From the sequence record OR699282.2: a stretch of 64,000 bases of DNA. One strand, given 5' to 3'. A program made the position numbers and the translations under genes. The stretch is from Escherichia phage BAU.Micro_ELP-22. How positions within the stretch are numbered: position 1 is the first letter of the stretch; every line of letters begins with the position of its first letter. This document shows positions 1-64,000 of the stretch, in pieces. A model generated the notes under the pieces. The model worked only from the letters and a program-made list of their open reading frames with translations, made no database searches and was not told the origin of the DNA.

Positions 1-241
1 TCATGATGCATTAATGAAACCACATAATCGTCCATTTGATGATACCTTTGTGACACACCCATTTTACCTGGCTGATTCCGAAGAAGATGAGTTTCAAAAG
101 AACACAACGTTAAGCCCAGGTGAAATTTGCATCCCTTACGTACTTAAAGATAAAATGAATCACATCACAGAAGTTATGAAAACATGCTGGTAGATGCAAT
201 GAAACTTTGATATAATACAAATAATGATAATAGGAGGATAT

Positions 242-460
242 ATGAAATTTATTGATTTTGATATTTCTAAGGCCAAAGAATTATTTGTAAGAAATGAAGT
301 TTATGATATCATGTTACATAACGGCACTGTACAAGAAGATGTTGTGTTGTTTTCGTTTGATGGTGAAAATCTCGAAACTATATATAAATTCAGCAACTTA
401 GATGGTGACTTTTGGGAAACCAGTGCTGTTAAAATGTATAGAATTAAAAAGGAGCATTAA
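242..460 (+). CDS. hypothetical small protein
   Basis: ATG preceded by AGGAGG (233-238); extended -10 TGATATAAT upstream. Confidence 0.5.
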   Translation: MKFIDFDISKAKELFVRNEVYDIMLHNGTVQEDVVLFSFDGENLETIYKFSNLDGDFWETSAVKMYRIKKEH

Positions 461-461
461 C

Positions 462-950
462 ATGCCAATTCGTGGTGTACCAGAACCATTAATGGAAGTT
501 ATTAAGCATGTTCGCATTGGAGATCGAGAAGTTAATCTTCGCCGTAATAACATTTATTACTTTAAAACTTCAGAAATGAGTTCTGTACAGATTGTCATTG
601 GTACATCTATTAAGATCACTCGCGTACTTGATGGTAGTACTGACTTCGTTGAATATAATGTACTTACTAATAAAGTAACGCATATATATAAATGGAGTGG
701 GTATAAAACTATTAAGTATGAATTTGACTTAGCTAGAACTGAAGAAGAACGATTTATGCTGAGTACTATCAATCCAGCAAACTATCCCGATCTTGATGCA
801 TTTTTGCTAATTTTAAAATTGTATAATGAAGCAAATCAGAAAGCTAAAGAGTATGATAGAATCATGTATGAACGCCGAAAAGAACGTGCACAAAAAAGTT
901 ATGATCTGTATGATAGCCCATACGTAAAATATAGTAAGGGATCGAAATGA
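462..950 (+). CDS. hypothetical protein
   Basis: ATG after AAGGAG; 162 codons; track ORF 402..950 trimmed to SD-supported start. Confidence 0.55.
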   Translation: MPIRGVPEPLMEVIKHVRIGDREVNLRRNNIYYFKTSEMSSVQIVIGTSIKITRVLDGSTDFVEYNVLTNKVTHIYKWSGYKTIKYEFDLARTEEERFMLSTINPANYPDLDAFLLILKLYNEANQKAKEYDRIMYERRKERAQKSYDLYDSPYVKYSKGSK

Positions 951-1351
951 ATAAAGAAGTTCAAATTATCATAACTCCACCTATACAAAGTCTGGATGTA
1001 TCCATTAGTGATTTTTTGGAAAAATACTATGAATGGTTTAATGAAGATTCAGTAATTTATAACCATTCATTGCCTGATGGTTTCGTTGAGCTTATTGAAT
1101 TAAATGCCAAATCACTATACTTCTGTGTTGAATACAATGATTATATGACAGATGAAGCATATCGTTTTCGTTGTACATTGTATCCTAACCATTTTTCCAT
1201 TGGTTATAAAGATTACCAGTACTGTACCACTAACTATAGTGTTGAGGAAGAATTTCAGTACAATTTACTTTATCCTGATTTAGATTATACGATTGCAGTA
1301 CTGTTGACTAAAATCATGGATTTTTATAAAGATAAATATAATGCAGCCTAA
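947..1351 (+). CDS. hypothetical protein
   Basis: 134-codon ORF, start overlaps upstream stop. Confidence 0.55.
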   Translation: MNKEVQIIITPPIQSLDVSISDFLEKYYEWFNEDSVIYNHSLPDGFVELIELNAKSLYFCVEYNDYMTDEAYRFRCTLYPNHFSIGYKDYQYCTTNYSVEEEFQYNLLYPDLDYTIAVLLTKIMDFYKDKYNAA

Positions 1352-1526
1352 GACATTTGATGAGTGGTTTAATCTACACTATAATATAAATGCAGCAGAT
1401 ATATACTATTTTAAGCTTGAATTGTATATATCATTGCGTAACCCAATTGAGTACTATAACAACATTATCAATTGTGATGATTTTGGTACATATTTTAGTA
1501 TAGCCGTTATGGATATTAAGAGATGA
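1341..1526 (+). CDS. hypothetical small protein
   Basis: 61-codon ORF in operon context. Confidence 0.4.
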   Translation: MQPKTFDEWFNLHYNINAADIYYFKLELYISLRNPIEYYNNIINCDDFGTYFSIAVMDIKR

Positions 1527-1702
1527 CACATGAAGAATGGATGACAATGATGAAAAAACGTTATGACCAGTTTGGAAATGGATTTATTGATGGTCATTTC
1601 GATATTTTACGAGACAAATATAAGTTCGAATCATATGTACTAGATGAGAATGGAAATCGTTGGTTCATCTATGAGCTTGCGGTTAGAGACAAAAAAATAT
1701 AA
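1523..1702 (+). CDS. MTHEEW-family small protein (paralog)
   Basis: 59 codons, N-terminus MTHEEWM, ends YELAVRDKK like 1781 and 2300 copies. Confidence 0.5.
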   Translation: MTHEEWMTMMKKRYDQFGNGFIDGHFDILRDKYKFESYVLDENGNRWFIYELAVRDKKI

Positions 1703-1780
1703 TAATCTTTTCCATTGTCCATTGCAATGCTTTCTTTACAGAAGAATAAATGAAACACTTAATTGAACTGGATACATAAA

Positions 1781-1957
1781 ATGACACATGAAGAATGGAT
1801 AGAGTCACTAAAATATAAACATGATCATTTTGGATTTGGTATACGCCAAGGCCATTATGATGTTTTGAACGATAAAAAAACGTTCGAATCATTGGTTTTG
1901 AACGAAGATTCCAACCACTGGTTCATCTACGAGCTTGCTATTAGAGATAAAAAATAG
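1781..1957 (+). CDS. MTHEEW-family small protein (paralog)
   Basis: N-terminus MTHEEWI, C-term WFIYELAIRDKK; conserved upstream TTAATTGAACTGGATACATAAA. Confidence 0.55.
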   Translation: MTHEEWIESLKYKHDHFGFGIRQGHYDVLNDKKTFESLVLNEDSNHWFIYELAIRDKK

Positions 1958-1962
1958 TAAGA

Positions 1963-2298
<336 letters not shown>

Positions 2299-2299
2299 A

Positions 2300-2482
2300 A
2301 TGACACACGAAGAATGGATGTCCAAACAGCATAAAGAACATGACTGCTTTGGGAATGGCATTCGTCAGGTACATTATGATATATTAAGAGATGAAAATCT
2401 TTTCAGGTCATATGTTTTGGATACCAGAAAACCCTGGTTTATATGCGAACTGGCATTTAGAAAGTCAAATAATCAAAACTAA
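2300..2482 (+). CDS. MTHEEW-family small protein (paralog)
   Basis: N-terminus MTHEEWM, C-term WFICELAFRK. Confidence 0.55.
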   Translation: MTHEEWMSKQHKEHDCFGNGIRQVHYDILRDENLFRSYVLDTRKPWFICELAFRKSNNQN

Positions 2483-2498
2483 ACAAGGAATACAAAAA

Positions 2499-2717
2499 AT
2501 GGAAACAACTTTATTAGAAGTTATTCAATCATTAAAACCTGAAGATGAGGTTCAAGTACTACTACATGGTTATCGTGTAAAAGGTACTGTGGTTTTAGTC
2601 AATGATACAACATTGGTTATTACAGAAACAAACCCATATGATAGTAATCAACTTGCCAATATCCATATCGATATCACTGGAATTATTGGTGTCGGTGTAT
2701 CTAAAACACTTGCATAA
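2499..2717 (+). CDS. hypothetical small protein
   Basis: ATG 9 nt after CAAGGA; track ORF 2391..2717 trimmed. Confidence 0.4.
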   Translation: METTLLEVIQSLKPEDEVQVLLHGYRVKGTVVLVNDTTLVITETNPYDSNQLANIHIDITGIIGVGVSKTLA

Positions 2718-2770
2718 ATCATTAATTCATTATATAATGATTATCACTGGTTCTAGATGAGGATAATATT

Positions 2771-3043
2771 ATGCATTTTGAAAAATTCAACGTAAATCGT
2801 AACACACGCATTGAAGTTCTTTATGAAACTCAAGACACCATTAGTATTCGTACAAGTAGTGGGGATGTATATCATGACTGTACGATTGGCTGGGAACAGG
2901 GAAGAACGCGTAGTGCAGTATTTGATAATTATCGCTTTTATCAAGGAGACACTACGATTTGGCCTGAATACGTAGAAGATATTGCGTTTGAAGATGAACA
3001 TAAAGATGAATTTATCAAATTTAATCCTCAAACTGAATCATAA
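2771..3043 (+). CDS. hypothetical protein
   Basis: 90-codon ORF with GAGGAT SD. Confidence 0.5.
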   Translation: MHFEKFNVNRNTRIEVLYETQDTISIRTSSGDVYHDCTIGWEQGRTRSAVFDNYRFYQGDTTIWPEYVEDIAFEDEHKDEFIKFNPQTES

Positions 3044-3060
3044 ATAATGGGACATCACAT

Positions 3061-3176
<116 letters not shown>

Positions 3177-3180
3177 AAAT

Positions 3181-3282
<102 letters not shown>

Positions 3283-3287
3283 AAACC

Positions 3288-3448
3288 ATGACGCATGAAG
3301 AATGGATGAATGACATTAATTTTAGATATTCGGGTATCGGTAAATGGCTAAAGTATCATTGGGAATTCATTTCAGAGCCACATATGTATGATAAACTTAT
3401 CAACGATCCAGCATATGAAATGTACTTAATTGAACTACTGGTACGAAT

Positions 3449-3452
<4 letters not shown>
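3288..3452 (+). CDS. MTHEEW-family small protein (paralog)
   Basis: 54 codons starting MTHEEWM, directly after tRNA-like element. Confidence 0.5.
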
Positions 3453-3614
<162 letters not shown>

Positions 3615-3624
3615 AAAAAAAAGA

Positions 3625-4033
<409 letters not shown>

Positions 4034-4037
<4 letters not shown>

Positions 4038-4061
4038 CTAAATAATTCAGTACTGTATAAT
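4034..4061 (+). promoter_or_regulatory. sigma70-like early promoter
   Basis: TTGACTAAATAATTCAGTACTGTATAAT immediately upstream of tRNA-Gly. Confidence 0.6.
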
Positions 4062-4063
4062 GC

Positions 4064-4147
<84 letters not shown>

Positions 4148-4161
4148 TTAATAATTCAAAG

Positions 4162-4344
4162 GTGAATATGATGCTATCACACAAAACAGCAACTGTTGAA
4201 AATATTGAATCATTATCTGCACAAGAATTGGTTGACAAAATTAAAGAAGTATGTGATAATAATGGCATTGATATGAATGATACATTTATTAGTGTAGGTT
4301 ATGGTGATTTAGAAATTCAATCTAAAACACTATATTATACTTGA
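4162..4344 (+). CDS. hypothetical small protein
   Basis: 60-codon ORF with AAAGGTGA SD. Confidence 0.45.
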   Translation: MNMMLSHKTATVENIESLSAQELVDKIKEVCDNNGIDMNDTFISVGYGDLEIQSKTLYYT

Positions 4345-4400
4345 CTAAATAGTTCAGTACCGAAGGAGATTAATATGTTTAAAGATGAACGTCCAGATTT

Positions 4401-4441
<41 letters not shown>

Positions 4442-4449
4442 GAATTCCA

Positions 4450-4795
4450 CAATCAGACGTATATGGTGTAAGTTACGTCGATGCAATCCAGAACAAGATC
4501 TCTGGTACTCTAGGAAGTGGTGAATGTTAACCTAGACGGGTTTGATAATTGGACGATAGGCAATTATTACTTGACTAGCAGGTTGAAACTAGAGGTGACA
4601 GTCCTTCACCAAACTGGAAAACCGGATGGACTTTTATTTAAAAGGGTAAGGCGTGGAAATATGTTTACAGAAGTTGCTTTTAGTAGCCTGTACGCCCCAC
4701 GTCAAGGTAGCCGAAAGGCAAGTTAAAACGGATGGTTATAAAGCTGAATTAACAGCGGCGTTTAAAAGCGTCACCATCCATTTTTTTTAATTAAA
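4450..4795 (+). ncRNA. candidate structured small RNA(s) in tRNA cluster
   Basis: GC-richer stretch downstream of promoter 4413-4441, ends in hairpin GGATGGT..CACCATCC plus T8; only a weak 69-codon ORF without SD. Confidence 0.3.
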
Positions 4796-4804
4796 GTTGG
4801 TGAT

Positions 4805-5194
<390 letters not shown>

Positions 5195-5210
5195 TATTAA
5201 GTATTGATAT

Positions 5211-5456
<246 letters not shown>

Positions 5457-5461
5457 CTAAA

Positions 5462-5626
<165 letters not shown>

Positions 5627-5650
5627 ACGAAATTACAATAGGAAATTAAA

Positions 5651-5836
5651 ATGCAACTTTTAATTCTTTCAATATTGTATATTATTATAATGGTTCCGAT
5701 ATCAATACGTTTAATTACAGTTGAACGATTTTTATCGAAACATGGAAATAGATCTATGATCTTTGTACCAATCGGGTTGATATTGTTTGGTATATTTTCA
5801 TTTATAATGGGAATTAACGCTACATTCATTTCATAG
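5651..5836 (+). CDS. small hydrophobic membrane protein
   Basis: 61 codons, two hydrophobic segments. Confidence 0.45.
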   Translation: MQLLILSILYIIIMVPISIRLITVERFLSKHGNRSMIFVPIGLILFGIFSFIMGINATFIS

Positions 5837-5845
5837 GAAACAAAT

Positions 5846-6103
<258 letters not shown>

Positions 6104-6111
6104 GAATTTAA

Positions 6112-6513
6112 ATGAAAAAGAATGACTTGATCAAAATGCTTCAAGAGATTGACGGCAATCCAGAGATTGTTATTTGGAATGGATATGTCGATGATTATAT
6201 GAACATCGAAAAAGGCTTGACTAAAATCACTCTAGTCAAAGAAACTGAACAGTTCCTTCTGGAAGCATTAGTGCACGAATGGTGCAAACGTAACAATACA
6301 TTCGACATTCCAGAAGATCAACGAACTAAGATTGCAGAACGTGCTAAAGAACTGCATAAGAAACGCGAATACGATTTCCAGAACCCACATGTTACTGAAG
6401 ACGAATTCAATCACTGGTACGGTAAAAAGAAATTGACAAAGTATGTCCTTTCACCTAAACTACGTGGTAAGACTTCACTTGGTGTATTCAACGCCGCAGA
6501 CTTAAACTACTAG
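6112..6513 (+). CDS. hypothetical protein
   Basis: 133-codon ORF, GC-richer codon usage. Confidence 0.6.
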   Translation: MKKNDLIKMLQEIDGNPEIVIWNGYVDDYMNIEKGLTKITLVKETEQFLLEALVHEWCKRNNTFDIPEDQRTKIAERAKELHKKREYDFQNPHVTEDEFNHWYGKKKLTKYVLSPKLRGKTSLGVFNAADLNY

Positions 6514-6522
6514 CGGGTATTA

Positions 6523-6777
<255 letters not shown>

Positions 6778-6812
6778 CAGGGGAGGTTGTGATTCCCGAT
6801 TCAGTAGCTTAT

Positions 6813-6935
<123 letters not shown>

Positions 6936-6936
6936 T

Positions 6937-7071
<135 letters not shown>

Positions 7072-7073
7072 TA

Positions 7074-7130
<57 letters not shown>

Positions 7131-7215
7131 AGTAAGAGTAAAAATGAAAGTAAGTAAAAAAACTACCAAGCAGCTTGAAGAACTTTGTAGTGCTGCACCT
7201 ATGCCGACTCTTGGC

Positions 7216-7316
<101 letters not shown>

Positions 7317-7328
7317 TATCTTACTTCT

Positions 7329-7407
<79 letters not shown>

Positions 7408-7424
7408 CAAAATAAAGGTACACT

Positions 7425-7850
7425 ATGAAATACAACATTGTTAAAATGGTGAACTATGTATTAAAAAACAACGCATGGTCACTGCATGATGTACATATAG
7501 AAGATATTGGTGAAGTTAGAGTATTTTGCTATGATCCAGATTTGAATCAAACCACAGATTTGAGTAAATGTTTTAATATTTTTCTTGGTTATGAATTCAA
7601 TAATCATTTTTATTCATTTGATGTGTATTTTGAAAAAGTTATATTCAGAAGTTATGAATGTGATAATGAAGATTATGATTATGATGATGAATCAATTGAA
7701 TTGAATGTTAACGATATTGATACTGAAGAAAAATTCTTCCAGTACTGCCTCGTTAACAACACATTAGGATTAACATTTGATGACATTAGTGCTATCCTTA
7801 AAGTTCAAAAATTGATTCCAGAAGAGGTATTAAATCCGTTAAATGACTAG
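7425..7850 (+). CDS. hypothetical protein, FQxSTV-motif family
   Basis: 141 codons; C-term EEKFFQYCLVNNTLGLTFDDISAIL. Confidence 0.6.
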   Translation: MKYNIVKMVNYVLKNNAWSLHDVHIEDIGEVRVFCYDPDLNQTTDLSKCFNIFLGYEFNNHFYSFDVYFEKVIFRSYECDNEDYDYDDESIELNVNDIDTEEKFFQYCLVNNTLGLTFDDISAILKVQKLIPEEVLNPLND

Positions 7851-8058
7851 AACAGTTTACAAGCACAATGGTGTGGTGTATCTAGCAGATAATACTGGAA
7901 CTTGGATTGTTAATCAAGGTAATCCACCAAATCCATATTCAGTTGGAAGTGAGTTTTCACTTAAAAGAACATGGCTATCAACTGATAATATGTGTAAGTA
8001 TGGGGATTTTGATACATATGAAGATGCTATGAATCGTGTTCGTTCTATAATTGATTAA
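7843..8058 (+). CDS. hypothetical protein
   Basis: 71-codon ORF, overlapping start. Confidence 0.5.
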   Translation: MTRTVYKHNGVVYLADNTGTWIVNQGNPPNPYSVGSEFSLKRTWLSTDNMCKYGDFDTYEDAMNRVRSIID

Positions 8059-8428
8059 AAGGTACTTGATGGATAGTCTAATAGTACGTATAATGCAAGA
8101 TGTTCGTAAGAATCTTTATACTGGTAATTTTGATGATCATAACATAAAAATATTATGTTATGATGGTTTCACACTGACACATCCATCAGAATCTAATAAT
8201 ATATACATAGCATATACTTCTCCTAATATTTTGTATCAATTTGATTTATATAGTACAATGGCTAAGATAACCTTAGATGTTTCTAATGAGCCGATTTTTA
8301 TAGCAGTACGTGATGTTGAGTACACAGAAGAGTCATTATTCCAGTACTCAATGATAAATGACATTGGTGACTTGACATTAGAAGAAATAAATGTTATAGT
8401 TGGTATGTGTCGTTTGATTAATCCATAA
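8051..8428 (+). CDS. hypothetical protein, FQxSTV-motif family
   Basis: 125 codons; C-term EESLFQYSMINDIGDLTLEEINVIV parallels 7425. Confidence 0.55.
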   Translation: MIKRYLMDSLIVRIMQDVRKNLYTGNFDDHNIKILCYDGFTLTHPSESNNIYIAYTSPNILYQFDLYSTMAKITLDVSNEPIFIAVRDVEYTEESLFQYSMINDIGDLTLEEINVIVGMCRLINP

Positions 8429-8441
8429 CTCGGAGCTTAAT

Positions 8442-8633
8442 ATGTTTTGGAATTTGTTATGCTTATTTGGTCGTACATTGGTTCTTGCTATTATTCATAC
8501 ACCTGGTATTCGTAATTATGTTTCTTATGAATTTAAGAAAAATTATCATAACAATACTGAAGTTCGTACAACTAAGATGTGCAAAGACTTCAAGGTAGAT
8601 GTTCCACCATTCAAGAAGTACGAGGATGAATAA
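8442..8633 (+). CDS. hypothetical small protein
   Basis: 63-codon ORF with GGAG SD. Confidence 0.4.
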   Translation: MFWNLLCLFGRTLVLAIIHTPGIRNYVSYEFKKNYHNNTEVRTTKMCKDFKVDVPPFKKYEDE

Positions 8634-8917
8634 TGGAATTCATTGTTGCACCTGATGAACTTAAAACATTTACGTTCAGAGATAATAACAATTATCCTTA
8701 TACAAATCATTCATTGAATTCATTGCATGTTATTTCAATCATTGCATCTGAATACAGAGATAATCCATGTATTGATTTTAAAACCACTGATGGTGAATAT
8801 ACATGGGTGTTCCCAAAAGATAAATATAGTTATCAAGGGGCAGTAGAAATTCGTGACTCGATTCTAAAACAAATCGAAGATGGAAATACTCATCCTAAAC
8901 TAAACACTCAGTACTGA
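8633..8917 (+). CDS. hypothetical protein
   Basis: 94-codon ORF, ATG overlaps upstream stop. Confidence 0.5.
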   Translation: MEFIVAPDELKTFTFRDNNNYPYTNHSLNSLHVISIIASEYRDNPCIDFKTTDGEYTWVFPKDKYSYQGAVEIRDSILKQIEDGNTHPKLNTQY

Positions 8918-9104
8918 AATCGTTTAACCCGATAGCTTCTAGTCAGTACTGATTCCTCCTTATGTATAGAAGCTATCACTTTTTTACGTATAATGATATT
9001 ACCCTCAAATTCATTATATTCGTTACCCTCTAACAGTATCTTTTTATTCCTCTTGGATGCTGTAATTTAGAAGTTGACTTTTTAACTTCTACTGTGTTAT
9101 ACTT

Positions 9105-9133
9105 AAGGCTGATTCGATGAATCGGCCTTTTTT
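9105..9133 (+). terminator. rho-independent terminator
   Basis: 11 bp stem AAGGCTGATTC/GAATCGGCCTT with GAT loop, then TTTTTT. Confidence 0.7.
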
Positions 9134-9142
9134 CTTATATAG

Positions 9143-9571
9143 GTGAATGCAATGAGTTATTTGTTTACTTTAATTGATAAGTATGTTGACATTGTATACC
9201 GTCAAGTTTGTAGTGATACGTTTGAAACAAAAAACCCAATTAGAGATGGCATTTTTGATGTTGTCGTTGGATCATTTTTGAATGGATACACCGAGACATT
9301 ATACAACAGTAATAATATTTTTATTTCAGTTCAATCCAGACATACATCAGACTATGCTGTTAGCATTGATATTTGGGAAAATAATATAGAAATAGATATA
9401 ACGGAACATACTAACATTCATGTTGATGATACATTTAATCAATTAACTGAAGAAATGTACTTGCAGTTGAATTTTGTACATGATCTTACAAATATCAGTT
9501 ATGATACATTAAGGAAAATATGTTTTCTTAGTGGGGTGATCCGTAGTAATATGAGTAAGGATGGGAAGTGA
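9143..9571 (+). CDS. hypothetical protein, FQxSTV-motif family
   Basis: 142 codons; C-term motif TEEMYLQLNFVHDLTNISYDTL. Confidence 0.55.
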   Translation: MNAMSYLFTLIDKYVDIVYRQVCSDTFETKNPIRDGIFDVVVGSFLNGYTETLYNSNNIFISVQSRHTSDYAVSIDIWENNIEIDITEHTNIHVDDTFNQLTEEMYLQLNFVHDLTNISYDTLRKICFLSGVIRSNMSKDGK

Positions 9572-9572
9572 A

Positions 9573-9989
9573 ATGTTAAAAATTCCACCTAAGTCGTTAA
9601 CACATCTTATTGAATGTGGTGTAATATTTTCCGAAGGTGATACCTCATCATACACATCGGTCGATGAACCTTATAATTTTTCATACCAATCTTATAAAAA
9701 TAATTCTAAAATTTCTTGTAGATATGCTGAAAACATATTAATAGATGTTTCGTTACATAATGTTCCGAAATTTTACATTGATATCTTTGGTGATTCTTTG
9801 ACAATTCGAACATATGATTATTTTATTAATAACGACCTCTTGAGTCTTCCAATTGAACATGATACTATAGATTCAGAGATGTTCTTTCAACTATCAACAG
9901 TTTACGATTTACAGGGTTTAACTGTTGAGCAGTTGAATGGAATATTTGAGATTTCACGAAACATACGAAGCAGGAATAAAAATGTCTAA
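9573..9989 (+). CDS. hypothetical protein, FQxSTV-motif family
   Basis: Start moved to second ATG after upstream stop; C-term DSEMFFQLSTVYDLQGLTVEQL. Confidence 0.5.
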   Translation: MLKIPPKSLTHLIECGVIFSEGDTSSYTSVDEPYNFSYQSYKNNSKISCRYAENILIDVSLHNVPKFYIDIFGDSLTIRTYDYFINNDLLSLPIEHDTIDSEMFFQLSTVYDLQGLTVEQLNGIFEISRNIRSRNKNV

Positions 9990-10392
9990 TATTTTAAATG
10001 AAAAAACAGTTGATGTTGTTATTGGTGTTCTTAACACCGCAACTTCATTTCAGAAGAAACACAGTGTTGTATACTTCGGTGAAGATTGTTGGCTGAACTA
10101 TACTAATAATTCGTTTATAATTCGTGTAGAGGCTGATGATATTGGATTAACCGTTCAGGTAGGATGTGCCAAAACTGACAAACAAATCACTGTCATTGTT
10201 GATAAACTTACGTCTTCTTTTTATGATAGTATAGATGATTGTGAACACTATAGTTCAACATTTTATGATACAGAAGAAGAACATTTTATGGAAAGTACTG
10301 TTCAAGAGTTAGCTATTCCATATAAGCTAATGAAAGCAGTGAGTGATTTAATTTTAAAATATAAAAAAATAGGAGTTACTAATGCAATTTAA
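9982..10392 (+). CDS. hypothetical protein, FQxSTV-motif family
   Basis: ATG after CAGGAA; C-term EEEHFMESTVQELAIPYKL. Confidence 0.5.
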   Translation: MSNILNEKTVDVVIGVLNTATSFQKKHSVVYFGEDCWLNYTNNSFIIRVEADDIGLTVQVGCAKTDKQITVIVDKLTSSFYDSIDDCEHYSSTFYDTEEEHFMESTVQELAIPYKLMKAVSDLILKYKKIGVTNAI

Positions 10393-10828
10393 TGGTAAAG
10401 TTTCCAAAGTAGGTTTGGTTTTTGAAAACTGTGAATTTGTTGATATTGATGTAAAGAATGTTTTATGGATGCATATTGCTGATGAGAAGACTCTTTGTAG
10501 CCGTTTTTCAAACGGACTGACAATTAGTACTGTTATCGGTGAGTTCGGTATTGCATTACGCAGCAATACACCATCGGATTTCATGGACAACTCTACACTG
10601 TTAGACCGTTTAAAAATGCGTGACGTTACACACGTTTATCTATATGATACTAACGGTGTTGAACAGCGTTATGTAGTTGAATGGGCTAATTATAACCTTA
10701 GTGATCAATATTCAGTAAACCAGCGTGTTCAAATCACCCCTGGTGGTAATATTGTGTTTGTTAGTTCAACTGGTAAATTAATCAGTGTAGATGATAAAAA
10801 CATTGACCTATTCACAGCATATAACTAA
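10382..10828 (+). CDS. hypothetical protein
   Basis: 148-codon ORF. Confidence 0.55.
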   Translation: MQFNGKVSKVGLVFENCEFVDIDVKNVLWMHIADEKTLCSRFSNGLTISTVIGEFGIALRSNTPSDFMDNSTLLDRLKMRDVTHVYLYDTNGVEQRYVVEWANYNLSDQYSVNQRVQITPGGNIVFVSSTGKLISVDDKNIDLFTAYN

Positions 10829-10839
10829 TACGAGCTTCC

Positions 10840-11259
10840 ATGAAAACAATCAAAATTCATTTCAAAGACACTTGGACAGAAGTAAGTACTGGTAATATTC
10901 AGGATATTTTATATAGTACTGAAACTATTCATGTTTATGATGAAGAGACTGCTTCCGAGCAGTTAAAAGTTTTGCATCGTAGTGTTGGTGTGCACACTGA
11001 ATATGGCATTAAACATACTCGTGAATTACTTAATACTAATCACATTGAAACCCGTAAAGCAAACTTATCAAAAGAAGAAATGTTCGATTTCATCCTGAAC
11101 CATAAAGTTCATATTGAGCCTGATGGGTCTATATGGGAGAACACTGCTGGACAAAAAGTGCTGAAAAAATATCATGTTTCAATTGATAATGTAAAAATGT
11201 CAGGGTATGATTTGGAAGATGCAATTAATGAATATGTATCTAGGCAGAGGGCAAATTGA
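10840..11259 (+). CDS. hypothetical protein
   Basis: 139-codon ORF. Confidence 0.55.
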   Translation: MKTIKIHFKDTWTEVSTGNIQDILYSTETIHVYDEETASEQLKVLHRSVGVHTEYGIKHTRELLNTNHIETRKANLSKEEMFDFILNHKVHIEPDGSIWENTAGQKVLKKYHVSIDNVKMSGYDLEDAINEYVSRQRAN

Positions 11260-11630
11260 TGAGCTTGATAACATTTACAATTATTTGTTGCATTACTATT
11301 GTACTTTGTCGCCTGATTCATGTATACTCATATCATAAAGCGTTGCGAATCGAACAAGAGATTTACAACGAAAACCGAGAACCAGAACCAGTCAAGAAGC
11401 CACCATCACCTTATGGGTTGAAACGTGAGATGCATTCTCAAAGTAAAAAGTGGGGTTATGCAATTACTAAAAATGGCTACATCTATACTGCAAGTAATGG
11501 TTATTTTCAAATTCACCACGAATTAGAAGTGGCAGTTCAAATTTTGTGGGAGATGGAGGACATTGGTGGTTATGAGCGTACTAAGTTTGAATTCATATCA
11601 AATGATCCAGGAACTTCACGAGAAACATGA
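11256..11630 (+). CDS. hypothetical protein with N-terminal transmembrane segment
   Basis: 124 codons; hydrophobic N-terminus. Confidence 0.55.
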   Translation: MMSLITFTIICCITIVLCRLIHVYSYHKALRIEQEIYNENREPEPVKKPPSPYGLKREMHSQSKKWGYAITKNGYIYTASNGYFQIHHELEVAVQILWEMEDIGGYERTKFEFISNDPGTSRET

Positions 11631-11775
11631 TATAATTGTTGATGTGGAGAAGAAGGAAGTCGTTATGAAAAAGCAAGCATATAGAATTTTAGAAGACTTC
11701 CATCTAAAAGCATTTATAATGAAGTTCTGTACAGATGAACATCTTACCGGACGAGTAATACGTAAGGAGTTGTAA

Positions 11776-12117
11776 ATGAACTTAAGTTCAACAATTCAGT
11801 ACTTGAGCAGTAACTTCGAGAAAATTATTTCTCGCGGTGGGATGATTGTACACCCAGAAACAGAGGAAATGTACATCATTGGATTTGATAAAAATTCTTA
11901 TGATCAAGTACTTGTAATTTCCAAGTTAGAAAGTTATAATGAAGTTGTTCAGTTTTGCTGTACCGAATTTGGTATCTATATTAAAGACGCTGAAACTAAT
12001 ACAATTTCGCATTATTTTTACCACACACTGATGGGTACTAAAGACTTCGGCTTGAAGTTCGATGATTTAGTACAATGTCACTATATGTTTAAAACCTTCC
12101 CAGCTAGTGGGCATTAA
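11776..12117 (+). CDS. hypothetical protein
   Basis: 113-codon ORF with AAGGAG SD. Confidence 0.55.
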   Translation: MNLSSTIQYLSSNFEKIISRGGMIVHPETEEMYIIGFDKNSYDQVLVISKLESYNEVVQFCCTEFGIYIKDAETNTISHYFYHTLMGTKDFGLKFDDLVQCHYMFKTFPASGH

Positions 12118-12130
12118 GGAGTATATCAAT

Positions 12131-12919
12131 ATGAGCAACATTTTCTTCAAAACTATTTCTTTCAAAAAAGCATCTTACTCCTACGCCTACGTTGATGGTA
12201 AAGTGCTTAATATTGTACTGGATGGTGTTGACGTACCAGTTGAATTTAAAACACATGAAGAAGCAGTTGAAGGTGCTAAAGAATTGAATTCAATTCTTAA
12301 TGGTGAAGTAAGTCAAAAACAACATGTAAAATCTGATTTAGATGTACTTTTGGAAAAAATCAAAACTGGTGAAGTATTAGAAATTTTAGACAACTGTAAT
12401 GAAAAACTTCGTAATGTAGTTAATAATGTTCGTGACCAGATTCAAGAAAAAGCACTAGAGCAAGCATTCAAACATGTATCCAAGAATGCTGAATCTCGTA
12501 TTGACGGTATGGTTAAAAATCTTGATGATGTACTATCCCATCTCTTTACTAAAGAATACGAACAAGAAGTTGAAGAAGAACCAGTAAAAGAAACTAAAAA
12601 AGAAAAACGTAGCTTTGGCTCAGGTGATGATGTGTTTGGTTTTACGAATGTCAGAACAAGTGCAGATGAACCAAAAGAAATTAGTGAGATGCTCATTGGT
12701 GACATGACAACTAAGCAGCTTCGTAATGAAATTGACAAGTTTGTAACTAGTTGTATCAAATCAGAACGTGCACAAAGTATGTTTAAAAGCATTAGTGAGA
12801 ACTTTGGTCCAGAAGCAACTGAGCAGGCACTAACTGCATTTAAAGAATTGATTTATAATGTAGCCATTAGCAATCCAGATAAAACACTTGAAGAAGTTCT
12901 ACGTGACAATTTCAAATAA
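12131..12919 (+). CDS. hypothetical acidic protein
   Basis: ATG 9 nt after AAGGAG; ends just before terminator. Confidence 0.6.
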   Translation: MSNIFFKTISFKKASYSYAYVDGKVLNIVLDGVDVPVEFKTHEEAVEGAKELNSILNGEVSQKQHVKSDLDVLLEKIKTGEVLEILDNCNEKLRNVVNNVRDQIQEKALEQAFKHVSKNAESRIDGMVKNLDDVLSHLFTKEYEQEVEEEPVKETKKEKRSFGSGDDVFGFTNVRTSADEPKEISEMLIGDMTTKQLRNEIDKFVTSCIKSERAQSMFKSISENFGPEATEQALTAFKELIYNVAISNPDKTLEEVLRDNFK

Positions 12920-12932
12920 TTAGATAAAATTA

Positions 12933-12960
12933 AAGCCACTACAATGTAGTGGCTTTTTTT
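12933..12960. terminator. bidirectional rho-independent terminator
   Basis: AAAGCCACTAC-AAT-GTAGTGGCTTTTTTT between convergent genes. Confidence 0.75.
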
Positions 12961-12961
12961 A

Positions 12962-14116
12962 TTATGCGTTGTAACCAACTATTACGACTGAGCAGTCAAG
13001 CGGTTCTACTACTTTAAGAATTACATTATCATCTTCATCCACTTGTATTTCACTATGAACTACATGATTGTCTGAAGAATATAATTGAACTTGTGGTAGT
13101 GCTTTACCATGTTCAGTTACTGGAACTGAGATAGAGTACATAGAGTCTTCACCGAGAACCCACTCACTTAAAGTATATTCTTTATGGAAAGGAGTAGTAT
13201 GCAGTGTTTTTCCGATTATACTCAAAGAAACAGGTAAATTATCAGTTTGATACACAGTAATATTACCTTCTGCGTCTACAGAAAGATCTACACCAACTTG
13301 ATATAAGTCACCACTGTATGCTTGAAGTGCTAAGTACTGTCCACGATCATGAACATCAAATGGAACAACCGCAGAAAATACACCTTCCGAAACAGGTTCA
13401 AATTGGGATAGAAGAACTGATGTAACAAAATCAATATCCTCACCACTTTCAAGAACATCAAATTCCACCACTTTAGTGTTATAATATGGAGAAGTGAGTG
13501 TAGCAGTACCTTTCCCTGATTGTGTGATAACATCAACTGGAATTGTAAATGCATCATTAACAAATTGGGTAGTAAAGTATTCTGTCCCGTCTGGTAATAC
13601 GATTGTTATTACCATACCGTTAGTATCAATTTCTGAACCAGTGTTGAATAATTTACCACTAATTGAGTCATTACCAACAAATACTGGTGAAATGAGAATA
13701 TTATCTATATCACGATCTATAATACCACATTCAGGTGTATACATATGATACAAGGTTTGTGAACTACCTAAAATTGTTTTATGTAGCATGAATTTATATA
13801 CAAATCCAGTATCAGTTTCTTGTGGCTCTTCAGAATATCCACGAACAAAGAAACAATTTTTATTAATTTCACTTAATAGTTGGTCATTAGTTTTATTGTA
13901 ATTTAATAGATAACCTTTATTATCTTTAGTTGTTATTTGTACTTTACGATATATTATATTAGTTCTTGGATCAACTAAATCATATAATCTATGGCTTCTT
14001 TGGCGATAGATTCTAATATTTTTTAGTCTAGTTCCATCATTGAGGATTGCACCATCAACAACATAACCACATTCACCAAACTTATAGCGTCCAGCCGCAG
14101 CAATTGACCTTGACAT
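12962..14116 (-). CDS. hypothetical protein (single inverted gene)
   Basis: 384-codon minus-strand ORF with GGAGGG SD and TATAAT on minus strand at 14120-14160. Confidence 0.7.
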   Translation of the reverse strand: MSRSIAAAGRYKFGECGYVVDGAILNDGTRLKNIRIYRQRSHRLYDLVDPRTNIIYRKVQITTKDNKGYLLNYNKTNDQLLSEINKNCFFVRGYSEEPQETDTGFVYKFMLHKTILGSSQTLYHMYTPECGIIDRDIDNILISPVFVGNDSISGKLFNTGSEIDTNGMVITIVLPDGTEYFTTQFVNDAFTIPVDVITQSGKGTATLTSPYYNTKVVEFDVLESGEDIDFVTSVLLSQFEPVSEGVFSAVVPFDVHDRGQYLALQAYSGDLYQVGVDLSVDAEGNITVYQTDNLPVSLSIIGKTLHTTPFHKEYTLSEWVLGEDSMYSISVPVTEHGKALPQVQLYSSDNHVVHSEIQVDEDDNVILKVVEPLDCSVVIVGYNA

Positions 14117-14175
14117 TTATCCCTCCATTGGTATAATTATTATAACGTATTTATTATGCATATCCAAAAAATGAG

Positions 14176-14204
14176 CTTGACTGGTGTATGATTTGGTGTT
14201 ATCA
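14176..14204 (+). promoter_or_regulatory. sigma70-like promoter TTGACT-N17-TATCAT
   Basis: Divergent from minus-strand promoter of 12962..14116. Confidence 0.5.
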
Positions 14205-14232
14205 TGTAGTGAATGAATAATGAGGTGTTTTT

Positions 14233-14817
14233 ATGAATGTTATTGATAATAGATTAGTACTGAAAAATGGAAAAATGACTGTTAAGTTATATAAAGATGA
14301 AGCTGATTCCTTTATGGCAAAAGCGATTGAAAAATCAGAAAGATATAAACTTTTGGCTCCAGCAAGTAAATCGCCATATGGTTTTAATCATGCACATAGT
14401 CATTTTGTTGGTATGGTGTGTGAGCACGCATCTTTAGTACTTTTTAATGAAATTGAAAACAATACTGGTATTAAACTTAATATCGATCCAGCATTCCAAA
14501 ATGAAGCACGTGACGGTGAATGTGATATTAAGGTAAACAACCTTCGTATTGAAGTAAAAGGTATCAAGTATAAATCATGGACTGACTTTGGACCATGTGT
14601 TAGTACTCGACAGTTAAAAAATATCCAGAAAAAAGCTGACGTAATACTATGGGTATTGTATAATGAGAAAAAACAAGAGTTCACGTTTGAGGGATTCAAC
14701 TATGTAAAAGATATTAGTTCTATCCCAGTTGTCCTCACTGGTGTACCAGGGCGACCAATGATTGAAAATCACCCAGTACTCGGTATTATGAAACCACTAC
14801 AGGAGTTACCATTGTGA
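14233..14817 (+). CDS. hypothetical protein (possible PD-(D/E)xK-like motif)
   Basis: 194 codons; DGECDIKVNNLRIEVKG resembles D...ExK nuclease core (weak). Confidence 0.6.
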   Translation: MNVIDNRLVLKNGKMTVKLYKDEADSFMAKAIEKSERYKLLAPASKSPYGFNHAHSHFVGMVCEHASLVLFNEIENNTGIKLNIDPAFQNEARDGECDIKVNNLRIEVKGIKYKSWTDFGPCVSTRQLKNIQKKADVILWVLYNEKKQEFTFEGFNYVKDISSIPVVLTGVPGRPMIENHPVLGIMKPLQELPL

Positions 14818-15041
14818 TTACTGCAACTGTATATCAAGATATCAATGAAGAATTTCATTCTAAAATTGCGTTCTTATCATTTCCTGTACTCCCAGTAGTT
14901 GGGTCAACGTTGAATCTTACCATTTGTGGGTTTGAGAAATATTATAAAGTTCTAGATATTGAGTACTGTGCTGATGTGTATTCATGTAATAGTGAAATTG
15001 CAATTCCAGTATCAATCGATATTATTGTAAAAGAGGTTTGA
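14814..15041 (+). CDS. hypothetical small protein
   Basis: 75-codon ORF, overlapping start. Confidence 0.5.
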   Translation: MITATVYQDINEEFHSKIAFLSFPVLPVVGSTLNLTICGFEKYYKVLDIEYCADVYSCNSEIAIPVSIDIIVKEV

Positions 15042-15499
15042 TTATGTTTAAGAATTTTATGGTTATCGTAGCAGTACTGTTTGGCACATCATGTTTTATT
15101 TCCCCAGTACACGCAGAAGAACAACGTCAAACTATTAAAACTATTGGGACTGGTAAAACTCCCCCTAAACGTACTGCTGACGAATACATGCCTGAAATGC
15201 GTGAACGTTATCGTCAGACATACAGGGAAAAACATGCTAATGATAAACCCATCAAGAAGCATAAATGGGAAGTTGTTAAATCTCCTTCATTTTGTGCTGG
15301 ATATGCTAAAGTAAAGATTGAGCAGCACAAAAACCAGTACTATAAAGATATGTATTCCTTCTATGACTCCAGAATTTCTGACACAGATATGATGGCAGGG
15401 AAGGTTGATAAAGAAGAATTTCTACAAGGCTATGATATGATGGACGATGACAAAATCATGGAATGCGTTGAAGTGTATGAAAAATACAGAGGCTTCTGA
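15038..15499 (+). CDS. secreted protein with signal peptide
   Basis: N-terminus MIMFKNFMVIVAVLFGTSCFISPVHA then charged mature region. Confidence 0.6.
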   Translation: MIMFKNFMVIVAVLFGTSCFISPVHAEEQRQTIKTIGTGKTPPKRTADEYMPEMRERYRQTYREKHANDKPIKKHKWEVVKSPSFCAGYAKVKIEQHKNQYYKDMYSFYDSRISDTDMMAGKVDKEEFLQGYDMMDDDKIMECVEVYEKYRGF

Positions 15500-15975
15500 T
15501 GTTAACAATAGTGTTGTTGGTAAGTCCATTTGTGTATTTTGTGCTGTATAATATTTTTAGTAATGCTAATCATTTTAAATATGCACAAACAATTGCAAAA
15601 CATGAAGGATTTTGGAATTTTTTCCCAGCGTTACTATGCTCATATCTATACCATGAACGCTATTTCATTTTTCCTGAATATAAAAATTATGGTTATGATT
15701 CTAAAGTAAATGGTATAATTGAGTACTGTATAAGAAATTATCTTAATAATAATGATAACGTCCAAGTAAGAATAGGAAATGGTAATATATCAAGAATAGT
15801 TTTCATACCTGATATACAAGACCCAATATACTTATATCCATATGATTATAGTATTAGTGTAGGTTGTTCGATACATGGTAGTAAATCTATGTACGATTAC
15901 TTTATCTTACCACCAACACAAATTAAATTAATAGAAAAATATTTGAGGGAAAAGTTTGACAACAAAGATTCTTAG
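15499..15975 (+). CDS. hypothetical membrane-anchored protein
   Basis: 158 codons; hydrophobic N-terminus. Confidence 0.55.
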   Translation: MLTIVLLVSPFVYFVLYNIFSNANHFKYAQTIAKHEGFWNFFPALLCSYLYHERYFIFPEYKNYGYDSKVNGIIEYCIRNYLNNNDNVQVRIGNGNISRIVFIPDIQDPIYLYPYDYSISVGCSIHGSKSMYDYFILPPTQIKLIEKYLREKFDNKDS

Positions 15976-16016
15976 TATTATAATTAACACACCAAGTAAC
16001 CCAAGGGGGATGGAAA

Positions 16017-16475
16017 ATGGATGTATTAGCTACAAATTTCAAACGTAATGTTGAAGAGCGTGAAGGTTATTTTAGTATTAGTGAAGTTGTCGATGACAAT
16101 TTTAAACAATACATTTTTAATAGTGCAATTAAATTAAAATGCACAAAAGATTCACCTGATCGTAGCTTTACTAAATGGATTGCGTATTGGGAAGATTCAC
16201 CAGTTGCAATTGAAATGACTGTGATTACAACAGTACTTGAAACTGGTTACATCAAAGCCATTATAGTTGATAAGAAAGTCCGTACTCTTGATGAAATTAA
16301 TCCATATCCAGCCCGAAATTCTAAAGTTTTTGGTGTGTTGGTTGATGGTAAATTTATGATAGAAAAAGATGCAAAGGAATATGTAATTAATAAACTTCAA
16401 ACTACATCAGAAAAAAAGGAAGTAGTGGACCAAAACTCTGTTGATGCAATCAAAAAAGCATGGGGACTAAAGTAA
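16017..16475 (+). CDS. hypothetical protein
   Basis: 152 codons, GGGGGA SD. Confidence 0.55.
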   Translation: MDVLATNFKRNVEEREGYFSISEVVDDNFKQYIFNSAIKLKCTKDSPDRSFTKWIAYWEDSPVAIEMTVITTVLETGYIKAIIVDKKVRTLDEINPYPARNSKVFGVLVDGKFMIEKDAKEYVINKLQTTSEKKEVVDQNSVDAIKKAWGLK

Positions 16476-16476
16476 T

Positions 16477-16899
16477 ATGTTCACACTAAGTAATGCAAAA
16501 TATCTTTTTCTTATTAGTATTATTGGTTGGGTTATGGCTCCAGTGCTAAATGCACTGGGGTTTTCCGATGAACATAAACTTTTAAATGTTTCAGGTTTAA
16601 TTCAGGGTATTTCATGGTATACATTAATTACATTTTCAGTGTGCATCAATACATTTGCCCGTGATTATCGACGTTTGTTATATCTGAAAGTATTTGGAAC
16701 TACACGATATAGTTTTGTTTACACTTTCATTTTAGTACCGTGTATGTTATATGCATTTGTATTTGATTACTATACATATCTATGGGTATGTGGAACTATG
16801 TTTGTTATGTTGGAATACATCAGAACTGTTCAAAACTCATATGCCGATGAGTTTCATGATCTAGAAGTTAAACGAAAATTAACGGAGCTAAACAAATGA
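16477..16899 (+). CDS. integral membrane protein
   Basis: 140 codons, multiple hydrophobic segments. Confidence 0.55.
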   Translation: MFTLSNAKYLFLISIIGWVMAPVLNALGFSDEHKLLNVSGLIQGISWYTLITFSVCINTFARDYRRLLYLKVFGTTRYSFVYTFILVPCMLYAFVFDYYTYLWVCGTMFVMLEYIRTVQNSYADEFHDLEVKRKLTELNK

Positions 16900-17321
16900 G
16901 AGGCTATAATAAGATTTGTATTTTTGTATTTTTAGTTTGTGCATTCAATTCGTTTGGTTACTACTGTACAGAAAATAATATTTCATATGGTTTAAATCCT
17001 TTGTGGTTTACAATTTCCAATGTAGCACAAATTGGTATTGCTCTTATGTCTGCACTTATGTTCTGTCCAATTGTCACTATGGATACTGATCATGAAAGGC
17101 TTGGATTTCTCCGTGATACTGGAGACGAACCTTACAGTAGATTGATTGTGTTGTATCCATTTATTGTTATTTTAGGTACTAACATCCAACTTGGGTCATT
17201 ATCTAATAGTGTTACATCAGCAGCTATTGCTATATTTGCATTCACATTTTTTATGGTACACAAATCAGTACTTAATTGGTATATCACAAAAATGGCAGAA
17301 GAAGGTACTAAAAATACTTGA
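16896..17321 (+). CDS. integral membrane protein
   Basis: 141 codons, multiple hydrophobic segments. Confidence 0.55.
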   Translation: MRGYNKICIFVFLVCAFNSFGYYCTENNISYGLNPLWFTISNVAQIGIALMSALMFCPIVTMDTDHERLGFLRDTGDEPYSRLIVLYPFIVILGTNIQLGSLSNSVTSAAIAIFAFTFFMVHKSVLNWYITKMAEEGTKNT

Positions 17322-17346
17322 CATAATTTAGTATGTTATATATAAT
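17318..17346 (+). promoter_or_regulatory. sigma70-like promoter TTGACA-N17-TATAAT
   Basis: TTGACATAATTTAGTATGTTATATATAAT. Confidence 0.55.
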
Positions 17347-17380
17347 TATTTTGTTAAAAACAAATTAGAGTAAGGAACTT

Positions 17381-17632
17381 ATGAACATCGATAAGGTCAA
17401 AGAACTTAGTGCTGCACTAATTAAGAATGAAGAAGTTTGTGAAGAACTTCGCAGTACTATCAAAGTTGAGTACGCACGACTCCAAGGTATGCTTCAAGAA
17501 TCAGAATGGGTAGTAACTAAATCTATCGAAGCAATCTATAAGGATATCGAATCCCTTTTCAACAAGAAAAGTAAGATTGAATCTGATTCATATAACAAAC
17601 GTAAAGAGTTATCTACTGCACTTGGTATCTAA
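17381..17632 (+). CDS. hypothetical protein
   Basis: 83 codons, AAGGAA SD. Confidence 0.5.
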   Translation: MNIDKVKELSAALIKNEEVCEELRSTIKVEYARLQGMLQESEWVVTKSIEAIYKDIESLFNKKSKIESDSYNKRKELSTALGI

Positions 17633-17706
17633 AAGTATTTGAGATAACAAATAATATGGAGTACAATGTGCTCCTAATTTAATTATCAGCTAAAAAGGAA
17701 AACATT

Positions 17707-17967
17707 ATGAAATCTATTCTCGTTGCAGTTAACCTGGTTGCTTCCCCATCTTTCAACTTCAAACAAGTTGTTGCTGATAATCTGAAGAAGATCTGTCCAA
17801 ACGCTGAATTAACTTTCTGTGTGTTTGATTCAGAAAAAGTAACTAAAGTTGATCTAAACTATCTTTTGAACGAAGTAAAAAGCGTTTCTGGTGAAAGTAA
17901 CTTAAAAGTTCTTCATGATATTGCAGAAGATTATGATGACACTCTAGTAATTTCGGAGAAATTCTAA
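17707..17967 (+). CDS. hypothetical protein
   Basis: 86 codons, AAAGGAAA SD. Confidence 0.5.
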   Translation: MKSILVAVNLVASPSFNFKQVVADNLKKICPNAELTFCVFDSEKVTKVDLNYLLNEVKSVSGESNLKVLHDIAEDYDDTLVISEKF

Positions 17968-17972
17968 ATCAA

Positions 17973-18392
17973 ATGATTACATTCATTCAGTACTTAATCA
18001 TTAAATTTTTTGGCTATCATACGATTGAAGGCAAAGCTACACTCGCACATAAAATCTTTGTAGCATTATGTACGGGTGATTATGACGTATTGAATAAGTA
18101 CTGTAAATCTAAAGCATGTATTGATATAATGGCACTTCGTATCTATGAGTGCCGTTCCAATAGATACAATTTTTACCAATACAGATTTGATGAAAAAGAA
18201 TTTGATAGCATCAAAATGCTTAAGAATTTATGTAACAATAAAAAGAATATGCATATATCAGAATTTGTTGCTTTGTATTTTTATTTAAAAAGTTCATTGT
18301 ATATGAACACAATGCAAAGATTCGATACTAGAATTAATGTATTCACCGATAAAGAATTTTATATATACGATAAATTCTTAGATAAGGTTTAA
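17973..18392 (+). CDS. hypothetical protein
   Basis: 139-codon ORF. Confidence 0.5.
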   Translation: MITFIQYLIIKFFGYHTIEGKATLAHKIFVALCTGDYDVLNKYCKSKACIDIMALRIYECRSNRYNFYQYRFDEKEFDSIKMLKNLCNNKKNMHISEFVALYFYLKSSLYMNTMQRFDTRINVFTDKEFYIYDKFLDKV

Positions 18393-18393
18393 T

Positions 18394-18891
18394 ATGACAA
18401 CTGTTTATATTGATAAACGATTAAATTTATTGATTACCGATTCTAGAGTTACGTCAACTATACCACGAAACTTATTTGGTTTTTTCCCACTAAGACCAAA
18501 ATATCAATATGGAGTTGTTAATCAAAAAACTTTATATGTACATGACCGTTTATTCAGTGCTAGTGGGGTAGTAAGTGAAATTGATAAAGTACTGGATTGG
18601 TTAATTAATAAAGTACCAGTTATACCTGACAGAAAGTTAAGTTGCCATTGTGTGCTTCTTTCTAAAGATTATGTTATTCATATGATTTTAACTAAAGGAA
18701 AGTTTATTAAAAAACTTGAATATCTACATGAAGACTACACTTTCTTTATGGGAAGTGGTGGAGAATACATGCTAGATGCTGCTATTCATGAAGAACATAC
18801 AACTTTATATGATAAAGTGTTTAGTACTTTCATGGATGTGCACAACCATGATTGTTTCACAGATGATAATATTAATGTATATCGATTTTGA
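18394..18891 (+). CDS. HslV-like Ntn-hydrolase peptidase (proteasome beta-type)
   Basis: N-terminal MTTVYIDKRLNLLITDSRVT parallels HslV Thr nucleophile region; FFMGSGGEYMLDAAI matches the HslV GSGG motif (recalled, not searched). Confidence 0.55.
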   Translation: MTTVYIDKRLNLLITDSRVTSTIPRNLFGFFPLRPKYQYGVVNQKTLYVHDRLFSASGVVSEIDKVLDWLINKVPVIPDRKLSCHCVLLSKDYVIHMILTKGKFIKKLEYLHEDYTFFMGSGGEYMLDAAIHEEHTTLYDKVFSTFMDVHNHDCFTDDNINVYRF

Positions 18892-18912
18892 TTTCGTCAT
18901 TAGGAGATGTAA

Positions 18913-19878
18913 GTGAAAAAGCTTGATTTAAATACAATTGCCGAAGAAGTTCTGGATGAATGTTTTGCTAATGAAGAAGTCAACACACTAGAAGCCTTAG
19001 ATTTCGTTGAAGATAAAGATGAAAATGAAGGTAAAGTACAAAGCAGTTTCAAATATAATATTACACTTAAGCGACCACCAAATGTTTCCAATGAAGATCT
19101 AATTCGTGATATTCAAGCTGGTATCAATGTAAAGAAAAACACTGAACTGTTAGTTCGTTACAATTATGGACTGATTATTGATGTAGCAAGTAAATGTACT
19201 TGTTATATCCCATTTGAAGATAAGATTTCATATGGTGTTGAGGGGTTCATGAGAGCACTAAAAACCTTTGATCTTAATAAGAATGTTAAGTTCATTACCT
19301 ATGCTTCTTCTAGTATTTACATGACAGTCTATAACGAAAGTTCTGACGCTAACTATATGGTACACTTCCCACGTTATATGAGTGTTCATAAGATCAAAGT
19401 AAAAAGATTCTGTCAGGAATATATGCGTAAACATGGTGTTCGCCCAACTCCTGAAATAATCTCAGAGGGTACTGGGATTGAGATTCAGCATGTTAATAAT
19501 TGTTTGTTATTTCAAAGCGAATACACTTCGCTGGATGCACCATTAGACGGTGTTACAGATGGTACATTAGGTGACATTATTCATTCACCTGCTTCTGATT
19601 TTAACCTCAATGTTGATAGTATCCGTGCACCTTTACGTTATGCTATCAATGAACTGACTAACGAATTGAGTACTAAAGAACGTGAGATTATCCAGCGTGT
19701 TCATGGTCTAGGTGAATATGAACCTGAAACGCTTCGTGAGATTGCTGATAATGGTTTTGTTGATGATAATGGAAAATATGTTAAATCCCGTTCATCAATA
19801 CACCGAAAGTACAGTGAAGCTATGCAAAAGCTTAAGAAGTTAGTACTTGCAAAAGGGTACGAATACGAAGATTTCTAA
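18913..19878 (+). CDS. sigma-70 family RNA polymerase sigma factor
   Basis: GTG start after TAGGAG; regions 2 and 4 recognisable: NVKFITYASSSIYMTV, HFPRYM, GVRPTPEIISE, LSTKEREIIQRVHGL..TLREIA. Confidence 0.7.
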   Translation: MKKLDLNTIAEEVLDECFANEEVNTLEALDFVEDKDENEGKVQSSFKYNITLKRPPNVSNEDLIRDIQAGINVKKNTELLVRYNYGLIIDVASKCTCYIPFEDKISYGVEGFMRALKTFDLNKNVKFITYASSSIYMTVYNESSDANYMVHFPRYMSVHKIKVKRFCQEYMRKHGVRPTPEIISEGTGIEIQHVNNCLLFQSEYTSLDAPLDGVTDGTLGDIIHSPASDFNLNVDSIRAPLRYAINELTNELSTKEREIIQRVHGLGEYEPETLREIADNGFVDDNGKYVKSRSSIHRKYSEAMQKLKKLVLAKGYEYEDF

Positions 19879-19884
19879 AGAACA

Positions 19885-19911
19885 AGGGTTGGCTTATGCC
19901 AACCTTTTTTT
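19885..19911 (+). terminator. rho-independent terminator
   Basis: GGTTGGC-TTAT-GCCAACC followed by TTTTTTT. Confidence 0.8.
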
Positions 19912-19949
19912 ATGGGATGAAGTAAAAGTTTGTGATATAATTATCTTGT

Positions 19950-20430
19950 ACAATTCTGTTGGCATGATATTCATGTACCTGATCCACTCGAAAACGTAGA
20001 GGGCAGTTGAGCAGTCCGACAGTGCGAACAGCAAAAGAAACCCGTTAGATGTGGGCATAGTTTGAACCCCTCACGGCAATGCGGCTGTATAAAGAACCAC
20101 GTTAGGATAGCTGGTGGTTCCTTGATAGACATATAAGGATAACACCTTACGAATTATCTAAGGGAGAGTTATCGAATTTTGTACAGGAAAGTTGCGTCCA
20201 AAATTTGAGTACTCACATTAAGTATTTGATTGCATAGATACTTAATGAAGATACACTATGTTTAAAAGTGTAGACCGTCATATGAAACTGAAGTAGAGAG
20301 AAACAGGATGACCCGCTTTCGCACTCGTTATGAGTAATCTTCAATGCAATAGCTCTGATACCATCAGCGTCAAATTTCCCTCCTTGTGGGGGGAAGAAAA
20401 ATCCCTTCCTCAAATCCCGTCAATATTAAA
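19950..20430 (+). ncRNA. candidate structured noncoding RNA
   Basis: ~600 bp gene-free, GC-richer interval between terminator and next promoter; extended -10 TGATATAAT at 19933-19941; G/C hairpins. Confidence 0.3.
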
Positions 20431-20435
20431 AGTCC

Positions 20436-20464
20436 TTGACAGTTATTAATCATTCGCGTAGAAT
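20436..20464 (+). promoter_or_regulatory. sigma70-like promoter TTGACA-N17-TAGAAT
   Basis: Upstream of 20529 operon. Confidence 0.55.
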
Positions 20465-20528
20465 ACGTAGTATTAGAAGCGAACAGACATCTCGAAGAGA
20501 TGGATGATTAACCATTAAGGAATATCCA

Positions 20529-20738
20529 ATGAATTCAGTAATCTTTTTAGTAGTCGCTTTTTCTGTTAATTCCGGTGTACAAATAACCCCAATGAATTCC
20601 ATGAATCAATGTATAGCAGTACGTGATAGTACATACGAACAAGTAAACAAAGATATTTGGATTACAGTTAATAAAGAACAAATGTGGTGTTACAATAGTA
20701 ATACTAACACAAAGCTTATTGTAGGACAAACTCAATGA
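20529..20738 (+). CDS. small secreted protein
   Basis: 69 codons; hydrophobic N-terminus. Confidence 0.5.
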   Translation: MNSVIFLVVAFSVNSGVQITPMNSMNQCIAVRDSTYEQVNKDIWITVNKEQMWCYNSNTNTKLIVGQTQ

Positions 20739-20965
20739 GTTATGGTGTTCGTTTTGAGATTCGTTCTATTGTCATCGATGCAGAGAAACAAGTATCGTTA
20801 GATGGTGATATACGTGAAATTTATCTATCATGTATACGTGCGAAATCTGAAGCAGATGCCTTAGTACAAATGTATAGTTTTAACTTTTCAAATGGATTCT
20901 ATTTGGTACGAGTTATTGAAGTGAAAAAAGTACTTATTGGTTGTAGCATAGAAGGATTAATGTAA
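20735..20965 (+). CDS. hypothetical protein
   Basis: 76-codon ORF. Confidence 0.5.
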   Translation: MSYGVRFEIRSIVIDAEKQVSLDGDIREIYLSCIRAKSEADALVQMYSFNFSNGFYLVRVIEVKKVLIGCSIEGLM

Positions 20966-20966
20966 A

Positions 20967-21755
20967 ATGAGCACTATAGATGAACTGATTCGACGGAATT
21001 CAAAATATTACCAACCATCAGAAATTGTAGGTAACATTACCAAATCAGAGTTTGGTCCAAATACTCGAAAACTCATTCATGTAATGTCACGTGATGGCTT
21101 TAAATGTGATTGTTGTGGTGAATCAAATGTAGTATTCACTTTACACAAGCACAGTACTAAAGAACGTTATAAATTCAGACCTTATGTACTTAAAGGGAAA
21201 CGCCTTGTACGCATGACGTTAGACCATAATGTACTGGACTGTCTTCAGGGCGGTAATGATAAAGAGAACATGACTGCACTGTGTGAAGATTGTAACGCAT
21301 TACGCCAGCATAAGTTTGCTGAATACAGTGAGTTTAAACACTGGTATCATAACGCGGATCGTTCAATCGAGCCTGACGTTAACTACTGCTTCATTGAGTA
21401 CATTAAGAATGCCAAAGATACATACATTCTTAAATCAATGTCACCTATTACCGTGTTTCCTGAGAACCTATTCACTACATTAAAGAATAGTTTTATTGTA
21501 GGTGATATTGATGCATTCAAGTATTTTGACAAAGGTGCAAAACATTTTGAAATTCAATGTCTTAGTACTGCACTATGTGAACTCATTAAAATTTACATAA
21601 AAGAGTATTTGGGTATTGACAATGTACGTGTACCAGAGTATACTTTTTCTATTGAATTCGATTGTGAATCAATCAAAGAGTTTGGAATTCTTTTCAATAA
21701 ACAAATAGAACTTGCAATTCAAAACGAAATCAAGTACTATACTACTAACATTTAA
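20967..21755 (+). CDS. HNH endonuclease-like protein
   Basis: CDCCGES zinc-ribbon Cys plus LDHNVLDCLQGGNDKENMTALCEDCNALRQH (HNH core). Confidence 0.6.
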   Translation: MSTIDELIRRNSKYYQPSEIVGNITKSEFGPNTRKLIHVMSRDGFKCDCCGESNVVFTLHKHSTKERYKFRPYVLKGKRLVRMTLDHNVLDCLQGGNDKENMTALCEDCNALRQHKFAEYSEFKHWYHNADRSIEPDVNYCFIEYIKNAKDTYILKSMSPITVFPENLFTTLKNSFIVGDIDAFKYFDKGAKHFEIQCLSTALCELIKIYIKEYLGIDNVRVPEYTFSIEFDCESIKEFGILFNKQIELAIQNEIKYYTTNI

Positions 21756-21770
21756 TCAGAGGAAATTATC

Positions 21771-21953
21771 ATGCAAATTATCATTCTTATCGTTGGCATC
21801 ATGCTGGGTGTTTACGGTCACTCCTGGATGAACGAGAAGTTTCCTAATACGCGTCCTGAGTATTGCAGTACTAATGTATTCCAGAATGGTGAGAAACCAA
21901 AGGAAAGCATTGGTAAAAAGCTGGATAAAGTACTTGATGTGATCAATGAATAA
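21771..21953 (+). CDS. small membrane protein
   Basis: 60 codons, hydrophobic N-terminus. Confidence 0.45.
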   Translation: MQIIILIVGIMLGVYGHSWMNEKFPNTRPEYCSTNVFQNGEKPKESIGKKLDKVLDVINE

Positions 21954-21963
21954 GGGCCATAAA

Positions 21964-22164
21964 ATGTTTAAACCGAATTCCAATGTTGGTAAGAAAGTTC
22001 AATTACTTGAAGATGTATCCACCATGAGTGGAATTTTCCCAAGAGGTCACATCATGACTATTATTGCCGAAACATCCCGTGGGTGGGATTTGGAAGATGC
22101 TGATGGTAATCGCATCCTTGAGGCTGGATTCTATGGTCATCGTGAATATAAAATCATTGATTAA
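21964..22164 (+). CDS. hypothetical small protein
   Basis: Start chosen after upstream stop; track start 21946 also possible. Confidence 0.45.
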   Translation: MFKPNSNVGKKVQLLEDVSTMSGIFPRGHIMTIIAETSRGWDLEDADGNRILEAGFYGHREYKIID

Positions 22165-22173
22165 GGATACAAC

Positions 22174-22257
22174 ATGACTTTAGAGATTGTCTTTGGTATT
22201 GTTAGCTTAGTCGTCTGTGTGGGTTGGTTTGGGTATCTGATGATTTTTGGTGATTAA
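22174..22257 (+). CDS. hydrophobic micropeptide (27 aa)
   Basis: ATG after AAGGAT; MTLEIVFGIVSLVVCVGWFGYLMIFGD. Confidence 0.3.
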   Translation: MTLEIVFGIVSLVVCVGWFGYLMIFGD

Positions 22258-22260
22258 TAC

Positions 22261-22288
22261 TTGACATAAGATATCAGTACTGTATAAT
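22261..22288 (+). promoter_or_regulatory. sigma70-like early promoter
   Basis: TTGACATAAGATATCAGTACTGTATAAT. Confidence 0.6.
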
Positions 22289-22381
22289 GTTTATATCAAA
22301 GGGAATGCAGTGAAAGGAAAGACAGCATAATCGTACTCGTCACTGCGTTCCCGCCCTTTTAAATTAAATGAGGAATTAACT

Positions 22382-22690
22382 ATGTTTCAAACTAACACTC
22401 AAGGTTTTGTAATCATCGATTTGAATCAAAACAGCGGTTATTGGATGAAACCTACTGACGCATGTATGCAGTTTGATTTTTTAGGTTACAGGATTAGTGT
22501 AAGTACTGGTGCTTCTGTACTGCGTGGTGGTTGTATCGTTGAACATCTGGTAACTGATCCAGAAGGTCGTGAGTATGAAATCGCAGGTTCGGTACAAGAT
22601 GCCATTATGTTTGTATGTCAGCGTGAAATGAATAGTTCGAATTCAAATGCACTGACTCATGCTCTTTCTCAAGAAGTGGAGGTTCGTTAA
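22382..22690 (+). CDS. hypothetical protein
   Basis: 102 codons, GAGGAA SD. Confidence 0.55.
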   Translation: MFQTNTQGFVIIDLNQNSGYWMKPTDACMQFDFLGYRISVSTGASVLRGGCIVEHLVTDPEGREYEIAGSVQDAIMFVCQREMNSSNSNALTHALSQEVEVR

Positions 22691-22941
22691 TGAAATATAT
22701 CGTAGCAGTACTCGTTGCATTTTTACTCACTGCATGTGACGCTTCAACAAAAGAACGCACAAGTGATTTTATTCTCCCTATTGAATTACAAGAAGCAGGA
22801 TGTAAGATTTATCGTATGCAAAAGGACGGTGCTGGCGTAACCTTGTATACAGTTTATTGCCCTAATGCAAATACCAGTACTGGATACAGCAGCGGTAAAA
22901 CACGAATCAATACTTCAGTGATTAATGGAGTACAACAATGA
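22690..22941 (+). CDS. putative lipoprotein
   Basis: MKYIVAVLVAFLLTAC lipobox-like signal. Confidence 0.55.
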   Translation: MKYIVAVLVAFLLTACDASTKERTSDFILPIELQEAGCKIYRMQKDGAGVTLYTVYCPNANTSTGYSSGKTRINTSVINGVQQ

Positions 22942-23306
22942 GCCTTGATACAACCCGTGCAACAGATTTATTAACTCGTATGAATAATGAAGAATTTCTT
23001 GCTGAAATAAAGTACAAGCTTGAAAAACTGGCACGAAGTGCTGAAGTAATTGAAGTTGAAGGTCACTTACCAATGGACCAATTCAATACGTTCAACGAAG
23101 ATATGGTTTATTATCCAAATGAAATTTGGATTGAGTGGGAGTCATGGACTAACAAAACTCTACGCATTGAAGGTTATTGTGTGAATTATGAATCTGAACC
23201 TGGTGATGTTACAAAAACTCTCTCCATTTGGTGTACAAAAACACATGAACTCGTTGAGGTGAATTTGAATTATATGAAAGGTTTCCGTTGGGGTGATGTT
23301 CAATGA
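22938..23306 (+). CDS. hypothetical protein
   Basis: 122-codon ORF. Confidence 0.55.
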   Translation: MSLDTTRATDLLTRMNNEEFLAEIKYKLEKLARSAEVIEVEGHLPMDQFNTFNEDMVYYPNEIWIEWESWTNKTLRIEGYCVNYESEPGDVTKTLSIWCTKTHELVEVNLNYMKGFRWGDVQ

Positions 23307-23578
23307 TTAAAAAACTATTGACAGTTGTCTTTGTATTCTGTACAATGTTTCTTACAGCATGTAATGATGACGGCAGGTTTAGTGCAAAAGACTTAGTTCG
23401 TCAGGATTGTACATTCACAGGTAAGTCTTTTATTAACGAGTATGAGGTATGTACACAATCAGGCCGTATCTGTGGTGGTTGGGAAAAACGACAGGAGCGA
23501 TTGTATGTATATGAATGCCCTGGACATCACAACAAAGTACTAAGCACACACAAACTTGTTTATGATAAGGTTGAATAA
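23303..23578 (+). CDS. putative lipoprotein
   Basis: MIKKLLTVVFVFCTMFLTAC lipobox-like signal. Confidence 0.55.
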   Translation: MIKKLLTVVFVFCTMFLTACNDDGRFSAKDLVRQDCTFTGKSFINEYEVCTQSGRICGGWEKRQERLYVYECPGHHNKVLSTHKLVYDKVE

Positions 23579-23793
23579 TGACTACCAATGAAATGATGCA
23601 GGTTATTTGGGATAAAGGTTGTGATATTAAAATCACTAGTACTGATGTTCGTGTATTCAAAACTGAATATATGGAGTACTTGGACCTTGATACTTATAAT
23701 AATATTGTATCAATTGAACACAAAGGTGCAGTACTGGAAACCATTGACGTAGTACTCAAGAAAGCTACCGACCTATTAGGAGTGGCAGTGTGA
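23578..23793 (+). CDS. hypothetical protein
   Basis: 71-codon ORF. Confidence 0.5.
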   Translation: MTTNEMMQVIWDKGCDIKITSTDVRVFKTEYMEYLDLDTYNNIVSIEHKGAVLETIDVVLKKATDLLGVAV

Positions 23794-23944
23794 ATAACAA
23801 AGAGTGGGAAGATTACCGCAAGAAGTGCAGGGAGTTTGATAAAGAACTTACTGGTACAGTGAATGCAGTAATGTGGGTATCTGTAATTATTGCAGTTCTT
23901 GCGTTGGGTGCTATTATTATTAATAAATTATTCTAAGGACTAAT

Positions 23945-24145
23945 ATGTTTACTTTATATCTTGCAGTAGTACTAACTAATGGTGAAATCACTCGCACCGT
24001 TGGTGAAGGTGTATATAAAACACCTGATCAGTGTTACTCTGCAACTCATTGGCCTCGTGATGCTGGTGATGAATCTCGCACTGAATACAAATGTATGAAG
24101 GTTAAAGGTGACTTTGTAAATCTAAAGGTTATTGAGACTAAGTAA
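23945..24145 (+). CDS. small secreted protein
   Basis: 66 codons, hydrophobic N-terminus. Confidence 0.5.
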   Translation: MFTLYLAVVLTNGEITRTVGEGVYKTPDQCYSATHWPRDAGDESRTEYKCMKVKGDFVNLKVIETK

Positions 24146-24663
24146 TGGATATTAATGAGTTGTTGAAATTAGTGTTTAATCGTGAACGCCGCGATACAAG
24201 ACCAATTGAATATCAAGATGTGATACGCATTGAAACTGATTTCTGTTATGGTAAAACAACTCATGACCTTTTGAATCTCTCTGGAAAACGCTATGCTGAT
24301 GTTTGTTTTTCAGAGAGAAGTGATGGTTCAGAAATAACGAGTACTGATATTGTTTGTTACGCACGCAGTGCTGATAAATCTTATGAAATAGAACTTATAT
24401 ATTCCCCTAGTTCTAAAACAAATCATCACCGCCATATTTTATATGATGTTTACACACCACCTGGTATTGCTGAATATTTTGTTATTGATTATAGTACTGA
24501 AGAAAATGTGTTTCAACAAAGTTTGATTCATAACTTTGAGGTTAATGATCCATTAGTGCCAAAGTTATTCAAACTACTTGACACCATCGATGTTGATTTT
24601 GAATTTGTTATGTGTATTAGAACTTCTTTATTCAATGAATTCATGGAACTTTTTAATATATGA
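24145..24663 (+). CDS. hypothetical protein
   Basis: 172-codon ORF. Confidence 0.55.
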   Translation: MDINELLKLVFNRERRDTRPIEYQDVIRIETDFCYGKTTHDLLNLSGKRYADVCFSERSDGSEITSTDIVCYARSADKSYEIELIYSPSSKTNHHRHILYDVYTPPGIAEYFVIDYSTEENVFQQSLIHNFEVNDPLVPKLFKLLDTIDVDFEFVMCIRTSLFNEFMELFNI

Positions 24664-24881
24664 ATAGATACTATGTTGTGTATGAACACGTCTCTGAATT
24701 TAATAACATACGAGGTTATTCCAGAGTTGTCACAAAGATGGATGTATTCATTCGTGCTCTTAGTGAAGTGGATGCACTGTTTAAATTGTTTGATGAAATT
24801 ACAAAGTATAACACACCCAAAACACACCGCTATGTGGAAACTGTACATAGCATTATACTAACTGAAAGTGATGAGGAATGA
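24660..24881 (+). CDS. hypothetical protein
   Basis: 73-codon ORF. Confidence 0.5.
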   Translation: MNRYYVVYEHVSEFNNIRGYSRVVTKMDVFIRALSEVDALFKLFDEITKYNTPKTHRYVETVHSIILTESDEE

Positions 24882-24884
24882 TAA

Positions 24885-25103
24885 ATGAATTTATATCTAG
24901 TTGAAGGTTTAGTACAAGTCTATAAACCAGAAGGTGAAGGTCAACGTTTTTCACACGTAGAAGAATTTAAGTACGTTGTACAGGCTGATGGTCAGTACGA
25001 TGCGGAAATTCAAGTAGATGAATCATTCCGTAAGAAAAATGAAATTGGTAAATTTCAATACCAGAACTTACAATATAAAGTATGGCCTAGTATAAATGAC
25101 TAA
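24885..25103 (+). CDS. hypothetical protein
   Basis: 72-codon ORF. Confidence 0.5.
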   Translation: MNLYLVEGLVQVYKPEGEGQRFSHVEEFKYVVQADGQYDAEIQVDESFRKKNEIGKFQYQNLQYKVWPSIND

Positions 25104-25311
25104 GATGTGGTGGTGTCATGGTGTATATAACGTGTATGTAAATGGTAGATATAAAATGTCTAGTACCTATGCAAGACGTGTTAATGCGAACAACCAAGTT
25201 GATGCTGCTTGTGAGATCATTGAGTGGTATGCTGAGTTCAATGCACCTGACTATATGTACGAAATAGTTACAATAAATGTTGTACAAATCGATACATCTT
25301 TGATACAATAA
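25096..25311 (+). CDS. hypothetical protein
   Basis: 71-codon ORF. Confidence 0.45.
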   Translation: MTKMWWCHGVYNVYVNGRYKMSSTYARRVNANNQVDAACEIIEWYAEFNAPDYMYEIVTINVVQIDTSLIQ

Positions 25312-25343
25312 CCACATCAAAAAAATTGCATCTGAGGATACTT

Positions 25344-26006
25344 ATGTTAGTTAATCTTAATTTCATCACTTCACCTGACTGGGCATTACGTGGAGTTTCT
25401 TTAAACTTCAAGGAAACTATGTTTGACTACATTGGTGAGTGTACATTGGTAAATGCAACTTTTGATCCAAATCATCCGTTTTGGGCTGAAATTCATGATC
25501 CAAATGTAAACAACAATACATCTGTTATGACTATTGTCCAGACTAAACATGCAGGTATCCTTGCAGGTTATCGACCTGCACATGCAATTGAACACTTCAC
25601 TGATTACGATGTCGTGGATGAATACCCAATGATCCATGAAGATGGAAGTCTATACACATCTGAAGACTTCCGTGCTATCTTTAATAGTACTGATGATATT
25701 CTACCAAGTGGACGTCCACGTCCTGAGTCTTATCTTATGCATCCATCTTATGGTGTAGCAGATACGCTTGAACAGATTATGAATAAGTACAAGAACCTAA
25801 TTGAAGGTCCAGAAGAAATTGTCCTGTGCTATCACCCAGTACTGAAGTCTGAACAACCAAAGGATGGTGGATGGCGTTGGCATAAGAATGGTGAGTATAT
25901 CGGTACTAAACGAAGTAAAGAACGTTTTGAGTACTTGTATGATGAGCCAGATGTTGATGTGGTTTTGTGTTATAATTTTATTAAGGTGAAAAAGAAATGT
26001 ATCTAG
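25344..26006 (+). CDS. hypothetical protein
   Basis: ATG after GAGGAT; track ORF 25326 begins at a TTG. Confidence 0.6.
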   Translation: MLVNLNFITSPDWALRGVSLNFKETMFDYIGECTLVNATFDPNHPFWAEIHDPNVNNNTSVMTIVQTKHAGILAGYRPAHAIEHFTDYDVVDEYPMIHEDGSLYTSEDFRAIFNSTDDILPSGRPRPESYLMHPSYGVADTLEQIMNKYKNLIEGPEEIVLCYHPVLKSEQPKDGGWRWHKNGEYIGTKRSKERFEYLYDEPDVDVVLCYNFIKVKKKCI

Positions 26007-26239
26007 TACTAAGTTTTGTTGTTGCACTATTGTTTATGTTCTATCCTACACTAGTGGCATTAGCCACTAGGCGAACGATGGTAGATCTCACTACTGTATT
26101 CTTGCTAAACGTGGCATTAGTACTGGTGTCTATTATCATTCCAGTGAGCTTTACAGTTATTGATATTATTTCGGTATTACTCTTCGTGTTAAGTTATCTT
26201 ATGCTTATTGAAGAAACAAATGTTGACAAACGTTCGTAG
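25997..26239 (+). CDS. small membrane protein
   Basis: 80 codons, two hydrophobic segments. Confidence 0.5.
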   Translation: MYLVLSFVVALLFMFYPTLVALATRRTMVDLTTVFLLNVALVLVSIIIPVSFTVIDIISVLLFVLSYLMLIEETNVDKRS

Positions 26240-26250
26240 TACTGTATAAT
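26223..26250 (+). promoter_or_regulatory. sigma70-like early promoter
   Basis: TTGACAAACGTTCGTAGTACTGTATAAT. Confidence 0.55.
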
Positions 26251-26297
26251 GGTTCCTGTAGTCTGAAACTTAACACTTAAACTTGAGGTAAAAAAAT

Positions 26298-26624
26298 ATG
26301 CTATCAGTACTAATTTCAATTCCGTCTTTAATTCTGATTTGGCTTCTGGTTTACGAATGCTTTATTACTGATGATAATGATAAAAAAGAGTTCTCTGAGT
26401 TGTTTATGCTTGATTCACCGATTGTGCGTATTTTCTATACAGTCGTTGTGGTTTCAGTAATTGTATGGATTTTGAGTTTTATCTTCCCACTCGGTGCAGT
26501 AGTTAAAACTTTGGATTTAGTTGAGAACTTTGTTGCAATTATGTGGCTAATCAAAGCACTATTTGCAGGAAATGTTAAAATTTGGATTGATATTATCAAA
26601 TTCAAGTTCACGAATAAGATGTAA
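26298..26624 (+). CDS. membrane protein
   Basis: 108 codons, hydrophobic. Confidence 0.55.
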   Translation: MLSVLISIPSLILIWLLVYECFITDDNDKKEFSELFMLDSPIVRIFYTVVVVSVIVWILSFIFPLGAVVKTLDLVENFVAIMWLIKALFAGNVKIWIDIIKFKFTNKM

Positions 26625-26702
26625 CAGTGAAAATATCTCTATAGTATTAAATACTTCTGTACATATATATAGTACAGAAGTATTTCTCGTTAGAGGTTTG
26701 TT

Positions 26703-27062
26703 ATGAAGAGTTATATAAAATTAATAGCACTTGTGTGTGCATTATTTTCATGTTTTAGTTATGGTGCAGCAGCAGAAACATATTGTCGTAGTACTAAGGG
26801 AACGTGGCATGTATTGACTAACGACCCTAGAAATGGTAAAAATATAGTTGTTGATGGTGTGATTTATCGTTTTAAAGTAGAAAGTATTATCGGTAATAAA
26901 AAAATCTCGACTTATAGAGATGATTCTGGTACATTAGCAAACGTAATATTAATTGTAGACCCAAGAACTGGTAATGGTGATATCTATATAGTAATTTACT
27001 TGGACTCATCGGTACGCCGTGACCTAGATATAGATAAATTGAACTTACACTGTGAAATATAG
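26703..27062 (+). CDS. secreted protein with signal peptide
   Basis: MKSYIKLIALVCALFSCFSYGAAA; related to 27453 product (shared IY..DG..Y.F motif). Confidence 0.55.
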   Translation: MKSYIKLIALVCALFSCFSYGAAAETYCRSTKGTWHVLTNDPRNGKNIVVDGVIYRFKVESIIGNKKISTYRDDSGTLANVILIVDPRTGNGDIYIVIYLDSSVRRDLDIDKLNLHCEI

Positions 27063-27072
27063 GACTTAAAAA

Positions 27073-27450
27073 ATGGTAAACACTATTTTACTTTTGTTGT
27101 TGAATATTCCAATTATTCTGTCTTTTTTAATTTCTATTTTTATGGCAGGATATTGTTTAGTTGCAGTAATTCATTTCATTTTAACAAACAAATATGTCCT
27201 AATTTCTAAGCTTGATTCTATTTTTGCTTGCGATTCGATTGCTTATAACTTGTGGTTAATTTGTTCTTGCATTATGGGAGTAACTTTCCTTCTGTATGTA
27301 TTTGATGTCCTTGACCAAAAGTTCGTATACATCAGTACTGGATTGGCTCTTTATCCTGCTACGTGGTACTTGATTTACGTTGGTGATATATGGTATAGTA
27401 CTTATAAAGAATATCAGTACAAGAAATCACTTAACGTTGGAGGAAAATAA
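27073..27450 (+). CDS. membrane protein
   Basis: 125 codons, hydrophobic. Confidence 0.55.
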   Translation: MVNTILLLLLNIPIILSFLISIFMAGYCLVAVIHFILTNKYVLISKLDSIFACDSIAYNLWLICSCIMGVTFLLYVFDVLDQKFVYISTGLALYPATWYLIYVGDIWYSTYKEYQYKKSLNVGGK

Positions 27451-27452
27451 TC

Positions 27453-27803
27453 ATGAAAATTATTTTATTTTTTGTATGTATGTTAATGTGTGGATTGTCA
27501 TATGCTGAACCATTGGAAGGTTTAGTTTGTACAGATGGTAATATTAAACATATCTATCAAGGTGATAGTGACAATCGAGATATTGTATATATTGATGGAC
27601 AATCATATACGTTTGTTAAAGAGCATACAGTAGGCGACATTAGCTTCACTGAGTTTTCTAACGACACAGACCCTAACTTCTTAGCGTTTATTGAAGTAGA
27701 TGTATATGAAGATAGTAATGGCACACAATATGCTAAATTAGTTATGATGCGTCGTGGTGCTAAAGAAACTAGTTTTGGTGGCTTGTGTAAATATAAGGAT
27801 TGA
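27453..27803 (+). CDS. secreted protein with signal peptide
   Basis: MKIILFFVCMLMCGLSYA signal; paralog-like to 26703. Confidence 0.55.
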   Translation: MKIILFFVCMLMCGLSYAEPLEGLVCTDGNIKHIYQGDSDNRDIVYIDGQSYTFVKEHTVGDISFTEFSNDTDPNFLAFIEVDVYEDSNGTQYAKLVMMRRGAKETSFGGLCKYKD

Positions 27804-27807
27804 TATT

Positions 27808-27999
27808 ATGTTGATTTATCAAAGTGATAATATTCGTGTTATGCAGCATCCCTACTTACAAATCTTTGATGTGCAGCAGTATATGGAAGGTGATGACCCA
27901 AGAACCTATGGTCGTAAGTATGATTACTTCACTGTAAAGCAGTGTAAAAATATTAACGAAGTACGACAATTAGTTCAAGAACTTCAAAACAAAGGTTGA
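27808..27999 (+). CDS. hypothetical small protein
   Basis: ATG after AAGGAT; track ORF 27754 trimmed. Confidence 0.45.
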   Translation: MLIYQSDNIRVMQHPYLQIFDVQQYMEGDDPRTYGRKYDYFTVKQCKNINEVRQLVQELQNKG

Positions 28000-28025
28000 C
28001 TTCGGTCAGCCTTTTTTGTTATAAT
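27991..28025 (+). promoter_or_regulatory. terminator-promoter stem-loop cassette (PeSL-like)
   Basis: AAAGGTTGAC-TTCG-GTCAGCC + T6 + TATAAT; -35 TTGACT lies inside the stem. Confidence 0.65.
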
Positions 28026-28053
28026 TCTCTTAATAAATTAGAGGATTTTAATT

Positions 28054-28494
28054 ATGTATGTATATCGTTTTGAACTTAAATTTAGTTACATTGAACCTAA
28101 CTTAGATCCTGCACGAACTGTAGGTCCGTTTGCACGGTATTCAACTAGATACAGTACTAAAAATGGATTTGACCGTTTGTGCATGACCACACCTTCGCAA
28201 TTCCAACCAGAACCAACTGAAGATGGAATCTATTCAATCAAACGTGGCTGGGTATTTGGCTGTCAAAGTTTGAAAGATTTGTTCAGATTCTTCACTATGG
28301 ACTTGGGTAAATTGCATCGTGCTGGGTTTGCTATATCTGTATATGAAGTTCCAGACCACCATGTAGACATTGGTCGTAATCAGGTTCAGTACTATTGCGG
28401 TAGTGCTAAATTAGTTCGTATCATGTCAGTTAAGGAAGCAAAGGATGAGTTCCGACAAAGTAAAAGAGAAACACATGAGGTAATATATGGATAA
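28054..28494 (+). CDS. hypothetical protein
   Basis: 146 codons, GAGGAT SD. Confidence 0.55.
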   Translation: MYVYRFELKFSYIEPNLDPARTVGPFARYSTRYSTKNGFDRLCMTTPSQFQPEPTEDGIYSIKRGWVFGCQSLKDLFRFFTMDLGKLHRAGFAISVYEVPDHHVDIGRNQVQYYCGSAKLVRIMSVKEAKDEFRQSKRETHEVIYG

Positions 28495-28831
28495 AACTCA
28501 AATAGAATTAAAGAAATTTGTTTCATTCTATTTTCCTGATGACCCACGTAATTCACAAAAAGATATTGAATATTATAATATCCTATCTAAACAGTTAATG
28601 AGAAAGTTTCAACAGTGTTTAACTATATTCAATACAGATGGAAGACGTAGATACCGAATCGTTTCAATGAATGATGAAAACGCAAATTTCTTTGATTACG
28701 ATGTAGTTTTTAGAGCATATAATGATGATCGTATAAAATTAAATTATGATCAAATTATACTTGACCTGAATGTTATATGTGTTATAATCACTCACGTAGC
28801 CGAACTTAATGGTTTTAAAGAATGGTATTGA
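28487..28831 (+). CDS. hypothetical protein
   Basis: 114-codon ORF. Confidence 0.5.
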   Translation: MDKTQIELKKFVSFYFPDDPRNSQKDIEYYNILSKQLMRKFQQCLTIFNTDGRRRYRIVSMNDENANFFDYDVVFRAYNDDRIKLNYDQIILDLNVICVIITHVAELNGFKEWY

Positions 28832-28845
28832 ATAGAGGATAACAT

Positions 28846-29112
28846 ATGAAGCTTAAATTACAATATAATGGATTTACTTTACGTAATGATACTGAATTTA
28901 TTAATCGTTCTCCTGGTGCTGAACTGTTTTTACGAGAGATGAACATTCCTTTCATCATTACTACAGTGGGCGACCGTGAAGTTCTACAATATGCAGAGCA
29001 TCCGATTATTGATGTTCCTTGGTACTCTGAGCATATGTACATGGATATGGCACGTCGCTACAACTGTAAGTTCGTAGTTGAAGGTGATAAAATTACAGTC
29101 GAATTTAAATAA
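28846..29112 (+). CDS. hypothetical protein
   Basis: 88 codons, GAGGAT SD. Confidence 0.5.
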   Translation: MKLKLQYNGFTLRNDTEFINRSPGAELFLREMNIPFIITTVGDREVLQYAEHPIIDVPWYSEHMYMDMARRYNCKFVVEGDKITVEFK

Positions 29113-29124
29113 GGTAAATTAAAA

Positions 29125-29418
29125 ATGATCAGTACTTCAGTTAATGAAAGCATCGTCGCTGACGTAGAAATGGTTAAAGAATGTGCAGATGAAACTCTTC
29201 GTGATATGTACATTAATGATTTAATTACTGAATACGGTAGTCGTGGTGTACACGAATTTATTCGTTTAAGTGGAGAGTTGATGAAAAATCGAATTCGTAT
29301 GAAGCTTAACGTACATCCAAAAGCATGGGCATTTACATTAAAATACGCAGAAGATATTGTGAATTTGCGTCGAACTGAAGTATATGAACGTTTGCACAAT
29401 GGTATGTTAGATAAATGA
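29125..29418 (+). CDS. hypothetical protein
   Basis: 97-codon ORF followed by terminator. Confidence 0.5.
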   Translation: MISTSVNESIVADVEMVKECADETLRDMYINDLITEYGSRGVHEFIRLSGELMKNRIRMKLNVHPKAWAFTLKYAEDIVNLRRTEVYERLHNGMLDK

Positions 29419-29426
29419 TTGTAAAA

Positions 29427-29456
29427 AAGGAATTCTTAAATGAATTCCTTTTTGTT
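29427..29456 (+). terminator. rho-independent terminator
   Basis: AAGGAATTC-TTAAAT-GAATTCCTT then TTTT. Confidence 0.7.
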
Positions 29457-29470
29457 TATAAGGTATAGTA

Positions 29471-29692
29471 ATGAAATATATAGTACTTGTACTGATATTA
29501 TTCAGTACTGTTGTAAGTGCTAAACAAAAAGAATATGTTAAATGTATAAATTATGAAGAGAAATATGTTGAAACATATAAAAAAAGTATAATTAAAAACG
29601 TTTCGATTACTAACAGAGCAACAATCATTGTACTTAAAAATGGGTTAATTATGCTATATAAACCACACGTTAAATGTGAAATTATTAATTGA
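29471..29692 (+). CDS. small secreted protein
   Basis: MKYIVLVLILFSTVVSA signal. Confidence 0.5.
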   Translation: MKYIVLVLILFSTVVSAKQKEYVKCINYEEKYVETYKKSIIKNVSITNRATIIVLKNGLIMLYKPHVKCEIIN

Positions 29693-29699
29693 GGAAATT

Positions 29700-30272
29700 A
29701 TGAATCGTAAAGGTCGTTTTAAAGTATCAAAAAAGAACAAAAGTTCTAGGTTTAAACCTATTGTTTTAACAGTTAAATCTAACAAAGATTTAACTGCACT
29801 TAGTAAAAAGATAATTTCATCTAAGATTGAAGTATCATACGTAAATTCATTAAAATATATGAATGTCAAACCACTGGACCAACTCATTTCACTTATATTT
29901 GAACGTAATGATTTTGAGATATCAGTAGATGATTATAGAGCCTATAATGCTGGTTTCATTAATGTTACTTGTAATAAAAAACTAACTGAGTTGGAAAATT
30001 TGTCATGTATAATAAATCTAGATAAAGGTGTTGTGAAGTACCATTTTGTACATTTCACTAATATCAATAATGGAATGGGTGTACAATCCAGACCTATAGT
30101 GCCTACGTGTGATGTTACTAAATTAGCAAAGCTCAATGATGAAGAATATTTTCAAGAAAGCATTGTAACTGAGCATTTAGATGATATAATAGCTACTTAC
30201 AAAGAATGCATATGGGTGTTGAATGCTATAAAACCTAAATTGTGTTTAATGAATATTGTTCGTGATTTATGA
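29700..30272 (+). CDS. hypothetical protein, FQxSTV-motif family
   Basis: ATG after GAGGAA; contains DEEYFQESIVTEHLDDII. Confidence 0.55.
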   Translation: MNRKGRFKVSKKNKSSRFKPIVLTVKSNKDLTALSKKIISSKIEVSYVNSLKYMNVKPLDQLISLIFERNDFEISVDDYRAYNAGFINVTCNKKLTELENLSCIINLDKGVVKYHFVHFTNINNGMGVQSRPIVPTCDVTKLAKLNDEEYFQESIVTEHLDDIIATYKECIWVLNAIKPKLCLMNIVRDL

Positions 30273-30285
30273 ATGGGGAATCGTA

Positions 30286-30729
30286 ATGAGTTGGGTAAAT
30301 GTTAATAGTATTGAACTTAACGAACAAGATATTTTTGCATTTGTAAATTTAACTAATAACACAGTACTAAAAGGGCGTTTGTTCAGTGCTAGTGATGGGT
30401 ACAAATGGATCTCTTTGATGGATGATAGTGGTGTGATTTATAATGTAATGCAATTACCCCAATGGGTATATAGTAACACTGCTGACGATGTTCTTACCGC
30501 AGTTATGCGTGAGTTTGAAAAACTCCCAGGTGGTGATATCAAAAACAAAGTTTTTAATGCAGAACGTAAAAATTATACAGCACAGCAATTGGAATCCCTT
30601 GCCATTGCTGCTTATCAAGCTGCTATTAAGAAGCCAGAGTGCGTTATTCTTAAGTATGTACCAGACTTAAAACTTACGTTGGAAGACATGGATGCATTCA
30701 TTTTTACATCTGAACTTGATCAGTACTAA
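30286..30729 (+). CDS. hypothetical protein
   Basis: In-frame ATG just after upstream stop. Confidence 0.55.
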   Translation: MSWVNVNSIELNEQDIFAFVNLTNNTVLKGRLFSASDGYKWISLMDDSGVIYNVMQLPQWVYSNTADDVLTAVMREFEKLPGGDIKNKVFNAERKNYTAQQLESLAIAAYQAAIKKPECVILKYVPDLKLTLEDMDAFIFTSELDQY

Positions 30730-30844
30730 TTTAACTTTGGGACAACCATTCTTATTATGATATAATGTTTTATGTCATTCGATATAAATGACAACGGAAC
30801 TATAAATATTATAGTAAAATTTATCTCTTATAGGAGTTATAAAA

Positions 30845-31228
30845 ATGGTTGATAAATGGAATAAGAAAGATCCATCACATGATGTTGATATTTCTGGTCT
30901 AGACAATGCACATAAGCACAAGTATCTAGATTCACTAGGTCTTCTAAAACCAGACCAAAGTCTTGCACATGATCGTCCATCCCGTGAAAAAGCATTTAGC
31001 CTAGAATCACTAGGTCATGAGCTTAATCGTGTGTTTGAGGATCACCCAATCTATGTACGTGATATTATCGAGAAACTTAAAGTAACTCCTAAAGAGCACT
31101 TTAAAGCAACTGTACACTCTGCATTCCGTGCATTACATGAATCTCTAAAGAAAACTCACAATCTTCGTAAAATTCATGATGAAATCGTGAATGCTATCGA
31201 AAGTGAAAAACATAAGTTCAAGAAGTAA
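30845..31228 (+). CDS. hypothetical basic protein
   Basis: 127 codons; LDSLGLLKPDQ motif shared with 31475 product. Confidence 0.55.
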   Translation: MVDKWNKKDPSHDVDISGLDNAHKHKYLDSLGLLKPDQSLAHDRPSREKAFSLESLGHELNRVFEDHPIYVRDIIEKLKVTPKEHFKATVHSAFRALHESLKKTHNLRKIHDEIVNAIESEKHKFKK

Positions 31229-31230
31229 TA

Positions 31231-31268
31231 AAAAGGGTTGACTAAGGTCAGCCCTTTGTTGTATCATA
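31231..31268 (+). promoter_or_regulatory. terminator-promoter stem-loop cassette (PeSL-like)
   Basis: GGGTTGAC-TAAG-GTCAGCCC + T-run + TATCAT. Confidence 0.6.
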
Positions 31269-31296
31269 ACTTCTCAATATAACTGAGGTATCATAT

Positions 31297-31410
31297 ATGC
31301 AAGGTTTAAAATTTGTAGTTGCTGCACTCATCGCCGCAGTACTGGTTGGTGGTGTATTCTATGTAGTGGATCAAAAAGTAAATCCACCTGCACAAGAACA
31401 ATCTACGTAA
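31297..31410 (+). CDS. hydrophobic micropeptide (37 aa)
   Basis: ATG after TGAGGT; MQGLKFVVAALIAAVLVGGVFYVV..; bracketed by two PeSL-like elements. Confidence 0.35.
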   Translation: MQGLKFVVAALIAAVLVGGVFYVVDQKVNPPAQEQST

Positions 31411-31417
31411 CAAAATA

Positions 31418-31450
31418 AGGTTGACTTCGGTCAGCCTTTTCTTTATACTA
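31418..31450 (+). promoter_or_regulatory. terminator-promoter stem-loop cassette (PeSL-like)
   Basis: GGTTGAC-TTCG-GTCAGCC + T-run + TATACT/TATAAATA. Confidence 0.6.
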
Positions 31451-31474
31451 TAAATATAGACATAGAGAAAAAAA

Positions 31475-32752
31475 ATGAAATCTATGGAGAGAAATCAAAT
31501 GCCAAGTAATTTTACTGATAAAAATGGTGGTAACATGGCTGGTCACTCTGATAAATGGAGTGAACGCAACCGCCGTCCAAATAGTTATCAAGCAGGTCAA
31601 GGTTCACGTGGGTCACGTAATCAAGGAACTGGTCTAGCTGGTAAAGCAAACGCAGAAGCAGGTGAAGTTAAGAGTACTGAGAACATGACTGAGCTAGAAA
31701 AGCTACGTTATGTTAATTCATTGGGACTTCTTAATGCTACACAAAAACAACGTCTAGCTGATATGGAACGTGAAGAAAAAGAAAAATCTGCTCCTGCTAA
31801 AGAAGAACCAAAACAAGAAGCACCAAAGGCGGTTAACCCTGTCAAAGAACTGTCGGATAAGTTAGGTAAGATTTTTGCTAATAAACCACAACTTATCCAA
31901 GGTATTGTGAAAGAATTGCAATCTGTACCTAAAGAAGAATTAAAAGTCAAAGCACAAGCTGTACTTGATGCAATGAGTGGAAATACCAGTACTGAACCAA
32001 CTGAAGTATTCAGTACTATAATGCGTGCACTTGAAGGTACGCAACAAGGTGATGTGCCTGCACAAGAGGAAGTAAGTCTTGAAAGCGTACTTAAAACATT
32101 TGATAGTATTGGTAAAGAAGACCGTGCTAATGCTCAACAAGTTAAGAATGTACTAGCTAAGTTAGAAAACCGTCTGGAAGGTAAAGACGATAAGATTAAA
32201 TTAGTATCTGATGCAGTTAACGATGCACTTAAATCTTATGTACAAGGTGAAAAGAGTCGTTTTGTAACTGCAATGGATGCTGCATTCAATACTATGAAAA
32301 AGTATGAAGCTGATCATGGTGAGAAGGTTACACGAGATGGTTATCTGATGCGTGATGATGAAGAAGGTGCAGTAGAACAGAACGATGTTCATTCAGACGA
32401 AGAAATTGATGACATGGAAGCTGAACTGTCACAAGACCGCCAAATGACTGAAAAATCCCATAACGAACTACAGAAATTAATGCAATGGGTTGCAGATGTT
32501 GGTGAAAAAGCTGGTGCTGATAAGAAGAGTATAAACCGAAATCTTAGTTGGATTAAAGATAAAGTTGGTAACAACGCTCGTAAACTACAAAAAGCGTGGA
32601 CTGATGTAGTGAATGGTGCTGTTGATATTGATGTTGAATCCGGTGAGGCATATGATTATGCATTGACTACACTTGATGACTCTTTCCGTGATTACGAAAA
32701 TGGAAATGTAACTCCTTGGGAAAAGGACATCATGAGCAAATACGGTAAATGA
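31475..32752 (+). CDS. hypothetical charged coiled-coil-rich protein
   Basis: 425 codons, GC-richer, K/E-rich; N-terminal YVNSLGLLNATQ resembles 30845 product. Confidence 0.65.
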   Translation: MKSMERNQMPSNFTDKNGGNMAGHSDKWSERNRRPNSYQAGQGSRGSRNQGTGLAGKANAEAGEVKSTENMTELEKLRYVNSLGLLNATQKQRLADMEREEKEKSAPAKEEPKQEAPKAVNPVKELSDKLGKIFANKPQLIQGIVKELQSVPKEELKVKAQAVLDAMSGNTSTEPTEVFSTIMRALEGTQQGDVPAQEEVSLESVLKTFDSIGKEDRANAQQVKNVLAKLENRLEGKDDKIKLVSDAVNDALKSYVQGEKSRFVTAMDAAFNTMKKYEADHGEKVTRDGYLMRDDEEGAVEQNDVHSDEEIDDMEAELSQDRQMTEKSHNELQKLMQWVADVGEKAGADKKSINRNLSWIKDKVGNNARKLQKAWTDVVNGAVDIDVESGEAYDYALTTLDDSFRDYENGNVTPWEKDIMSKYGK

Positions 32753-32756
32753 TAAA

Positions 32757-32795
32757 ACAAAAGGTTGACTTCGGTCAGCCTTTTTTTGTAAATAC
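32757..32795 (+). promoter_or_regulatory. terminator stem-loop cassette (PeSL-like)
   Basis: AAAAGGTTGAC-TTCG-GTCAGCC + T7. Confidence 0.6.
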
Positions 32796-32823
32796 AAAAG
32801 AGGAATTAAGAAGAGGGATTACA

Positions 32824-33075
32824 ATGAAAAAATATATTATATTTGGAATTGTATTATTTTCCAGTACTGCTTATGGTGCAGATTATCATTGCTCCGTAGC
32901 AAGGCAGGATTTCAGAAATGGGGAGTTCTATACTACCTCATACACAAAAGGAATAATACACGACACCGACAGAACTATTGGATTTAATGTGTTTGACAAC
33001 AAAGATTCATATACTTCAGGTATACTATCTGAGCATAAGACTGATGTAATGGGAATAGAAAAAGAGTTCCGGTGA
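32824..33075 (+). CDS. small secreted protein
   Basis: ATG after AGAGGG; MKKYIIFGIVLFSSTAYGA signal. Confidence 0.5.
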   Translation: MKKYIIFGIVLFSSTAYGADYHCSVARQDFRNGEFYTTSYTKGIIHDTDRTIGFNVFDNKDSYTSGILSEHKTDVMGIEKEFR

Positions 33076-33085
33076 TTCAGTAGTA

Positions 33086-33409
33086 ATGTGCAATGACATT
33101 GAAAGTACTAAAACAATTTATTATAATAATGAACGTAACTATCGTTTTCATAATTTAACCACAAATAAAAGTTTACTATTTTACAATTGTAAAGAAGTAA
33201 TACTCCCATCAGACAATAGCTGTACTCCAACTAATCAACCCCCAGCACAATGTAATACTCCCTCTGAACCTGATAAAAATAAAAAAGACAAAGATAAAGA
33301 TAAAAAAGAAGACAAAAAACCTTTAAAAGATAAAAAGAAAGATAAAAAACCTAATCCGTTTAAAAATAATAAACCAGCACAACCCGATATGACATGTAAA
33401 ATAAAATAA
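33086..33409 (+). CDS. hypothetical Lys/Asp-rich low-complexity protein
   Basis: 107 codons with KDKDKDKKEDKKPLKDKKKDKK tract. Confidence 0.5.
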   Translation: MCNDIESTKTIYYNNERNYRFHNLTTNKSLLFYNCKEVILPSDNSCTPTNQPPAQCNTPSEPDKNKKDKDKDKKEDKKPLKDKKKDKKPNPFKNNKPAQPDMTCKIK

Positions 33410-33418
33410 GGATATATA

Positions 33419-33838
33419 ATGAAAAAGATTTTTTTAAGTATTATTTTAGTACTTTTTAGTTTTAATGTATATGCAGCAGATGCTAAACAGGTTGCAAATA
33501 CAGTAAAAGATGTTATAGTAGATAATGCTCCTACATTAGAGGAAATTGGGGTAAAAACTTGTGATATAGTAATATATAATTTAGTTAATGATGAACGAGT
33601 TATGTTGAATACGTATGAACAAGTAGTCCCATTGGTTGAATCTGGTGATGCTTTTAGCTTTACATATAAAGTTAAATTAACAGGAGGGGTTGAAGTTAAT
33701 CTTGACATTGATACCGCTTCAGTACTAAAAGATAAACTAGGATATGTGTTCAATCGTATTCGTGAAGAAGGTCATCTTAAGTATGTTTATGAAAGTAAAA
33801 TACTAAAACGTGCAATAGTTATAGAAAACTGTAAATGA
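33419..33838 (+). CDS. secreted protein with signal peptide
   Basis: MKKIFLSIILVLFSFNVYA signal. Confidence 0.55.
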   Translation: MKKIFLSIILVLFSFNVYAADAKQVANTVKDVIVDNAPTLEEIGVKTCDIVIYNLVNDERVMLNTYEQVVPLVESGDAFSFTYKVKLTGGVEVNLDIDTASVLKDKLGYVFNRIREEGHLKYVYESKILKRAIVIENCK

Positions 33839-33841
33839 TAA

Positions 33842-33878
33842 TAAAAGGGTTGACTTCGGTCAGCCTTTTTTGTTATGA
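33842..33878 (+). promoter_or_regulatory. terminator-promoter stem-loop cassette (PeSL-like)
   Basis: AAAAGGGTTGAC-TTCG-GTCAGCC + T6 + TATGAT. Confidence 0.6.
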
Positions 33879-33907
33879 TGTTGGTATTAACTACAGAGGA
33901 TAAAGTA

Positions 33908-34549
33908 ATGACTAAGCAAGACATATTCAAAACTTTAATTGACATTTTGCGTCCATCAAAAACTCGTTGTGCGATGGAGTTTGATATTCCTTATGCTGAA
34001 CGCGTAATCTTTCCACAAGTTAAAGCTGCTGGACTTACTTTGCTTGGAATGGGGATGTACTCTGTAGTAGTTGAACATAAAAACTATCCTGGACGTGCAT
34101 TTAAAGTAACCACTTCACGCTGGGATGGTTTTCGTGCTTATGCAAAGTACTGCATTGAAAACGCAGGAACCAAGTTTCTTCCAGTGATCTACAGTGCCAA
34201 CGAACAAGGAAACTTTGGATGGTATGAGATGGACAAGTACTATCCTATAATTAAACAAAAAAATAATTATGATGACTTTGTTAGTACTAAAATTGGAGAT
34301 TTATATTCTTATGCACATGCTGGTCAGTACGCTACTTCAGTGAATGATATGCGTGGTAATTCTGAAGAGATTGCTATTGCAACGGTCGCTGCTAACATCA
34401 TGAAAGAGTTTCACGGGCGTTTTGTACCAGACATTCATTCCAGTAATGTCATGATGGATAAAGATGGCAATGTATTCATTACTGATCCTCTTTCGTGTGA
34501 TGTACGTAGAGAAATACCAGTTACTGAAGAAGATCCAGTTTTTTATTGA
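33908..34549 (+). CDS. hypothetical protein with kinase/phosphotransferase-like motif
   Basis: ATG after AGAGGA; DIHSSNVMMDKDGNVFITDP resembles APH/protein-kinase catalytic loop (weak). Confidence 0.55.
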   Translation: MTKQDIFKTLIDILRPSKTRCAMEFDIPYAERVIFPQVKAAGLTLLGMGMYSVVVEHKNYPGRAFKVTTSRWDGFRAYAKYCIENAGTKFLPVIYSANEQGNFGWYEMDKYYPIIKQKNNYDDFVSTKIGDLYSYAHAGQYATSVNDMRGNSEEIAIATVAANIMKEFHGRFVPDIHSSNVMMDKDGNVFITDPLSCDVRREIPVTEEDPVFY

Positions 34550-34610
34550 CAGAACTGATGTTCTGGTGTATTCTTAATAAACCATAAAAATTGCGGTAAA
34601 GGATAAAATC

Positions 34611-34892
34611 ATGCGTTCATTTGAAAACTTAATAGGTAAGCATCTTTTATCTGAAATTGATGCAGACGTTAAAGAATTATCCAAATCAAAAAGTTACATT
34701 CATTTGGATGAACTGTTTATTAAGTACGGTGAGATTGGTTTTAAGTCATTATTTGTTTTTACTATGAAAGTACATAGTTTAAAGTACTTCGATTTGAGTT
34801 CTAAAGATGGTGAACCGAATCTATATTACATGTATTACCTTAAGAACAAAGATGAAGCTAATACATTACTCTCTGAATATATATTGGGGTAA
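34611..34892 (+). CDS. hypothetical protein
   Basis: 93 codons, AAAGGA SD. Confidence 0.5.
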   Translation: MRSFENLIGKHLLSEIDADVKELSKSKSYIHLDELFIKYGEIGFKSLFVFTMKVHSLKYFDLSSKDGEPNLYYMYYLKNKDEANTLLSEYILG

Positions 34893-34894
34893 AA

Positions 34895-35233
34895 ATGGAA
34901 CAATATTTTGAATTAATAAACAAAGTATCATTTTATGTAGTATCTTTGGTTTGGGTGTATTATATGTTTTGCTACATTATTGCATTCTTCCGATACACTA
35001 CTTTATATGAACGTATCTACTATGATGCCCCAATTTCATTCTTGATGTTTTGTGCATGTACGTGGGGAATATTAGAAGTACTGATATGTGGGTATAGTAC
35101 TGATGAATTAAATCTGGTATCGGTCTTGACTGGGTTTTCATTTGTTGTTATGATAGCTGCCGTTCCAGTATGGTTGTTCTTTGGACTAGTTCATCGCATT
35201 GATATATGGCGTTCTAATATCCCTGAAAAGTAA
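34895..35233 (+). CDS. membrane protein, small multi-TM paralog family
   Basis: 112 codons; C-term RSNIPEK parallels 35237 and 35586. Confidence 0.55.
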   Translation: MEQYFELINKVSFYVVSLVWVYYMFCYIIAFFRYTTLYERIYYDAPISFLMFCACTWGILEVLICGYSTDELNLVSVLTGFSFVVMIAAVPVWLFFGLVHRIDIWRSNIPEK

Positions 35234-35236
35234 GGA

Positions 35237-35584
35237 TTGGTAATGATTTATTACACTAACATGTTTGCCTATGCTGTTGCTTGCATTTACATTGTTTACT
35301 TCTTATTCGGTGGAGTACTGTGCTTCTTTAAGTACAAAACGTTGTTCAACCGAATGTACCCAAATCATCCAATTGTAGTTGTACTTTTGATTCTTTCAGT
35401 TTCTCAAATAATCGTTGAAACTACAATGGGTATCAGTAGTGTACATTATAGTTTTGGCACTATAGTAATTATTACTATGCTTATTGCATACATTTTAGTA
35501 CTTGGATATGGTATCTTTGGTAATATTGGTATGAAAATGTATCATCGAATTAAAACATTACGTGATAATCTACCGGAGCGTTGA
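35237..35584 (+). CDS. membrane protein, small multi-TM paralog family
   Basis: 115 codons; C-term RDNLPER. Confidence 0.55.
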   Translation: MVMIYYTNMFAYAVACIYIVYFLFGGVLCFFKYKTLFNRMYPNHPIVVVLLILSVSQIIVETTMGISSVHYSFGTIVIITMLIAYILVLGYGIFGNIGMKMYHRIKTLRDNLPER

Positions 35585-35585
35585 T

Positions 35586-35930
35586 ATGTATAATTTGAAC
35601 CTAATCTCATATATTATAACAACACTGTTTACATTCTATGCCTTTGTTGGTATAATCCTACTGTACTTTAAATTTTATAAAGTGTTTAACCGTTTCTATC
35701 CTTCAATGGAGAATGAGTTTTTCTTTGTGTTGTACGTAGGTTACACATTAATGGCTACATGTTTCACTGTAGCCGATGGTGTCATCGGCATTAAAACTGA
35801 TTCCCCAAATGGTAGTACGCTGGTTGCATTTATTCTTACTGGATTCCTTGCAACTTATATTGCCTTCATTACAACATGGTCAGTGGTTGAATTTCTCTTG
35901 CGACTACGAAAGAATATGCCGAATCGATAG
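35586..35930 (+). CDS. membrane protein, small multi-TM paralog family
   Basis: ATG just after upstream stop; C-term RKNMPNR. Confidence 0.55.
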   Translation: MYNLNLISYIITTLFTFYAFVGIILLYFKFYKVFNRFYPSMENEFFFVLYVGYTLMATCFTVADGVIGIKTDSPNGSTLVAFILTGFLATYIAFITTWSVVEFLLRLRKNMPNR

Positions 35931-35939
35931 GAGACATAT

Positions 35940-36194
35940 ATGTTTGCGTTGCGTAATAAAAACACTAAAGAATTATTATGTATTGATACCGTATGGGATT
36001 GTGCGGGATCAACTACAGTTCTTGAAGAAGGAACTGGATATTGCGTGTTTGTTGTTCATGATAGGAATGAACTCGAATTATTACTTGCTGAGTTCAATGC
36101 TGGTGGTAATCCTAACAGTACTGAATACCCTGAGATTATCAATCCAGCACCACCAGGCTCTTATGAAATTCTACAACTGTGGGAGTTGAAGTAA
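35940..36194 (+). CDS. hypothetical protein
   Basis: 84 codons, AGGAGA SD. Confidence 0.5.
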   Translation: MFALRNKNTKELLCIDTVWDCAGSTTVLEEGTGYCVFVVHDRNELELLLAEFNAGGNPNSTEYPEIINPAPPGSYEILQLWELK

Positions 36195-36574
36195 TGCGTC
36201 AAATGCACAAAGTAACCGAGCTAAACAAGCGTCTGGTTAAACAATCAATGTTCGAGGATAAAGAGTCTTATTATAACTTTAAACGTGCTGTAGAGGCTGC
36301 TATCCACATTCAGAAGCTTAAAGAACGTGGTTGTATTATTCTGGAAAATGGGTCGGAAGTTGTAACGGATGACTTTAGTGTAGCGTTTGATGTTTCACCT
36401 GACGGGACGCTATCAATGCCCCGCTTAGGAACTGGAAACATGACTGTTTGGGTTGGCTTCACTATGGGGAATGTACCTGGTACTGTGTACGTAGATGATG
36501 CGGAATTGAAAGACAGTTTCAAAAACTTATCTTATCTTGAACCACAATACGCACATGAAATGAATTTATTTTGA
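36194..36574 (+). CDS. hypothetical protein
   Basis: ATG overlaps upstream stop (TAATG). Confidence 0.5.
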   Translation: MRQMHKVTELNKRLVKQSMFEDKESYYNFKRAVEAAIHIQKLKERGCIILENGSEVVTDDFSVAFDVSPDGTLSMPRLGTGNMTVWVGFTMGNVPGTVYVDDAELKDSFKNLSYLEPQYAHEMNLF

Positions 36575-36575
36575 G

Positions 36576-36603
36576 TTGACAAACACATTCAGTACTGTAT
36601 AAT
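36576..36603 (+). promoter_or_regulatory. sigma70-like early promoter
   Basis: TTGACAAACACATTCAGTACTGTATAAT. Confidence 0.6.
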
Positions 36604-36650
36604 GCTTATCAAGGGGATGAACTTCTCATCCCTACAATCGAGGAACTACC

Positions 36651-37205
36651 ATGATTACTTTTAAGAAAACTGCTAACCACATCCATGAAATCTACATTAA
36701 CGGTCACAAAGCTGGCCTTCTTCGTTTACTCGCCCATCATCCTGATGTTACCGTATCTGATAATGAACCTAAAGATTGGCGTGTATTTTTCTTTGGAAAG
36801 TACAGTGATTTTCAAGTATCAAACCTGAAGAACATTCGTTCAGTATGCACGTTAACTGAAATTAAAGAAAAGTTAGAAAAAGCATTGAAAACTAATCCAG
36901 ATGGTGTTCTTCCACCTGATAACTTTGTAGAGAAAGGTTATGCATTAGCTCATTTCAAAGATGGTACTATTCAATCTATCAGTACTGAATATGAATATCA
37001 ATGGACTGAGTACTTCACTTATGGATCGCGTAATACATTGATGGCTTCACGTAGTAAATTGGAAGAAGTACTGACTCGTATGAATGAACGCGAACGTCAA
37101 TTTTATGACAAACCAGAAATGTGGAGTTCAACTTACATTGACCGTATTGACTATGTTATTATGACTCCAATCTTTGACACTGCTTACTATGATTCTTTGA
37201 AATAA
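36651..37205 (+). CDS. hypothetical protein
   Basis: 184 codons, GAGGAA SD. Confidence 0.6.
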   Translation: MITFKKTANHIHEIYINGHKAGLLRLLAHHPDVTVSDNEPKDWRVFFFGKYSDFQVSNLKNIRSVCTLTEIKEKLEKALKTNPDGVLPPDNFVEKGYALAHFKDGTIQSISTEYEYQWTEYFTYGSRNTLMASRSKLEEVLTRMNERERQFYDKPEMWSSTYIDRIDYVIMTPIFDTAYYDSLK

Positions 37206-37216
37206 GGATAACTTAT

Positions 37217-37393
37217 ATGAAACTACGTACTCGTAATCGACTGATGGATGCACTGTACCATGAACAGCTTTCACTGAATGAAGTGAAGCGTCAGTTAATG
37301 TACACATATCTGTTACCCGCTCGCATTGCAAAACAACGTGCTAAAGAATTGCTGAAAGAAGCAATCGAGTACTGGGAATCTGATTCGTACTAA
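37217..37393 (+). CDS. hypothetical small basic protein
   Basis: 58 codons (below track cutoff), ATG after AAGGAT. Confidence 0.4.
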   Translation: MKLRTRNRLMDALYHEQLSLNEVKRQLMYTYLLPARIAKQRAKELLKEAIEYWESDSY

Positions 37394-37421
37394 TTGTCAC
37401 GTTAATTAAGTGAGGCGATAA

Positions 37422-37673
37422 ATGAAAATTTTATTAGTTCTAATACTACTAATTGTTTTACCATTTACGTTAGTATCCCCTGAACTTGCATGGAATGTGT
37501 TTGTGTACTTACTATGTACTATTGTAGTAAATGGTATCTTGTTCTTAGTTCTATTCATAAATGGAATAGGACACGGTGGAGGATGGACCAGTACTGCTGA
37601 TATTGTACATAAAACCACTATGTCTTTATTTGTAGTGTGGAATTTATTCTGGACTTGGTTTGTGTTCTTCTAA
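37422..37673 (+). CDS. small membrane protein
   Basis: 83 codons, hydrophobic. Confidence 0.5.
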   Translation: MKILLVLILLIVLPFTLVSPELAWNVFVYLLCTIVVNGILFLVLFINGIGHGGGWTSTADIVHKTTMSLFVVWNLFWTWFVFF

Positions 37674-37682
37674 TTAAAAAAT

Positions 37683-38054
37683 ATGAATATAGATTTGAAA
37701 GGTGCAACCCGAACTGTTATCCTCATTGGGGAATACGCTATCAAGATTCCAACCTTTAAAAGTTGGAAGCTATTCTTAACAGGGATGATAGCTAACCTCA
37801 ATGAACGTTCGTGGATGCAGTACTCCAAGCGTAGTGATACTGGTATCTGTCCTACTTTGTGGTCATCATGTACTGGACTAGTAACTGTACAGAAACGTTG
37901 TAAGCCAGTACAACATAGGGGTTTATTTTGGGTGGAGTTGTGTGCTTTAGCATTGAATTCAGAGTTAAGTACTGACTTCTTCTATTCAGATGCGAAGCCA
38001 GAAAACTTTGGGTATCTGTGTGGTAAGTTGGTTAAACTTGATTATGGAGATTAA
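37683..38054 (+). CDS. hypothetical protein
   Basis: 123-codon ORF. Confidence 0.5.
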   Translation: MNIDLKGATRTVILIGEYAIKIPTFKSWKLFLTGMIANLNERSWMQYSKRSDTGICPTLWSSCTGLVTVQKRCKPVQHRGLFWVELCALALNSELSTDFFYSDAKPENFGYLCGKLVKLDYGD

Positions 38055-38055
38055 T

Positions 38056-38325
38056 ATGTACGCACTGTATAATAAAGAAAAGAAACGATTTGCTAAGGTT
38101 GAAATTTCGATTGATACATTTGATATGTTGGAGTACTGTATTGTAACTGACCTATATGCTAACTTGTATTACGTTCTTGATGACGTATCAGTACTGCAAC
38201 GATTGCTTGAGAATTCCAAAAGTCAATGCCAGGGCATCCATGATGGTTCATCTTATGAAACACCTGAGTGTTCCTACGGCTATCTGGACGGGTATGAGAT
38301 TGTGAAGTTGGGGATTGTTGAATAA
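38056..38325 (+). CDS. hypothetical protein
   Basis: ATG after GGAGA, immediately after upstream stop. Confidence 0.5.
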   Translation: MYALYNKEKKRFAKVEISIDTFDMLEYCIVTDLYANLYYVLDDVSVLQRLLENSKSQCQGIHDGSSYETPECSYGYLDGYEIVKLGIVE

Positions 38326-38416
38326 ATGGATTAAACAATGAAGAAGTGTATGATTCTTTGTTCTAATCACCATCGCATGGTACATTCTGGTAGACTATGT
38401 TTGATTGAAAGAAAAA

Positions 38417-38453
38417 AAAAGGGTTGACTTCAGTCGGCCCTTTTTGCTATAAT
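38417..38453 (+). promoter_or_regulatory. terminator-promoter stem-loop cassette (PeSL-like)
   Basis: A9-GGGTTGAC-TTCA-GTCGGCCC + T5 + TATAAT, then conserved leader CATTTCATC..GAGG. Confidence 0.65.
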
Positions 38454-38481
38454 CATTTCATCGAAACGAGAGGATGAATAC

Positions 38482-38997
38482 ATGACACGCATTAACTTAG
38501 TACACGTTAAAGAACTTGCTGACCAACATCTGATGGCTGAATATCGTGAACTCCCACGTGTATTTGGTGCTGTACAAAAACACGTTCAAGCACGTAAGCG
38601 TGTACGTGATTTCAAAATTAACAGTACTTACCTGTTGGGTTCAGGTCATGTAACATTCTTCTACAACAAGTTATTGTACTTACAGAAGCGTCATATTGAT
38701 ATTGTTAACGAATGTTTGCGTCGTGGTATGAAGATTCAAAACACTGAAGTAAACGACATTAGCGGATTCCCTGCTGAGTTTTGTAATGACTACGTACCAT
38801 CGGAGTCAGAGATTAAAATGTCTCGTGATCGTTTGATTGAGAAGCTCCAGATGAAGCCTAAGTGGTATAAGTTTACTGATGTTGAATGTCCACAGTACGT
38901 TAAAGATATGCAGAACGTAAGTAGTAAGAACGAATCTAGTACTGATATGTTCGACGAAATTGAAGAACAAATCAAAGATGAAATGAATAATTATTAA
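38482..38997 (+). CDS. denV: pyrimidine dimer DNA glycosylase (T4 endonuclease V-like) with acidic C-terminal extension
   Basis: [35 protein letters not shown]...RVRDFKI...[10 protein letters not shown] matches recalled T4 DenV nearly residue-for-residue at the N-terminus. Confidence 0.85.
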
Positions 38998-39035
38998 AGG
39001 AAAGGATTGACTTCGGTCACATAAAGGAACATAAC

Positions 39036-39230
39036 ATGTTATTAGTATATTCAAAGCGTTTCTGGATTTCTTTCATTGTACTTTCGCTAATCGGCTTCGG
39101 TGTGAGTATAATCTTTTCGTGGGATGAATTGGGTACATGGTATTATGAAGTTCCGTGGTACATGAAGATAGCTCCTTGTTATGCGGCATTGTTCGTGTCA
39201 TTCCTTATTGTTGTCTTCAGCGAGGATTAG
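39036..39230 (+). CDS. small membrane protein
   Basis: 64 codons; preceded by degenerate PeSL remnant at 39003-39030. Confidence 0.45.
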   Translation: MLLVYSKRFWISFIVLSLIGFGVSIIFSWDELGTWYYEVPWYMKIAPCYAALFVSFLIVVFSED

Positions 39231-39336
39231 TTGATGTAGTATTTGCTACACCAAAGTATTTGGATATTTTAGATATAAACATGGACACCTGTTCTATCTT
39301 TCTGTATTATGTACATCACCAAATGAGGAATACAAC

Positions 39337-39696
39337 ATGGCATCTTTAAGTGAAATCGCAGAATACAACCCACTAACAATCTCAACAATTCAACGTACAA
39401 AAACTTTTTATTTCCGTCCTGCTGATGGATGGAAACGTGGAATGAATGGTGACTATCGAGTACTGGAAGATTCACTAATCGAGCGTATCAACTCTGAACT
39501 ACAGAAGTATGAAGGTGTTAAAGTTGTGCGTTCAACTTCTCGTTATTTTGAGTACTACATTGAGTCTTCAACTGTAAATGAAAACTCATCATTATCGGTG
39601 GACAACACTGATATTCTTCGTAATGCAGTTGGTATGTTATGCAACATTGCAGAAGAAATGGGATTAACTATTAGTACTATGAGTGAGTTAGAATAA
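39337..39696 (+). CDS. hypothetical protein
   Basis: 119 codons, GAGGAA SD. Confidence 0.55.
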   Translation: MASLSEIAEYNPLTISTIQRTKTFYFRPADGWKRGMNGDYRVLEDSLIERINSELQKYEGVKVVRSTSRYFEYYIESSTVNENSSLSVDNTDILRNAVGMLCNIAEEMGLTISTMSELE

Positions 39697-39699
39697 CAT

Positions 39700-39735
39700 A
39701 AAGGGTTGACTTCGGTCAGCCCTTTTTGCTATAAT
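39700..39735 (+). promoter_or_regulatory. terminator-promoter stem-loop cassette (PeSL-like)
   Basis: AAAGGGTTGAC-TTCG-GTCAGCCC + T5 + TATAAT; near-identical to 38417 and 41421 copies. Confidence 0.7.
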
Positions 39736-39761
39736 CATTTCATCAACTCAAGAGGCAACAC

Positions 39762-39995
39762 ATGAAACTATCTTTTATACGATTGGCTGAATTCTTTGGT
39801 ACTGATGTAATTACTCTACAACAAATCGCAGATAATACATCATTAACTACACAAGAAGTACTTGATTTAGATGTAATTCAGTGCGATAATACTTCCATCG
39901 ATTACAAAGAAGGTCTTGTCGAAAAAGATAAGATTCAAGCTAAAATTAATGGTGCTGGACGGGTTCAGTACTGGAAAGGAGTTTTAAGTAAATGA
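39762..39995 (+). CDS. hypothetical protein
   Basis: 77 codons, AGAGGC SD. Confidence 0.5.
   Translation: MKLSFIRLAEFFGTDVITLQQIADNTSLTTQEVLDLDVIQCDNTSIDYKEGLVEKDKIQAKINGAGRVQYWKGVLSK

Positions 39996-64000: not shown

What the first reader, a model, noticed from the sequence alone, without database searches (positions are those of the whole stretch)
4442..4800. Candidate small stable RNA(s) embedded in the tRNA cluster
Immediately downstream of a consensus promoter (4413-4441) lies ~350 bp of GC-richer sequence ending in a stem (GGATGGT..CACCATCC) plus T8 at about 4745-4795; the only ORF (69 codons) has no SD. T4-type tRNA clusters are known to carry small stable RNAs of unknown function, so this may be an analogous species.
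Basis: partly seen in the sequence, partly recalled or inferred. Interest (0 to 1): 0.45.

Follow-up and report, generated by a model that had tools for sequence, protein, structure and literature searches.

The report
New structured RNA in phage tRNA clusters
The flagged 350 bases do not encode a protein but two small folded RNAs, and the first (about 187 nt, with a pseudoknot) belongs to a family absent from Rfam 15 and unannotated in every phage record seen, which sits among the tRNA genes of at least six unrelated groups of phages; its function is unknown.

Summary
The window is an Asteriusvirus (121Q/PBECO4-like jumbo coliphage). A near-consensus sigma-70 promoter (4413-4441) precedes two non-coding modules.

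RNA1 (about 4443-4630) is a structured RNA with seven hairpin or closing helices plus an H-type pseudoknot. Across 15 homologues, 98% of pair cells are standard pairs. 33 of 44 pairs show compensatory changes, against 6-12 in slid controls.

RNA1 homologues lie on the tRNA strand inside tRNA clusters. They occur in jumbo (Asteriusvirus, Alcyoneusvirus), T4-like (Bragavirus, Ishigurovirus), T5-like (Novosibvirus) and Stephanstirmvirinae phages, often within a few bases of the neighbouring tRNAs. Identity across families reaches 92% while the flanks do not match.

RNA2 (about 4650-4788) is a three-tier hairpin, a GAAA hairpin and a three-way-junction stem followed by T8. It is modular and less well supported.

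The 69-codon ORF is broken by stops in five homologues. No Rfam 15 family matches, and T4 rnaC/rnaD, tRNA and tmRNA are excluded.

RNA1 most likely works as a stable trans-acting RNA released by tRNA processing, but its partner is unknown. Some sister phages have deleted the cassette.

The parts
4413..4441 (+). Sigma-70-type promoter: TTGACT, 17-nt spacer, TATAAT with extended TG. It is one of four copies of a 22-nt promoter core.
   Evidence: The expected +1 is about 4448/4449 (inference from standard spacing), which would cut into the 5' strand of P1.
4443..4630 (+). RNA1: structured RNA of about 187 nt, a new family. The covariance-model match spans 4441-4630.
   Evidence: 236 bits against model R1. 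On 15 sequences 98% of pair cells are paired and 33 of 44 pairs have changes on both sides.
4445..4449 (+). P1 5' strand UUCCA, pairing with UGGAA at 4615-4619. This closing helix is the least certain one.
   Evidence: helix 1: invariant in the close group and not supported in KP13-16, L027 or L009. An alternative hairpin, CUGG-AAAA-CCGG at 4614-4625, would compete with it (read by eye).
4456..4479 (+). H1 hairpin GACGUA/UACGUC, with a loop containing the conserved GGYG.
   Evidence: helix 2: 6 of 6 pairs have changes on both sides.
4488..4505 (+). H2 hairpin CCAGA/UCUGG.
   Evidence: helix 3: 4 of 5 pairs covary, for example CCG/CGG, CCUU/AAGG and CCCAC/GUGGG.
4509..4536 (+). H3 hairpin UCUAGG/CCUAGA with a conserved AAGUG loop, followed by the near-invariant CGGG (4537-4540; CGGU in SdyM_006).
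   Evidence: helix 4: 6 of 6 pairs covary. Alignment shown.
4544..4568 (+). H4 hairpin GAUAAUUG/CAAUUAUU. Its loop carries the invariant GACGAUA (4552-4558).
   Evidence: helix 5: 7 of 8 pairs covary. GACGAUA is identical in all 15 sequences.
4569..4592 (+). H-type pseudoknot. S1 is ACUUG (4569-4573) with CAGGU (4579-4583). S2 is CUAG (4575-4578) with CUAG (4589-4592). Loop 3 is the A-rich UNAAA.
   Evidence: helices 6 and 7. Both stems covary: AGUUG/CAGCU and CACUG/CAGUG for S1; CAAG/CUUG and CUGG/CCAG for S2.
4594..4610 (+). H6 hairpin GGUGA/UCACC with a 7-nt loop in which CCU is conserved.
   Evidence: helix 8: variants GGUUA/UAACC, GGUAA/UUACC and GGUCU/AGACC.
4622..4629 (+). Conserved 3' tail CCGGAUGG, apparently single-stranded. 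AUGG is invariant.
   Evidence: Alignments.
4631..4644 (+). AU-rich palindrome CUUUUAUUUAAAAG linking RNA1 to RNA2. In RaK2, L017 and L018 a new promoter follows this element.
4650..4703 (+). RNA2 5' module, a three-tier hairpin: P1 GGCGUGG/CCACGUC, P2 UACAG/CUGUA, P3 GUUGC/GUAGC.
   Evidence: fold, z = -3.0. Nearly identical in Alcyoneusvirus. 83% identical to a copy in Kuravirus XT18 in which two P1 positions change (read by eye).
4710..4719 (+). GCC-GAAA-GGC tetraloop hairpin.
   Evidence: The same motif occurs in a tRNA gap of Erwinia phage Cronus.
4730..4788 (+). Three-way-junction stem (GGAUGGU/ACCAUCC enclosing two small hairpins) followed by T8. It is the likely terminator of the unit.
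   Evidence: The module recurs on its own in EJP2 and upstream of RaK2 RNA1. 5 of 18 pairs have changes on both sides and 96.7% of cells are paired, against 30-54% in slid controls.
4517..4726 (+). 69-codon ORF. It is not a gene.
   Evidence: in-frame stops in five homologues. The ORF spans both RNA modules, which occur separately elsewhere.

Best explanation
The region is a non-coding cassette with two structured RNA modules. SHOWN: RNA1 (about 4443-4630) belongs to a conserved RNA family. Its fold has hairpins H1-H4 and H6 and an H-type pseudoknot with an A-rich third loop. H4 abuts pseudoknot stem S1 directly, and one A separates S2 from H6; continuous stacking of these helices is my inference, not a result. 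The fold is maintained by compensatory substitutions. Unpaired nucleotides are invariant or nearly so: GACGAUA, UGAC..GCAG, GAGGU and AUGG are invariant, and CGGG is near-invariant. SHOWN: the family always lies on the tRNA strand inside phage tRNA clusters. INFERRED: in T4-like and T5-like phages RNA1 is released from the polycistronic tRNA precursor. The upstream cut would come from 3' processing of the preceding tRNA; RNA1 starts right after the encoded CCA of tRNA-Gly in PM2. The downstream cut would come from RNase P at the 5' end of the next tRNA, 11-16 nt beyond RNA1. INFERRED: in this jumbo phage RNA1 is made early from a host-type promoter, of the same repeated type as the copy that precedes tRNA-Gly. 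It then accumulates as a compact stable RNA that acts in trans. The conserved loop, pseudoknot and tail would bind a host or phage factor, most plausibly one linked to tRNA or translation, as a decoy or sponge that helps infection on some hosts. SHOWN: RNA1 is an accessory gene that has moved between unrelated phage families. RNA2 (4650-4788) is a second, modular small RNA or 3' domain. Its three-way-junction end serves as the terminator here (inferred). In RaK2 and EJP2 the same module also carries a promoter-like sequence.
For: Structure: 98% of pair cells are standard pairs. 33 of 44 pairs have changes on both sides, against 6-12 in slid controls, and 0 of 500 shuffles reach any observed measure. 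The same compensations are visible in a structure-blind MAFFT alignment. Strand: conserved G-U pairs (13 of 15 and 14 of 15 sequences at two positions) would be C-A mismatches on the other strand. Context: RNA1 lies between tRNA-Gly and tRNA-Asp in PM2 and SdyM_006, between tRNA-Leu and tRNA-Ser in Proteus phage 1 and KP13-16, and in the tRNA cluster of Aeromonas phage 65, always in the tRNA orientation. In metagenomic contig L022 two diverged copies flank a tRNA, and the distal copy ends in a U-rich run. Transfer: identity is 92% to Bragavirus and 85% to Novosibvirus over exactly 4442-4630, with no similarity in the flanks. Not coding. Dispensable: the Asteriusvirus phage G17 keeps only the first 37 nt, and four further Asteriusvirus records (phAPEC6, Sharanji, ECO103 4-12-1, EC22.5-2) match only those 37 nt. 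Independence from RNA2: RaK2, L017 and L018 place a new promoter right after RNA1, and in L017 it drives a different RNA. RNA2: the fold has z = -3.0, and its 3' module recurs with compensatory changes. Analogy: T4 rnaC/rnaD occupy the same niche. In 2025 they were still of unknown function, and a convergent SNP in rnaD arose in a T4-like phage adapting to a semi-permissive host (PMC12685909).
Against: No transcript, processing site, stability measurement or binding partner has been observed. Every step after 'conserved structured RNA on the tRNA strand' is inference. With the -10 element at 4436-4441 the expected start is 4448/4449. That would remove the 5' strand of P1 in this phage. P1 is also unsupported in the divergent members. 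The alignment used for the pair counts was fitted to the model, which inflates the percentage paired. The family is rare: about 55 of 50,697 phage records and a handful of metagenomic contigs. RNA2 has little sequence diversity, so its 5' module rests on a few substitutions. No recurrent neighbouring protein gene was identified, but this was not searched for systematically.
Confidence: 0.6

Rival explanations
1. RNA1 is a cis-acting riboswitch-like attenuator. A ligand-bound aptamer closes P1 (UUCCA/UGGAA). That prevents the competing 3' hairpin CUGG-AAAA-CCGG (extended by CCA/UGG) from forming. With the following U-run this hairpin would otherwise terminate transcription before RNA2 or the downstream tRNAs.
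For: The conservation pattern looks like an aptamer: variable stems, invariant junction and loop nucleotides, and a pseudoknot. The P1 3' strand overlaps the 5' strand of a small hairpin that is followed by U-rich runs in this window, RaK2, L017, L018 and L022 copy a. Here RNA1 lies at the 5' end of a unit that continues into RNA2.
Against: In L022 copy a, RNA1 is the last element before a long U-run, with nothing downstream to regulate. In RaK2, L017 and L018 a fresh promoter follows immediately. In PM2, SdyM_006, Proteus phage 1, KP13-16 and Aeromonas phage 65 there is no U-run adjacent to the hairpin and a tRNA follows. The hairpin is only 4+3 base pairs. It is weakened in the Aeromonas-phage members. 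No Rfam riboswitch matches.
Confidence: 0.12
2. RNA1 is a self-cleaving or otherwise catalytic RNA that helps cut the polycistronic tRNA transcript.
For: It has a pseudoknotted core with invariant unpaired nucleotides and sits directly against tRNA ends.
Against: No match to any ribozyme family in Rfam 15 at E-value up to 10. Host RNase P and tRNA 3' processing already account for release. In jumbo phages RNA1 has its own promoter and needs no excision at its 5' end.
Confidence: 0.07
3. The stretch encodes a small protein: ORF 4517-4726 (69 aa), or the 45-codon GTG ORF 4653-4790.
For: Both ORFs are open in this window. The 45-codon frame is also open in RaK2.
Against: The 69-codon frame has stops in five homologues. 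It crosses the RNA1/RNA2 boundary, which carries a roughly 40-nt promoter insertion in RaK2. The 45-codon frame stays open in RaK2 only through a frame-shifted middle part. It has no usable ribosome-binding site. Substitutions are compensatory in helices, not synonymous-biased.
Confidence: 0.01
4. The conservation reflects a DNA-level element, such as a promoter/terminator array, a homing-endonuclease target or a replication or packaging site, rather than an RNA.
For: The 3' module of RNA2 doubles as a TTGACA-N17-TAYTAT promoter-like sequence in RaK2 and EJP2. Homing endonuclease genes populate these tRNA clusters: a segD-like gene lies next to tRNA-Gly and RNA1 in SdyM_006, and T4 has segB.
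Against: Helices include conserved G-U pairs that are strand-specific. 33 pairs covary over 190 nt. The orientation always follows the tRNAs.
Confidence: 0.03

Closest known systems
Phage T4 species 1 and species 2 RNAs (rnaC, 139 nt; rnaD, 119 nt)
   Same: They are small non-coding RNAs embedded in a phage tRNA gene cluster, on the tRNA strand and directly next to a tRNA. Their function was still unknown in 2025 (PMC12685909). The cluster also houses a homing endonuclease (segB, PMC2330249).
   Different: There is no detectable sequence or structure homology. RNA1 models R1 and R2 give only noise on the T4 region. RNA1 is longer, at about 187 nt, and has an H-type pseudoknot. I saw no tRNA-like T-arm in it, unlike the 3' end of T4 rnaC as read. 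RNA1 occurs in at least six phage lineages across several families.
GOLLD and ROOL large phage-associated RNAs (Rfam)
   Same: From general knowledge of these families, they are complex structured RNAs of unknown function, often carried by phages and located near tRNA genes.
   Different: They are about three to four times longer and are found mainly in Gram-positive or environmental lineages. No Rfam match to the window or to eight related loci appears, even at permissive E-values.
Bacterial and phage Y RNA-like RNAs (YrlA) and tmRNA
   Same: They are stable structured RNAs associated with tRNA-like modules and tRNA loci.
   Different: ARAGORN finds no tRNA or tmRNA in 4442-4800. Rfam YrlA and tmRNA models do not hit any RNA1 copy.
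Riboswitch aptamers with H-type pseudoknots (for example preQ1, SAM-II, fluoride)
   Same: They share a compact pseudoknot with an A-rich third loop, invariant junction nucleotides and variable stems.
   Different: RNA1 is not in a 5' UTR in most genomes, because it is flanked by tRNAs. It is much larger, and no Rfam model matches.

Membership tests
T4 rnaC/rnaD (species 1 and 2 RNAs) | Located within a phage tRNA gene cluster, same strand, adjacent to tRNAs | tested here: met
T4 rnaC/rnaD (species 1 and 2 RNAs) | Sequence or structure homology to T4 rnaC or rnaD | tested here: not met
   Models R1 and R2 searched on T4 69000-74000 (L001) give no significant match. The best score is 8 bits, on the wrong strand and outside the genes. 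blastn of the window region did not list T4.
T4 rnaC/rnaD (species 1 and 2 RNAs) | Accumulates as a discrete stable RNA processed from the tRNA precursor | not testable with these tools
   This needs a Northern blot or RNA-seq of infected cells.
Any Rfam 15 family (4227 models, including ribozymes, riboswitches, 6S, RNase P, tmRNA, GOLLD, ROOL, YrlA) | Covariance-model score at or near the family's gathering threshold | tested here: not met
   In the window only tRNAs pass gathering. For 4300-4900 at E-value up to 10, the only match inside RNA1 or RNA2 is a 12.5-bit chance hit. Eight related loci at E-value up to 1 give no hit on any RNA1 copy.
tRNA / tmRNA | Cloverleaf, or a tRNA-like domain with a tag reading frame | tested here: not met
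   ARAGORN reports nothing between 4146 and 5220.
Protein-coding gene | Reading frame kept open in homologues, with a ribosome-binding site | tested here: not met
   Stops in five homologues. AGGAA abuts the GTG start.
Intrinsic (Rho-independent) terminator, at the 3' end of RNA2 | Stable stem immediately followed by a U-run | tested here: met
   A 7-bp outer stem (4730-4736 with 4773-4779) is followed by T8 at 4781-4788. It is atypical because the stem encloses a three-way junction, which is why the simple scan did not list it.
Cis-regulatory riboswitch | Aptamer located in the 5' UTR of the unit it regulates, coupled to an expression platform | tested here: inconclusive
   A competing hairpin plus U-run exists in jumbo phages and L022. 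It is absent in the tRNA-flanked copies, and L022 copy a has nothing downstream.

The most novel reading that the evidence does not exclude
RNA1 is a new functional class of phage RNA. It would be either a pseudoknotted aptamer/decoy that neutralises a host defence or tRNA-targeting factor, or a new ribozyme. It would spread horizontally as a cassette between tRNA clusters of unrelated phage families, possibly carried by homing-endonuclease-driven gene conversion. This would give the first handle on what the long-mysterious small stable RNAs of phage tRNA clusters do.
Probability: 0.25. Interest if true: 0.85.

Novelty: new variant of a known kind. Interest (0 to 1): 0.6.

Why it matters
Small stable RNAs in phage tRNA clusters are long known from T4 (species 1 and 2 RNAs) and still have no assigned function. 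RNA1 is a second, unrelated family occupying the same niche. It has an unusually clear covariation-supported fold with a pseudoknot and invariant unpaired nucleotides. It has also transferred recently between jumbo, T4-like, T5-like and other phages of Enterobacterales and Aeromonas. It is absent from Rfam 15. Under the match, phage records show either no annotated feature or only 'hypothetical protein'. Natural deletion variants such as G17 and culturable hosts make its function directly testable. The result also shows that ORF calls such as 121Q gene 129 over this stretch are probably spurious.

Tried and rejected
- Rfam cmscan, at gathering and permissive thresholds, on the window and on eight related loci found only tRNAs and noise.
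- ARAGORN found no tRNA or tmRNA in the region.
- Homology to T4 rnaC/rnaD was rejected by covariance-model searches.
- A host origin or host mimicry was not supported. blastn found no match in 5,426 complete E. coli genomes. The 11 pattern matches in 185,579 bacterial and archaeal genomes were all rejected by the models.
- Widening the family gave only one more Aeromonas-type contig, L051. This used two relaxed patterns in IMG/VR and blastn with the divergent members KP13-16 and L009.
- The Erwinia phage Cronus gap and the Kuravirus XT18 non-coding region share short motifs with RNA1 or RNA2 but are not RNA1 members.
- Several ideas were considered by eye and dropped:
  - A group I intron core: the helix order does not fit.
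  - A two-piece tmRNA: there is no tRNA-like domain.
  - A CsrA sponge: the GGA motif is not conserved in the Aeromonas-phage and L009 members.
  - A Shine-Dalgarno mimic: GAGGUGA is part of helix H6, which covaries away from that sequence.
  - A T-box-like pairing of the tail UGGR with the UCCA end of tRNA-Gly: suggestive, because tRNA-Gly(UCC) with U73 is adjacent in PM2 (read), but no covariation could be tested.
- Literature searches found no description of this RNA. A catalogue of about 10,000 candidate viral structured RNAs (PMC10690425) could contain it, but I could not check this.

Full report
**What the window is.** blastn places the region in Asteriusvirus, the jumbo coliphages 121Q, PBECO4 and SP27, at 97-99.7% identity. 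The finding lies in a tRNA region. ARAGORN and Rfam find tRNAs at 1985, 3087, 3181 (weak), 4071, 5220, 5464, 5547 and 7335.

**Check of the observation.** Each stated feature is present.
- Promoter: TTGACT, 17-nt spacer, TATAAT with an upstream TG at 4413-4441, 11 of 12 matches.
- Repeats: its 22-nt core recurs four times within 800 bp. One copy precedes tRNA-Gly.
- GC content: 40.4% for 4442-4795 against 34.0% for the window.
- Terminal stem: 4730-4736 pairs with 4773-4779, followed by T8 at 4781-4788.
- ORF: the 69-codon GTG ORF at 4517-4726 exists and has no usable Shine-Dalgarno spacing.

**Two modules, not one.** The blastn hits split the stretch.
- Alcyoneusvirus (RaK2 group) matches 4444-4786 at 81%.
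- T4-like Bragavirus phages of Proteus, Morganella and Shigella match only 4442-4630, at 85-92%.
- T5-like Novosibvirus (Proteus phages 1 and 2) also matches only 4442-4630, at 86%.
- Stephanstirmvirinae phage KP13-16 and Aeromonas phage 65-type phages match the core of that segment.
- Kuravirus phages match only 4645-4698.
- In RaK2 a complete promoter is inserted between the two parts.
- In metagenomic relative L017 a promoter after part 1 drives a different RNA.

I therefore treat 4443-4630 as RNA1 and 4650-4788 as RNA2.

**RNA1 is a structured RNA.** Compensatory changes in at least five hairpins are already visible in a structure-blind MAFFT alignment of eight homologues. I built covariance model R1 from the five closest sequences with a hand-derived structure. 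Searching all fetched loci recovered further true members:
- four metagenomic relatives of the jumbo-phage type (L016, L017, L018, L021);
- one contig, L022, with two diverged copies flanking a tRNA;
- a KP13-16-like contig (L027);
- a 232-kb Aeromonas-type IMG/VR contig (L044); a second one, the 230-kb L051, was recovered later;
- a divergent copy on a 120-kb IMG/VR contig (L009).

On the 15-sequence alignment, the structure including the pseudoknot gave these counts:
- 98.0% of 637 pair cells are standard pairs, against 78% in shuffles and 26-42% when partners are slid.
- 33 of 44 pairs have changes on both sides, against 6-12 in slid controls.
- 0 of 500 shuffles reach any observed measure.

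The alignment was fitted to the model, which favours pairing. The margin is still very large.

**The RNA1 fold.**
- P1, a closing helix: 4445-4449 with 4615-4619.
- H1: 4456-4479.
- H2: 4488-4505.
- H3: 4509-4536.
- A near-invariant CGGG (4537-4540; CGGU in SdyM_006).
- H4: 4544-4568, with an invariant GACGAUA loop.
- An H-type pseudoknot directly abutting H4. S1 is 4569-4573 with 4579-4583. S2 is 4575-4578 with 4589-4592. The third loop is A-rich (UNAAA).
- H6, one nucleotide further on: 4594-4610, with CCU conserved in its loop.
- ACCAAAC, then the tail CCGGAUGG (4622-4629).

Conserved G-U pairs make the structure specific to the + strand, which is also the tRNA strand.

P1 is the weakest element. 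It never varies in the close group and is not supported in KP13-16, L027 or L009. With standard promoter spacing the transcript here would start at 4448/4449, inside its 5' strand. A small alternative hairpin, CUGG-AAAA-CCGG at 4614-4625, could form instead.

**RNA1 is not coding.** The 69-codon frame has in-frame stops in PM2, SdyM_006, RaK2, L017 and L018. The ORF also bridges two modules that occur separately in other phages.

**Genomic context of RNA1.** Every copy is in a tRNA cluster and in the tRNA orientation.
- In PM2 and SdyM_006 it fills the gap between tRNA-Gly(UCC) and tRNA-Asp. It starts right after the encoded CCA and ends 11-12 nt before the next tRNA.
- In Proteus phage 1 and KP13-16 it lies between tRNA-Leu and tRNA-Ser.
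- In Aeromonas phage 65 it lies upstream of tRNA-Thr.
- In L022 one copy starts immediately after a tRNA and ends in a long U-rich run.

Similarity between families stops exactly at the RNA1 borders. This indicates horizontal transfer of the RNA gene itself. Homing endonuclease genes sit in these clusters: a segD-like gene next to tRNA-Gly and RNA1 in SdyM_006, and segB in T4. T4 SegB is known to drive preferential inheritance of the tRNA region (PMC2330249).

The cassette is dispensable. The Asteriusvirus phage G17 keeps only the first 37 nt of RNA1 and then runs into the homologue of ORF 4805-5194. Four further Asteriusvirus records (phAPEC6, Sharanji, ECO103 4-12-1, EC22.5-2) match only those 37 nt.

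**RNA2.** The minimum-free-energy fold has z = -3.0, and none of 200 shuffles folds as well. It has three parts:
- a three-tier hairpin (4650-4703);
- a GCC-GAAA-GGC hairpin (4710-4719);
- a three-way-junction stem (4730-4779) followed by T8.

The central part is almost identical between Asteriusvirus and Alcyoneusvirus although the flanks do not align.

The 3' module recurs on its own in two places: in EJP2 between tRNA-Ser and tRNA-Arg, and upstream of RNA1 in RaK2. Across five copies, 96.7% of cells pair and 5 of 18 pairs change on both sides. In RaK2 and EJP2 the same module reads as a TTGACA-N17-TAYTAT promoter at the DNA level. Here the -10-like part is degenerate and T8 follows. I therefore read it as the terminator of the unit.

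The 5' module has an 83%-identical copy inside a 790-nt ORF-free region of Kuravirus XT18. That region is itself a mosaic of small modules shared among enterobacterial phages.

Evidence for RNA2 as an independent functional RNA is weaker than for RNA1. It is supported by its own promoter in RaK2 and L018.

**Comparison with known RNAs.** No Rfam 15 family matches RNA1 or RNA2 in the window or in eight related loci. There is no tRNA or tmRNA in the region. T4 rnaC/rnaD share the niche but not the sequence or fold. No similar sequence exists in E. coli genomes. None of the pattern matches in bacterial genome contigs was a true member. Under the match, phage records show either no annotated feature or 'hypothetical protein'. 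Four literature searches found no description of this RNA.

**Most likely mechanism.** It is shown that RNA1 is a conserved, strand-specific, pseudoknotted RNA gene that travels with phage tRNA genes. The rest is inferred.
- RNA1 would be released by the host tRNA-processing machinery, or transcribed from an early host-type promoter in jumbo phages.
- It would accumulate as a stable RNA and act in trans.
- Its invariant unpaired nucleotides would bind a factor, plausibly one linked to tRNA or translation, that matters on some hosts.

Three observations fit this: its accessory distribution, its horizontal spread, and the report of a convergent adaptive SNP in T4-type rnaD during adaptation to a semi-permissive host (PMC12685909).

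**Rival mechanisms.**
- Cis-acting attenuator. This is supported by the P1/hairpin competition and U-runs in some genomes. It is contradicted by the tRNA-flanked copies and the terminal L022 copy.
- Ribozyme. There is no supporting match.
- Small protein. This is refuted by comparison.
- DNA-level element. This is contradicted by strand-specific G-U pairs and extensive covariation.

**Verdict.** RNA1 is a new RNA family of a known kind, a small RNA embedded in a phage tRNA cluster, with strong structural support and unknown function.

Noticed in passing
window, whole 64 kb (for example 1217, 3639, 4048, 4427, 6764, 6885, 22275, 36590, 58134): The palindrome CAGTACTG occurs 40 times against about 0.9 expected from dinucleotide shuffles. 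AGTACT occurs 211 times against about 22 expected from base composition. Sites lie in promoter spacers, in non-coding stretches and inside ORFs. The cause is unknown; a regulator site, a modification site or a packaging-related motif are possibilities.
   Followed up: partly
window 6745-7012: An ORF-free stretch of about 265 nt with two TTCAGTACTGAA palindromes (6762, 6883). It ends in the hairpin GGATATTGTTGCAACAGTATCC followed by T6. It resembles RaK2 L003 1010-1180 and may be another small RNA gene. A perfect 12/12 promoter follows at 7015-7042.
   Followed up: no
window 3625, 4034, 4341, 4413: Four copies of the 22-nt promoter core TTGACTAAATAGTTCAGTACTG lie within 800 bp, each heading a small cassette (a tRNA, a short ORF or an RNA). 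The 4341 copy lacks a -10 element and is followed by a ribosome-binding site and a 9-codon ORF.
   Followed up: partly
window 3181-3259: Rfam scores a tRNA at its gathering threshold (29.3 bits) that ARAGORN does not report. Phage G17 annotates tRNA-Arg(tct) at the equivalent position.
   Followed up: no
L045 (phage G17) 1500-1552: The Asteriusvirus phage G17 retains the promoter and only the first 37 nt of RNA1, then runs into the next ORF. This is a natural deletion of RNA1, RNA2, tRNA-Gly and the small ORFs. Four further Asteriusvirus records (phAPEC6, Sharanji, ECO103 4-12-1, EC22.5-2) match only those 37 nt, but their loci were not read.
   Followed up: partly
L008 (Kuravirus XT18) 1014-1802: A 790-nt ORF-free, GC-rich region contains the RNA2 5' module. 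It also contains GGACGAUAUC and ACAGAUGGAG motifs reminiscent of RNA1. Its sub-segments are shared in mosaic fashion with Gamaleyavirus and Klebsiella phages, and one sub-segment is annotated there as a tRNA.
   Followed up: partly
L046 (Erwinia phage Cronus) 1084-1479: A 396-nt unannotated gap between two tRNA-Met genes carries ACUUGCCUAGCAGGUGGAAAC, which resembles the RNA1 pseudoknot. It also carries the RNA2 motif AAGGUAGCCGAAAGGCAAG. It is not an RNA1 member by covariance-model search and is probably another modular RNA.
   Followed up: partly
L003 (RaK2) 1400-1800 and L017 (reverse strand, downstream of RNA1): Further promoter-driven, GC-richer, ORF-free segments lie next to tRNA genes in jumbo phages. 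They look like additional unannotated small RNAs.
   Followed up: no
L022 2106-2610 (minus strand): Two diverged RNA1 copies (194 and 161 bits) flank a single tRNA on a 3.2-kb metagenomic contig. The distal copy is followed by a long U-rich run.
   Followed up: partly

What the first reader, a model, noticed from the sequence alone, without database searches (positions are those of the whole stretch)
12962..14116. Single inverted gene with divergent promoter region and shared bidirectional terminator
A 384-codon minus-strand gene sits alone among + strand genes, with its own minus-strand TATAAT and GGAGGG and a perfect bidirectional terminator shared with the upstream + gene. The product is Ser/Thr/Val-rich with no motif I recognise; the orientation flip suggests an independently acquired or late-expressed cassette.
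Basis: seen in the sequence. Interest (0 to 1): 0.35.

Follow-up and report, generated by a model that had tools for sequence, protein, structure and literature searches.

The report
Lone antisense late virion-protein gene
This is an already catalogued virion protein gene of a giant E. coli phage (121Q/PBECO4 type): it encodes an anchor domain plus three immunoglobulin-like domains, points against its neighbours, appears to use a T4-style late promoter, and is ordinary for this kind of phage.

Summary
A 384-codon ORF at 12962..14116 (-) is the only minus-strand gene among about 124 plus-strand features. It has a GGAGGG ribosome site, a TATAAT and an 11-bp hairpin shared with the convergent upstream gene.

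The window is an Asteriusvirus jumbo coliphage, 99.8% identical to SHEFM2K and 99.0-99.6% to PBECO4/121Q. The gene is 121Q gp155 ("virion structural protein, Ig-domain") and phAPEC6 gp077. Published mass spectrometry found gp077 in virions (10 peptides, 37.8% coverage).

The "independently acquired" reading fails. The lone inversion, the flanking genes and the hairpin are conserved in 11 other genomes from several genera, down to 31% protein identity. GC content matches the flanks.

The "late-expressed" reading is supported. A T4-like late-promoter core, TAAATA, starts 30-41 nt upstream of the ATG in 12 of 12 orthologues. RTAAATAY is four-fold depleted in the window, and its four intergenic copies all precede virion-protein genes.

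The product is a conserved N-terminal domain of about 125 aa, absent from Pfam and the PDB, followed by three Ig-like domains. That N-domain is shared with the abundant 14-kDa virion protein gp347/gp471. The likely role is surface decoration. Its position on the virion is unresolved.

The parts
12962..14116 (-). CDS, 384 aa. It is 121Q gp155, PBECO4 and SHEFM2K "virion structural protein", and phAPEC6 gp077.
   Evidence: ORF. 100% protein identity to 17 of the listed phage records. phrog_10468 match at E = 7.6e-184 over the full length. 121Q annotation "structural protein, Ig-domain". Virion MS detection of phAPEC6 gp077.
13742..14116 (-). N-terminal conserved domain (aa 1 to about 125). It is a beta-rich module and the proposed virion-docking anchor.
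13451..13711 (-). Ig-like domain 1 (aa about 136-222), of the CarboxypepD_reg / adhesin-stalk repeat type.
   Evidence: AF2 pLDDT above 85. Homologous repeats occur 13-20 times in 1805- and 2501-aa proteins that carry a putative adhesive domain, the 2501-aa one also an LPXTG anchor. An orthologue hits PF13620 below the Pfam cut-off.
13211..13435 (-). Ig-like domain 2 (aa about 228-302).
   Evidence: AF2 beta-sandwich with pLDDT about 90. Foldseek PDB hits are tandem Ig arrays such as Bap, filamin and antigen I/II.
12965..13195 (-). Ig-like domain 3 (aa about 308-384).
   Evidence: AF2 pLDDT above 90. Weak Ig_NUP210 Pfam hit below cut-off. Stand-alone homologues of profile positions about 300-380 exist.
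14121..14126 (-). Shine-Dalgarno GGAGGG, 4 nt upstream of the ATG.
   Evidence: Read directly. A GGAG-type motif is kept at the same place in the orthologues.
14147..14154 (-). ATAAATAC, a T4-like late-promoter core. It ends 30 nt upstream of the ATG.
   Evidence: TAAATA starts at -30 to -41 in 12 of 12 orthologues, with a per-sequence chance of 1-5%. RTAAATAY occurs 10 times against 39.7 +/- 6.7 expected in the window. The 4 intergenic copies all lie 17-35 nt upstream of virion-protein genes. The CBB paper proposes ATAAATA as the late promoter of this phage group (PMC5259590).
14139..14144 (-). Possibly an auxiliary sigma70-type -10 element, not deeply conserved.
   Evidence: 10 of 12 matches. 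Present in only 4 of 12 orthologues.
12932..12956 (.). Hairpin shared by the convergent genes; a bidirectional intrinsic terminator candidate.
   Evidence: It is annotated as a terminator in phage G17 and Munch. An equivalent hairpin follows the gene in all 12 orthologues.
14177..14205 (+). Divergent sigma70-type promoter (TTGACT-17-TGtTATCAT) for the + gene at 14233..14817.
   Evidence: Its TTGAC is conserved in the divergent intergenic region of 11 of 12 orthologues.
14110..14137 (+). Second + strand promoter, a perfect consensus TTGACA-16-TGgTATAAT. Its -35 overlaps the start codon of the minus-strand gene.
   Evidence: 12 of 12 matches. Retained only in close Asteriusvirus relatives.
12131..12919 (+). 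Convergent neighbour, 121Q gp154 / phAPEC6 gp078c, also a virion protein.
   Evidence: phrog_14991 match. MS detection with 4 peptides and 21.4% coverage. It is the convergent neighbour in the seven orthologous loci without an insertion; in the five Mimasvirus/Eneladusvirus-type and XaC1 loci a methyltransferase gene intervenes.

Best explanation
The gene encodes a late-made, surface-exposed virion protein of a Rak2-like (Asteriusvirus) jumbo phage.

Architecture (shown). A conserved N-terminal domain of about 125 aa is followed by three tandem Ig-like beta-sandwich domains.

Virion association (shown for a 99.5%-identical orthologue). Published mass spectrometry found the protein in purified particles.

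Expression (inferred). The gene is transcribed leftward from a T4-type late promoter core (ATAAATA, ending 30 nt upstream of the ATG). A phage late sigma factor would read it after the surrounding rightward early/middle genes have been expressed. The shared hairpin at its 3' end stops both convergent transcripts. Antisense placement plus this hairpin isolates the late gene from read-through of the early block.

Mechanism (inferred). The N-domain docks the protein onto the particle and the Ig-like array projects outward, like a Hoc- or pb10-type decoration. It probably mediates weak adhesion to host or environmental glycans. The N-domain is shared with the very abundant 14-kDa virion protein gp347/gp471.

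Location (not shown). My best guess is one of the unassigned outer densities seen by cryo-EM on 121Q/phAPEC6, such as the hexon-centre protein. I put about 0.35 on that, with a tail-sheath or collar site as the main alternative.

The lone inversion is ancient and is typical of T4-like genomes, in which late genes run opposite to early ones.
For: Identity. The window is 99.8% identical to SHEFM2K and 99.0-99.6% to PBECO4 and 121Q over 3 kb. The protein is 100% identical in 17 of the listed records and is annotated as a virion structural protein with an Ig domain.

Virion presence. phAPEC6 gp077, 42.88 kDa, 10 unique peptides, 37.8% coverage.

Ancient arrangement. A lone inverted orthologue is present in CBB, GAP32, Yen9-04, XbC2, XaC1, Munch, Hallingskeid, A4, EJP2, Turkey5 and BF17. 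GC content equals the flanks.

Late promoter. TAAATA is present at -30 to -41 in 12 of 12 orthologues, against TATAAT in 4 of 12. RTAAATAY is four-fold depleted. Its 4 intergenic copies sit 17-35 nt upstream of this gene, of the 100%-identical homologues of MS-detected gp037c and gp035c, and of the first gene of the virion RCC1-like array. The literature proposes ATAAATA as the late motif in CBB and GAP32, and assigns the CBB_390-546 block that holds the orthologue to the early region.

Structure. The full-length AF2 model has pLDDT 80, with residues 135-384 mostly above 85. Foldseek returns tandem Ig arrays.

N-domain modularity. It is always at the N-terminus, followed by 0 to more than 10 Big_2, Big_1 or invasin domains.

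Paralogue. gp347 is the N-domain alone and has the highest MS coverage in the table, 75.2%.

Unassigned densities. Hexon-centre and fibre densities are reported on 121Q and phAPEC6.
Against: No transcript data exist for any Asteriusvirus; the literature search found none. "Late" therefore rests on motif conservation and virion presence.

The motif matches 7 of 8 positions of T4 TATAAATA. The gp55-like sigma factor was not located in this window; the sigma gene at 18913..19878 is sigma70-type.

The convergent virion-protein gene gp154 has no such motif. The motif is therefore not obligatory for virion genes.

The Rak2-like phage phiKp24 shows no capsid decoration at 4.1 A, and its relatives RaK2 and K64-1 encode an N-domain protein. 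phiKp24 itself was not checked for such a gene.

The 119-nm tail hairs of CBB are far too long for three Ig domains.
Confidence: 0.72

Rival explanations
1. Tail location. The protein decorates the contractile tail (sheath rings, collar, or the base of the hairy fibres) rather than the capsid. The N-domain would dock on sheath or neck proteins.
For: phAPEC6 and 121Q carry fibres and an unassigned decoration protein at defined levels of the tail as well as on the capsid. Paralogues are widely annotated "major tail protein". phiKp24 shows no capsid decoration.
Against: The "major tail protein" labels appear to derive from Big_2 similarity to other phages' Ig-bearing proteins (note), not from experiment. 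Nothing computed here discriminates tail from head. Three Ig domains (roughly 12 nm, my estimate) cannot make the 119-nm hairs.
Confidence: 0.3
2. Early or constitutive gene. It would be driven by the reader's sigma70-type promoter (TGGATA-16-TATAAT), and the ATAAATA would be incidental.
For: A 10-of-12 sigma70-like site lies 22 nt upstream of the ATG. The gene lies inside what the CBB authors call the early region. The neighbouring virion protein gp154 sits on the early strand with no late motif upstream.
Against: TATAAT is absent in 8 of 12 orthologues, while TAAATA is present in all 12 at a fixed distance. Promoter-like sites are at chance density. RTAAATAY is depleted and is associated with virion genes. 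A dual promoter in the close Asteriusvirus group is not excluded.
Confidence: 0.12
3. Recently and independently acquired foreign cassette (moron) inserted in reverse orientation.
For: It is a single inverted gene with its own promoter and terminator. Ig-like domain 1 is homologous to bacterial adhesin stalk repeats, so domain-level exchange with bacteria happened at some time.
Against: Orientation and neighbours are conserved across at least 5 groups of jumbo phages down to 31% identity. There is no GC deviation. A second paralogue locus shows the same lone-inverted design across the clade. This is a clade-wide design, not an insertion.
Confidence: 0.03

Closest known systems
T4 Hoc (highly immunogenic outer capsid protein, 376 aa)
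   Same: Similar size. Three tandem Ig-like domains plus one non-Ig virion-binding domain. A dispensable-type surface decoration in a T4-related lineage. Encoded as a late gene pointing against its neighbours (T4 hoc is on the minus strand beside plus-strand late genes).
   Different: No detectable sequence relationship (hhalign probability 0.1%). The domain order is reversed: the conserved non-Ig domain is N-terminal here and C-terminal in Hoc (the latter from my own knowledge). Binding at the hexamer centre is not shown here.
T5 pb10 decoration protein (164 aa; N-terminal capsid-binding domain plus C-terminal Ig-like domain)
   Same: Same order of parts: N-terminal anchor followed by exposed Ig-like domain(s). 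pb10's domain layout is from my own knowledge of Vernhes et al. 2017. T5.151 is annotated "Hoc-like head decoration".
Paralogues in the same clade: 121Q gp471 / phAPEC6 gp347 (125 aa), RaK2 gp496 (212 aa), CBB gp112 (218 aa)
   Same: Homologous N-terminal domain. All are virion or Ig-domain proteins. All are also lone inverted genes followed by an A-tract/hairpin/T-tract terminator.
   Different: They carry 0 or 1 Big_2 domain instead of three Ig-like domains of other subtypes. They sit at a different, separately conserved locus, between Sir2/Nudix/ClpP-like genes and dCMP deaminase.
T4-type late transcription units (TATAAATA promoters read by gp55-type sigma)
   Same: An ATAAATA core about 30 nt upstream of the ATG, orientation opposite to early genes, and a structural-protein product. 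The same motif is proposed for CBB and GAP32 structural genes.
   Different: It matches 7 of 8 positions of the T4 consensus. The late sigma factor and any co-activators of this phage are uncharacterised; the CBB authors found a gp55-like gene but no gp33 or gp45 homologues.

Membership tests
121Q gp155-type virion structural protein (phrog_10468) | Full-length profile match | tested here: met
   E = 7.6e-184, residues 1-383 against profile 1-384. 100% identical to the 121Q and PBECO4 proteins.
121Q gp155-type virion structural protein (phrog_10468) | Physical presence in purified virions | not testable with these tools
   Taken from the literature: phAPEC6 gp077 (99.5% identical) had 10 peptides and 37.8% coverage (PMC7247149).
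T4-type late gene | TATAAATA-like element at about -10, upstream of the gene | tested here: met
   ATAAATAC at 14154..14147 (-). TAAATA is conserved in 12 of 12 orthologues at -30 to -41 from the ATG. The motif is depleted elsewhere.
T4-type late gene | Transcription late in infection, dependent on a gp55-type sigma factor | not testable with these tools
   No transcriptome was found for this genus. A gp55-like gene is reported for CBB but was not looked for in this genome.
T4 Hoc family | Sequence homology to Hoc | tested here: not met
   hhalign probability 0.1% for both the full-length and N-domain profiles.
T4 Hoc family | Tandem Ig-like domains exposed on the virion | tested here: inconclusive
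   Three Ig-like domains are predicted with high confidence. Exposure on the virion is not tested.
T5 pb10-type decoration | Homology of the capsid-binding domain by sequence or fold | tested here: not met
T5 pb10-type decoration | One copy bound at the centre of each hexamer | not testable with these tools
   An unassigned hexon-centre density exists in 121Q and phAPEC6.
Bidirectional intrinsic terminator | G+C-rich hairpin flanked by an A-tract and a T-tract | tested here: met
   11-bp stem with 5 G-C pairs. U7 on the + RNA and an interrupted U-tract on the - RNA. Equivalent hairpins occur in 12 of 12 orthologues. Termination itself is not tested.
Horizontally acquired moron or cassette | Patchy distribution and compositional deviation | tested here: not met
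   Present with the same neighbours in all 11 orthologous loci inspected in detail. GC is 33.5% against 32.2-32.5% for the flanks.

The most novel reading that the evidence does not exclude

The stand-alone form (gp347/gp471, the best-covered protein in the virion proteome) and the Ig-bearing forms (gp155 here; relatives with 0 to more than 10 Ig domains and up to 1859 aa) would bind the same repeated site on the particle. On this reading gp155 and its paralogue account for the still-unassigned outer densities of the 121Q/phAPEC6 capsid: the hexon-centre protein, the decoration layer, or both.

The locus would then be a length-variable "display" system for adhesin-type domains.
Probability: 0.3. 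Interest if true: 0.45.

Novelty: already known. Interest (0 to 1): 0.2.

Why it matters
The finding matters little as it stands. The gene, its Ig-domain annotation and its presence in virions are already published for essentially the same phage. A late structural gene running against early neighbours is normal for T4-related genomes.

Three modest additions came out of the check.

- The phylogenetic footprint and the four-fold genome-wide depletion give good computational support for (A/G)TAAATA(C/T) as the late promoter of this jumbo-phage clade. The motif marks virion genes scattered through the "early" region.
- The N-terminal domain is an uncatalogued, modular family shared with the most abundant small virion protein. 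That makes gp155 and gp471 concrete candidates for the unassigned decoration densities of the T=28 121Q/phAPEC6 capsid.
- Both paralogues use the same lone-inverted gene plus bidirectional terminator layout across the whole clade.

Tried and rejected
- Pfam on the whole protein gave only a sub-threshold Ig_NUP210 hit.
- PDB sequence searches with the full-length and N-domain profiles found nothing meaningful.
- Pfam on 44 N-domain sequences found no shared family.
- BFVD returned only the same jumbo-phage family plus weak hits in Agrobacterium phage Atu_ph07 and uncultured phages.
- hhalign against T4 Hoc and T5 pb10 found no relationship.
- A search for a paralogue inside the window found none. 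The paralogue lies elsewhere in the genome.
- I tried to infer head versus tail location from the gene neighbourhood of distant N-domain proteins. The word-indexed search returned only 5 proteins. Both contigs examined were the same syntenic paralogue locus among metabolic genes, so they were uninformative.
- I considered that the protein forms the long hairs of CBB and phAPEC6. I rejected this for the monomer: the hairs are 119 nm and three Ig domains span roughly 12 nm (my estimate). GAP32, for which hairs had not been described, also has the orthologue.
- I looked for transcriptomic data on Asteriusvirus and found none.

Full report
**What is there.** The ORF at 12962..14116 on the minus strand is real. 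It is 384 codons long and starts with ATG. A GGAGGG lies at 14126..14121, 4 nt upstream of the ATG. A perfect 11-bp hairpin at 12932..12956 sits between its stop codon and that of the convergent + gene. It folds well on both strands: -15.7 kcal/mol (z = -3.5) on the + RNA and -16.6 kcal/mol (z = -6.0) on the - RNA. The U-tract is clean on the + strand and interrupted on the - strand. Promoter-like hexamer pairs are at chance density in this 34% GC sequence, 19 found against 15.4 +/- 4.3 expected. The TATAAT alone therefore proves nothing.

**Where the window comes from.** A 3-kb stretch around the gene is 99.8% identical to Escherichia phage SHEFM2K and 99.0-99.7% identical to PBECO4, 121Q, phAPEC6, G17 and others. 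These are jumbo myoviruses of about 350 kb in the genus Asteriusvirus, part of the "Rak2-like" group. In the 121Q RefSeq record the gene is gp155, "virion structural protein; structural protein, Ig-domain". Over 47.6 kb of that record (genes 110-233, 125 features) it is the only minus-strand feature. The "lone inverted gene" observation is correct.

**It is a virion protein.** The phAPEC6 orthologue is gp077, 99.5% identical. The published ESI-MS/MS proteome of CsCl-purified particles lists gp077 at 42.88 kDa with 10 unique peptides and 37.8% coverage. The convergent neighbour gp078c, the window's 12131..12919 gene, is also listed, with 4 peptides (PMC7247149 Table 1).

**It is not a recent acquisition.** tblastn finds orthologues in 60 phage records, ranging from 100% down to 31% identity. 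I inspected 11 of the more distant loci: CBB, GAP32, Yen9-04, XbC2, XaC1, Munch, Hallingskeid, A4, EJP2, Turkey5 and BF17. In every one the orthologue is a single gene pointing against a long run of opposite-strand genes. In every one the divergent neighbour is a gene of about 190 aa. The convergent neighbour is the gp154-type virion protein; in five loci (CBB, GAP32, Yen9-04, XbC2, XaC1) a methyltransferase gene lies between them. GC content of the gene (33.5%) matches its flanks (32.5% and 32.2%). A hairpin follows the stop codon in all 12 genomes.

**Which promoter.** I aligned the upstream regions of the 12 orthologues in gene orientation.
- The conserved element is not the TATAAT, which is present in 4 of 12.
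- The conserved element is TAAATA, mostly ATAAATA or GTAAATA followed by C or T. It starts at -30 to -41 from the ATG in 12 of 12.
- The per-sequence chance of such a hit is 1-5%.
- In the window it reads ATAAATAC at 14154..14147 (-).
- The CBB paper proposed ATAAATA, resembling the T4 late promoter TATAAATA, as the late promoter of structural genes in CBB and GAP32. It also assigned the block containing the orthologue (CBB_390-546) to the early region, with RpoD-like promoters (PMC5259590).

**Two further results in the window support function.**
- RTAAATAY occurs only 10 times on both strands, against 39.7 +/- 6.7 in dinucleotide-preserving shuffles. Every shuffle had at least as many. That four-fold avoidance is what one expects of a strong promoter signal.
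- Four of the ten copies are intergenic, and each lies 17-35 nt upstream of a gene start. The genes are this one; 30845..31228 and 31475..32752, which are 100% identical to the MS-detected virion proteins gp037c and gp035c; and 57519..58628, the first gene of the minus-strand RCC1-like array. Five phAPEC6 members of that array (gp003, gp005-007, gp009, gp010) were MS-detected.

**The divergent side.** The other side of the intergenic region carries a sigma70-type promoter for the + gene at 14233. It reads TTGACT-17-TGtTATCAT at 14177..14205, and its TTGAC is conserved in 11 of 12 orthologues.

**Reading of the layout.** The most economical reading is a late gene embedded antisense in an early/middle block. 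It would be bounded by a shared terminator at one end and a divergent early/late promoter region at the other. From my own knowledge, T4 itself transcribes most late genes in the direction opposite to early genes, so this layout is expected in a distant T4 relative. No transcriptome for this genus was found. The timing therefore remains inferred.

**The protein.** AlphaFold2 on a 14-sequence alignment gives mean pLDDT 80. Residues 135-384 form three beta-sandwich domains, mostly above pLDDT 85. Foldseek against the PDB returns tandem Ig-like arrays: Bap, antigen I/II, filamin, Sap S-layer and NCAM. Domain 1 is homologous to a repeat found 13-20 times in 1805- and 2501-aa proteins that carry a putative adhesive domain, the 2501-aa one also an LPXTG anchor. 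There is no sequence relative in the PDB.

**The N-terminal domain is modular.** An exhaustive HMMER search of 1.84 billion representatives found 160 hits.
- Profile positions 1 to about 122 recur, always at the very N-terminus, in about 100 clusters ranging from 124 to 1859 aa.
- Their C-terminal parts are arrays of Big_2, Big_1 or invasin-type Ig domains, or unknown sequence.
- The domain has no Pfam family and no PDB sequence match.
- With a 44-sequence alignment it models confidently (pLDDT 86, pTM 0.83) as a beta-rich domain.
- BFVD finds only the same jumbo-phage family.
- Among 50,697 cultured-phage records the domain occurs in 70. All are Rak2-like jumbo phages, with 1-4 copies each.

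**The paralogue.** In phAPEC6 the second copy is gp347 (121Q gp471). It is 125 aa, the N-domain alone, and has 75.2% MS coverage, the highest in the proteome table. In RaK2 and CBB the syntenic gene carries one Big_2 domain. In metagenomic relatives it is followed by extensions of up to more than 1200 aa. This paralogue is also a lone inverted gene followed by an A-tract/hairpin/T-tract, and it sits among Sir2, Nudix, ClpP-like and dCMP-deaminase genes throughout the clade.

**How it most likely works.** Shown: the architecture and the virion presence of the near-identical orthologue. Inferred:
- The N-domain docks on a repeated site of the particle.
- The Ig-like array projects outward as a short fibre, roughly 12 nm by my estimate.
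- Like other phage Ig-like decorations, it gives weak adhesion to cell-surface or environmental glycans.

Cryo-EM of 121Q and phAPEC6 shows unassigned outer components. These are a decoration layer as abundant as the MCP, a fibrous protein at the centre of each hexamer, and fibres and decorations on the tail (PMC7247149; PMC5646251). gp155 and gp471 are plausible candidates for some of these, but nothing here discriminates head from tail. Against a capsid site: phiKp24, a Rak2-like phage, shows no capsid decoration at 4.1 A. Its relatives RaK2 and K64-1 encode an N-domain protein; phiKp24's own genome was not checked. The 119-nm hairs of CBB cannot be this protein as a monomer.

**Comparison with known families.** It works like T4 Hoc (three Ig domains plus a binding domain, similar size) and like T5 pb10 (N-terminal anchor plus Ig). 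It is a member of neither. Profile comparisons give 0.1% probability, and the domain order is opposite to Hoc's. It is a member of phrog_10468.

**Verdict.** What is left over is an uncharacterised docking domain and its unassigned place on the virion.

Noticed in passing
window 14110..14137 (+): A perfect sigma70 consensus promoter (TTGACA-16-TGgTATAAT, 12 of 12 matches with an extended -10) points rightward. Its -35 hexamer overlaps the start codon (14114..14116) of the minus-strand late gene. It lies in tandem with the conserved promoter at 14177..14205. It is kept only in close Asteriusvirus relatives (BF17, Turkey5), not in A4 or beyond. It may compete with RNA polymerase or ribosomes at the late gene's 5' end.
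   Followed up: partly
window, whole (10 sites: 1332, 1962, 8820, 14147, 19313, 27787, 30802, 31450, 32788, 58654): RTAAATAY is four-fold under-represented: 10 copies against 39.7 +/- 6.7 expected. Its four intergenic copies precede virion-protein genes at 12962-14116(-), 30845(+), 31475(+) and 57519-58628(-). This looks like a late-promoter signature that could be used to annotate scattered structural genes in this clade.
   Followed up: partly
window 12131..12919 (+): The gp154 homologue (phAPEC6 gp078c) is an MS-detected virion protein. It lies on the "early" strand directly behind the preceding gene, with no late motif upstream. It is paired convergently with the gp155-type gene in most relatives. 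How and when it is expressed is unclear.
   Followed up: no
L016 5998..6375 (phAPEC6 gp347); L017 3998..4375 (121Q gp471) and 3870..4001 (gp472): The paralogue that is the stand-alone N-domain has the best MS coverage in the phAPEC6 virion table (75.2%). It too is a lone inverted gene with a bidirectional-looking terminator. In 121Q the small ORF gp472 just upstream encodes a decayed fragment of another N-domain (MGEPIAGQDQFPFTLGGYLVDG...).
   Followed up: partly
L023 10001..13955: In a metagenomic Rak2-like contig the N-domain ORF (112 aa) overlaps a 1221-aa ORF on the same strand. This suggests a split or frameshifted long N-domain plus extension gene. The C-terminal extension at this locus varies from 0 to more than 1200 aa among relatives.
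   Followed up: no
window 45788..58628 (-): An array of about 10 RCC1-repeat genes lies on the minus strand. Gene content and identity differ from phAPEC6 (62-100% identity to the best phAPEC6 paralogue). This is a fast-evolving paralogue family whose members are found in virions.
   Followed up: partly
window 1985..7408 (+): Seven tRNA genes (Gly-tcc twice, Ser-tga, Ser-gct, Met, Asn, Thr) are interspersed with small ORFs. The set differs slightly from the 121Q annotation, which has one Gly, a Leu-taa and a Ser-act.
   Followed up: no
window 18913..19878 (+): A sigma70-family sigma factor gene (regions 2, 3 and 4) lies in the early block, 4.8 kb from the finding. It is not the gp55-type late factor and may direct middle transcription.
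   Followed up: no
window 14233..14817 (+): The divergent neighbour (194 aa, phrog_16175, unknown function, weak sub-threshold NOV_C hit) is conserved next to the gp155-type gene in all orthologous loci examined.
   Followed up: no

What the first reader, a model, noticed from the sequence alone, without database searches (positions are those of the whole stretch)
18394..18891. HslV-like (proteasome beta-type) peptidase without an adjacent HslU partner
Product starts MTTVYIDKRLNLLITDSRVT (Thr immediately after Met, as in the HslV N-terminal nucleophile) and contains FFMGSGGEYMLDAAI resembling the HslV GSGG motif. No AAA+ unfoldase gene is nearby, so it may hijack the host unfoldase or act on specific host targets.
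Basis: partly seen in the sequence, partly recalled or inferred. Interest (0 to 1): 0.5.

Follow-up and report, generated by a model that had tools for sequence, protein, structure and literature searches.

The report
Orphan HslV-like peptidase in jumbo phage
This early gene of a 350-kb E. coli jumbo phage encodes a small, very divergent relative of the bacterial HslV/proteasome protease with its catalytic residues intact and no partner ATPase; it is a real remote homologue, but phage proteasome homologues of this kind are already described and their targets are unknown.

Summary
The ORF at 18394-18891 (+, 165 aa) is real and under strong purifying selection (dN/dS 0.08). The window is an Asteriusvirus-type jumbo phage (99.5% identical to phage JP4; 121Q/PBECO4 group).

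Standard searches (Pfam, NCBIfam, PDB sequence search) find nothing. Other evidence shows a proteasome-beta/HslV fold:
- AlphaFold model with pLDDT 94.9.
- hhalign 88% to an HslV profile and 90% to the phage 'peptidase HslV family' (phrog_1040).

The catalytic set (Thr directly after Met1, Asp16, Lys45, Gly58, Gly-Ser121-Gly, Asp153/Thr156) is conserved across 28 homologues down to 19% identity.

It differs from HslV in three ways. It lacks helix H2, which carries part of the HslU-docking pocket. It has a long beta-hairpin (residues 18-41). No HslU/ClpX-like gene was found in the window or, by record counts, in RaK2-like genomes.

It lies in a predicted early operon with the phage sigma factor, behind a perfect sigma-70 promoter.

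Two GenBank records already call it HslV, and phage proteasome homologues (PPH) were published in 2021. It is a new member of a known kind, of moderate to low interest.

The parts
18394..18891 (+). CDS for the 165-aa proteasome/HslV-fold peptidase homologue (phrog_24804; orthologue of 121Q gp166, phAPEC6 gp067c, RaK2 ORF243, fEgEco12 g518)
   Evidence: fold; profile comparisons
18397..18402 (+). Codons for Thr2-Thr3: the predicted N-terminal nucleophile (Thr1 of the mature protein after Met removal) and the second Thr, as in HslV (TT)
   Evidence: Invariant in 28 of 28 sequences; aligned with HslV Thr1-Thr2; no in-frame upstream start
18439..18441 (+). Asp16 codon, equivalent to Asp17 of HslV/proteasome
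   Evidence: Invariant; aligned to the Asp of HslV GDGQ
18445..18516 (+). Residues 18-41: a long beta-hairpin next to the active site, about 11 residues longer than the corresponding HslV segment (the S3/S4 insertion site of proteasome homologues); includes invariant Thr20 (equivalent to Thr21)
   Evidence: Secondary structure in both models; 11-residue insertion relative to HslV in hhalign; S3/S4 site described in PMC8665760
18526..18528 (+). Lys45 codon, the probable equivalent of catalytic Lys33
   Evidence: Conserved in at least 90% of sequences; 13 residues before Gly58; MAFFT aligns it with HslV Lys33, hhalign places it 2 residues off
18565..18567 (+). Gly58 codon, the oxyanion-hole glycine (Gly47 of the proteasome, Gly48 of HslV)
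   Evidence: Invariant; aligned
18571..18642 (+). Residues 60-83: a single helix H1 (60-72) followed by a short loop (73-83) where HslV has helix H2 and its pore loop; H2 is missing
   Evidence: secondary structure; gap opposite HslV residues ~70-90; PPH/RPC also lack H2 (PMC8665760)
18751..18759 (+). Gly120-Ser121-Gly122, equivalent to Gly-Ser124-Gly of HslV (Ser129 of the proteasome)
   Evidence: Invariant; aligned
18850..18861 (+). Asp153-x-x-Thr156: a conserved C-terminal D-x-x-[TS] motif resembling proteasome Asp166/Ser169
   Evidence: D153 is invariant and position 156 is T or S; T156 aligns with the invariant Thr of the HslV YTN motif. The equivalence to Asp166/Ser169 is inferred from the motif only.
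17318..17346 (+). Perfect sigma-70 consensus promoter (TTGACA-N17-TATAAT), the likely start of the transcription unit
   Evidence: 2 perfect sites in 64 kb against 0.09 expected
17381..18392 (+). Three small co-oriented genes upstream in the same predicted operon (17381-17632, 17707-17967, 17973-18392). The last one ends 1 nt before the peptidase start codon.
   Evidence: only the 83-aa product of 17381-17632 recurs in Munch and metagenomic relatives
18913..19878 (+). Phage sigma-70-family RNA polymerase sigma factor, 21 nt downstream. This gene order is conserved in RaK2, Munch, fEgEco12 and metagenomic contigs.
19884..19907 (+). Intrinsic-terminator-like hairpin (10-bp stem followed by a T run) that ends the predicted operon

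Best explanation
The gene encodes a free-standing N-terminal-threonine peptidase of the proteasome/HslV superfamily. It belongs to a small, divergent clade restricted almost entirely to RaK2-like jumbo phages.

Proposed mechanism:
1. Host RNA polymerase transcribes the gene early in infection from a consensus sigma-70 promoter (17318-17346), in one unit with three small genes and the phage sigma factor.
2. Host methionine aminopeptidase removes Met1 and exposes Thr as the nucleophile. No propeptide has to be cleaved.
3. Thr1, Asp16, Lys45, the oxyanion Gly58 and Ser121 then catalyse peptide-bond hydrolysis, as in HslV and 20S beta subunits.
4. It does this without an HslU-type unfoldase. It lacks the H2 helix that forms part of the HslU docking pocket, and no HslU-like gene was detected in these phages.
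5. A long beta-hairpin (residues 18-41) beside the active site probably shapes substrate choice.
6. The likely role is cleaving particular host or phage proteins or peptides during host takeover.

Shown here: the fold, the conservation of the catalytic residues, the lack of H2, the lack of an HslU-like gene, and the promoter and terminator sequence signals.

Inferred: catalytic activity, Met removal, independence from HslU, early timing, oligomeric state and substrates.
For: Fold:
- Two AlphaFold models have the same topology. The first gave pLDDT 82.8; the second, built on 28 sequences, gave 94.9 with all five models between 94.0 and 94.9.
- Foldseek's top PDB hits are all HslV or 20S beta subunits (E 3.9e-6, probability 1.0).

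Sequence:
- hhalign of the family against an HslV profile: 88%, E 3e-6, full length.
- hhalign against a phrog_1040 profile: 90%, E 1.6e-6.
- phrog_1040 is hit by 19 of 28 members, best E 6e-14.
- PF00227 is the only Pfam family hit by more than one member.

Catalytic residues: M1 T2 T3 D16 T20 G58 G120 S121 G122 D153 are invariant and K45 is at least 90% conserved.

Selection: dN/dS 0.08.

No partner:
- No HslU-like ORF in the window.
- tblastn with HslU matches only 4 'Escherichia' phage records, against 32 Escherichia RaK2-like records that carry this gene.
- No ATPase domain within 10 kb in five related contigs.

Docking surface: H2 is absent, and Phe54/Phe57 are replaced by Asp64/Leu67.

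Early operon:
- Perfect promoter, and a terminator after the sigma factor gene.
- 12 near-consensus sigma-70 promoters against 2.2 expected, 11 of them on the + strand between 4 and 36 kb.
- In phage CBB the homologous sigma-factor region is considered early (PMC5259590).

Not structural: the phAPEC6 orthologue gp067c is absent from the virion mass-spectrometry table.
Against: - No biochemical data exist for any member of this family.
- BPH, another HslU-independent proteasome homologue with a complete active site, was inert in all standard assays (PMC5777263). An intact catalytic set therefore does not guarantee measurable general protease activity.
- The Lys45 = Lys33 assignment depends on the alignment method: hhalign is off by 2, MAFFT is exact. 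I could not inspect model coordinates.
- The phrog_1040 phage clade also lacks most of H2, yet it co-occurs with phage-encoded HslU-like ATPases. Loss of H2 alone therefore does not rule out an ATPase partner.
- Absence of an unfoldase from whole RaK2-like genomes was inferred from tblastn record counts, not from an exhaustive scan of one genome.
- The AAA ATPase at 41485-42255 has unknown function.
- Promoters and terminators are consensus matches only.
Confidence: 0.55

Rival explanations
1. One reading: the phage peptidase assembles into HslV-like rings that dock onto the host's HslU (or another host AAA+ unfoldase such as ClpX). Host ATP-dependent unfolding is thereby redirected to phage-chosen substrates.
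For: - HslV is the best structural match.
- All known hosts (Escherichia, Klebsiella, Salmonella, Erwinia) are enterobacteria that encode HslU (host list; E. coli hslVU).
- No phage-encoded HslU was detected in these phages.
- HslV on its own is nearly inactive (established knowledge; PMC6429459).
Against: - Helix H2, carrying pocket residues Ala79/Lys80, is deleted.
- Phe54 and Phe57 align with Asp64 and Leu67.
- Identity to HslV is only about 15-18%.
- BPH, also derived from HslV, lost the HslU interface residues and does not bind HslU (PMC5777263), showing that such independence does evolve.
- ClpX docks on ClpP through IGF loops, a different architecture (established knowledge).
Confidence: 0.15
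2. It is a sequence-specific processing enzyme or transpeptidase, working as a monomer or small oligomer like archaeal connectase. It would act on one defined target (for example a phage or host regulatory protein), not as a compartmentalised degradative protease.
For: - The family has an insertion at the same S3/S4 site where connectase carries its specificity lid.
- Loss of H2 removes the element that precedes the ring's pore loop.
- Fuchs et al. expect non-ring assemblies among divergent homologues (PMC8665760).
- Gene order with the sigma factor is conserved down to 29% identity.
Against: - The insertion is a beta-hairpin, not connectase's two-helix lid, and H1 is retained.
- HslV and 20S beta subunits score higher than connectase.
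- The divergent homologue in Klebsiella phage 05F01 has no sigma factor nearby.
- The immediately upstream gene is not conserved, so synteny may simply reflect the generally conserved gene order.
Confidence: 0.17
3. It is a catalytically inactive proteasome-fold protein used as a scaffold, a decoy or an inhibitor (for example interfering with host HslVU).
For: BPH, with a full active site, was inert in vitro. Proteasome alpha subunits show that the fold can serve non-catalytic roles (established knowledge).
Against: Strict invariance of the Met-Thr-Thr N-terminus, D16, G58, GSG and D153 across 28 sequences down to 19% identity, while mean column identity is only 39%. That pattern is what is expected of a working active site. 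No member has an N-terminal extension that would block Thr1.
Confidence: 0.06
4. It is the head-maturation (prohead) protease, or another virion-assembly protease.
For: Large phages need a prohead protease. In the small Erwinia phage Gungnir39 a phrog_1040 gene sits between head-tail adaptor and head-closure genes.
Against: - RaK2-like phages have a separate T4 gp21-type 'prohead core scaffold and protease' (phAPEC6 gp227c), found in virions.
- This gene lies among small genes behind sigma-70-type promoters next to the sigma factor, not in the structural module.
- gp067c is not in the virion proteome table.
Confidence: 0.03

Closest known systems
HslV (ClpQ), the peptidase of the bacterial HslVU ATP-dependent protease (MEROPS T1B; PDB 1M4Y, 1G4A, 1G3I)
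   Same: - Similar size (165 aa against 176 aa).
- Met-Thr-Thr start with no propeptide, as in E. coli HslV.
- Asp17, Gly-Ser124-Gly and the oxyanion Gly are all aligned.
   Different: - Only about 15-18% identical.
- Fails the Pfam PF00227 and NCBIfam thresholds.
- Helix H2 and the basic pore residues (Arg86/Arg89/Lys90) are absent.
- HslU pocket residues are not conserved.
- It has an extra 11-residue extension of the S3 hairpin.
- No adjacent or genome-encoded hslU was found.
Phage 'peptidase HslV family' proteins (phrog_1040; e.g. [quoted passage not shown]
   Same: - Phage-encoded and compact.
- MTT start with no propeptide.
- A D-S motif after strand S2, and a GSG motif.
- A C-terminal D-x-x-T motif.
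- Most of H2 is missing.
- hhalign 90%, E 1.6e-6 over the full length; 19 of 28 family members hit the phrog_1040 HMM (PMC8665760).
   Different: - A separate sequence cluster (own PHROG, 24804). Exhaustive HMMER searches do not bridge the two.
- phrog_1040 is much closer to HslV (97.6%, E 3e-12) than this family is.
- The insertions sit at different places: S3 hairpin here, after the Lys strand in phrog_1040.
- phrog_1040 phages of the chimallin type also encode an HslU-like ATPase; for RaK2-like phages record counts indicate none.
- The equation phrog_1040 = PPH is my inference. The PPH alignments were not available.
BPH and Anbu (bacterial proteasome homologues without a known ATPase partner)
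   Different: BPH and Anbu keep both H1 and H2. BPH has a long acidic pore loop and Anbu a long C-terminal helix. They are cellular, stress-linked genes, not phage early genes.
Connectase (archaeal monomeric proteasome homologue, a sequence-specific protein ligase; PDB 6ZVZ, 8JTU)
   Different: Connectase lacks both H1 and H2 and its insertion is two helices. The phage protein keeps H1 and its insertion is a beta-hairpin.

Membership tests
Proteasome/HslV superfamily (Ntn hydrolases, MEROPS T1, Pfam PF00227) | Four-layer alpha-beta-beta-alpha Ntn fold of proteasome beta subunits | tested here: met
   [not shown]
Proteasome/HslV superfamily (Ntn hydrolases, MEROPS T1, Pfam PF00227) | Nucleophilic Thr (or Ser) at the mature N-terminus | tested here: met
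   Thr2 directly follows Met1 in 28 of 28 sequences. There is an in-frame stop 4 codons upstream, so no propeptide is possible. Actual removal of Met1 by methionine aminopeptidase is inferred from the known rule for small second residues and was not tested.
Proteasome/HslV superfamily (Ntn hydrolases, MEROPS T1, Pfam PF00227) | Asp17, the oxyanion Gly47, and Ser129 (Ser124 of HslV) within a G-S-G motif | tested here: met
   D16, G58 and G120-S121-G122 are invariant and align to the HslV equivalents.
Proteasome/HslV superfamily (Ntn hydrolases, MEROPS T1, Pfam PF00227) | Catalytic Lys33 | tested here: inconclusive
   Lys45 is at least 90% conserved and sits 13 residues before the oxyanion Gly (14 in the proteasome). 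MAFFT aligns it with HslV Lys33, but hhalign places it 2 residues off. Model coordinates could not be inspected.
Proteasome/HslV superfamily (Ntn hydrolases, MEROPS T1, Pfam PF00227) | Scores above the curated Pfam/NCBIfam thresholds | tested here: not met
   The window protein gets no Pfam or NCBIfam hit even at E 10. Only 3 of 28 members reach PF00227, best E 1.3e-3. Homology rests on profile-profile and structure comparison.
HslV sensu stricto (peptidase of HslVU) | Partner AAA+ HslU encoded next to it (hslVU operon) or elsewhere in the genome | tested here: not met
   No HslU-like ORF in the 64-kb window. No ATPase domain within 10 kb in related contigs. tblastn with HslU matches 4 Escherichia records, against 32 Escherichia RaK2-like genomes. 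Whole-genome absence is inferred from these counts.
HslV sensu stricto (peptidase of HslVU) | HslU C-terminal-tail docking pocket (Phe54, Phe57, Ala79/Lys80 on helix H2, Gln114) | tested here: not met
   H2 is absent in both models. Phe54 aligns with Asp64 and Phe57 with Leu67 in hhalign. Pocket residues are from PMC6429459. Caveat: the alignment is at about 16% identity.
HslV sensu stricto (peptidase of HslVU) | Dodecamer of two stacked hexameric rings with internal active sites | not testable with these tools
   Only single-chain prediction was available, and no coordinates are returned.
[quoted passage not shown] 2021) | Compact group-I homologue lacking helix H2, without a propeptide, encoded by tailed phages | tested here: met
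   A single helix (60-72) between S5 and S6. MTT start. 51 phage records, all tailed phages. Definition from PMC8665760.
[quoted passage not shown] 2021) | About 140 residues, and membership of the PPH sequence cluster (representative WP_042125023.1) | not testable with these tools
   The PPH, RPC and DPH alignments and representatives could not be fetched. This protein is 165 aa. Cluster accessions do not include the published representatives. hhalign to the likely PPH proxy phrog_1040 gives 90%, but HMMER does not connect the two clusters.
Connectase | Loss of both H1 and H2, plus a two-helix lid inserted between S3 and S4 | tested here: not met
   H1 is present (60-72), and the insertion is a beta-hairpin (18-27/31-41). 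Definition from PMC8665760.

The most novel reading that the evidence does not exclude
The peptidase is functionally tied to the phage sigma factor with which it is co-transcribed. It could be an HslU-independent, substrate-specific threonine protease that processes the phage sigma factor. Alternatively it could remove a host transcription component (for example sigma-70 or an anti-sigma or defence protein) so that the phage sigma factor can take over host RNA polymerase. The gene pair is kept together from Asteriusvirus to Munch-like phages (29% identity), and the S3 beta-hairpin would provide the specificity.
Probability: 0.1. Interest if true: 0.65.

Novelty: new member of a known kind. Interest (0 to 1): 0.33.

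Why it matters
It gives a fold-level and active-site-level annotation to a gene labelled 'hypothetical protein' in 48 of the 50 RaK2-like jumbo-phage genomes and in the non-jumbo phage 05F01. It also defines a separate, very divergent clade of phage-encoded proteasome homologues. Unlike the SPN3US/Machina-type clade, this one comes with no phage HslU-like ATPase.

No phage proteasome homologue has a known substrate. This protein is small, predicted to be early-expressed and encoded by E. coli phages, which makes it a convenient system for asking what a virus does with a stand-alone threonine protease. The practical gain is modest: the kind of protein is already described, and nothing here reveals its target.

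Tried and rejected
- Direct family assignment failed: Pfam, NCBIfam and PADLOC gave no hits, and PDB phmmer/hmmsearch gave no HslV hit.
- The best PDB sequence hit, 5jqk 'Peptidase, putative' (E 0.013, a 43-residue stretch similar to NQKTLYVHDR), was rejected as a short chance match.
- P0030, a 1360-aa protein with 8 weak repeat matches to residues 37-62, is an unrelated repeat protein.
- hhalign against a single HslV sequence or a single phrog_1040 sequence was uninformative (11.5% and 1.6%). Profiles were needed.
- The protein search with E. coli HslV returned only relatives of 86% identity or more, useless for profile diversity. I used Firmicute HslVs found as host contamination in the phage collection instead.
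- Iterating with the diverse family profile found no new relatives.
- The search for related loci failed with alignment A2, and with A1 returned only 121Q and RaK2.
- The AFDB50 fold library was unavailable.
- The AAA ATPase at 41485-42255 was considered as a partner and rejected. It is the NrdC.10 homologue found in about 1300 mostly T4-like phage records, has no HslU similarity, and its best PDB sequence hits are mS29, RFC and Cdc6.
- The translationally abutting upstream gene (17973-18392) was considered as an obligate companion and rejected, because it has no homologue next to the RaK2, Munch or metagenomic orthologues.
- Ramachandran et al. 2002 (HslV-HslU interface mutagenesis) could not be read.
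Full report
OBSERVATION. The ATG at 18394 is preceded by an AAGG ribosome-binding site at 18384-18387. An in-frame TAG lies four codons upstream with no alternative start between them. The protein must therefore begin Met-Thr-Thr and cannot have a propeptide. The gene is under strong purifying selection: dN/dS is 0.08 against the 75%-identical orthologue of phage fEgEco12, with synonymous sites near saturation.

SOURCE. The region is 99.5% identical over 4 kb to Escherichia phage JP4 and 98.5-99.3% identical to 121Q, PBECO4, phAPEC6 and other phages. These are Asteriusvirus-type, RaK2-like jumbo myoviruses of about 350 kb.

WHAT IT IS.
- Ordinary annotation methods fail. There is no Pfam, NCBIfam or PADLOC hit even at permissive E-values, and no PDB sequence hit to HslV.
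- In PHROGs the protein belongs to its own family of unknown function (phrog_24804, E 2e-103). It also weakly matches phrog_1040, 'peptidase HslV family' (E 9e-6).
- When all 28 family members are scanned, 19 hit phrog_1040 (best E 6e-14). Pfam Proteasome (PF00227) is the only Pfam family hit by more than one member.
- Profile-profile comparison with an HslV alignment that I built gives 88% probability, E 3e-6, over the full length. That alignment contains E. coli, other gammaproteobacterial and four Firmicute sequences.
- An AlphaFold model from 16 sequences had pLDDT 82.8. A second model from 28 sequences reached pLDDT 94.9 and pTM 0.85, with all five models between 94.0 and 94.9 and the same topology.
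The fold assignment is therefore secure.

ACTIVE SITE.
- Across 28 homologues down to 19% identity, with a mean column identity of 39%, the invariant positions are M1, T2, T3, D16, T20, G58, G120, S121, G122 and D153. T15 and K45 are at least 90% conserved.
- hhalign maps T2 to Thr1, D16 to Asp17, T20 to Thr21, G58 to the oxyanion glycine, and G-S121-G to G-Ser124-G of HslV.
- Lys45 is the only conserved lysine in the right region and lies 13 residues before Gly58. MAFFT aligns it exactly with HslV Lys33, while hhalign places it two residues away in all modes tried. I treat Lys45 = Lys33 as probable, not proven.
- D153-x-x-[T/S]156 resembles the proteasome Asp166/Ser169 pair; this is inferred from the motif only.
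- E. coli HslV itself starts fMet-Thr-Thr with no propeptide. The same maturation by methionine aminopeptidase is plausible here (established rule; not tested).

HOW IT DIFFERS FROM HslV.
- Both models show a single helix (60-72) followed by a short loop (73-83) before the next strand. HslV and nearly all proteasome homologues have two helices, H1 and H2, at this point. In the hhalign alignment the HslV H2 segment faces gaps.
- H2 carries Ala79/Lys80 of the HslU C-terminal-tail pocket. The other pocket residues, Phe54 and Phe57, align with Asp64 and Leu67 (pocket residues from PMC6429459).
- The basic pore residues Arg86/Arg89/Lys90 of HslV (PMC5777263) have no counterpart.
- The segment after strand S2 forms a long beta-hairpin (18-27/31-41), about 11 residues longer than in HslV. 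This is the S3/S4 site where connectase carries its specificity lid (PMC8665760).

FAMILY AND DISTRIBUTION.
- The family is small. There are 15 clusters at 90% identity among 5.8 billion proteins. An exhaustive HMMER scan found only 18 representatives among 1.84 billion cluster representatives. Searching again with the more diverse profile added nothing beyond the family.
- In the phage collection the window protein matches 51 records, one copy per genome apart from one record with two matching places: Escherichia 32, Klebsiella 10, Salmonella 8, Erwinia 1. All of those listed are RaK2-like jumbo phages of 310-386 kb, apart from one 22-kb Klebsiella phage record. They include RaK2/K64-1 (about 46% identity) and Munch-like phages (about 29%).
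- A more divergent relative occurs in the 147-kb Klebsiella phage 05F01 (Stephanstirmvirinae).
- All sources call the protein hypothetical except two GenBank records: fEgEco12 ('ATP-dependent protease subunit HslV') and Turkey3 ('ATP-dependent protease'). The fEgEco12 paper does not discuss it.

RELATION TO KNOWN PHAGE PROTEASOME HOMOLOGUES.
- Fuchs, Alva and Lupas (2021) catalogued 22 new proteasome homologues. One is PPH: about 140 aa, found in tailed phages and their hosts, lacking H2, 'the first true viral member'. AAH and CPH also occur in phages (PMC8665760).
- phrog_1040 proteins (SPN3US gp1, phiEaH2 gp185, pSal-SNUABM-04 ORF1 and others; 62 phage records) are about 155-170 aa and also lack most of H2. 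They probably correspond to PPH, but this is my inference.
- My profile of seven of them matches HslV strongly (97.6%, E 3e-12). It matches the present family only at 90%, E 1.6e-6. The present family is thus a separate, more divergent clade, roughly equidistant from HslV and phrog_1040.
- BFVD (a library of predicted structures of viral proteins) shows about 20 further viral proteins with this fold, many from unrelated jumbo phages such as Noxifer, PhiPA3 gp331, RisingSun, RP12 and USC-1.
- An orphan HslV in jumbo phage pSal-SNUABM-04 was noted in print (PMC7823757).

PARTNER ATPase.
- phmmer with E. coli HslU against all 211 window ORFs of 60 aa or more finds nothing.
- The only Walker-A protein in the window is at 41485-42255. 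It is a 256-aa AAA-family ATPase (PF00004 above threshold; phrog_1250, unknown function).
- It is the T4 NrdC.10 homologue, present in 1309 phage records, mostly T4-like phages that lack the peptidase. Its weak PDB sequence matches are to mS29, RFC and Cdc6, not to unfoldases. I reject it as a dedicated partner, although its function is unknown.
- No ATPase domain lies within 10 kb of the orthologue on five metagenomic contigs.
- tblastn with HslU against all phages matches 164 records. Only 4 are 'Escherichia' records, against 32 Escherichia RaK2-like genomes that carry the peptidase. The two Escherichia records shown in the sampled listing are a contamination contig and a Seoulvirus. Absence from RaK2-like genomes is therefore inferred from counts, not from an exhaustive scan of one genome.
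- By contrast, chimallin-type jumbo phages with phrog_1040 genes (Machina-like phages and SPAsTU) do encode HslU-like ATPases; RAY-like phages encode one as well.

CONTEXT AND TIMING.
- The gene lies in a long + strand array of small genes.
- The only two perfect TTGACA-N17-TATAAT promoters in the 64-kb window lie at 15956 and 17318 (0.09 expected).
- With one mismatch allowed there are 12 sites against 2.2 expected. Eleven are on the + strand between 4 and 36 kb.
- From the promoter at 17318-17346 the predicted unit runs through 17381-17632, 17707-17967 and 17973-18392. It then runs through the peptidase gene and the sigma-70-family sigma factor gene (18913-19878), and ends at a strong terminator-like hairpin at 19884-19907.
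- The order peptidase then sigma factor is conserved in fEgEco12, RaK2, Munch and metagenomic relatives, sometimes with one or two small ORFs or an annotated terminator between the two genes. It is not conserved in 05F01.
- The gene immediately upstream is not conserved.
- In the related phage CBB the sigma-factor region is regarded as the early, host-takeover region (PMC5259590).
- The phAPEC6 orthologue gp067c is not in the virion proteome table, which does list a separate T4-type prohead protease.

INTERPRETATION.
- Best supported (confidence about 0.55): an early-expressed, free-standing N-terminal-threonine peptidase that works without an HslU-type unfoldase. Its substrate choice is shaped by the extended hairpin, and it acts on unknown host or phage proteins during takeover.
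- Shown: the fold, residue conservation, the missing H2, the absence of an HslU-like gene in the window, and the promoter and terminator sequence signals.
- Inferred: activity, Met removal, HslU independence, timing, oligomeric state and targets.
- Main caveats: BPH has a full active site yet is inert in standard assays. The phrog_1040 clade also lacks H2 but co-occurs with HslU-like ATPases, so loss of H2 alone does not exclude an ATPase partner.
- Rivals: dependence on host HslU (0.15), a connectase-like specific processing or ligase enzyme (0.17), an inactive scaffold or decoy (0.06), and a head-maturation protease (0.03).

VERDICT. The suggestion of host-unfoldase hijacking is not supported by the docking-surface analysis. 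The protein is a new, divergent member of an already described kind (phage-encoded proteasome/HslV homologues), and two database records already name it so. Interest is moderate to low (0.33). The most novel reading still open is a functional link with the co-transcribed sigma factor (probability about 0.1).

Noticed in passing
window 41485-42255 (+) and 39992-41416 (+): A 256-aa AAA-family ATPase of unknown function: PF00004 above threshold, phrog_1250, homologue of T4 NrdC.10, present in 1309 phage records. It sits directly downstream of a 474-aa HNH/homing endonuclease gene. The ATPase matches only positions 77-326 of the 327-position PHROG profile. The Hallingskeid homologue aligns from residue 1, so the gene is probably complete, not split by the endonuclease.
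   Followed up: partly
window 33875-34549 (+): A T7 gp0.7-like protein kinase (phrog_15752, E 2.5e-97: 'protein kinase; inhibitor of host transcription'). This is another host-takeover-type gene in the same + strand array.
   Followed up: no
window 4232-35656, + strand: A cluster of near-consensus sigma-70 promoters: 12 sites with at most 1 mismatch against 2.2 expected, 11 of them on the + strand. The two perfect sites are at 15956 and 17318. This marks a host-RNA-polymerase-transcribed (early) region.
   Followed up: partly
window 1985-7408 (+): Seven tRNA genes: Gly-tcc (two copies), Ser-tga, Ser-gct, Met, Asn and Thr.
   Followed up: no
SPAsTU MH221129 (26559-28316 and 136551-137030); pEa_SNUABM_6 MW812343 (1-471 and 107136-108863); RAY NC_041973 (86352-87896): Chimallin-type jumbo phages that carry a phrog_1040 'HslV family' gene also encode an HslU-like ATPase about 100 kb away. 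The published statement that the Machinavirus pSal-SNUABM-04 has HslV but no HslU (PMC7823757) may therefore be wrong for that group. In phage RAY the HslU-like gp116 is reported to localise to the phage nucleus. I did not check pSal-SNUABM-04 itself.
   Followed up: partly
phage collection records OR845448, OR851086, OR849164, OR846616, OR844988, MT835528, AGRM01000004, AFYI01000005: Records labelled as phages that carry canonical bacterial hslV (and in several cases hslU) at 52-98% identity to E. coli. They look like host-genome contigs, not phage genes, so a plain tblastn suggests 'phage HslV' where there is none.
   Followed up: partly
L018 (Klebsiella phage 05F01, LC483177) 4001-4546: A divergent homologue of the family (32% identical to metagenomic member P0029) in a 147-kb, non-jumbo Stephanstirmvirinae phage. 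It also sits among small early-type genes, next to a superinfection-exclusion gene, with no sigma factor nearby. It does not hit any PHROG.
   Followed up: partly
window 20967-21755 (+): An HNH endonuclease gene just downstream of the sigma-factor operon. Together with the one at 39992-41416 it suggests several homing endonucleases in this region.
   Followed up: no
protein cluster 3, member P0173: An 85-aa partial copy of the phage protein is deposited under Actinomadura adrarensis on a 512-bp contig. This is almost certainly contamination of that assembly by coliphage DNA.
   Followed up: no

What the first reader, a model, noticed from the sequence alone, without database searches (positions are those of the whole stretch)
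18913..19878. Phage-encoded sigma-70 family sigma factor
The 321-aa product has recognisable region 2 (NVKFITYASSSIYMTV; HFPRYM), a GVRPTPEIISE segment paralleling RpoD GREPTPEELAE, and a region 4 helix-turn-helix (LSTKEREIIQRVHGL..ETLREIA). A full sigma-70-type factor next to a DenV homologue and T4-like tRNAs is an unusual combination and may drive a dedicated promoter class not visible among the TTGACT/TATAAT promoters.
Basis: partly seen in the sequence, partly recalled or inferred. Interest (0 to 1): 0.6.

Follow-up and report, generated by a model that had tools for sequence, protein, structure and literature searches.

The report
Known jumbo-phage sigma factor gene
The ORF really is a sigma-70-family transcription factor, but it is the already-annotated, experimentally untested sigma gene shared by all Rak2/121Q-like jumbo phages, and here it probably steers the host RNA polymerase to a second class of phage promoters.

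Summary
The 321-aa ORF at 18913-19878 (+) is real. It has a GTG start, an AGGAG ribosome-binding site and an intrinsic terminator. It is a sigma-70-family protein by Pfam, NCBIfam, PHROG, PDB sequence search and AlphaFold/Foldseek.

The window is a 121Q/PBECO4-type jumbo coliphage (99.4% identical to SP27 and JP4). The gene is already annotated there as "RNA polymerase sigma factor", and published comparisons call it a hallmark of RNAP-less "group 2" jumbo phages. So the identification is correct but not new or unusual.

- The protein forms a discrete phage clade.
- The clade lacks the sigma70 W433/W434 pair and the sigma70 residues that read -12 and the extended -10.
- It has an 8-residue insertion in the region 4.2 helix-turn-helix.
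- The gene lies behind a consensus early promoter.

The genome has a second promoter class, tG(G/A)GACAa-N13-TGnTATAAT. It sits before replication genes, tRNAs and the gp55-like late sigma gene. Its upstream box differs between phage clades along with the sigma 4.2 recognition helix. Whether this sigma reads that class is inferred, not shown.

In passing: a covariation-supported, roughly 450-nt multi-copy structured RNA lies directly downstream of the sigma gene.

The parts
17318..17346 (+). Consensus sigma70-type early promoter (TTGACA-17 nt-TATAAT, 12/12) heading the operon that ends with the sigma gene. A weaker second one (TTGAGA-17-TACAAT) lies at 17639-17667.
   Evidence: No class-2 or late motif lies between it and the gene. 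The operon assignment is inferred.
18902..18906 (+). Shine-Dalgarno AGGAG, 6 nt upstream of the GTG start
   Evidence: sequence read directly
18913..19878 (+). Sigma-70-family sigma factor CDS, 321 aa, GTG start, stop codon included
   Evidence: The orthologue is annotated in JP4 as CDS0143 'RNA polymerase sigma factor'.
18913..19062 (+). Acidic N-terminal extension (aa 1-50, net charge -9). It is mostly disordered in the model but carries the clade-conserved motif (K)LxLxxIxxEVLDExF.
   Evidence: A region-1.1-like role is inferred only.
19084..19353 (+). Partial region 1.2 plus regions 2.1-2.4 (aa 58-147). F127, T129, Y130, A131 and P153 are invariant in the clade. The sigma70 W433/W434, Q437, T440 and R441 equivalents are S, S, M, Y and N.
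19372..19590 (+). Region 3 (aa 154-226), the best Pfam match. The sigma70 H455/E458 equivalents, which read the extended -10, are Y and V.
19606..19851 (+). Region 4 (aa 232-313) with the helix-turn-helix. The recognition helix is SRSSIHRKY. By my manual alignment R293 corresponds to sigma70 R584, H297 to R588 and R298 to Q589.
19750..19785 (+). Insertion inside the region 4.2 helix-turn-helix turn. The marked span is aa 280-291 (NGFVDDNGKYVK); the net insert relative to cellular sigmas is 8 residues. The clade motif is G(F/Y)xDxxGKxxxS.
   Evidence: It is modelled as a small hairpin before helix 293-313.
19884..19914 (+). Intrinsic terminator of the sigma operon (AAGGGTTGGCTTATGCCAACCTTT followed by a T-run)
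19914..19941 (+). Class-2 promoter (box GGGATG 19914-19919, 16-nt spacer ending in TGA, -10 TATAAT 19936-19941) immediately after the sigma terminator
19948..20423 (+). Structured non-coding RNA candidate driven by that promoter. It is not part of the sigma gene but is syntenic with it in Asteriusvirus and RaK2.
   Evidence: The 5' end is inferred from the -10 position. The nhmmer match spans 19976-20422.
3049..3076 (+). Class-2 promoter (GGGACA-16-TATAAT with TG) just upstream of tRNA-Ser at 3087
30739..30766 (+). Class-2 promoter (GGGACA-16-TATAAT with TG) upstream of a virion-protein gene

Best explanation
The gene encodes a divergent sigma-70-family factor with a partial region 1.2 and regions 2, 3 and 4. 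The host sigma70 holoenzyme makes it early in infection from a consensus TTGACA/TATAAT promoter. The protein then binds E. coli core RNA polymerase in place of sigma70.

Its altered region 4.2 carries the recognition helix SRSSIHRKY and an 8-residue insertion in the helix-turn-helix turn. Through this region it directs the polymerase to the phage's second promoter class, tG(G/A)GACAa-N13-TGnTATAAT. That class precedes replication genes, tRNAs, a multi-copy structured RNA and the gp55-like late sigma gene.

The result would be a cascade: host sigma70, then the phage RpoD-like sigma, then the gp55-like sigma.

Shown here: family membership and domain architecture, the early-type promoter context, the existence, geometry and gene context of the class-2 promoters, and their clade-specific boxes. 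Inferred: binding to host core, and that this sigma (rather than host sigma70 or another phage factor) reads class 2.
For: **Identity.** all place the protein in the sigma-70 family. An exhaustive HMMER search shows a discrete clade: 15 representatives at E<=1e-30, then a gap from 118 to 88 bits before generic sigmas.

**Early expression.** A 12/12 sigma70 promoter lies at 17318 and a terminator at 19884. The JP4 genome has 123 near-consensus sigma70 promoters on the + strand, concentrated in this region.

**Class 2 exists.**
- 17 exact G[AG]GACA-N16-TATAAT sites occur on the + strand, against 0-2 at other spacings and 0 on the - strand.
- A position-weight-matrix scan finds 38 sites on + and 0 on -, against about 0.6 in shuffled sequence.
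- TG precedes the -10 in 17 of 19 class-2 sites but only 45 of 173 early sites.
- Sites lie before primase, exonuclease, topoisomerase II, ssb and the gp55-like sigma gene (site 329855, gene 329940).

**The geometry fits a sigma region 4 domain.** The spacing is fixed at 16 nt, and the box keeps the GACA of TTGACA. The sigma keeps the R584 equivalent (R293) but changes the E585, R588 and Q589 equivalents.

**The box differs by phage clade while the geometry and the -10 stay the same.**
- TG(G/A)GACA in Asteriusvirus and 7t3, where the helix is ..R..HR.
- tTGAACA in RaK2, where the helix is R..HY.
- TGAAAC(G) in CBB, GAP32, Yen9 and XbC2, where the helix is K..SR.

From established knowledge, sigma70 region 4.2 is essentially invariant among these enterobacterial hosts. 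A clade-specific box therefore points to a phage-encoded reader.

**No competing factor found.** No AsiA or MotA homologue is annotated in JP4, and tblastn with AsiA found nothing.
Against: - The class-2 -10 element is a perfect extended -10 for host sigma70. The phage sigma lacks the sigma70 residues that read TG (H455, E458), -12 (Q437, T440) and the W433 wedge. Host sigma70 could therefore fire these promoters unaided.
- The -10 motif is identical across clades whose region 2.4 sequences differ strongly.
- The correlation between box and recognition helix rests on about three independent clades. For 7t3, EJP2, GAP32, Yen9 and XbC2 it rests on single promoters, so it is phylogenetically confounded.
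- An unrecognised MotA-like activator would give the same pattern.
- There are no transcriptomic or biochemical data for this phage group.
- The position-weight matrix was iterated on its own hits, so the figure of 38 includes weak sites.
Confidence: 0.5

Rival explanations
1. Class-2 promoters are read by host sigma70 as extended -10 promoters, alone or helped by an unidentified phage activator that binds the G(G/A)GACA box in the way T4 MotA binds its box. The phage sigma would then serve a different regulon that has not been recognised.
For: - TGnTATAAT plus a 4/6 match to the -35 hexamer at 16 nt is a strong sigma70 promoter on paper.
- The phage sigma lacks the H455/E458 and Q437/T440 equivalents.
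- The -10 element is identical across clades despite a divergent region 2.4.
- T4 middle promoters have the same layout, an extended -10 plus an upstream box (established knowledge).
Against: - The box changes between phage clades that infect hosts with the same sigma70, so a phage-encoded reader is needed.
- No MotA or AsiA is annotated or found.
- k-mer discovery on upstream regions found only three classes: early, class 2 and the late ATAAATA. That leaves no obvious orphan class for this sigma.
- The strict 16-nt spacing and the retained GACA fit a sigma region 4 domain better than a MotA-like protein.
Confidence: 0.3
2. The protein is a sigma70 substitute that reads the same TTGACA/TATAAT early promoters. 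It would keep phage early transcription going while host sigma70 is inhibited or modified.
For: - The best profile matches are RpoD and RpoS.
- The R584 equivalent and the F419, Y430, K426 and N383 equivalents are kept.
- The genome carries a very large number of consensus sigma70 promoters.
Against: - The clade has lost W433/W434 throughout, and in this branch also R436, Q437, T440 and R441.
- In region 4.2 the E585, R586, R588 and Q589 equivalents are changed, and 8 residues are inserted in the helix-turn-helix.
- No anti-sigma70 factor was identified.
Confidence: 0.12
3. The protein mainly competes for core polymerase as a decoy. It would shut off host transcription by displacing sigma70 without productive promoter recognition of its own.
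For: - The N-terminus is acidic and disordered, and the promoter-reading residues are divergent.
- The r2 and r4 Pfam scores are slightly below their cutoffs.
Against: The DNA-facing helices (regions 2.3, 3.0 and 4.2) and the helix-turn-helix insertion are conserved across the whole clade, down to about 30% overall identity. A pure core-binding decoy would not need that.
Confidence: 0.05

Closest known systems
Orthologous sigma genes of Rak2-like (group 2.2) jumbo phages: 121Q gp167, PBECO4, JP4 CDS0143, RaK2 ORF244, CBB_513, GAP32_490, fHe-Yen9-04 g498
   Same: The protein is the same at 99.4-99.7% identity in 121Q, PBECO4 and Sharanji, and 31-60% in the other genera. The early-region context is the same, and the GTG start is shared with several orthologues. 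These genes are annotated as RNA polymerase sigma factor, and the Sharanji paper, citing Iyer et al. 2021, calls a phage-encoded RpoD-like sigma a hallmark of the group.
   Different: Nothing essential differs. The window is another isolate of the 121Q/PBECO4 lineage. None of these proteins has been tested experimentally.
E. coli RpoD (sigma70) and RpoS, the group 1 and 2 sigmas
   Same: The order of regions 1.2(part)-2-3-4 matches, with about 25-30% identity over aa 74-279. The region 2.1/2.2 framework, F419, Y430, K426, N383, P453 and R584 equivalents are kept.
   Different: - There is no region 1.1 or non-conserved region; a short acidic tail takes their place.
- The W433/W434 pair, Q437, T440, R441, H455 and E458 are replaced.
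- E585, R586, R588 and Q589 become S, S, H and R.
- Eight residues are inserted in the 4.2 helix-turn-helix.
- Scores fall far below every RpoD or RpoS equivalog cutoff.
Bacillus phage SPO1 gp28, an early-expressed phage sigma that switches host RNAP to middle promoters
   Same: Functional analogy only. Both are early gene products of the sigma-70 family proposed to redirect host core to a second promoter class, ahead of a separate late sigma system. This rests on established knowledge (SPO1's switch to phage-encoded sigmas is noted in the PMC13401047 abstract).
   Different: No specific sequence relationship was detected. SPO1 middle promoters (AGGAGA / TTTnTTT, from established knowledge) differ in both elements, whereas class 2 here keeps TATAAT. 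The role of the protein here is untested.
T4 MotA/AsiA middle-promoter system and T4 gp55 late sigma
   Same: Class-2 promoters resemble T4 middle promoters in layout: a good or extended -10 plus a phage-specific upstream box. The phage also has a gp55-like late sigma and ATAAATA late motifs.
   Different: No MotA or AsiA was found (and the JP4 annotation tables). The box sits at the canonical -35 distance with fixed spacing. The protein studied here is a full sigma with regions 2 to 4, not a gp55-type minimal sigma.

Membership tests
Sigma-70 family (Pfam Sigma70_r2/r3/r4; NCBIfam TIGR02937) | Region 2 domain (core binding and -10 recognition) | tested here: met
   Pfam r2 gives E=7.1e-5 and 23.0 bits, just under the cutoff of 24. 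TIGR02393 aligns aa 79-283 at E=6e-25. The AlphaFold helices 60-147 are confident. N84, A92, D103, G108, G111, A115, Y130 and A131 are conserved with cellular sigmas.
Sigma-70 family (Pfam Sigma70_r2/r3/r4; NCBIfam TIGR02937) | Region 3 domain | tested here: met
   Pfam r3 gives E=2e-9 and 37.8 bits, above the cutoff of 25.3.
Sigma-70 family (Pfam Sigma70_r2/r3/r4; NCBIfam TIGR02937) | Region 4 helix-turn-helix | tested here: met
   Pfam r4 gives E=3.1e-5 and 23.8 bits against a cutoff of 24.1, matching only the first half of the profile (positions 4-28 of 50) because of the 8-residue insertion. The model shows helices 254-264, 274-279 and 293-313. TIGR02937 scores above its cutoff over aa 80-309.
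Sigma-70 family (Pfam Sigma70_r2/r3/r4; NCBIfam TIGR02937) | Overall fold like solved sigma factors | tested here: met
   The top 50 Foldseek PDB hits are all sigma factors (RpoS 5ipl_F at 1.5e-9, then SigA and RpoD) at probability 1.0. TM-scores are low (about 0.35) because the domain arrangement in the free model differs.
Sigma-70 family (Pfam Sigma70_r2/r3/r4; NCBIfam TIGR02937) | Binds core RNA polymerase and confers promoter-specific initiation | not testable with these tools
   This needs biochemistry. No published experiment was found for this clade.
Group 1/2 (RpoD/RpoS-type) sigma factors | Signature region 2.3-2.4 residues for TATAAT (sigma70 Y430, W433, W434, Q437, T440, R441) | tested here: not met
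   Only Y430 is kept, as Y130. W433 and W434 become S and S, Q437 becomes M, T440 becomes Y and R441 becomes N. The WW pair is absent from the whole clade.
Group 1/2 (RpoD/RpoS-type) sigma factors | Region 4.2 recognition helix (T/S)RERIRQIE reading TTGACA | tested here: not met
   The helix is SRSSIHRKY. The R584 equivalent is kept, E585, R586, R588 and Q589 are changed, and 8 residues are inserted in the turn.
Group 1/2 (RpoD/RpoS-type) sigma factors | Score above the NCBIfam RpoD or RpoS equivalog cutoffs | tested here: not met
   88.2 bits against 354 for RpoD_Cterm, and 70.5 against 378.7 for rpoS_proteo.
Rak2-like jumbo-phage sigma clade (PHROG 351 subset) | Full-length similarity to the phage clade, separated from cellular sigmas | tested here: met
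   PHROG 351 gives E=2.6e-60. tblastn finds 72 phage records covering at least 80% of the query. There is a score gap from 118 to 88 bits in the exhaustive search. Shared clade motifs are the N-terminal LxLxxIxxEVLDExF and the helix-turn-helix insertion.
T4 gp55-type late sigma | Minimal region-2-only sigma; homologue of gp55 | tested here: not met
   This protein has regions 2, 3 and 4. The phage encodes a separate 'sigma factor for late transcription' (JP4 CDS0688).

The most novel reading that the evidence does not exclude
Its re-tooled region 4.2 has R at the sigma70 Q589 position, H or S at the R588 position tracking G or A in the box, and an 8-residue helix-turn-helix insertion.

On this reading it is the middle step of a three-sigma cascade. 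It also drives a previously undescribed multi-copy structured RNA of about 450 nt. One copy of that RNA is kept directly downstream of the sigma gene in both Asteriusvirus and RaK2, which hints at a functional link between the sigma and the RNA.
Probability: 0.4. Interest if true: 0.6.

Novelty: already known. Interest (0 to 1): 0.3.

Why it matters
The finding as stated adds nothing new. The gene is annotated in dozens of GenBank records and discussed in comparative papers.

What remains open is what this sigma does, and the results here make that directly testable. No member of the clade has been studied biochemically, although these phages are being developed for therapy against E. coli, Klebsiella, Salmonella and Erwinia.

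The analysis gives a concrete hypothesis: a defined promoter class with a clade-specific box, specific recognition-helix residues to swap, and a predicted early-to-middle-to-late sigma cascade.

As a by-product it turns up an unannotated, strongly covarying structured RNA family. That family may be the more novel object in this window.

Tried and rejected
- **Pfam on neighbouring proteins.** Pfam found no family at E<=0.01 for the four upstream co-operonic ORFs or the three downstream ORFs. The operon partners therefore gave no functional clue. The 'HslV' label one record gives a neighbouring gene and the 'HNH endonuclease' label for 20967-21755 were not reproduced by Pfam.
- **Rfam on the non-coding region.** Rfam found nothing credible at gathering threshold over the whole window, at E<=1 over 19870-20540, or at E<=10 on eight homologous loci. 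The RNA is not a described family.
- **AsiA search.** tblastn of T4 AsiA against the JP4 genome gave no hit better than E=0.86. MotA could not be searched because I could not supply its sequence.
- **More class-2 promoters in other phages.** Scanning 13-kb flanks of the Munch, EJP2 and XbC2 sigma genes found mostly early TTGAC-type promoters. The box assignments for those phages therefore rest on one site each.
- **Automatic alignment of sigma70 region 4.2.** MAFFT misplaced the sigma70 recognition helix because of the insertion. The residue equivalences in region 4.2 are my manual alignment of SRSSIHRKYSEAMQKLKK to TRERIRQIEAKALRKLRH.
- **Replication-origin reading of the non-coding element.** I considered that it might be an R-loop replication origin of the T4 oriF type, a middle promoter plus a downstream element. 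I set this aside as the primary reading because of the base-pair covariation. It is not excluded as an additional role.
Full report

Yes. The ORF listing and translate give a single long ORF at 18913-19878 on the + strand. It is 321 aa with a GTG start, and the opposite strand is riddled with stops. AGGAG lies 6 nt upstream of the GTG. A 10-bp stem followed by a T-run lies 6 nt after the stop codon.

**2. Is it a sigma-70 family protein?**

Yes. Pfam gives:
- Sigma70_r3 above the gathering score (E=2e-9).
- Sigma70_r4 at E=3e-5, within about one bit of its cutoff.
- Sigma70_r2 at E=7e-5, also within about one bit of its cutoff.

Other evidence agrees:
- NCBIfam RpoD_Cterm aligns aa 79-283 at 6e-25, and the superfamily model TIGR02937 is above its cutoff.
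- PHROG 351 'RNA polymerase sigma factor' gives 2.6e-60.
- The 58 PDB sequence matches (E<=0.001) are all sigma factors; the best are RpoD, SigA, SigB and RpoS.
- An AlphaFold2 model (mean pLDDT 71) has confident sigma2, sigma3 and sigma4 domains and a disordered N-terminus.
- Its top 50 Foldseek matches in the PDB are all sigma factors at probability 1.0.

**3. What genome is this, and is the gene known?**

Megablast puts the window in the 121Q/PBECO4 (Asteriusvirus) lineage of jumbo coliphages. It is 99.4% identical to SP27 and JP4 and 98-98.5% to 121Q and PBECO4. The same protein at 99.4-99.7% identity is annotated 'RNA polymerase sigma factor' or 'RpoD' in PBECO4, G17, Sharanji, 121Q (gp167), slurp01 and JP4. 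Homologues at 31-60% identity occur in RaK2, K64-1, Munch, EJP2, CBB, GAP32, BF, fHe-Yen9-04 and XbC2.

The literature already treats it as a defining feature:
- Iyer et al. [quoted passage not shown]
- The Sharanji paper repeats this (PMC11895373).
- The CBB paper lists the regions 2/3/4 domains of CBB_513 (PMC5259590).

I found no experimental work on any member. The DenV gene and the tRNAs are 19 kb and more than 11 kb away.

**4. What is distinctive about the protein?**

An exhaustive HMMER search of 1.84 billion representatives shows a discrete clade. There are 15 representatives at E<=1e-30, followed by a drop from 118 to 88 bits into generic sigma-70s. I aligned the clade with cellular sigmas and within itself. 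Four features stand out.

(a) There is no region 1.1 or non-conserved region. Instead there is a 50-residue acidic tail with net charge -9. It carries a conserved LxLxxIxxEVLDExF motif.

(b) The region 2.1/2.2 framework is kept, as are F419, K426, F427, T429, Y430, A431, P453 and N383 (sigma70 numbering). These include residues that, from established structural work on sigma70/sigmaA, form the pockets for the flipped -11A and -7T.

(c) The W433/W434 pair is absent in the whole clade. In this branch R436, Q437, T440, R441, H455 and E458 are also replaced.

(d) In region 4.2 an 8-residue insertion, G(F/Y)xDxxGKxxxS, sits in the helix-turn-helix turn. The recognition helix reads SRSSIHRKY against sigma70 TRERIRQIE. 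R584 is kept. E585 and R586 become S and S, R588 becomes H, and Q589 becomes R. That last residue, R298, is nearly invariant in the clade.

The protein therefore fails the group 1/2 signature tests while clearly belonging to the family.

**5. Context and expression**

The gene is the last of five + strand ORFs. The operon runs from a 12/12 consensus sigma70 promoter at 17318-17346 to the terminator at 19884. Perfect or near-perfect TTGACA-17-TATAAT promoters are very frequent in this part of the genome, with 123 on the + strand of JP4, mostly between 30 and 170 kb. The gene is thus set up as an early gene read by the host holoenzyme. This is an inference from the promoters.

**6. Is there a dedicated promoter class?**

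I assembled the full genome of JP4 and analysed its upstream regions. Three motif classes appear.

- **Early:** TTGACA-17-TATAAT.
- **Late:** ATAAATA, found in 20 upstream regions against 1.2 expected. This fits the separate gp55-like 'sigma factor for late transcription'.
- **Class 2:** tG(G/A)GACAa-N13-TG(a/c)TATAAT.

Class 2 is sharply defined:
- 17 exact G[AG]GACA sites lie exactly 16 nt from a TATAAT, against 0-2 at other spacings and none on the - strand.
- A position-weight-matrix scan finds 38 sites on + and 0 on -, against about 0.6 in shuffled genomes.
- 17 of 19 class-2 sites carry the extended -10 TG, against 45 of 173 early promoters.
- Sites lie before primase, exonuclease, topoisomerase II, ssb, the DNA polymerase region and the gp55-like sigma gene itself.
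- In the window they lie at 3049-3076 (before tRNA-Ser), at 19914-19941 (immediately after the sigma terminator) and at 30739-30766.

CBB and GAP32 were already reported to have the same architecture with the box TGAAACG. One CBB site also lies just upstream of its gp55-like gene. In RaK2 I find tTGAACA(a) with TGATATAAT before ssb and primase and directly after its sigma gene.

**7. Who reads class 2?**

This is the inferential step. The points in favour of the phage sigma are:
- The box sits at the canonical -35 distance with fixed spacing.
- The box retains the GACA (or AAC) core, and the sigma retains the R584 equivalent.
- The box differs between phage clades: TG(G/A)GACA, tTGAACA and TGAAAC(G).
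- The region 4.2 recognition helix differs between the same clades: R..HR, R..HY and K..SR.
- No MotA or AsiA is annotated or detectable.

The points against are:
- The class-2 -10 is an ideal extended -10 for host sigma70, and the phage sigma lacks the sigma70 residues that read TG and -12.
- The -10 is identical across clades despite a divergent region 2.4.
- The covariation rests on about three independent lineages, several of them represented by a single promoter.
- An unknown activator would mimic the pattern.

I put the specific assignment at about 0.5. The main rival, host sigma70 with or without an activator, gets about 0.3. A sigma70 substitute reading early promoters gets about 0.12, and a pure decoy about 0.05.

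**8. Comparison with known systems**

The protein is a member of the sigma-70 family and of the Rak2-like phage sigma clade. It is not a group 1/2 sigma by signature residues or equivalog scores, and it is not a gp55-type sigma.

Functionally, the closest analogue is SPO1 gp28, an early-made phage sigma that switches host RNAP to middle promoters ahead of a separate late system. The promoter layout resembles T4 middle promoters, but no MotA/AsiA was detected and the box sits at the -35 position.

**9. Noticed in passing: a structured RNA**

The 520-bp 'empty' stretch after the sigma terminator is not empty.
- It begins with the class-2 promoter at 19914-19941.
- JP4 holds four paralogues in all, this copy included (70-80% identity to it), each directly behind a class-2 promoter.
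- Homologues occur in 61 phage records, a set of Rak2-like jumbo-phage genera that largely matches the one carrying the sigma, at 2-5 places (mostly 3-5) per genome, almost always unannotated.
- They are about 70% identical at the DNA level between phages whose sigma proteins are about 35% identical.

An 11-sequence alignment folds into 77 pairs in 16 helices, and 42 of the pairs show compensatory double changes. In the pair-count test 95.7% of cells are paired, against 36-46% when the 3' partners are slid. There are 131 double-change cells against 10-21 in the slid controls, and 0 of 500 shuffles reach the observed values.

Rfam 15 has no match. A profile search finds the RaK2 copy at 191374-191817 (E=1.8e-35), again directly after its sigma gene and promoter. 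This is a well-supported and apparently undescribed structured RNA family. Its function is unknown, and any link to the sigma is speculation.

**10. Verdict**

The finding is already known and is ordinary for this phage group, so interest is low to moderate.

The value added here is a testable model for the sigma's promoter class and the by-product RNA family.

Noticed in passing
window 19948-20423 (+); paralogues at JP4 201449-201916, 255768-256299 and 334635-335096; RaK2 191374-191817; loci L012-L019: An unannotated structured RNA family of about 450 nt lies directly downstream of the sigma gene. Every copy examined but one (pEa_SNUABM_49) sits behind a class-2 promoter. There are four copies in JP4. 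Homologues occur in 61 Rak2-like jumbo-phage records. The fold has 77 predicted pairs, 42 of them with compensatory changes. In the pair-count test 95.7% of cells are paired, against about 44% in slid controls. It has no Rfam match.
   Followed up: yes
alignment A3 columns ~485-520; JP4 copies C and D and Salmonella phage 7t3 (L016): Three copies of that RNA carry an inserted terminator-like hairpin (AGAGACTTnATTGTCTC followed by a T-run) between the CAGCGTCAAG block and the last conserved ~55-nt block (CCCCTGCGGGGGG...CAAATCyCGTCAr). The element may therefore be two modules, or it may end at different points in different copies.
   Followed up: no
window 3049-3076 (+), then tRNA-Ser at 3087-3176: A class-2 promoter (GGGACA-16-TATAAT with TG) ends about 10 nt before tRNA-Ser. 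At least part of the tRNA cluster therefore appears to be driven by the second promoter class, not the early one.
   Followed up: partly
window 3181-3259 (+): Rfam calls a weak tRNA here (29.3 bits against a cutoff of 29) that ARAGORN did not report. JP4 annotates a tRNA-Arg immediately after a tRNA-Ser in its tRNA cluster, which is probably the same gene.
   Followed up: no
L004 (JP4 122792-142905 and 142906-163019): The JP4 GenBank record contains an exact 20,114-bp tandem duplication full of small ORFs. It is probably the terminal repeat assembled internally. I excluded it from the promoter counts.
   Followed up: partly
window ~46,500-61,300 (-), by offset to JP4 102887-117634: A block of about a dozen paralogous genes of roughly 400 aa lies on the minus strand. 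JP4 annotates them 'regulator of chromosome condensation' (RCC1-like repeats). This block interrupts the otherwise + strand early region.
   Followed up: no
window 18913; L020, L022, L023, L025: The sigma gene uses a GTG start in this phage and in Munch, CBB, GAP32 and fHe-Yen9-04. This may be a conserved means of keeping translation low.
   Followed up: no
window 20967-21755 (+): This 262-aa ORF is annotated 'HNH endonuclease' in several related records, but it has no Pfam match at E<=0.01.
   Followed up: no
JP4 329855 (class-2 promoter) and gene 329940-330779 (L008): The gp55-like late sigma gene sits directly behind a class-2 promoter in JP4. The CBB paper reported the same for CBB_244. 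This supports a conserved three-step sigma cascade.
   Followed up: partly

What the first reader, a model, noticed from the sequence alone, without database searches (positions are those of the whole stretch)
19912..20528. ~600 bp gene-free, GC-richer, structured interval after the sigma factor gene
Between a strong terminator (19885-19911) and the next promoter (20436-20464) there is no SD-supported ORF (only a 66-codon minus-strand ORF without signals); the sequence is markedly more G/C-rich than its flanks, has an extended -10 promoter at 19933-19941 and several G/C hairpins. Candidate stable noncoding RNA or regulatory structured element.
Basis: inference. Interest (0 to 1): 0.5.

Follow-up and report, generated by a model that had tools for sequence, protein, structure and literature searches.

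The report
New large structured phage RNA gene
The gene-free stretch after the sigma factor gene of this giant E. coli phage encodes a roughly 480-base, intricately folded non-coding RNA of a family not previously described; the phage carries four copies, and small mobile islands in gut bacteria carry one, but its job is unknown.

Summary
Window 19912-20528 has no credible ORF, is richer in G+C than its flanks, follows a terminator and starts with an extended -10 promoter.

The window is Escherichia jumbo phage phAPEC6 (Asteriusvirus). The interval is a gene for a large structured RNA. It matches none of the 4227 Rfam families, and I found no paper describing it.

It is one of four dispersed, same-strand paralogues per genome (five in some related genera). 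It is conserved in 61 jumbo-phage records, in 56 metagenome loci and in 7 bacterial-genome contigs.

On a 38-sequence alignment, my 79-pair model is 94.7% paired, against about 40% when partners are slid. Fifty-four pairs change on both sides. The model has three pseudoknot-type interactions. G.U cells outnumber A.C cells 191 to 30, which fixes the + strand as the RNA.

Every full-length copy has the same sigma-70-like promoter. One paralogue lies between opposite-strand genes, so it is a stand-alone unit.

In bacteria the RNA sits next to an integrase in small islands. One carries candidate defence genes and another a weak DarT-like match.

Function is inferred only. Most likely it is a trans-acting folded RNA. 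Rivals are a replication-origin primer RNA or a cis-acting leader.

The parts
19884..19914 (+). Intrinsic terminator of the upstream sigma-factor gene (ORF 18913-19878). It marks the left border of the unit.
   Evidence: 10-pair stem at 19884-19907 plus a T-run; the upstream ORF matches Sigma70 regions r3, r4 and r2; r3 is above Pfam's cutoff, r4 and r2 just below.
19913..19941 (+). Promoter of the RNA gene: -35-like TGGGAT (19913-19918), a 17-nt spacer, and an extended -10 TGATATAAT (19933-19941).
   Evidence: One search shows the sequence. One search finds the same TGrrAY-17-TATAAT arrangement with an upstream TG in all 41 full-length copies, phage and bacterial; the CBB genome paper (PMC5259590) describes this promoter class (TGAAACG at -35, TATA at -10).
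19948..20425 (+). Conserved core of the structured RNA. The start is inferred as about 7 nt after the -10 box. The end is set just after the invariant CAAAUCCCGUCA (20411-20422). The true ends are unknown.
   Evidence: nhmmer finds a single hit in the window, 19903-20549, E = 1e-143; alignment A1 has about 90 invariant columns; covariation.
19963..19975 (+). 5' variable hairpin (CAUGA/UCAUG).
   Evidence: the phage copies have a hairpin at this position with unrelated stem sequences (for example GGGGC/GCCCC and CCUUG/CAAGG).
19979..20006 (+). Hairpin with the conserved loop GAAAAYGUA. Stems are 19979-19981/20004-20006 and 19985-19989/19999-20003.
   Evidence: helix 1 has 3 of 3 counted pairs changed on both sides and 86.8% of cells paired. 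The alignment is partly shifted here.
20011..20088 (+). 5' domain. Helices are 20011-20013/20023-20025, 20028-20032/20084-20088 and 20042-20045/20073-20076. They enclose a conserved internal loop (AAAAGAAAC / CAAUGCG) and a variable hairpin at 20051-20071.
   Evidence: helices 2-4 are 100% paired, with AU/UA and GC/CG swaps. RNAalifold recovers them.
20094..20120 (+). Hairpin 20094-20099/20115-20120. Its loop (20105-20107) pairs with 20157-20159, forming pseudoknot PK1.
   Evidence: in helices 5 and 6 all 6 pairs change on both sides. For PK1, 2 of 3 pairs change on both sides and 82% of cells are paired.
20121..20166 (+). Strongly conserved junction GAUAGACAUAUAAGG...CCUUACC...UAAGGGAG, with the small hairpin 20134-20137/20146-20149 and the 3' strand of PK1.
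   Evidence: many invariant columns; helix 8.
20166..20214 (+). Helix 20166-20169/20211-20214 enclosing the AAUUUUG/CAAAAUU stem and the recurrent module GUACAGGAAAGUUGCGUCC.
   Evidence: helices 9 and 10; the module occurs once or twice per RNA, at two different sites across the family.
20216..20247 (+). Hairpin 20216-20225/20238-20247. Its loop AUUGCAU (20229-20235) pairs with AUGCAAU (20344-20350), forming pseudoknot PK2.
   Evidence: helix 11 has 10 of 10 pairs changed on both sides. Helix 12 (PK2) has 7 of 7 pairs changed on both sides and 99.6% of cells paired. RNAalifold also picks PK2.
20252..20350 (+). 3' pseudoknotted domain. It holds the hairpin 20252-20256/20268-20272 and the helix 20277-20281/20308-20312. 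That helix crosses helices 20289-20293/20339-20343 and 20296-20300/20316-20320. The domain also holds the hairpin 20323-20326/20332-20335 and the 3' strand of PK2.
   Evidence: helices 13-17 are 98-100% paired, with changes on both sides in 14 of 20 pairs.
20357..20422 (+). 3' conserved segment. It comprises a weak helix 20357-20360/20368-20371 around the invariant CAUCAGCGUCA, a hairpin 20380-20384/20389-20393 with an invariant G-run, and the conserved AUGAAA...CAAAUCCCGUCA.
   Evidence: In helix 19 only the C/U arm varies (U.G or C.G pairs), which fits + strand RNA. Whether this segment is part of the same transcript in all lineages is unresolved.
20453..20483 (+). Downstream hairpin (UUCGC...GCGAA) whose loop holds ACGUAGU. 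It is the counterpart of a hairpin with the loop (G)AACGUAGUGAG found 50-110 nt after CCGUCA in most copies. It may belong to the unit.
   Evidence: raw comparison of 46 downstream flanks. It overlaps the sigma-70-like promoter at 20436-20464. No covariation count was made.
20436..20464 (+). Sigma-70-like promoter TTGACA-17-TAGAAT for the next ORFs, the first at 20529-20738. It marks the right border.

Best explanation
The interval is a gene for a large (at least ~480 nt) non-coding RNA that works through its folded shape. It is not a message and not a DNA site.

Shown:
- It is transcription-ready, with its own conserved sigma-70-type extended -10 promoter pointing rightwards.
- It is one of four ancient paralogues in this phage.
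- The family keeps about 90 invariant nucleotides and a multi-domain fold with at least 19 helices and three pseudoknot-type interactions. The fold is maintained by compensatory changes on the + strand.
- The family also occurs, with the same promoter, in small integrase-bearing islands of Enterobacterales. One of these islands carries candidate defence genes.

Inferred:
- The RNA acts in trans as a folded particle: a scaffold for host or phage proteins, a ribozyme, or a self-assembling RNA, comparable in kind to the phage-associated large RNAs ROOL and GOLLD.
- It serves phage-host or phage-island conflict rather than regulation of the neighbouring genes.
- The four copies would supply dosage, or variants with different peripheral helices.
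For: Conservation:
- 61 jumbo-phage records carry it, with 3-5 places per record. Identity is about 70% across genera in a stretch without a conserved ORF.
- There are four same-strand copies in a 352-kb genome. In phage 121Q they lie at 90.3, 192.8, 247.5 and 326.6 kb.

Structure:
- 94.7% of cells are paired, against 40-42% when partners are slid.
- 54 of 79 pairs change on both sides, against 17-23 when slid.
- The covariation score is 0.506, against 0.06-0.10 when slid, and 0 of 500 shuffles reach it.
- RNAalifold, run independently, recovers most helices (36 of its 60 pairs have compensatory changes).
- A 5' hairpin is conserved in shape but not in sequence.

Strand: 191 G.U cells against 30 A.C cells.

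Promoter: it is conserved in all 41 full-length copies, and the promoter class is described for phage CBB.

Stand-alone unit: paralogue 3 lies between minus-strand genes, endonuclease VII and a baseplate hub gene. In the islands the RNA is convergent with the repressor gene.

No partner gene: no protein is shared between the islands and the phage. An RNA that works alone, or with host factors, fits this.
Against: - No transcript has been observed, and no RNA-seq data exist for this phage group.
- The 3' end is undefined. The window copy has no terminator before the next ORFs. One lineage has a terminator-like hairpin right after the promoter, and another has one inside the unit.
- Each paralogue lineage has been kept at a syntenic place across genera, with no homogenisation between copies. 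A position-specific (cis) role would explain this more simply than a trans role.
- Single-sequence folding energy is not exceptional.
- My structure was chosen on the same alignment on which it was scored. The counts therefore lean towards it, although the margin over the controls is very large.
Confidence: 0.6

Rival explanations
1. Origin-priming RNA. Each copy would mark a replication origin. The transcript from the conserved promoter would fold, form a persistent RNA-DNA hybrid near the invariant G-run, and prime the phage's T4-type replisome. This would resemble ColE1 RNA II or the transcripts made at T4 origins from middle promoters. Islands carrying one copy would be replicated by an infecting jumbo phage.
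For: - There are four to five dispersed copies per 350-kb genome, each kept at its own place across genera.
- In phage CBB this promoter class clusters upstream of DNA-synthesis genes.
- About 500 nt separate the promoter from an invariant G6 run whose partner arm varies only between C and U. Conserved sequence follows, and there is no consistent terminator.
- A single copy sits in roughly 10-kb islands in which no replication genes were recognised and which share no protein with the phage.
- From my own knowledge: ColE1 RNA II is about 550 nt and uses a G-rich RNA segment to form its hybrid, and T4 uses about five origins.
Against: - About 90 invariant positions and three pseudoknot-type interactions are far more than any known primer RNA needs.
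- One lineage has a terminator-like hairpin upstream of the G-run.
- The G-run hairpin shows the U.G tolerance expected of a folded RNA.
- The GC-skew profile shows no switch at three of the four copies. In this genome the skew follows gene orientation, so this test is weak either way.
- No iterons or marked AT-rich unwinding element were noticed by eye.
Confidence: 0.12
2. Cis-acting leader. The RNA would be the 5' part of the downstream operon's transcript and would control it. It could, for example, modify RNA polymerase into a terminator-resistant form, as the HK022 put RNAs do, or it could act as a very large riboswitch-like sensor placed ahead of a terminator.
For: - The window copy and paralogues 2 and 4 are followed by genes in the same orientation, with no terminator in between.
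- Several lineages keep the same downstream gene across genera.
- Terminator-like hairpins lie within or next to the unit in two lineages.
Against: - Paralogue 3 and its orthologues are followed by convergent genes, so there is nothing for them to read into.
- In the islands the RNA points at the 3' end of the repressor gene.
- Many copies, the window copy included, have a separate strong sigma-70-like promoter between the RNA and the next ORF.
- All paralogues keep the same invariant core although their downstream genes are unrelated.
Confidence: 0.1
3. A diverged member of a known RNA class that the Rfam models miss, such as a group I intron-like ribozyme, RNase P RNA, tmRNA or 6S RNA.
For: - The size and the pseudoknotted architecture fit a ribozyme.
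- The strand order in the 3' domain (helix A 5', helix B 5', A 3', hairpin, B 3') recalls the P3/P7/P8 order of group I introns.
- Short purine-rich stretches resemble RNase P junction sequences, judged by eye from my memory of the E. coli M1 RNA sequence.
Against: - No Rfam family reaches its gathering score in the window apart from tRNAs.
- A permissive scan of 19800-20600 up to E = 10 lists only chance-level matches to unrelated small RNAs. None is an intron, RNase P, tmRNA, 6S, ROOL or GOLLD.
- The unit has its own promoter and lies between genes, so it has no exons.
- There are four copies per genome.
Confidence: 0.04
4. Not an RNA at all: a repeated DNA element such as a protein-binding region, a recombination site or a remnant of a mobile element, or a decayed protein gene.
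For: - It is a dispersed repeat.
- It is annotated as a 'repeat_region' in phage UE-S1 and as short hypothetical proteins in some records.
Against: - Compensatory changes preserve pairing within a single strand, and there is a 191:30 excess of G.U over A.C cells.
- Helix lengths vary through insertions and deletions that are not multiples of three.
- No ORF is conserved in strand or frame.
Confidence: 0.03

Closest known systems
ROOL and GOLLD (large 'ornate' RNAs of phages and prophages; Rfam families; cryo-EM structures in PMC12286853)
   Same: - Several hundred nucleotides long.
- Many conserved junction nucleotides and long-range or pseudoknot contacts.
- Encoded by phages and mobile elements.
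- No associated protein gene, and function unknown.
   Different: - There is no sequence or structure match.
- The hosts are Gram-negative Enterobacterales and relatives, and the carriers are lytic jumbo phages.
- It is present as 4-5 diverged paralogues per genome.
- It is not next to tRNA genes. The window's tRNA cluster is about 12 kb away.
- Self-assembly has not been tested.
ColE1-type RNA II and T4 origin transcripts (primer RNAs that form R-loops)
   Same: - It has its own promoter about 500 nt upstream of a G-rich segment.
- It has a folded RNA.
- It occurs at several loci per phage genome.
- It is carried by small elements in which no replication genes were recognised.
   Different: - Conservation is much higher and the fold is pseudoknotted.
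- There is no antisense regulator and no known origin at these loci.
- Hybrid formation is untested.
HK022 putL/putR and other processive-antitermination RNAs
   Same: It lies just downstream of a promoter, occurs in multiple copies per phage genome, and acts as a folded nascent RNA.
   Different: - The put RNAs are about 70 nt with two hairpins, whereas this RNA is about 480 nt.
- One paralogue and the island copies have no co-oriented downstream genes.
ncRNA001-004 of Pseudomonas jumbo phage PA5oct (found by RNA-seq; PMC7318152)
   Same: - PA5oct is a jumbo phage distantly related to the 121Q/Rak2/GAP32 group.
- It has four ORF-free transcribed regions of 236-619 nt, two of them abundant.
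- Their function is unknown.
   Different: nhmmer with the family profile finds nothing in the PA5oct stretch that holds ncRNA001 and ncRNA002. ncRNA003 and ncRNA004 were not examined.

Membership tests
Any Rfam 15 family (4227 covariance models) | A score at or above the family's gathering threshold. | tested here: not met
   only tRNAs pass in the whole window; within 19800-20600 the best scores are 12-20 bits against thresholds of 37-111, for unrelated small RNAs.
Group I intron | Insertion within a gene with flanking exons, and the P3-P9 core with a guanosine-binding P7. | tested here: not met
   The unit lies between a terminator and a promoter and has its own promoter. There is no match to the Rfam intron models up to E = 10. 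The P7 features could not be examined.
Bacterial RNase P RNA / tmRNA / 6S RNA | A match to the family covariance model. ARAGORN additionally detects tmRNA. | tested here: not met
   no match, and ARAGORN reports no tmRNA.
ROOL / GOLLD | A match to the Rfam models. | tested here: not met
   no match, even at E = 10.
ROOL / GOLLD | Homo-oligomeric cage assembly. | not testable with these tools
   This needs native gels or cryo-EM. PK2 covaries within each copy, so it could form within one molecule or between identical molecules.
ColE1-type primer RNA / R-loop origin | A persistent RNA-DNA hybrid and a DNA synthesis start at the locus. | not testable with these tools
   Only indirect data exist. 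The GC-skew profile is uninformative. An invariant G-run is present.
Processive antitermination RNA (put-like) | Placement at the start of an operon whose terminators it suppresses. | tested here: not met
   This holds for some copies only. Paralogue 3 and the island copies face convergent genes.
Protein-coding gene | An ORF conserved in strand and frame, longer than chance allows. | tested here: not met
   76.8 aa observed against 69.9 +/- 17.2 aa in shuffles, with varying strand and frame; the 66-aa ORF has no Pfam match.
Structured non-coding RNA gene (generic) | Conservation beyond close relatives, covarying base pairs, strand-specific G.U pairs, and its own promoter. | tested here: met
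Structured non-coding RNA gene (generic) | A detectable transcript with defined ends. | not testable with these tools
   No transcriptome of an Asteriusvirus or a relative is in the paper library.

The most novel reading that the evidence does not exclude
The RNA is the element that links jumbo phages to small islands of their hosts, at least one of which carries candidate defence genes. The islands keep a copy of an essential phage RNA, with the phage-type promoter, for one of two purposes. Either they are replicated or mobilised by the infecting jumbo phage, which would make them the first satellites of jumbo phages. Or they titrate the factor that the phage RNAs need, which would be an RNA-decoy defence. 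The RNA itself would be a new ribozyme or a new self-assembling RNA particle.
Probability: 0.12. Interest if true: 0.92.

Novelty: categorically new. Interest (0 to 1): 0.8.

Why it matters
Large, intricately folded RNAs of phages such as ROOL and GOLLD have been known for years, but their function is still unknown. One reason, to my knowledge, is that their hosts are hard to work with. This family is comparably complex, with about 90 invariant nucleotides and three pseudoknot-type contacts. Unlike those RNAs, it sits in phages that grow on laboratory E. coli: phage Sharanji has K-12 MG1655 as its recorded host. Deletion, complementation, pull-down and cryo-EM experiments are therefore directly feasible.

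It also shows that annotated 'gaps' or short hypothetical ORFs in at least 61 jumbo-phage records hide a conserved multi-copy gene.

Finally, the same RNA, with the same promoter, occurs in integrase-bearing islands of Enterobacterales. One island carries the candidate defence system PDC-M45, and another has a weak DarT-like match. This points to an RNA-level link between jumbo phages and host mobile elements that has not been described.

Tried and rejected
- **Rfam.** I ran it at gathering thresholds on the whole window and permissively on 19800-20600. Nothing relevant appeared.
- **tRNA and tmRNA scan.** It found no tmRNA, and no tRNA at 19912-20528; the window's tRNA genes lie at 1985-7408.
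- **Other copies in the window.** Self-BLAST and nhmmer found none. The paralogues lie outside the 64-kb window.
- **PA5oct ncRNA001 and ncRNA002 as homologues.** Rejected, because nhmmer gives no hit.
- **A protein partner shared by islands and phage.** tblastn of all island ORFs against a complete phage genome gave only spurious ORFs inside the RNA, one weak 55-residue match (a 132-aa L179 ORF), and one DUF4326 domain match.
- **GC skew as an origin test.** Uninformative, because the skew tracks gene orientation.
- **Single-sequence folding energy.** It is not discriminating.
- **A 5'-3' closing helix.** RNAalifold pairs UGA (20008-20010) with UCA (20420-20422), but both are invariant, so there is no evidence either way.
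- **Internal fold of the GUACAAUAUAGAUCCGUC module.** I found no consistent pairing by eye.
- **The 3' conserved segment as a second promoter of the same class.** I read it that way, but the -10 region does not fit.
- **Literature.** Searches for this phage group, jumbo-phage ncRNAs and large phage RNAs found no description of this RNA. The 2023 catalogue of about 8,500 candidate phage RNAs (PMC10690425) could contain fragments of it. I did not open its supplements.
- **Covariance model.** I built none. The RNA exceeds the 400-column limit, and collections can only be scanned by exact pattern.
Full report
**1. Where the window comes from**

The interval and its flanks are 100% identical to Escherichia phage vB_EcoM_phAPEC6 (MK817115.1). 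This is a 352.6-kb jumbo phage of the genus Asteriusvirus. The window is the reverse complement of the record.

The ORF upstream of the interval (18913-19878) matches Sigma-70 regions r3, r4 and r2 (r3 above Pfam's cutoff, r4 and r2 just below) and is annotated as an RpoD-type sigma factor. Window G+C is 0.34.

**2. The observation**

- The terminator is at 19884-19907 plus a T-run, and the sigma-70-like promoter is at 20436-20464.
- The largest ORF lying wholly within the interval is a 66-codon minus-strand ORF, with 39- to 54-codon ORFs besides. It has no Pfam match.
- G+C is 0.394 in the interval and 0.411 in the core. The mean is 0.340 +/- 0.033 for windows of the same size, and only 2.8% of them reach the interval's value.
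- The extended -10 element TGATATAAT lies exactly at 19933-19941.

Folding energy alone would not have flagged the region. The z-score is -1.7 on the + strand and -1.3 on the - strand.

**3. A conserved, multi-copy element**

A sensitive BLAST of the core against 50,697 phage records finds 61 records, all with genomes of about 310-386 kb. They cover Escherichia, Salmonella, Klebsiella, Cronobacter (GAP32), Pectobacterium (CBB), Serratia (BF), Yersinia, Erwinia and Xanthomonas phages.
- Identity is about 70% over roughly 90% of the core in the distant genera.
- There are 3-5 matching places per record.

I assembled a near-identical, unannotated genome (ECO103 4-12-1, 351,992 bp). The four places are full-length paralogues on one strand, at 18.3, 128.4, 208.2 and 261.5 kb. 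In phage 121Q they lie at 90.3, 192.8, 247.5 and 326.6 kb, all on the + strand. The window holds only one copy.

The four paralogues share long identical blocks separated by segments of variable length.

**4. Collecting the family**

I ran exact-pattern scans with conserved blocks and confirmed the results with an nhmmer profile.
- IMG/VR: 22 and 40 loci from two patterns, with 46 profile hits.
- One genome per bacterial species: 68 pattern hits, of which 7 are real.

**5. It is not coding**

In 38 diverse copies the longest stop-free stretch averages 76.8 aa, against 69.9 +/- 17.2 aa in shuffles. Its strand, frame and position change from copy to copy. The length differences between copies are not multiples of three.

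**6. It has its own promoter**

All 41 full-length copies examined carry TGrrAY, then 17 nt, then TATAAT (TATACT in the bacterial copies). A TG, or sometimes TC, sits one base upstream of the -10 hexamer. In the window the elements are TGGGAT at 19913-19918 and TGATATAAT at 19933-19941.

The CBB genome paper describes this promoter class (TGAAACG at -35, TATA at -10). It notes that 11 of its 18 examples lie upstream of one genome region, several of whose ORFs encode DNA-synthesis functions (PMC5259590). I infer that host sigma-70 polymerase can use it, because the spacing is canonical and the -10 is extended. That inference is untested.

**7. Structure**

I aligned 38 sequences (alignment A1, 735 columns): the window copy, the three other 121Q paralogues, 28 IMG/VR copies and 6 bacterial copies. 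I searched all column pairs for runs of compatible, covarying pairs and assembled a model of 79 pairs in 19 helices.

Positions below use p = window coordinate - 19941.
- Hairpin p38-65, with the conserved loop GAAAAYGUA.
- p70-72/82-84.
- p87-91/143-147, enclosing p101-104/132-135 and a conserved internal loop.
- p153-158/174-179.
- PK1: the loop of the helix above, p164-166, pairs with p216-218.
- p193-196/205-208.
- p225-228/270-273, enclosing an A/U stem and a recurrent module.
- Hairpin p275-284/297-306.
- PK2: the loop of that hairpin, p288-294, pairs with p403-409.
- p311-315/327-331.
- p336-340/367-371, which crosses both p348-352/398-402 and p355-359/375-379.
- p382-385/391-394.
- p416-419/427-430.
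- p439-443/448-452.

The counts on A1 compare the model with controls in which every 3' partner is slid by 1-3 columns.

| Measure | Model | Slid controls |
|---|---|---|
| Cells forming a standard pair | 94.7% | 39.7-42.0% |
| Pairs changed on both sides | 54 of 79 | 17-23 |
| Cells changed on both sides | 530 | 52-95 |
| Covariation score | 0.506 | 0.060-0.103 |

None of 500 shuffles reaches any observed measure. PK2 is the clearest single feature: all seven pairs change on both sides and 99.6% of cells are paired.

RNAalifold was run without my model and cannot draw pseudoknots. It still recovers the helices at p70-84, p87-147, p101-135, p153-179, p193-208, PK2 (in place of the hairpin that PK2 crosses), p348-402, p355-379, p382-394 and the G-run hairpin. 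Thirty-six of its 60 pairs have compensatory changes.

A 5' hairpin (p22-34 in the window) is present in the phage copies with unrelated stem sequences.

Caveat: I chose the model on the same alignment on which it was scored, so the figures lean towards it. The margin over the slid controls and the independent RNAalifold result make chance very unlikely.

**8. Which strand**

In the modelled pairs there are 191 G.U cells and 30 A.C cells. The model is 94.7% paired read as + strand RNA and 89.2% read as the complement. The promoter points the same way.

**9. Context in the phage**

- Copy 1 (the window) follows the sigma factor gene. It is followed by a strong sigma-70-like promoter and small ORFs.
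- Copies 2 and 4 lie between co-oriented genes of unknown function.
- Copy 3 lies between two minus-strand genes, endonuclease VII and a baseplate hub gene. It is therefore an isolated + strand unit.

Clustering shows paralogue lineages that are each shared by several genera. The window copy is the most diverged member, at least 0.29 differences per site from every other, yet it keeps all helices through compensatory changes. The duplications are therefore old, and each copy has been maintained separately.

**10. Context in bacteria**

The seven genome hits are:
- the Serratia fonticola GTA-SR07 chromosome;
- Serratia sp. 2723;
- Enterobacter chinensis;
- Enterobacteriaceae bacterium RIT714;
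- a Buttiauxella MAG;
- an Enterobacteriaceae MAG;
- a 2.8-kb contig binned as Clostridium.

The RNA carries the same promoter there. It sits next to an integrase, either a large serine recombinase or a tyrosine integrase. In most cases it is convergent with a cI-type S24 repressor gene that is paired with a Ner-like HTH gene.

Only 2 of 5,426 complete E. coli genomes have a partial, roughly 70% match (56% of the query). In strain LR-29-1 it lies in a roughly 10-kb island inserted beside ffs. It occupies a 1.4-kb annotation gap. That island carries proteins matching the PADLOC candidate defence system PDC-M45 (E = 1e-58 and 1e-69). Another island has a weak DarT-like match (E = 1e-6) beside an ADP-ribosylglycohydrolase-like gene; the latter assignment rests on a sequence motif read by eye.

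No island protein has a homologue in the phage genome, apart from one weak 55-residue match and a DUF4326 domain.

**11. What it is not**

No Rfam family matches. This excludes ROOL, GOLLD, RNase P, tmRNA, 6S and the intron models at the sensitivity of those models. The RNA-seq-defined ncRNA001 and ncRNA002 of the related jumbo phage PA5oct are not detectable homologues. I found no paper that mentions this RNA.

**12. How it most likely works**

Shown: this is a conserved, promoter-equipped, + strand unit whose fold is under strong selection.

Inferred: it acts as a folded RNA in trans.
- It needs no neighbouring gene.
- One copy is a stand-alone unit.
- The island copies point at nothing they could regulate.
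- All paralogues keep the same invariant junctions, as ribozymes and RNP RNAs do.

Its presence both in lytic jumbo phages and in small integrative islands of their hosts, one of which carries candidate defence genes, suggests a role in conflict between them.

Two cis models stay open.
- **Origin-primer RNA.** In favour: 4-5 dispersed and individually conserved loci, a promoter class found upstream of a replication-gene region in CBB, and an invariant G6 run about 500 nt from the start. Also in favour: the islands have no recognised replication genes.
- **Leader or antiterminator RNA.** In favour: some copies run into co-oriented genes.

Neither explains the very high structural complexity, and the leader model fails for copy 3 and for the islands.

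I put about 0.9 on 'structured RNA gene of a new family' and about 0.5-0.6 on 'acts in trans'.

**13. Open details**

- The 3' end is unknown.
- One lineage has a terminator-like hairpin between the -10 box and the core. Another has one between CAGCGUCAAG and the G-run hairpin.
- A hairpin with the loop (G)AACGUAGUGAG recurs 50-110 nt downstream of the core in phage and island copies alike. In the window it lies at 20453-20483. The functional unit may therefore be about 550-650 nt long.

**14. Verdict**

By every test available here, the element is an undescribed family of large pseudoknotted RNAs, and it sits in an experimentally tractable coliphage.

Noticed in passing
window 1985-7408: A tRNA gene cluster. 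ARAGORN tRNAs (Gly x2, Ser x2, Met, Asn, Thr). Rfam adds a borderline tRNA at 3181-3259 (29.3 bits against a threshold of 29) that ARAGORN does not call. Rfam does not list ARAGORN's tRNA-Gly at 1985-2057.
   Followed up: no
window 20967-21755: A 262-aa ORF about 450 nt downstream of the RNA, with CxxC ... DHN ... CxxC motifs that read like an HNH endonuclease by eye. Pfam gives no match at E <= 0.01. The fEgEco12 genome paper lists an HNH endonuclease (Gp520) and the sigma factor (Gp519) among genes absent from the related phage Ecwhy_1.
   Followed up: partly
L011, L012, L014, L018, L022, L023, L027, L031 (121Q copy 2), L042: first ~40 nt after the -10 box: In this group of copies (most from one paralogue lineage) a canonical terminator-like hairpin plus a U6-7 run lies between the RNA's own -10 box and the conserved core. 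In phage G17 it is annotated as the upstream gene's terminator. How transcripts from the RNA promoter pass it is unexplained.
   Followed up: partly
L019, L028, L030, L032, L033, L035, L036, L038, L040, L046, L048, L049, L051, L053 (A1 columns ~648-680): A terminator-like hairpin with covarying stems and a U6-7 run is inserted between CAGCGUCAAG and the invariant G-run hairpin. The bacterial copies L113, L100, L115 and L066 have a hairpin at the same site without the U-run.
   Followed up: partly
window 20175-20205; second site in L028, L030, L032, L033, L035, L036, L040, L046, L048, L053 and the bacterial copies (A1 columns ~565-600): A roughly 19-nt module, GUACAAUAUAGAUCCGUCC (variant GUACAGGAAAGUUGCGUCC in the window), closed by an AAUUU/AAAUU stem. 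It occurs once or twice per RNA, at two different insertion points. It behaves like a portable RNA motif or a protein-binding site.
   Followed up: partly
window 20453-20483 and the equivalent flanks of 46 loci: A hairpin whose loop reads (G)AACGUAGUGAG or ACGAAGUGA recurs 50-110 nt downstream of the RNA core, in phage and island copies alike. Many copies also have A(A/C)AGUAC 15-25 nt after CCGUCA.
   Followed up: partly
L011, L012, L014, L018, L022, L023, L027, L043: ~230 nt after the RNA core: These copies are followed by at least 230 nt of further conserved, hairpin-rich sequence without an obvious ORF. It includes a TTGTATAAT extended -10-like element. It may be a second non-coding unit.
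   Followed up: no
L109 (Serratia fonticola GTA-SR07 chromosome) 4775-5490: Two tandem copies (98% identical) of an 87-aa gene lie next to the RNA, at the edge of an island that carries a serine recombinase and two ParB-like genes. By eye the gene reads as rof (Rho-binding antiterminator). It looks like a duplication made by island insertion beside tilS.
   Followed up: no
L247 (E. coli LR-29-1, NZ_AP027515.1) 7959-18303: A roughly 10-kb island inserted directly after ffs (the SRP RNA gene). It holds an IS3-disrupted tyrosine integrase, the RNA homologue in a 1.4-kb unannotated gap, and a DUF4326/DUF488/dual-OB gene trio. The DUF488 and dual-OB genes match the candidate defence system PDC-M45.
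   Followed up: partly
L172 1689-3998; L032, L035, L046, L047 just downstream of the RNA: ADP-ribosylation-related genes recur near the RNA. One island has a DarT-like gene (E = 1e-6) plus a 544-aa ARH-like gene. In several jumbo phages an ADP-ribosylglycohydrolase-like ORF (MIDKENRAIGSLVGLAVGDALG...) starts about 130 nt after one paralogue. The ARH assignments are by eye, and the recurrence may be coincidence.
   Followed up: no
L055 (PA5oct MK797984.1 8263-8498 and 21951-22401): The related Pseudomonas jumbo phage PA5oct has abundant ORF-free transcripts (ncRNA001 and ncRNA002, by RNA-seq). They show no detectable similarity to this family. Jumbo phages of this broad clade may therefore carry several unrelated large ncRNAs.
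   Followed up: partly
phage records SHEFM2K, E9.1, JP4, SD-15_S21, WPEC3 and others: Several deposited genomes annotate 3-5 short 'hypothetical proteins' across this RNA gene. UE-S1 annotates a 'repeat_region'. G17 and 121Q annotate a 51-aa ORF inside paralogue 4. These are probably over-predictions.
   Followed up: partly

What the first reader, a model, noticed from the sequence alone, without database searches (positions are those of the whole stretch)
20967..21755. Free-standing HNH endonuclease gene downstream of the structured intergenic region
HNH core (DHNVL..GG..N..LC..CN) plus an N-terminal Cys cluster; such genes are often mobile homing endonucleases. Together with the AT-rich nuclease-like gene at 39992 this suggests nuclease-driven cassette mobility in the region.
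Basis: partly seen in the sequence, partly recalled or inferred. Interest (0 to 1): 0.35.

Follow-up and report, generated by a model that had tools for sequence, protein, structure and literature searches.

The report
Resident HNH nuclease gene, jumbo coliphage
The ORF is a real, intact HNH DNA-cutting enzyme gene of a 121Q-like jumbo coliphage that databases already annotate, and it looks like an old, dispensable resident gene that is sometimes deleted rather than a cassette that is actively moving.

The parts
20967..21755 (+). HNH endonuclease gene (262 aa), ortholog of 121Q gp170 / phrog_35175
21105..21116 (+). Codons C47-D-C49-C50: first Zn knuckle of the CCCC zinc-finger HNH. C47 and C50 are invariant in 23 homologs.
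21222..21296 (+). Catalytic beta-beta-alpha-Me core: D86-H87 (general base), N101, C106-x2-C109-N110. All are invariant in the family.
21462..21740 (+). C-terminal helical domain (about residues 166-258) with no informative fold match. It exists as two deeply diverged alleles in the genus (47% aa identity, against 97% for residues 1-170).
21616..21644 (+). Sigma70-like promoter TTGACA-N17-TATACT embedded in HNH codons 217-226 (I-D-N-V-R-V-P-E-Y-T), 127 nt upstream of g171. It is conserved in fEgEco12, the A4 remnant and metagenomic contig L006, and it is retained in the spacer of the HNH-less alleles.
   Evidence: consensus match and conservation; activity not tested
20735..20965 (+). g169 (76 aa, phrog_28392, no known function). 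Its start overlaps the g168 stop (ATGA), and it is deleted together with the HNH gene in the HNH-less phages.
20708..21746 (.). Segment with no BLAST counterpart in ECO103 4-12-1, JNE01 and Turkey5 (the g169 + HNH module). It is replaced there by a 74-79 nt spacer carrying TTGACA-N17-TATA(C/A)T. That spacer aligns best to 21616-21660 inside the HNH gene.
20978..21508 (.). 531-nt in-frame segment missing in phage A4 (its gene = MST + residues 181-262). It is bounded by the direct repeat ATAGATG / ATTGATG, so the end points are uncertain by about 7 nt.
20529..20738 (+). g168, first small ORF of the operon (121Q annotates a shorter start at 20602).
20436..20464 (+). Sigma70-like promoter TTGACA-N17-TAGAAT upstream of g168-g169-HNH (putative early promoter).
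19975..20440 (+). Roughly 450-nt structured RNA element (the 'structured intergenic region') between the sigma-factor gene terminator and the operon promoter.
21771..21953 (+). g171, first gene downstream. It is present in all alleles and directly follows the spacer promoter in HNH-less phages.
39992..41416 (+). AT-rich (24.8% GC) 474-aa ORF. It has repeated HG..Y.Y...CP.C modules plus a C-terminal PD-(D/E)xK-like motif (PYDLYVP...LLEKDG), and hits phrog_559 and phrog_9084 'homing endonuclease'. Its distribution is sporadic.

Best explanation
The ORF encodes a catalytically intact zinc-finger HNH (His-Me finger) DNA endonuclease, the ortholog of 121Q gp170.

Inferred chemistry, from the family: His87 activates water. 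A single divalent metal is held by Asp86 and Asn110. Asn101 braces the beta-hairpin. Cys47/Cys50 and Cys106/Cys109 bind a structural zinc. The N-terminal helices and the variable C-terminal helical domain would supply DNA contacts.

Genetically it is a free-standing gene that forms a 1.04-kb two-gene module with g169. The module sits in a putative early, host-sigma70-driven operon downstream of the phage sigma-factor gene and a structured RNA gene.

My best reading is that it is a long-resident, vertically inherited nuclease that is kept by selection but is dispensable. It is of the same kind as free-standing homing endonucleases and possibly derived from one. In today's Asteriusvirus population it changes by homologous recombination and by deletion, not by invading new sites. 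Its 3' end also carries the promoter of the downstream genes, which explains why deletions spare that piece.

Its target is unknown. Candidates are the DNA of co-infecting relatives that lack it, or host DNA.
For: HNH identity and intact active site.

Same locus in about 26 of 33 distinct Asteriusvirus genomes, with one copy of this ortholog group per genome.

Deep synteny. The order sigma, RNA, a few genes, HNH holds in metagenomic lineages with 60% (L006) and 38% (L028) identical HNH proteins. One lineage (L026) has the HNH gene directly after the sigma gene. Serratia phage BF, GAP32 and L025 have it 6-7 kb downstream of the RNA.

Purifying selection. dN/dS is 0.04-0.14 for codons 1-170, even where dS is saturated, which is comparable to the sigma-factor gene.

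Dispensability. The propagated isolates JNE01 and Turkey5 lack g169 + HNH.

Loss by deletion. A4's in-frame 531-nt gap lies between ATAGATG and ATTGATG repeats. The best local alignment of the ECO103 spacer within the 1032-nt module is to the promoter inside the HNH gene (z=7.2, 0 of 500 shuffles). That promoter is conserved in four diverged alleles. The protein motif around it (G-[IVL]-x-x-[AV]-R-x-P-x-Y-x-F) also occurs in distant homologs, so this sequence belonged to the protein first.
Against: No biochemical or genetic data exist for this family, and 'early operon' rests only on consensus promoters.

Some features fit an active homing element equally well. There is a presence/absence polymorphism with sharp borders in genomes that are 98% identical in the flanks. 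Short recombination tracts surround the site. The nuclease core (21087-21311) is the least diverse segment among six HNH-positive genomes between 18.9 and 22.0 kb (mean 2-4%, against 9-22% in g169 and the C-terminal domain). Its dS against fEgEco12 (0.27) is lower than that of its immediate neighbours (0.40-1.3). Both could reflect recent horizontal spread of the nuclease core.

The similarity between the spacer and the internal promoter could partly reflect a shared promoter consensus. The JNE01 spacer alone is not significant (z=1.3). ECO103 4-12-1 is an UNVERIFIED_ORG record.
Confidence: 0.5

Rival explanations
1. It is an active free-standing homing endonuclease. The protein cuts the g168-g171 junction region, or nearby conserved DNA, of co-infecting relatives that lack the module. 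Repair from the HNH-positive genome then copies g169 + HNH with flanking markers, so the module spreads super-Mendelianly, as with T4 Mob/Seg genes.
For: The gene is free-standing and intergenic. It is absent or truncated in about 5 of 33 genomes, with borders at the gene ends. Interrupted copies occur in SD-1_S14 and CMSTMSU. The nuclease core is a local diversity minimum across clades, with lower dS than its neighbours. The flanks are mosaic. The same genome carries other homing-type nuclease genes. The CBB homolog was called a free-standing homing endonuclease by annotation (PMC5259590).
Against: The HNH-less alleles look like deletion remnants rather than intact target sites. The high-identity tract covers only the inside of the gene (about 21030-21460), not the whole module plus flanks as co-conversion would predict. 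The ECO103 recombinant moved the empty allele into an HNH-positive-type background. Deep synteny and near-fixation are unlike the sporadic pattern of the ORF at 39992.
Confidence: 0.3
2. It is a domesticated conflict or housekeeping nuclease with no selfish drive. It would be an early enzyme that nicks or cuts host DNA (as T4 endonuclease II does) or the DNA of unrelated superinfecting phages, with g169 as a possible partner or inhibitor.
For: It sits in a putative early operon behind a near-consensus sigma70 promoter. It shows strong purifying selection and deep conservation in the Rak2-like clade. Dispensability in culture is what is seen for T4 denA/denB (my own knowledge, not tested here).
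Against: No mechanism of self-protection is evident, and fEgEco12 DNA is cut normally by restriction enzymes (PMC13070987). There is no PADLOC or other defence-family hit. g169 has no detectable homologs outside the genus, and its dN/dS is 0.3-0.7.
Confidence: 0.15
3. It is a nuclease that works with the adjacent roughly 450-nt structured RNA, as a cofactor, guide or substrate.
For: The RNA lies 0.5-1.6 kb upstream of the HNH gene in Asteriusvirus, L006 and L028. The RNA and the HNH family occur in the same set of phage genera. The closest structural matches of the HNH domain are Cas9 and IscB HNH domains, and the only NCBIfam hit is guided_IscB at 19.8 bits.
Against: The RNA is perfectly conserved in phages that lack the HNH gene. 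There are 4 RNA copies per genome but 1 gp170-type gene, and the other copies neighbour unrelated nuclease families. One lineage has the HNH gene with no RNA within 10 kb. The protein has no RuvC or known RNA-binding domain, and the IscB score is far below the cutoff of 175. The Cas9 resemblance is confined to the generic HNH fold.
Confidence: 0.03

Closest known systems
Escherichia phage 121Q gp170 (AIT14060.1) and orthologs in PBECO4, SP27, slurp01, SHEFM2K (phrog_35175)
   Same: Same gene: 98.5-99.6% protein identity, same length, same neighbours, and already annotated 'HNH endonuclease'.
   Different: Nothing of substance differs. This window also lacks 121Q gene 173, located 0.5 kb downstream.
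Serratia phage BF gp391, GAP32_520, CBB_535, Yersinia phage fHe-Yen9-04 HNH (phrog_25420), plus about 28 metagenomic clusters
   Same: They share the CxxC...DH...N...CxxCN core and the following R..FAEY.EFK.WY and NYC.ID motifs, and partly the C-terminal helical region. They lie in the same broad genome region downstream of the sigma factor and the RNA.
   Different: Identity is 25-40%. They are about 30-50 residues longer, with an extra C-terminal tail. Their immediate neighbours are different. They lie 6-7 kb from the RNA rather than 0.5 kb.
T4-type free-standing HNH homing endonucleases (MobA-E) and intron-encoded I-HmuI / I-TevIII
   Same: They also have an N-terminal HNH module with a separate C-terminal region, are inserted between genes of a large lytic phage, and are variably present among relatives. 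This comparison rests on my knowledge of those systems.
   Different: No significant sequence match to characterised Mob or I-Hmu proteins was found (PDB sequence search negative). The distribution is near-fixed and syntenic across genera rather than sporadic. Cleavage and homing are untested.
HNH domains of Cas9/IscB, PtuB, McrA, and the Gme and GVE2 HNH nucleases (solved structures)
   Different: Only about 70-130 residues align, at 8-20% identity. There is no RuvC, DUF, SRA or other partner domain, and no defence-system context.

Membership tests
HNH / His-Me finger endonuclease superfamily (Pfam PF01844, PF14279) | Beta-beta-alpha-metal fold | tested here: met
HNH / His-Me finger endonuclease superfamily (Pfam PF01844, PF14279) | Catalytic D-H, structural Asn and metal-binding Asn/His in the canonical order | tested here: met
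   D86, H87, N101 and N110 are invariant in a 23-sequence family alignment. The last position is Asn, so this is the HNN variant.
HNH / His-Me finger endonuclease superfamily (Pfam PF01844, PF14279) | Two CxxC pairs forming the structural zinc site (zinc-finger subclass) | tested here: met
   C47, C50, C106 and C109 are invariant. Zinc binding itself was not tested.
HNH / His-Me finger endonuclease superfamily (Pfam PF01844, PF14279) | Score above Pfam's gathering threshold | tested here: not met
   This sequence scores 15.7 bits against 21.4 (HNH) and 15.1 against 27.5 (HNH_5). However, 19 of 23 homologs hit HNH_5 at E<=0.01, with a best E of 6e-7. The shortfall is one of sensitivity and does not contradict membership.
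HNH / His-Me finger endonuclease superfamily (Pfam PF01844, PF14279) | Metal-dependent DNA cleavage | not testable with these tools
   Needs purified protein.
Free-standing homing endonuclease genes (T4 Mob/Seg type) | Stand-alone gene between host genes, not in an intron or intein | tested here: met
   It is flanked by g169 and g171, and there is no split gene.
Free-standing homing endonuclease genes (T4 Mob/Seg type) | Sporadic presence/absence at the same locus among close relatives | tested here: inconclusive
   It is absent in JNE01, Turkey5 and ECO103/EC22.5-2, truncated in A4, and the locus is different in EJP2. It is intact in about 26 of 33 genomes and syntenic in distant lineages.
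Free-standing homing endonuclease genes (T4 Mob/Seg type) | Endonuclease-less allele is an intact, never-occupied target site | tested here: not met
   The HNH-less alleles retain the promoter that lies inside the HNH gene. A4's gap is a repeat-bounded internal deletion.
Free-standing homing endonuclease genes (T4 Mob/Seg type) | Unidirectional transfer with co-conversion of flanking markers | tested here: inconclusive
   The nuclease core is a diversity minimum, but the tract does not extend over the module's ends. ECO103 shows transfer of the empty allele.
Free-standing homing endonuclease genes (T4 Mob/Seg type) | Site-specific cleavage of the endonuclease-less allele | not testable with these tools
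   Needs an in vitro cleavage assay or mixed infections.
Terminase-associated HNH (cos-packaging helpers, HK97 gp74 type) | Gene adjacent to terminase or portal genes | tested here: not met
   In 121Q the large terminase is gene 4 (2231-3868), while gp170 is at 91320. Its neighbours here are small early-type ORFs.
RNA-guided IscB/Cas9 nucleases | HNH inserted in a split RuvC domain, with protein length of at least 400 aa and an associated guide RNA | tested here: not met
   The protein is 262 aa with no RuvC. NCBIfam guided_IscB scores 19.8 bits against a cutoff of 175, and only over the HNH core. Rfam finds no HEARO/omega RNA.

The most novel reading that the evidence does not exclude
The gp170-type HNH, and the unrelated nuclease genes that lie within about 1.2 kb of the other three copies of the roughly 450-nt structured RNA, may be functionally tied to that RNA. 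Either the highly conserved RNA genes serve as landing pads or targets around which nuclease genes accumulate in these jumbo phages, or the RNA is a cofactor or guide of the HNH enzyme.
Probability: 0.08. Interest if true: 0.65.

Novelty: already known. Interest (0 to 1): 0.24.

Why it matters
The gene itself changes little. It is a database-annotated HNH endonuclease of a known jumbo-phage genus, and no experiment has ever tested the family.

The natural allele series is of modest value. It runs from intact, through nuclease domain deleted, to module deleted, in otherwise near-identical phages, and it provides ready-made material for a mixed-infection test of homing in a jumbo phage. The promoter embedded in the gene's 3' codons is a concrete example of how a dispensable nuclease gene can become partly protected from deletion.

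The more valuable by-product is the neighbouring RNA. It is a large, strongly covarying, multi-copy RNA family that Rfam 15 does not contain.

Tried and rejected
- **Pfam on the single sequence:** gave only sub-threshold HNH hits.
- **First AlphaFold run:** used 4 near-identical sequences and was useless (pLDDT 50). The second run, on 23 sequences, worked.
- **PDB sequence-profile search:** found nothing meaningful.
- **PADLOC:** no hit for the HNH gene, its neighbours or the ORF at 39992.
- **P0024:** a 971-aa hit with 14 repeats matching positions 174-213. It is a low-complexity, out-of-frame-looking repeat protein and was discarded.
- **g169 against the 'virion structural protein' that precedes the homolog in Serratia phage BF:** no similarity, so tight gene-pair synteny across genera was rejected. 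g171 against BF gp390 also showed none.
- **EJP2 257-aa ORF at the corresponding place:** not an HNH.
- **The 286-aa gene upstream of the HNH gene in L006:** unrelated, with no PHROG hit.
- **Rfam:** no match for the intergenic RNA at the gathering threshold or at E<=10.
- **PA5oct ncRNA001/ncRNA002 (RNA-seq-supported ncRNAs of a related jumbo phage):** no nhmmer similarity to the RNA profile over PA5oct positions 7500-23500. This was a sequence-only test.
- **Word-index protein search:** found few relatives. The exhaustive HMM search was needed.
- **Terminase-helper idea:** rejected on gene position.

Full report
**Source of the window.** Megablast of 20000-23000 finds 39 phage records. The best are Escherichia phages SP27, UB, E9.1 and 121Q at 97-98% identity. 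The window therefore comes from a jumbo myovirus of the genus Asteriusvirus, in the 121Q/PBECO4 group, with a genome of about 350 kb. In 121Q the ORF in question is gene 170, annotated 'HNH endonuclease'.

**Checking the observation.** ORF 20967..21755 (+) encodes 262 aa.

- Pfam finds HNH and HNH_5 only below threshold for this single sequence (E 0.017 and 0.023).
- PHROGs gives phrog_35175 'HNH endonuclease' at E 2e-188, and about twenty further HNH PHROGs down to E 1e-31 and 1e-12.
- An exhaustive HMM search of 1.84 billion representatives returned 139 proteins, 28 of them at E<=1e-10.
- A 23-sequence alignment of the full-length relatives has C47, C50, T84, D86, H87, L90, G95, N101, C106, C109, N110, R113 and F123 invariant.
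- 19 of these 23 proteins hit Pfam HNH_5 and 16 hit HNH.
- AlphaFold2 on that alignment gives pLDDT 89.5; a first run on four sequences had failed.

This is a zinc-finger HNH (HNN variant) nuclease with an apparently complete active site. Residues about 166-258 form a confident helical domain with no informative structural match.

**Local anatomy.** Reading downstream from the sigma-factor gene (18913-19878, Pfam Sigma70 r2/r3/r4):

- an intrinsic terminator at 19884-19907;
- a roughly 450-nt non-coding element at 19975-20440;
- a near-consensus sigma70 promoter, TTGACA-17-TAGAAT, at 20436-20464;
- the tightly packed ORFs g168, g169, HNH, g171 and g172. The g168 stop overlaps the g169 start, and one base separates the g169 stop from the HNH ATG.

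The gene is free-standing, since no host gene is interrupted. That it is expressed early from the host polymerase is an inference from the promoter consensus only.

**Distribution in the genus.**

- tblastn finds the protein once per genome, at the same locus. It is 96-99.6% identical in the 121Q-like phages and the Salmonella SD phages, and about 80% identical in a second clade: fEgEco12, EC.P1, WPEC3/5, TH47, BF17, Turkey3 and vB_Ec-M-J.
- Counting distinct genomes, about 26 of 33 have it intact.
- Two copies are interrupted (SD-1_S14 and CMSTMSU). These may be sequencing errors.
- Phage A4 has an 87-aa gene at the same place, made of M-S-T joined to residues 181-262. At the DNA level this is an in-frame gap of 531 nt, bounded in the intact allele by the direct repeat ATAGATG...ATTGATG. 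That is the signature of a deletion.
- JNE01, Turkey5 and ECO103 4-12-1 lack window 20708-21746 altogether, which is g169 plus HNH. EC22.5-2 has the same record length as ECO103 4-12-1 and is probably the same phage. In all of these, g168 is followed by a 74-79-nt spacer and then g171.
- JNE01 and Turkey5 are propagated isolates, so the module is dispensable.

**Direction of the polymorphism.** The spacer of the HNH-less alleles carries TTGACA-N17-TATA(C/A)T. The same promoter-like site lies inside the HNH reading frame at 21616-21644, in codons 217-226, 127 nt before g171. It is conserved as TTGACA-N17-TATA(C/A)T in fEgEco12, in the A4 remnant and in the metagenomic relative L006, although the surrounding DNA is only about 60% identical.

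The best local alignment of the ECO103 spacer anywhere in the 1032-nt module is exactly this site (score z=7.2, 0 of 500 shuffles). The JNE01 spacer aligns to the same place but is not significant on its own. The protein motif encoded there, G-[IVL]-x-x-[AV]-R-x-P-x-Y-x-F, is also present in distant family members that do not encode the promoter hexamers. The sequence was therefore protein first.

I conclude that the 'empty' alleles are deletion remnants that kept the promoter of the downstream genes. They are not naive target sites. The caveat is that part of the similarity could be promoter consensus, because other early promoters of the window share a GTAC-containing spacer.

**Selection and recombination.**

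- Nei-Gojobori estimates give dN/dS of 0.04-0.14 for HNH codons 1-170 against 121Q, UE-S1, fEgEco12 and L006 (dS from 0.12 to above 2). The sigma-factor gene gives 0.03-0.24, and g169 is less constrained at 0.3-0.7.
- The gene is a mosaic. Against fEgEco12, the nuclease part (about 21035-21434) is 94-99% identical, g169 is 75-90%, and the C-terminal domain is about 60% at the nucleotide level and 47% at the amino-acid level.
- Among six HNH-positive genomes, the nuclease core (21087-21311) is the least diverse stretch between 18.9 and 22.0 kb (mean 2-4%).
- ECO103 is 98-100% identical to the window up to about 20540 and again from about 21830. Between those points it is 99-100% identical to JNE01. 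A short tract has therefore carried the empty allele into a 121Q-type background.
- The window itself switches from 121Q-like to fEgEco12-like at about 22030, and like fEgEco12 it lacks 121Q gene 173.

Recombination is thus frequent around the gene. I could not test whether it is more frequent here than elsewhere in the genome.

**Deeper relatives.**

- The family is found in essentially all Rak2-like phages in the phage collection apart from the RaK2/K64-1 group. This includes GAP32, CBB, Serratia phage BF, the Erwinia SNUABM phages, fHe-Yen9-03/04, the Munch/7t3 group and Xanthomonas XbC2. It also occurs on metagenomic contigs, several of 320-370 kb.
- The order sigma factor, RNA element, a few genes, HNH holds in L006 (60% identical HNH) and in L028 (38% identical; RNA at 8009-8457, HNH at 10001).
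- In L026 the HNH gene follows the sigma gene directly, with no RNA within 10 kb.
- In BF, GAP32 and L025 it lies 6-7 kb downstream of the RNA. The immediate neighbours there are not homologous to g169 or g171.

This is long-term residence in one genome region, unlike a promiscuous mobile gene.

**Interpretation.** The shown facts are these: HNH fold and conserved active-site residues, free-standing position, near-fixation with occasional loss, deletion signatures, purifying selection and deep synteny. The catalytic mechanism is inferred from the family. The biological role is also inferred.

I give about 0.5 to a long-resident, selected but dispensable nuclease of homing-endonuclease kind that is no longer invading. 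I give 0.3 to a still-active homing element that persists through cycles of loss and re-invasion. The low diversity of the core and the sharp indel fit that second reading. The deletion-remnant empties, the interior-only conserved tract and the ECO103 recombinant argue against it. I give 0.15 to a host- or competitor-directed early nuclease and about 0.03 to an RNA-associated nuclease. Published work only annotates these genes. [quoted passage not shown]

ORF 39992-41416 (474 aa, 24.8% GC against about 33% for the window) has repeated HG..Y.Y...GCP.C modules and a C-terminal PD-(D/E)xK-like motif. It hits phrog_559 and phrog_9084 'homing endonuclease'. Only SHEFM2K has the whole region, and JNE01 has part of it. 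Other relatives carry different nuclease genes, or none, next to the denV homolog.

**The neighbouring RNA.** The intergenic element 19975-20440 is 97-100% identical between clades whose flanking genes are 55-85% identical. It is about 70% identical across genera and occurs 3-5 times per genome. On seven homologs from five lineages, RNAalifold predicts 89 pairs. Of the cells, 96.4% pair, and 32 pairs show compensatory double changes, against 2-4 in slid controls and 0 of 500 shuffles reaching the observed value. G-U wobbles place it on the + strand. Rfam 15 has no match.

In ECO103 the four copies lie at 18261-18725, 128311-128786, 208060-208599 and 261510-261984. The last three have, within 0.2-1.2 kb, a 318-aa relative of the ORF at 39992, a 203-aa HNH, and a T5orf172-like 261-aa gene. 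The 203-aa HNH is 121Q gp513, a core gene also present in RaK2. With only 6-7 such nuclease loci detected per genome, this proximity is unlikely by chance, at roughly 1e-3 by a crude post hoc estimate. The nuclease census is incomplete, however, and one of the three is a core gene.

**Verdict.** The finding is real but ordinary: a known, annotated gene. The mobility interpretation is only partly supported. The interesting residue is the natural allele series, the promoter embedded in the coding sequence, and above all the unclassified structured RNA next door.

Noticed in passing
window 19975-20440 (+): This is a large structured RNA of about 450 nt with no Rfam 15 match. On 7 homologs, 89 pairs are predicted and 96.4% of cells pair. 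32 pairs show compensatory double changes, against 2-4 in slid controls and 0 of 500 shuffles. It is 97-100% conserved between clades whose flanking genes are 55-85% identical. It occurs 3-5 times per genome in Asteriusvirus, GAP32, CBB, Serratia phage BF, fHe-Yen9, Munch-like and Xanthomonas XbC2 phages. It deserves its own investigation.
   Followed up: partly
ECO103 4-12-1 (OR844650.1) 128311-128786, 208060-208599, 261510-261984; loci L016-L019: Each of the other three RNA copies has a nuclease-like gene within 0.2-1.2 kb. These are a 318-aa relative of window ORF 39992, the 203-aa HNH 121Q gp513 (a core gene, also in RaK2), and a 261-aa T5orf172-like gene. Only 6-7 such loci were detected in the 352-kb genome. 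The association is post hoc and the nuclease census is incomplete.
   Followed up: partly
window 21616-21644 (+): A sigma70-like promoter, TTGACA-N17-TATACT, is embedded in HNH codons 217-226. It is conserved in four diverged alleles and retained in the spacer of the HNH-less phages. It probably drives g171 and the genes downstream.
   Followed up: yes
window 22281/22282: The window and the fEgEco12 clade lack a roughly 350-bp segment carrying 121Q gene 173 (294 nt), whose A4 homolog is annotated as a sigma-70 family protein. From about 22030 to 23400 the window is about 100% identical to fEgEco12 but only 91-96% identical to 121Q, so the window's phage is a recombinant of the two clades.
   Followed up: partly
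window 39992-41416 (+) and flanks 39300-42300: This AT-rich (24.8% GC) 474-aa homing-endonuclease-like ORF sits next to the denV homolog (38482-38997). Only SHEFM2K shares the whole region. Other relatives carry different endonuclease genes (HNH, GIY-YIG-like, 'homing endonuclease') or none, which makes this a hot spot for nuclease-gene turnover.
   Followed up: partly
L022 (ph0011) and L023 (TH47), region matching window 20104-20412: Phages ph0011 and TH47 carry a version of the RNA at this locus that is 32-39% diverged from the window's, although g168, g169 and the HNH core are 2-10% diverged. This suggests replacement of the RNA allele, perhaps by a paralogous copy.
   Followed up: no
window 1985-7408 (+): A cluster of seven tRNA genes (Gly x2, Ser x2, Met, Asn, Thr). 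One, at 1985-2057, is called only by ARAGORN, and one, at 3181-3259, only by Rfam at the threshold.
   Followed up: no
window 18394-18891 (+): The 165-aa ORF upstream of the sigma-factor gene is annotated 'ATP-dependent protease subunit HslV' in fEgEco12 but had no Pfam hit here.
   Followed up: no
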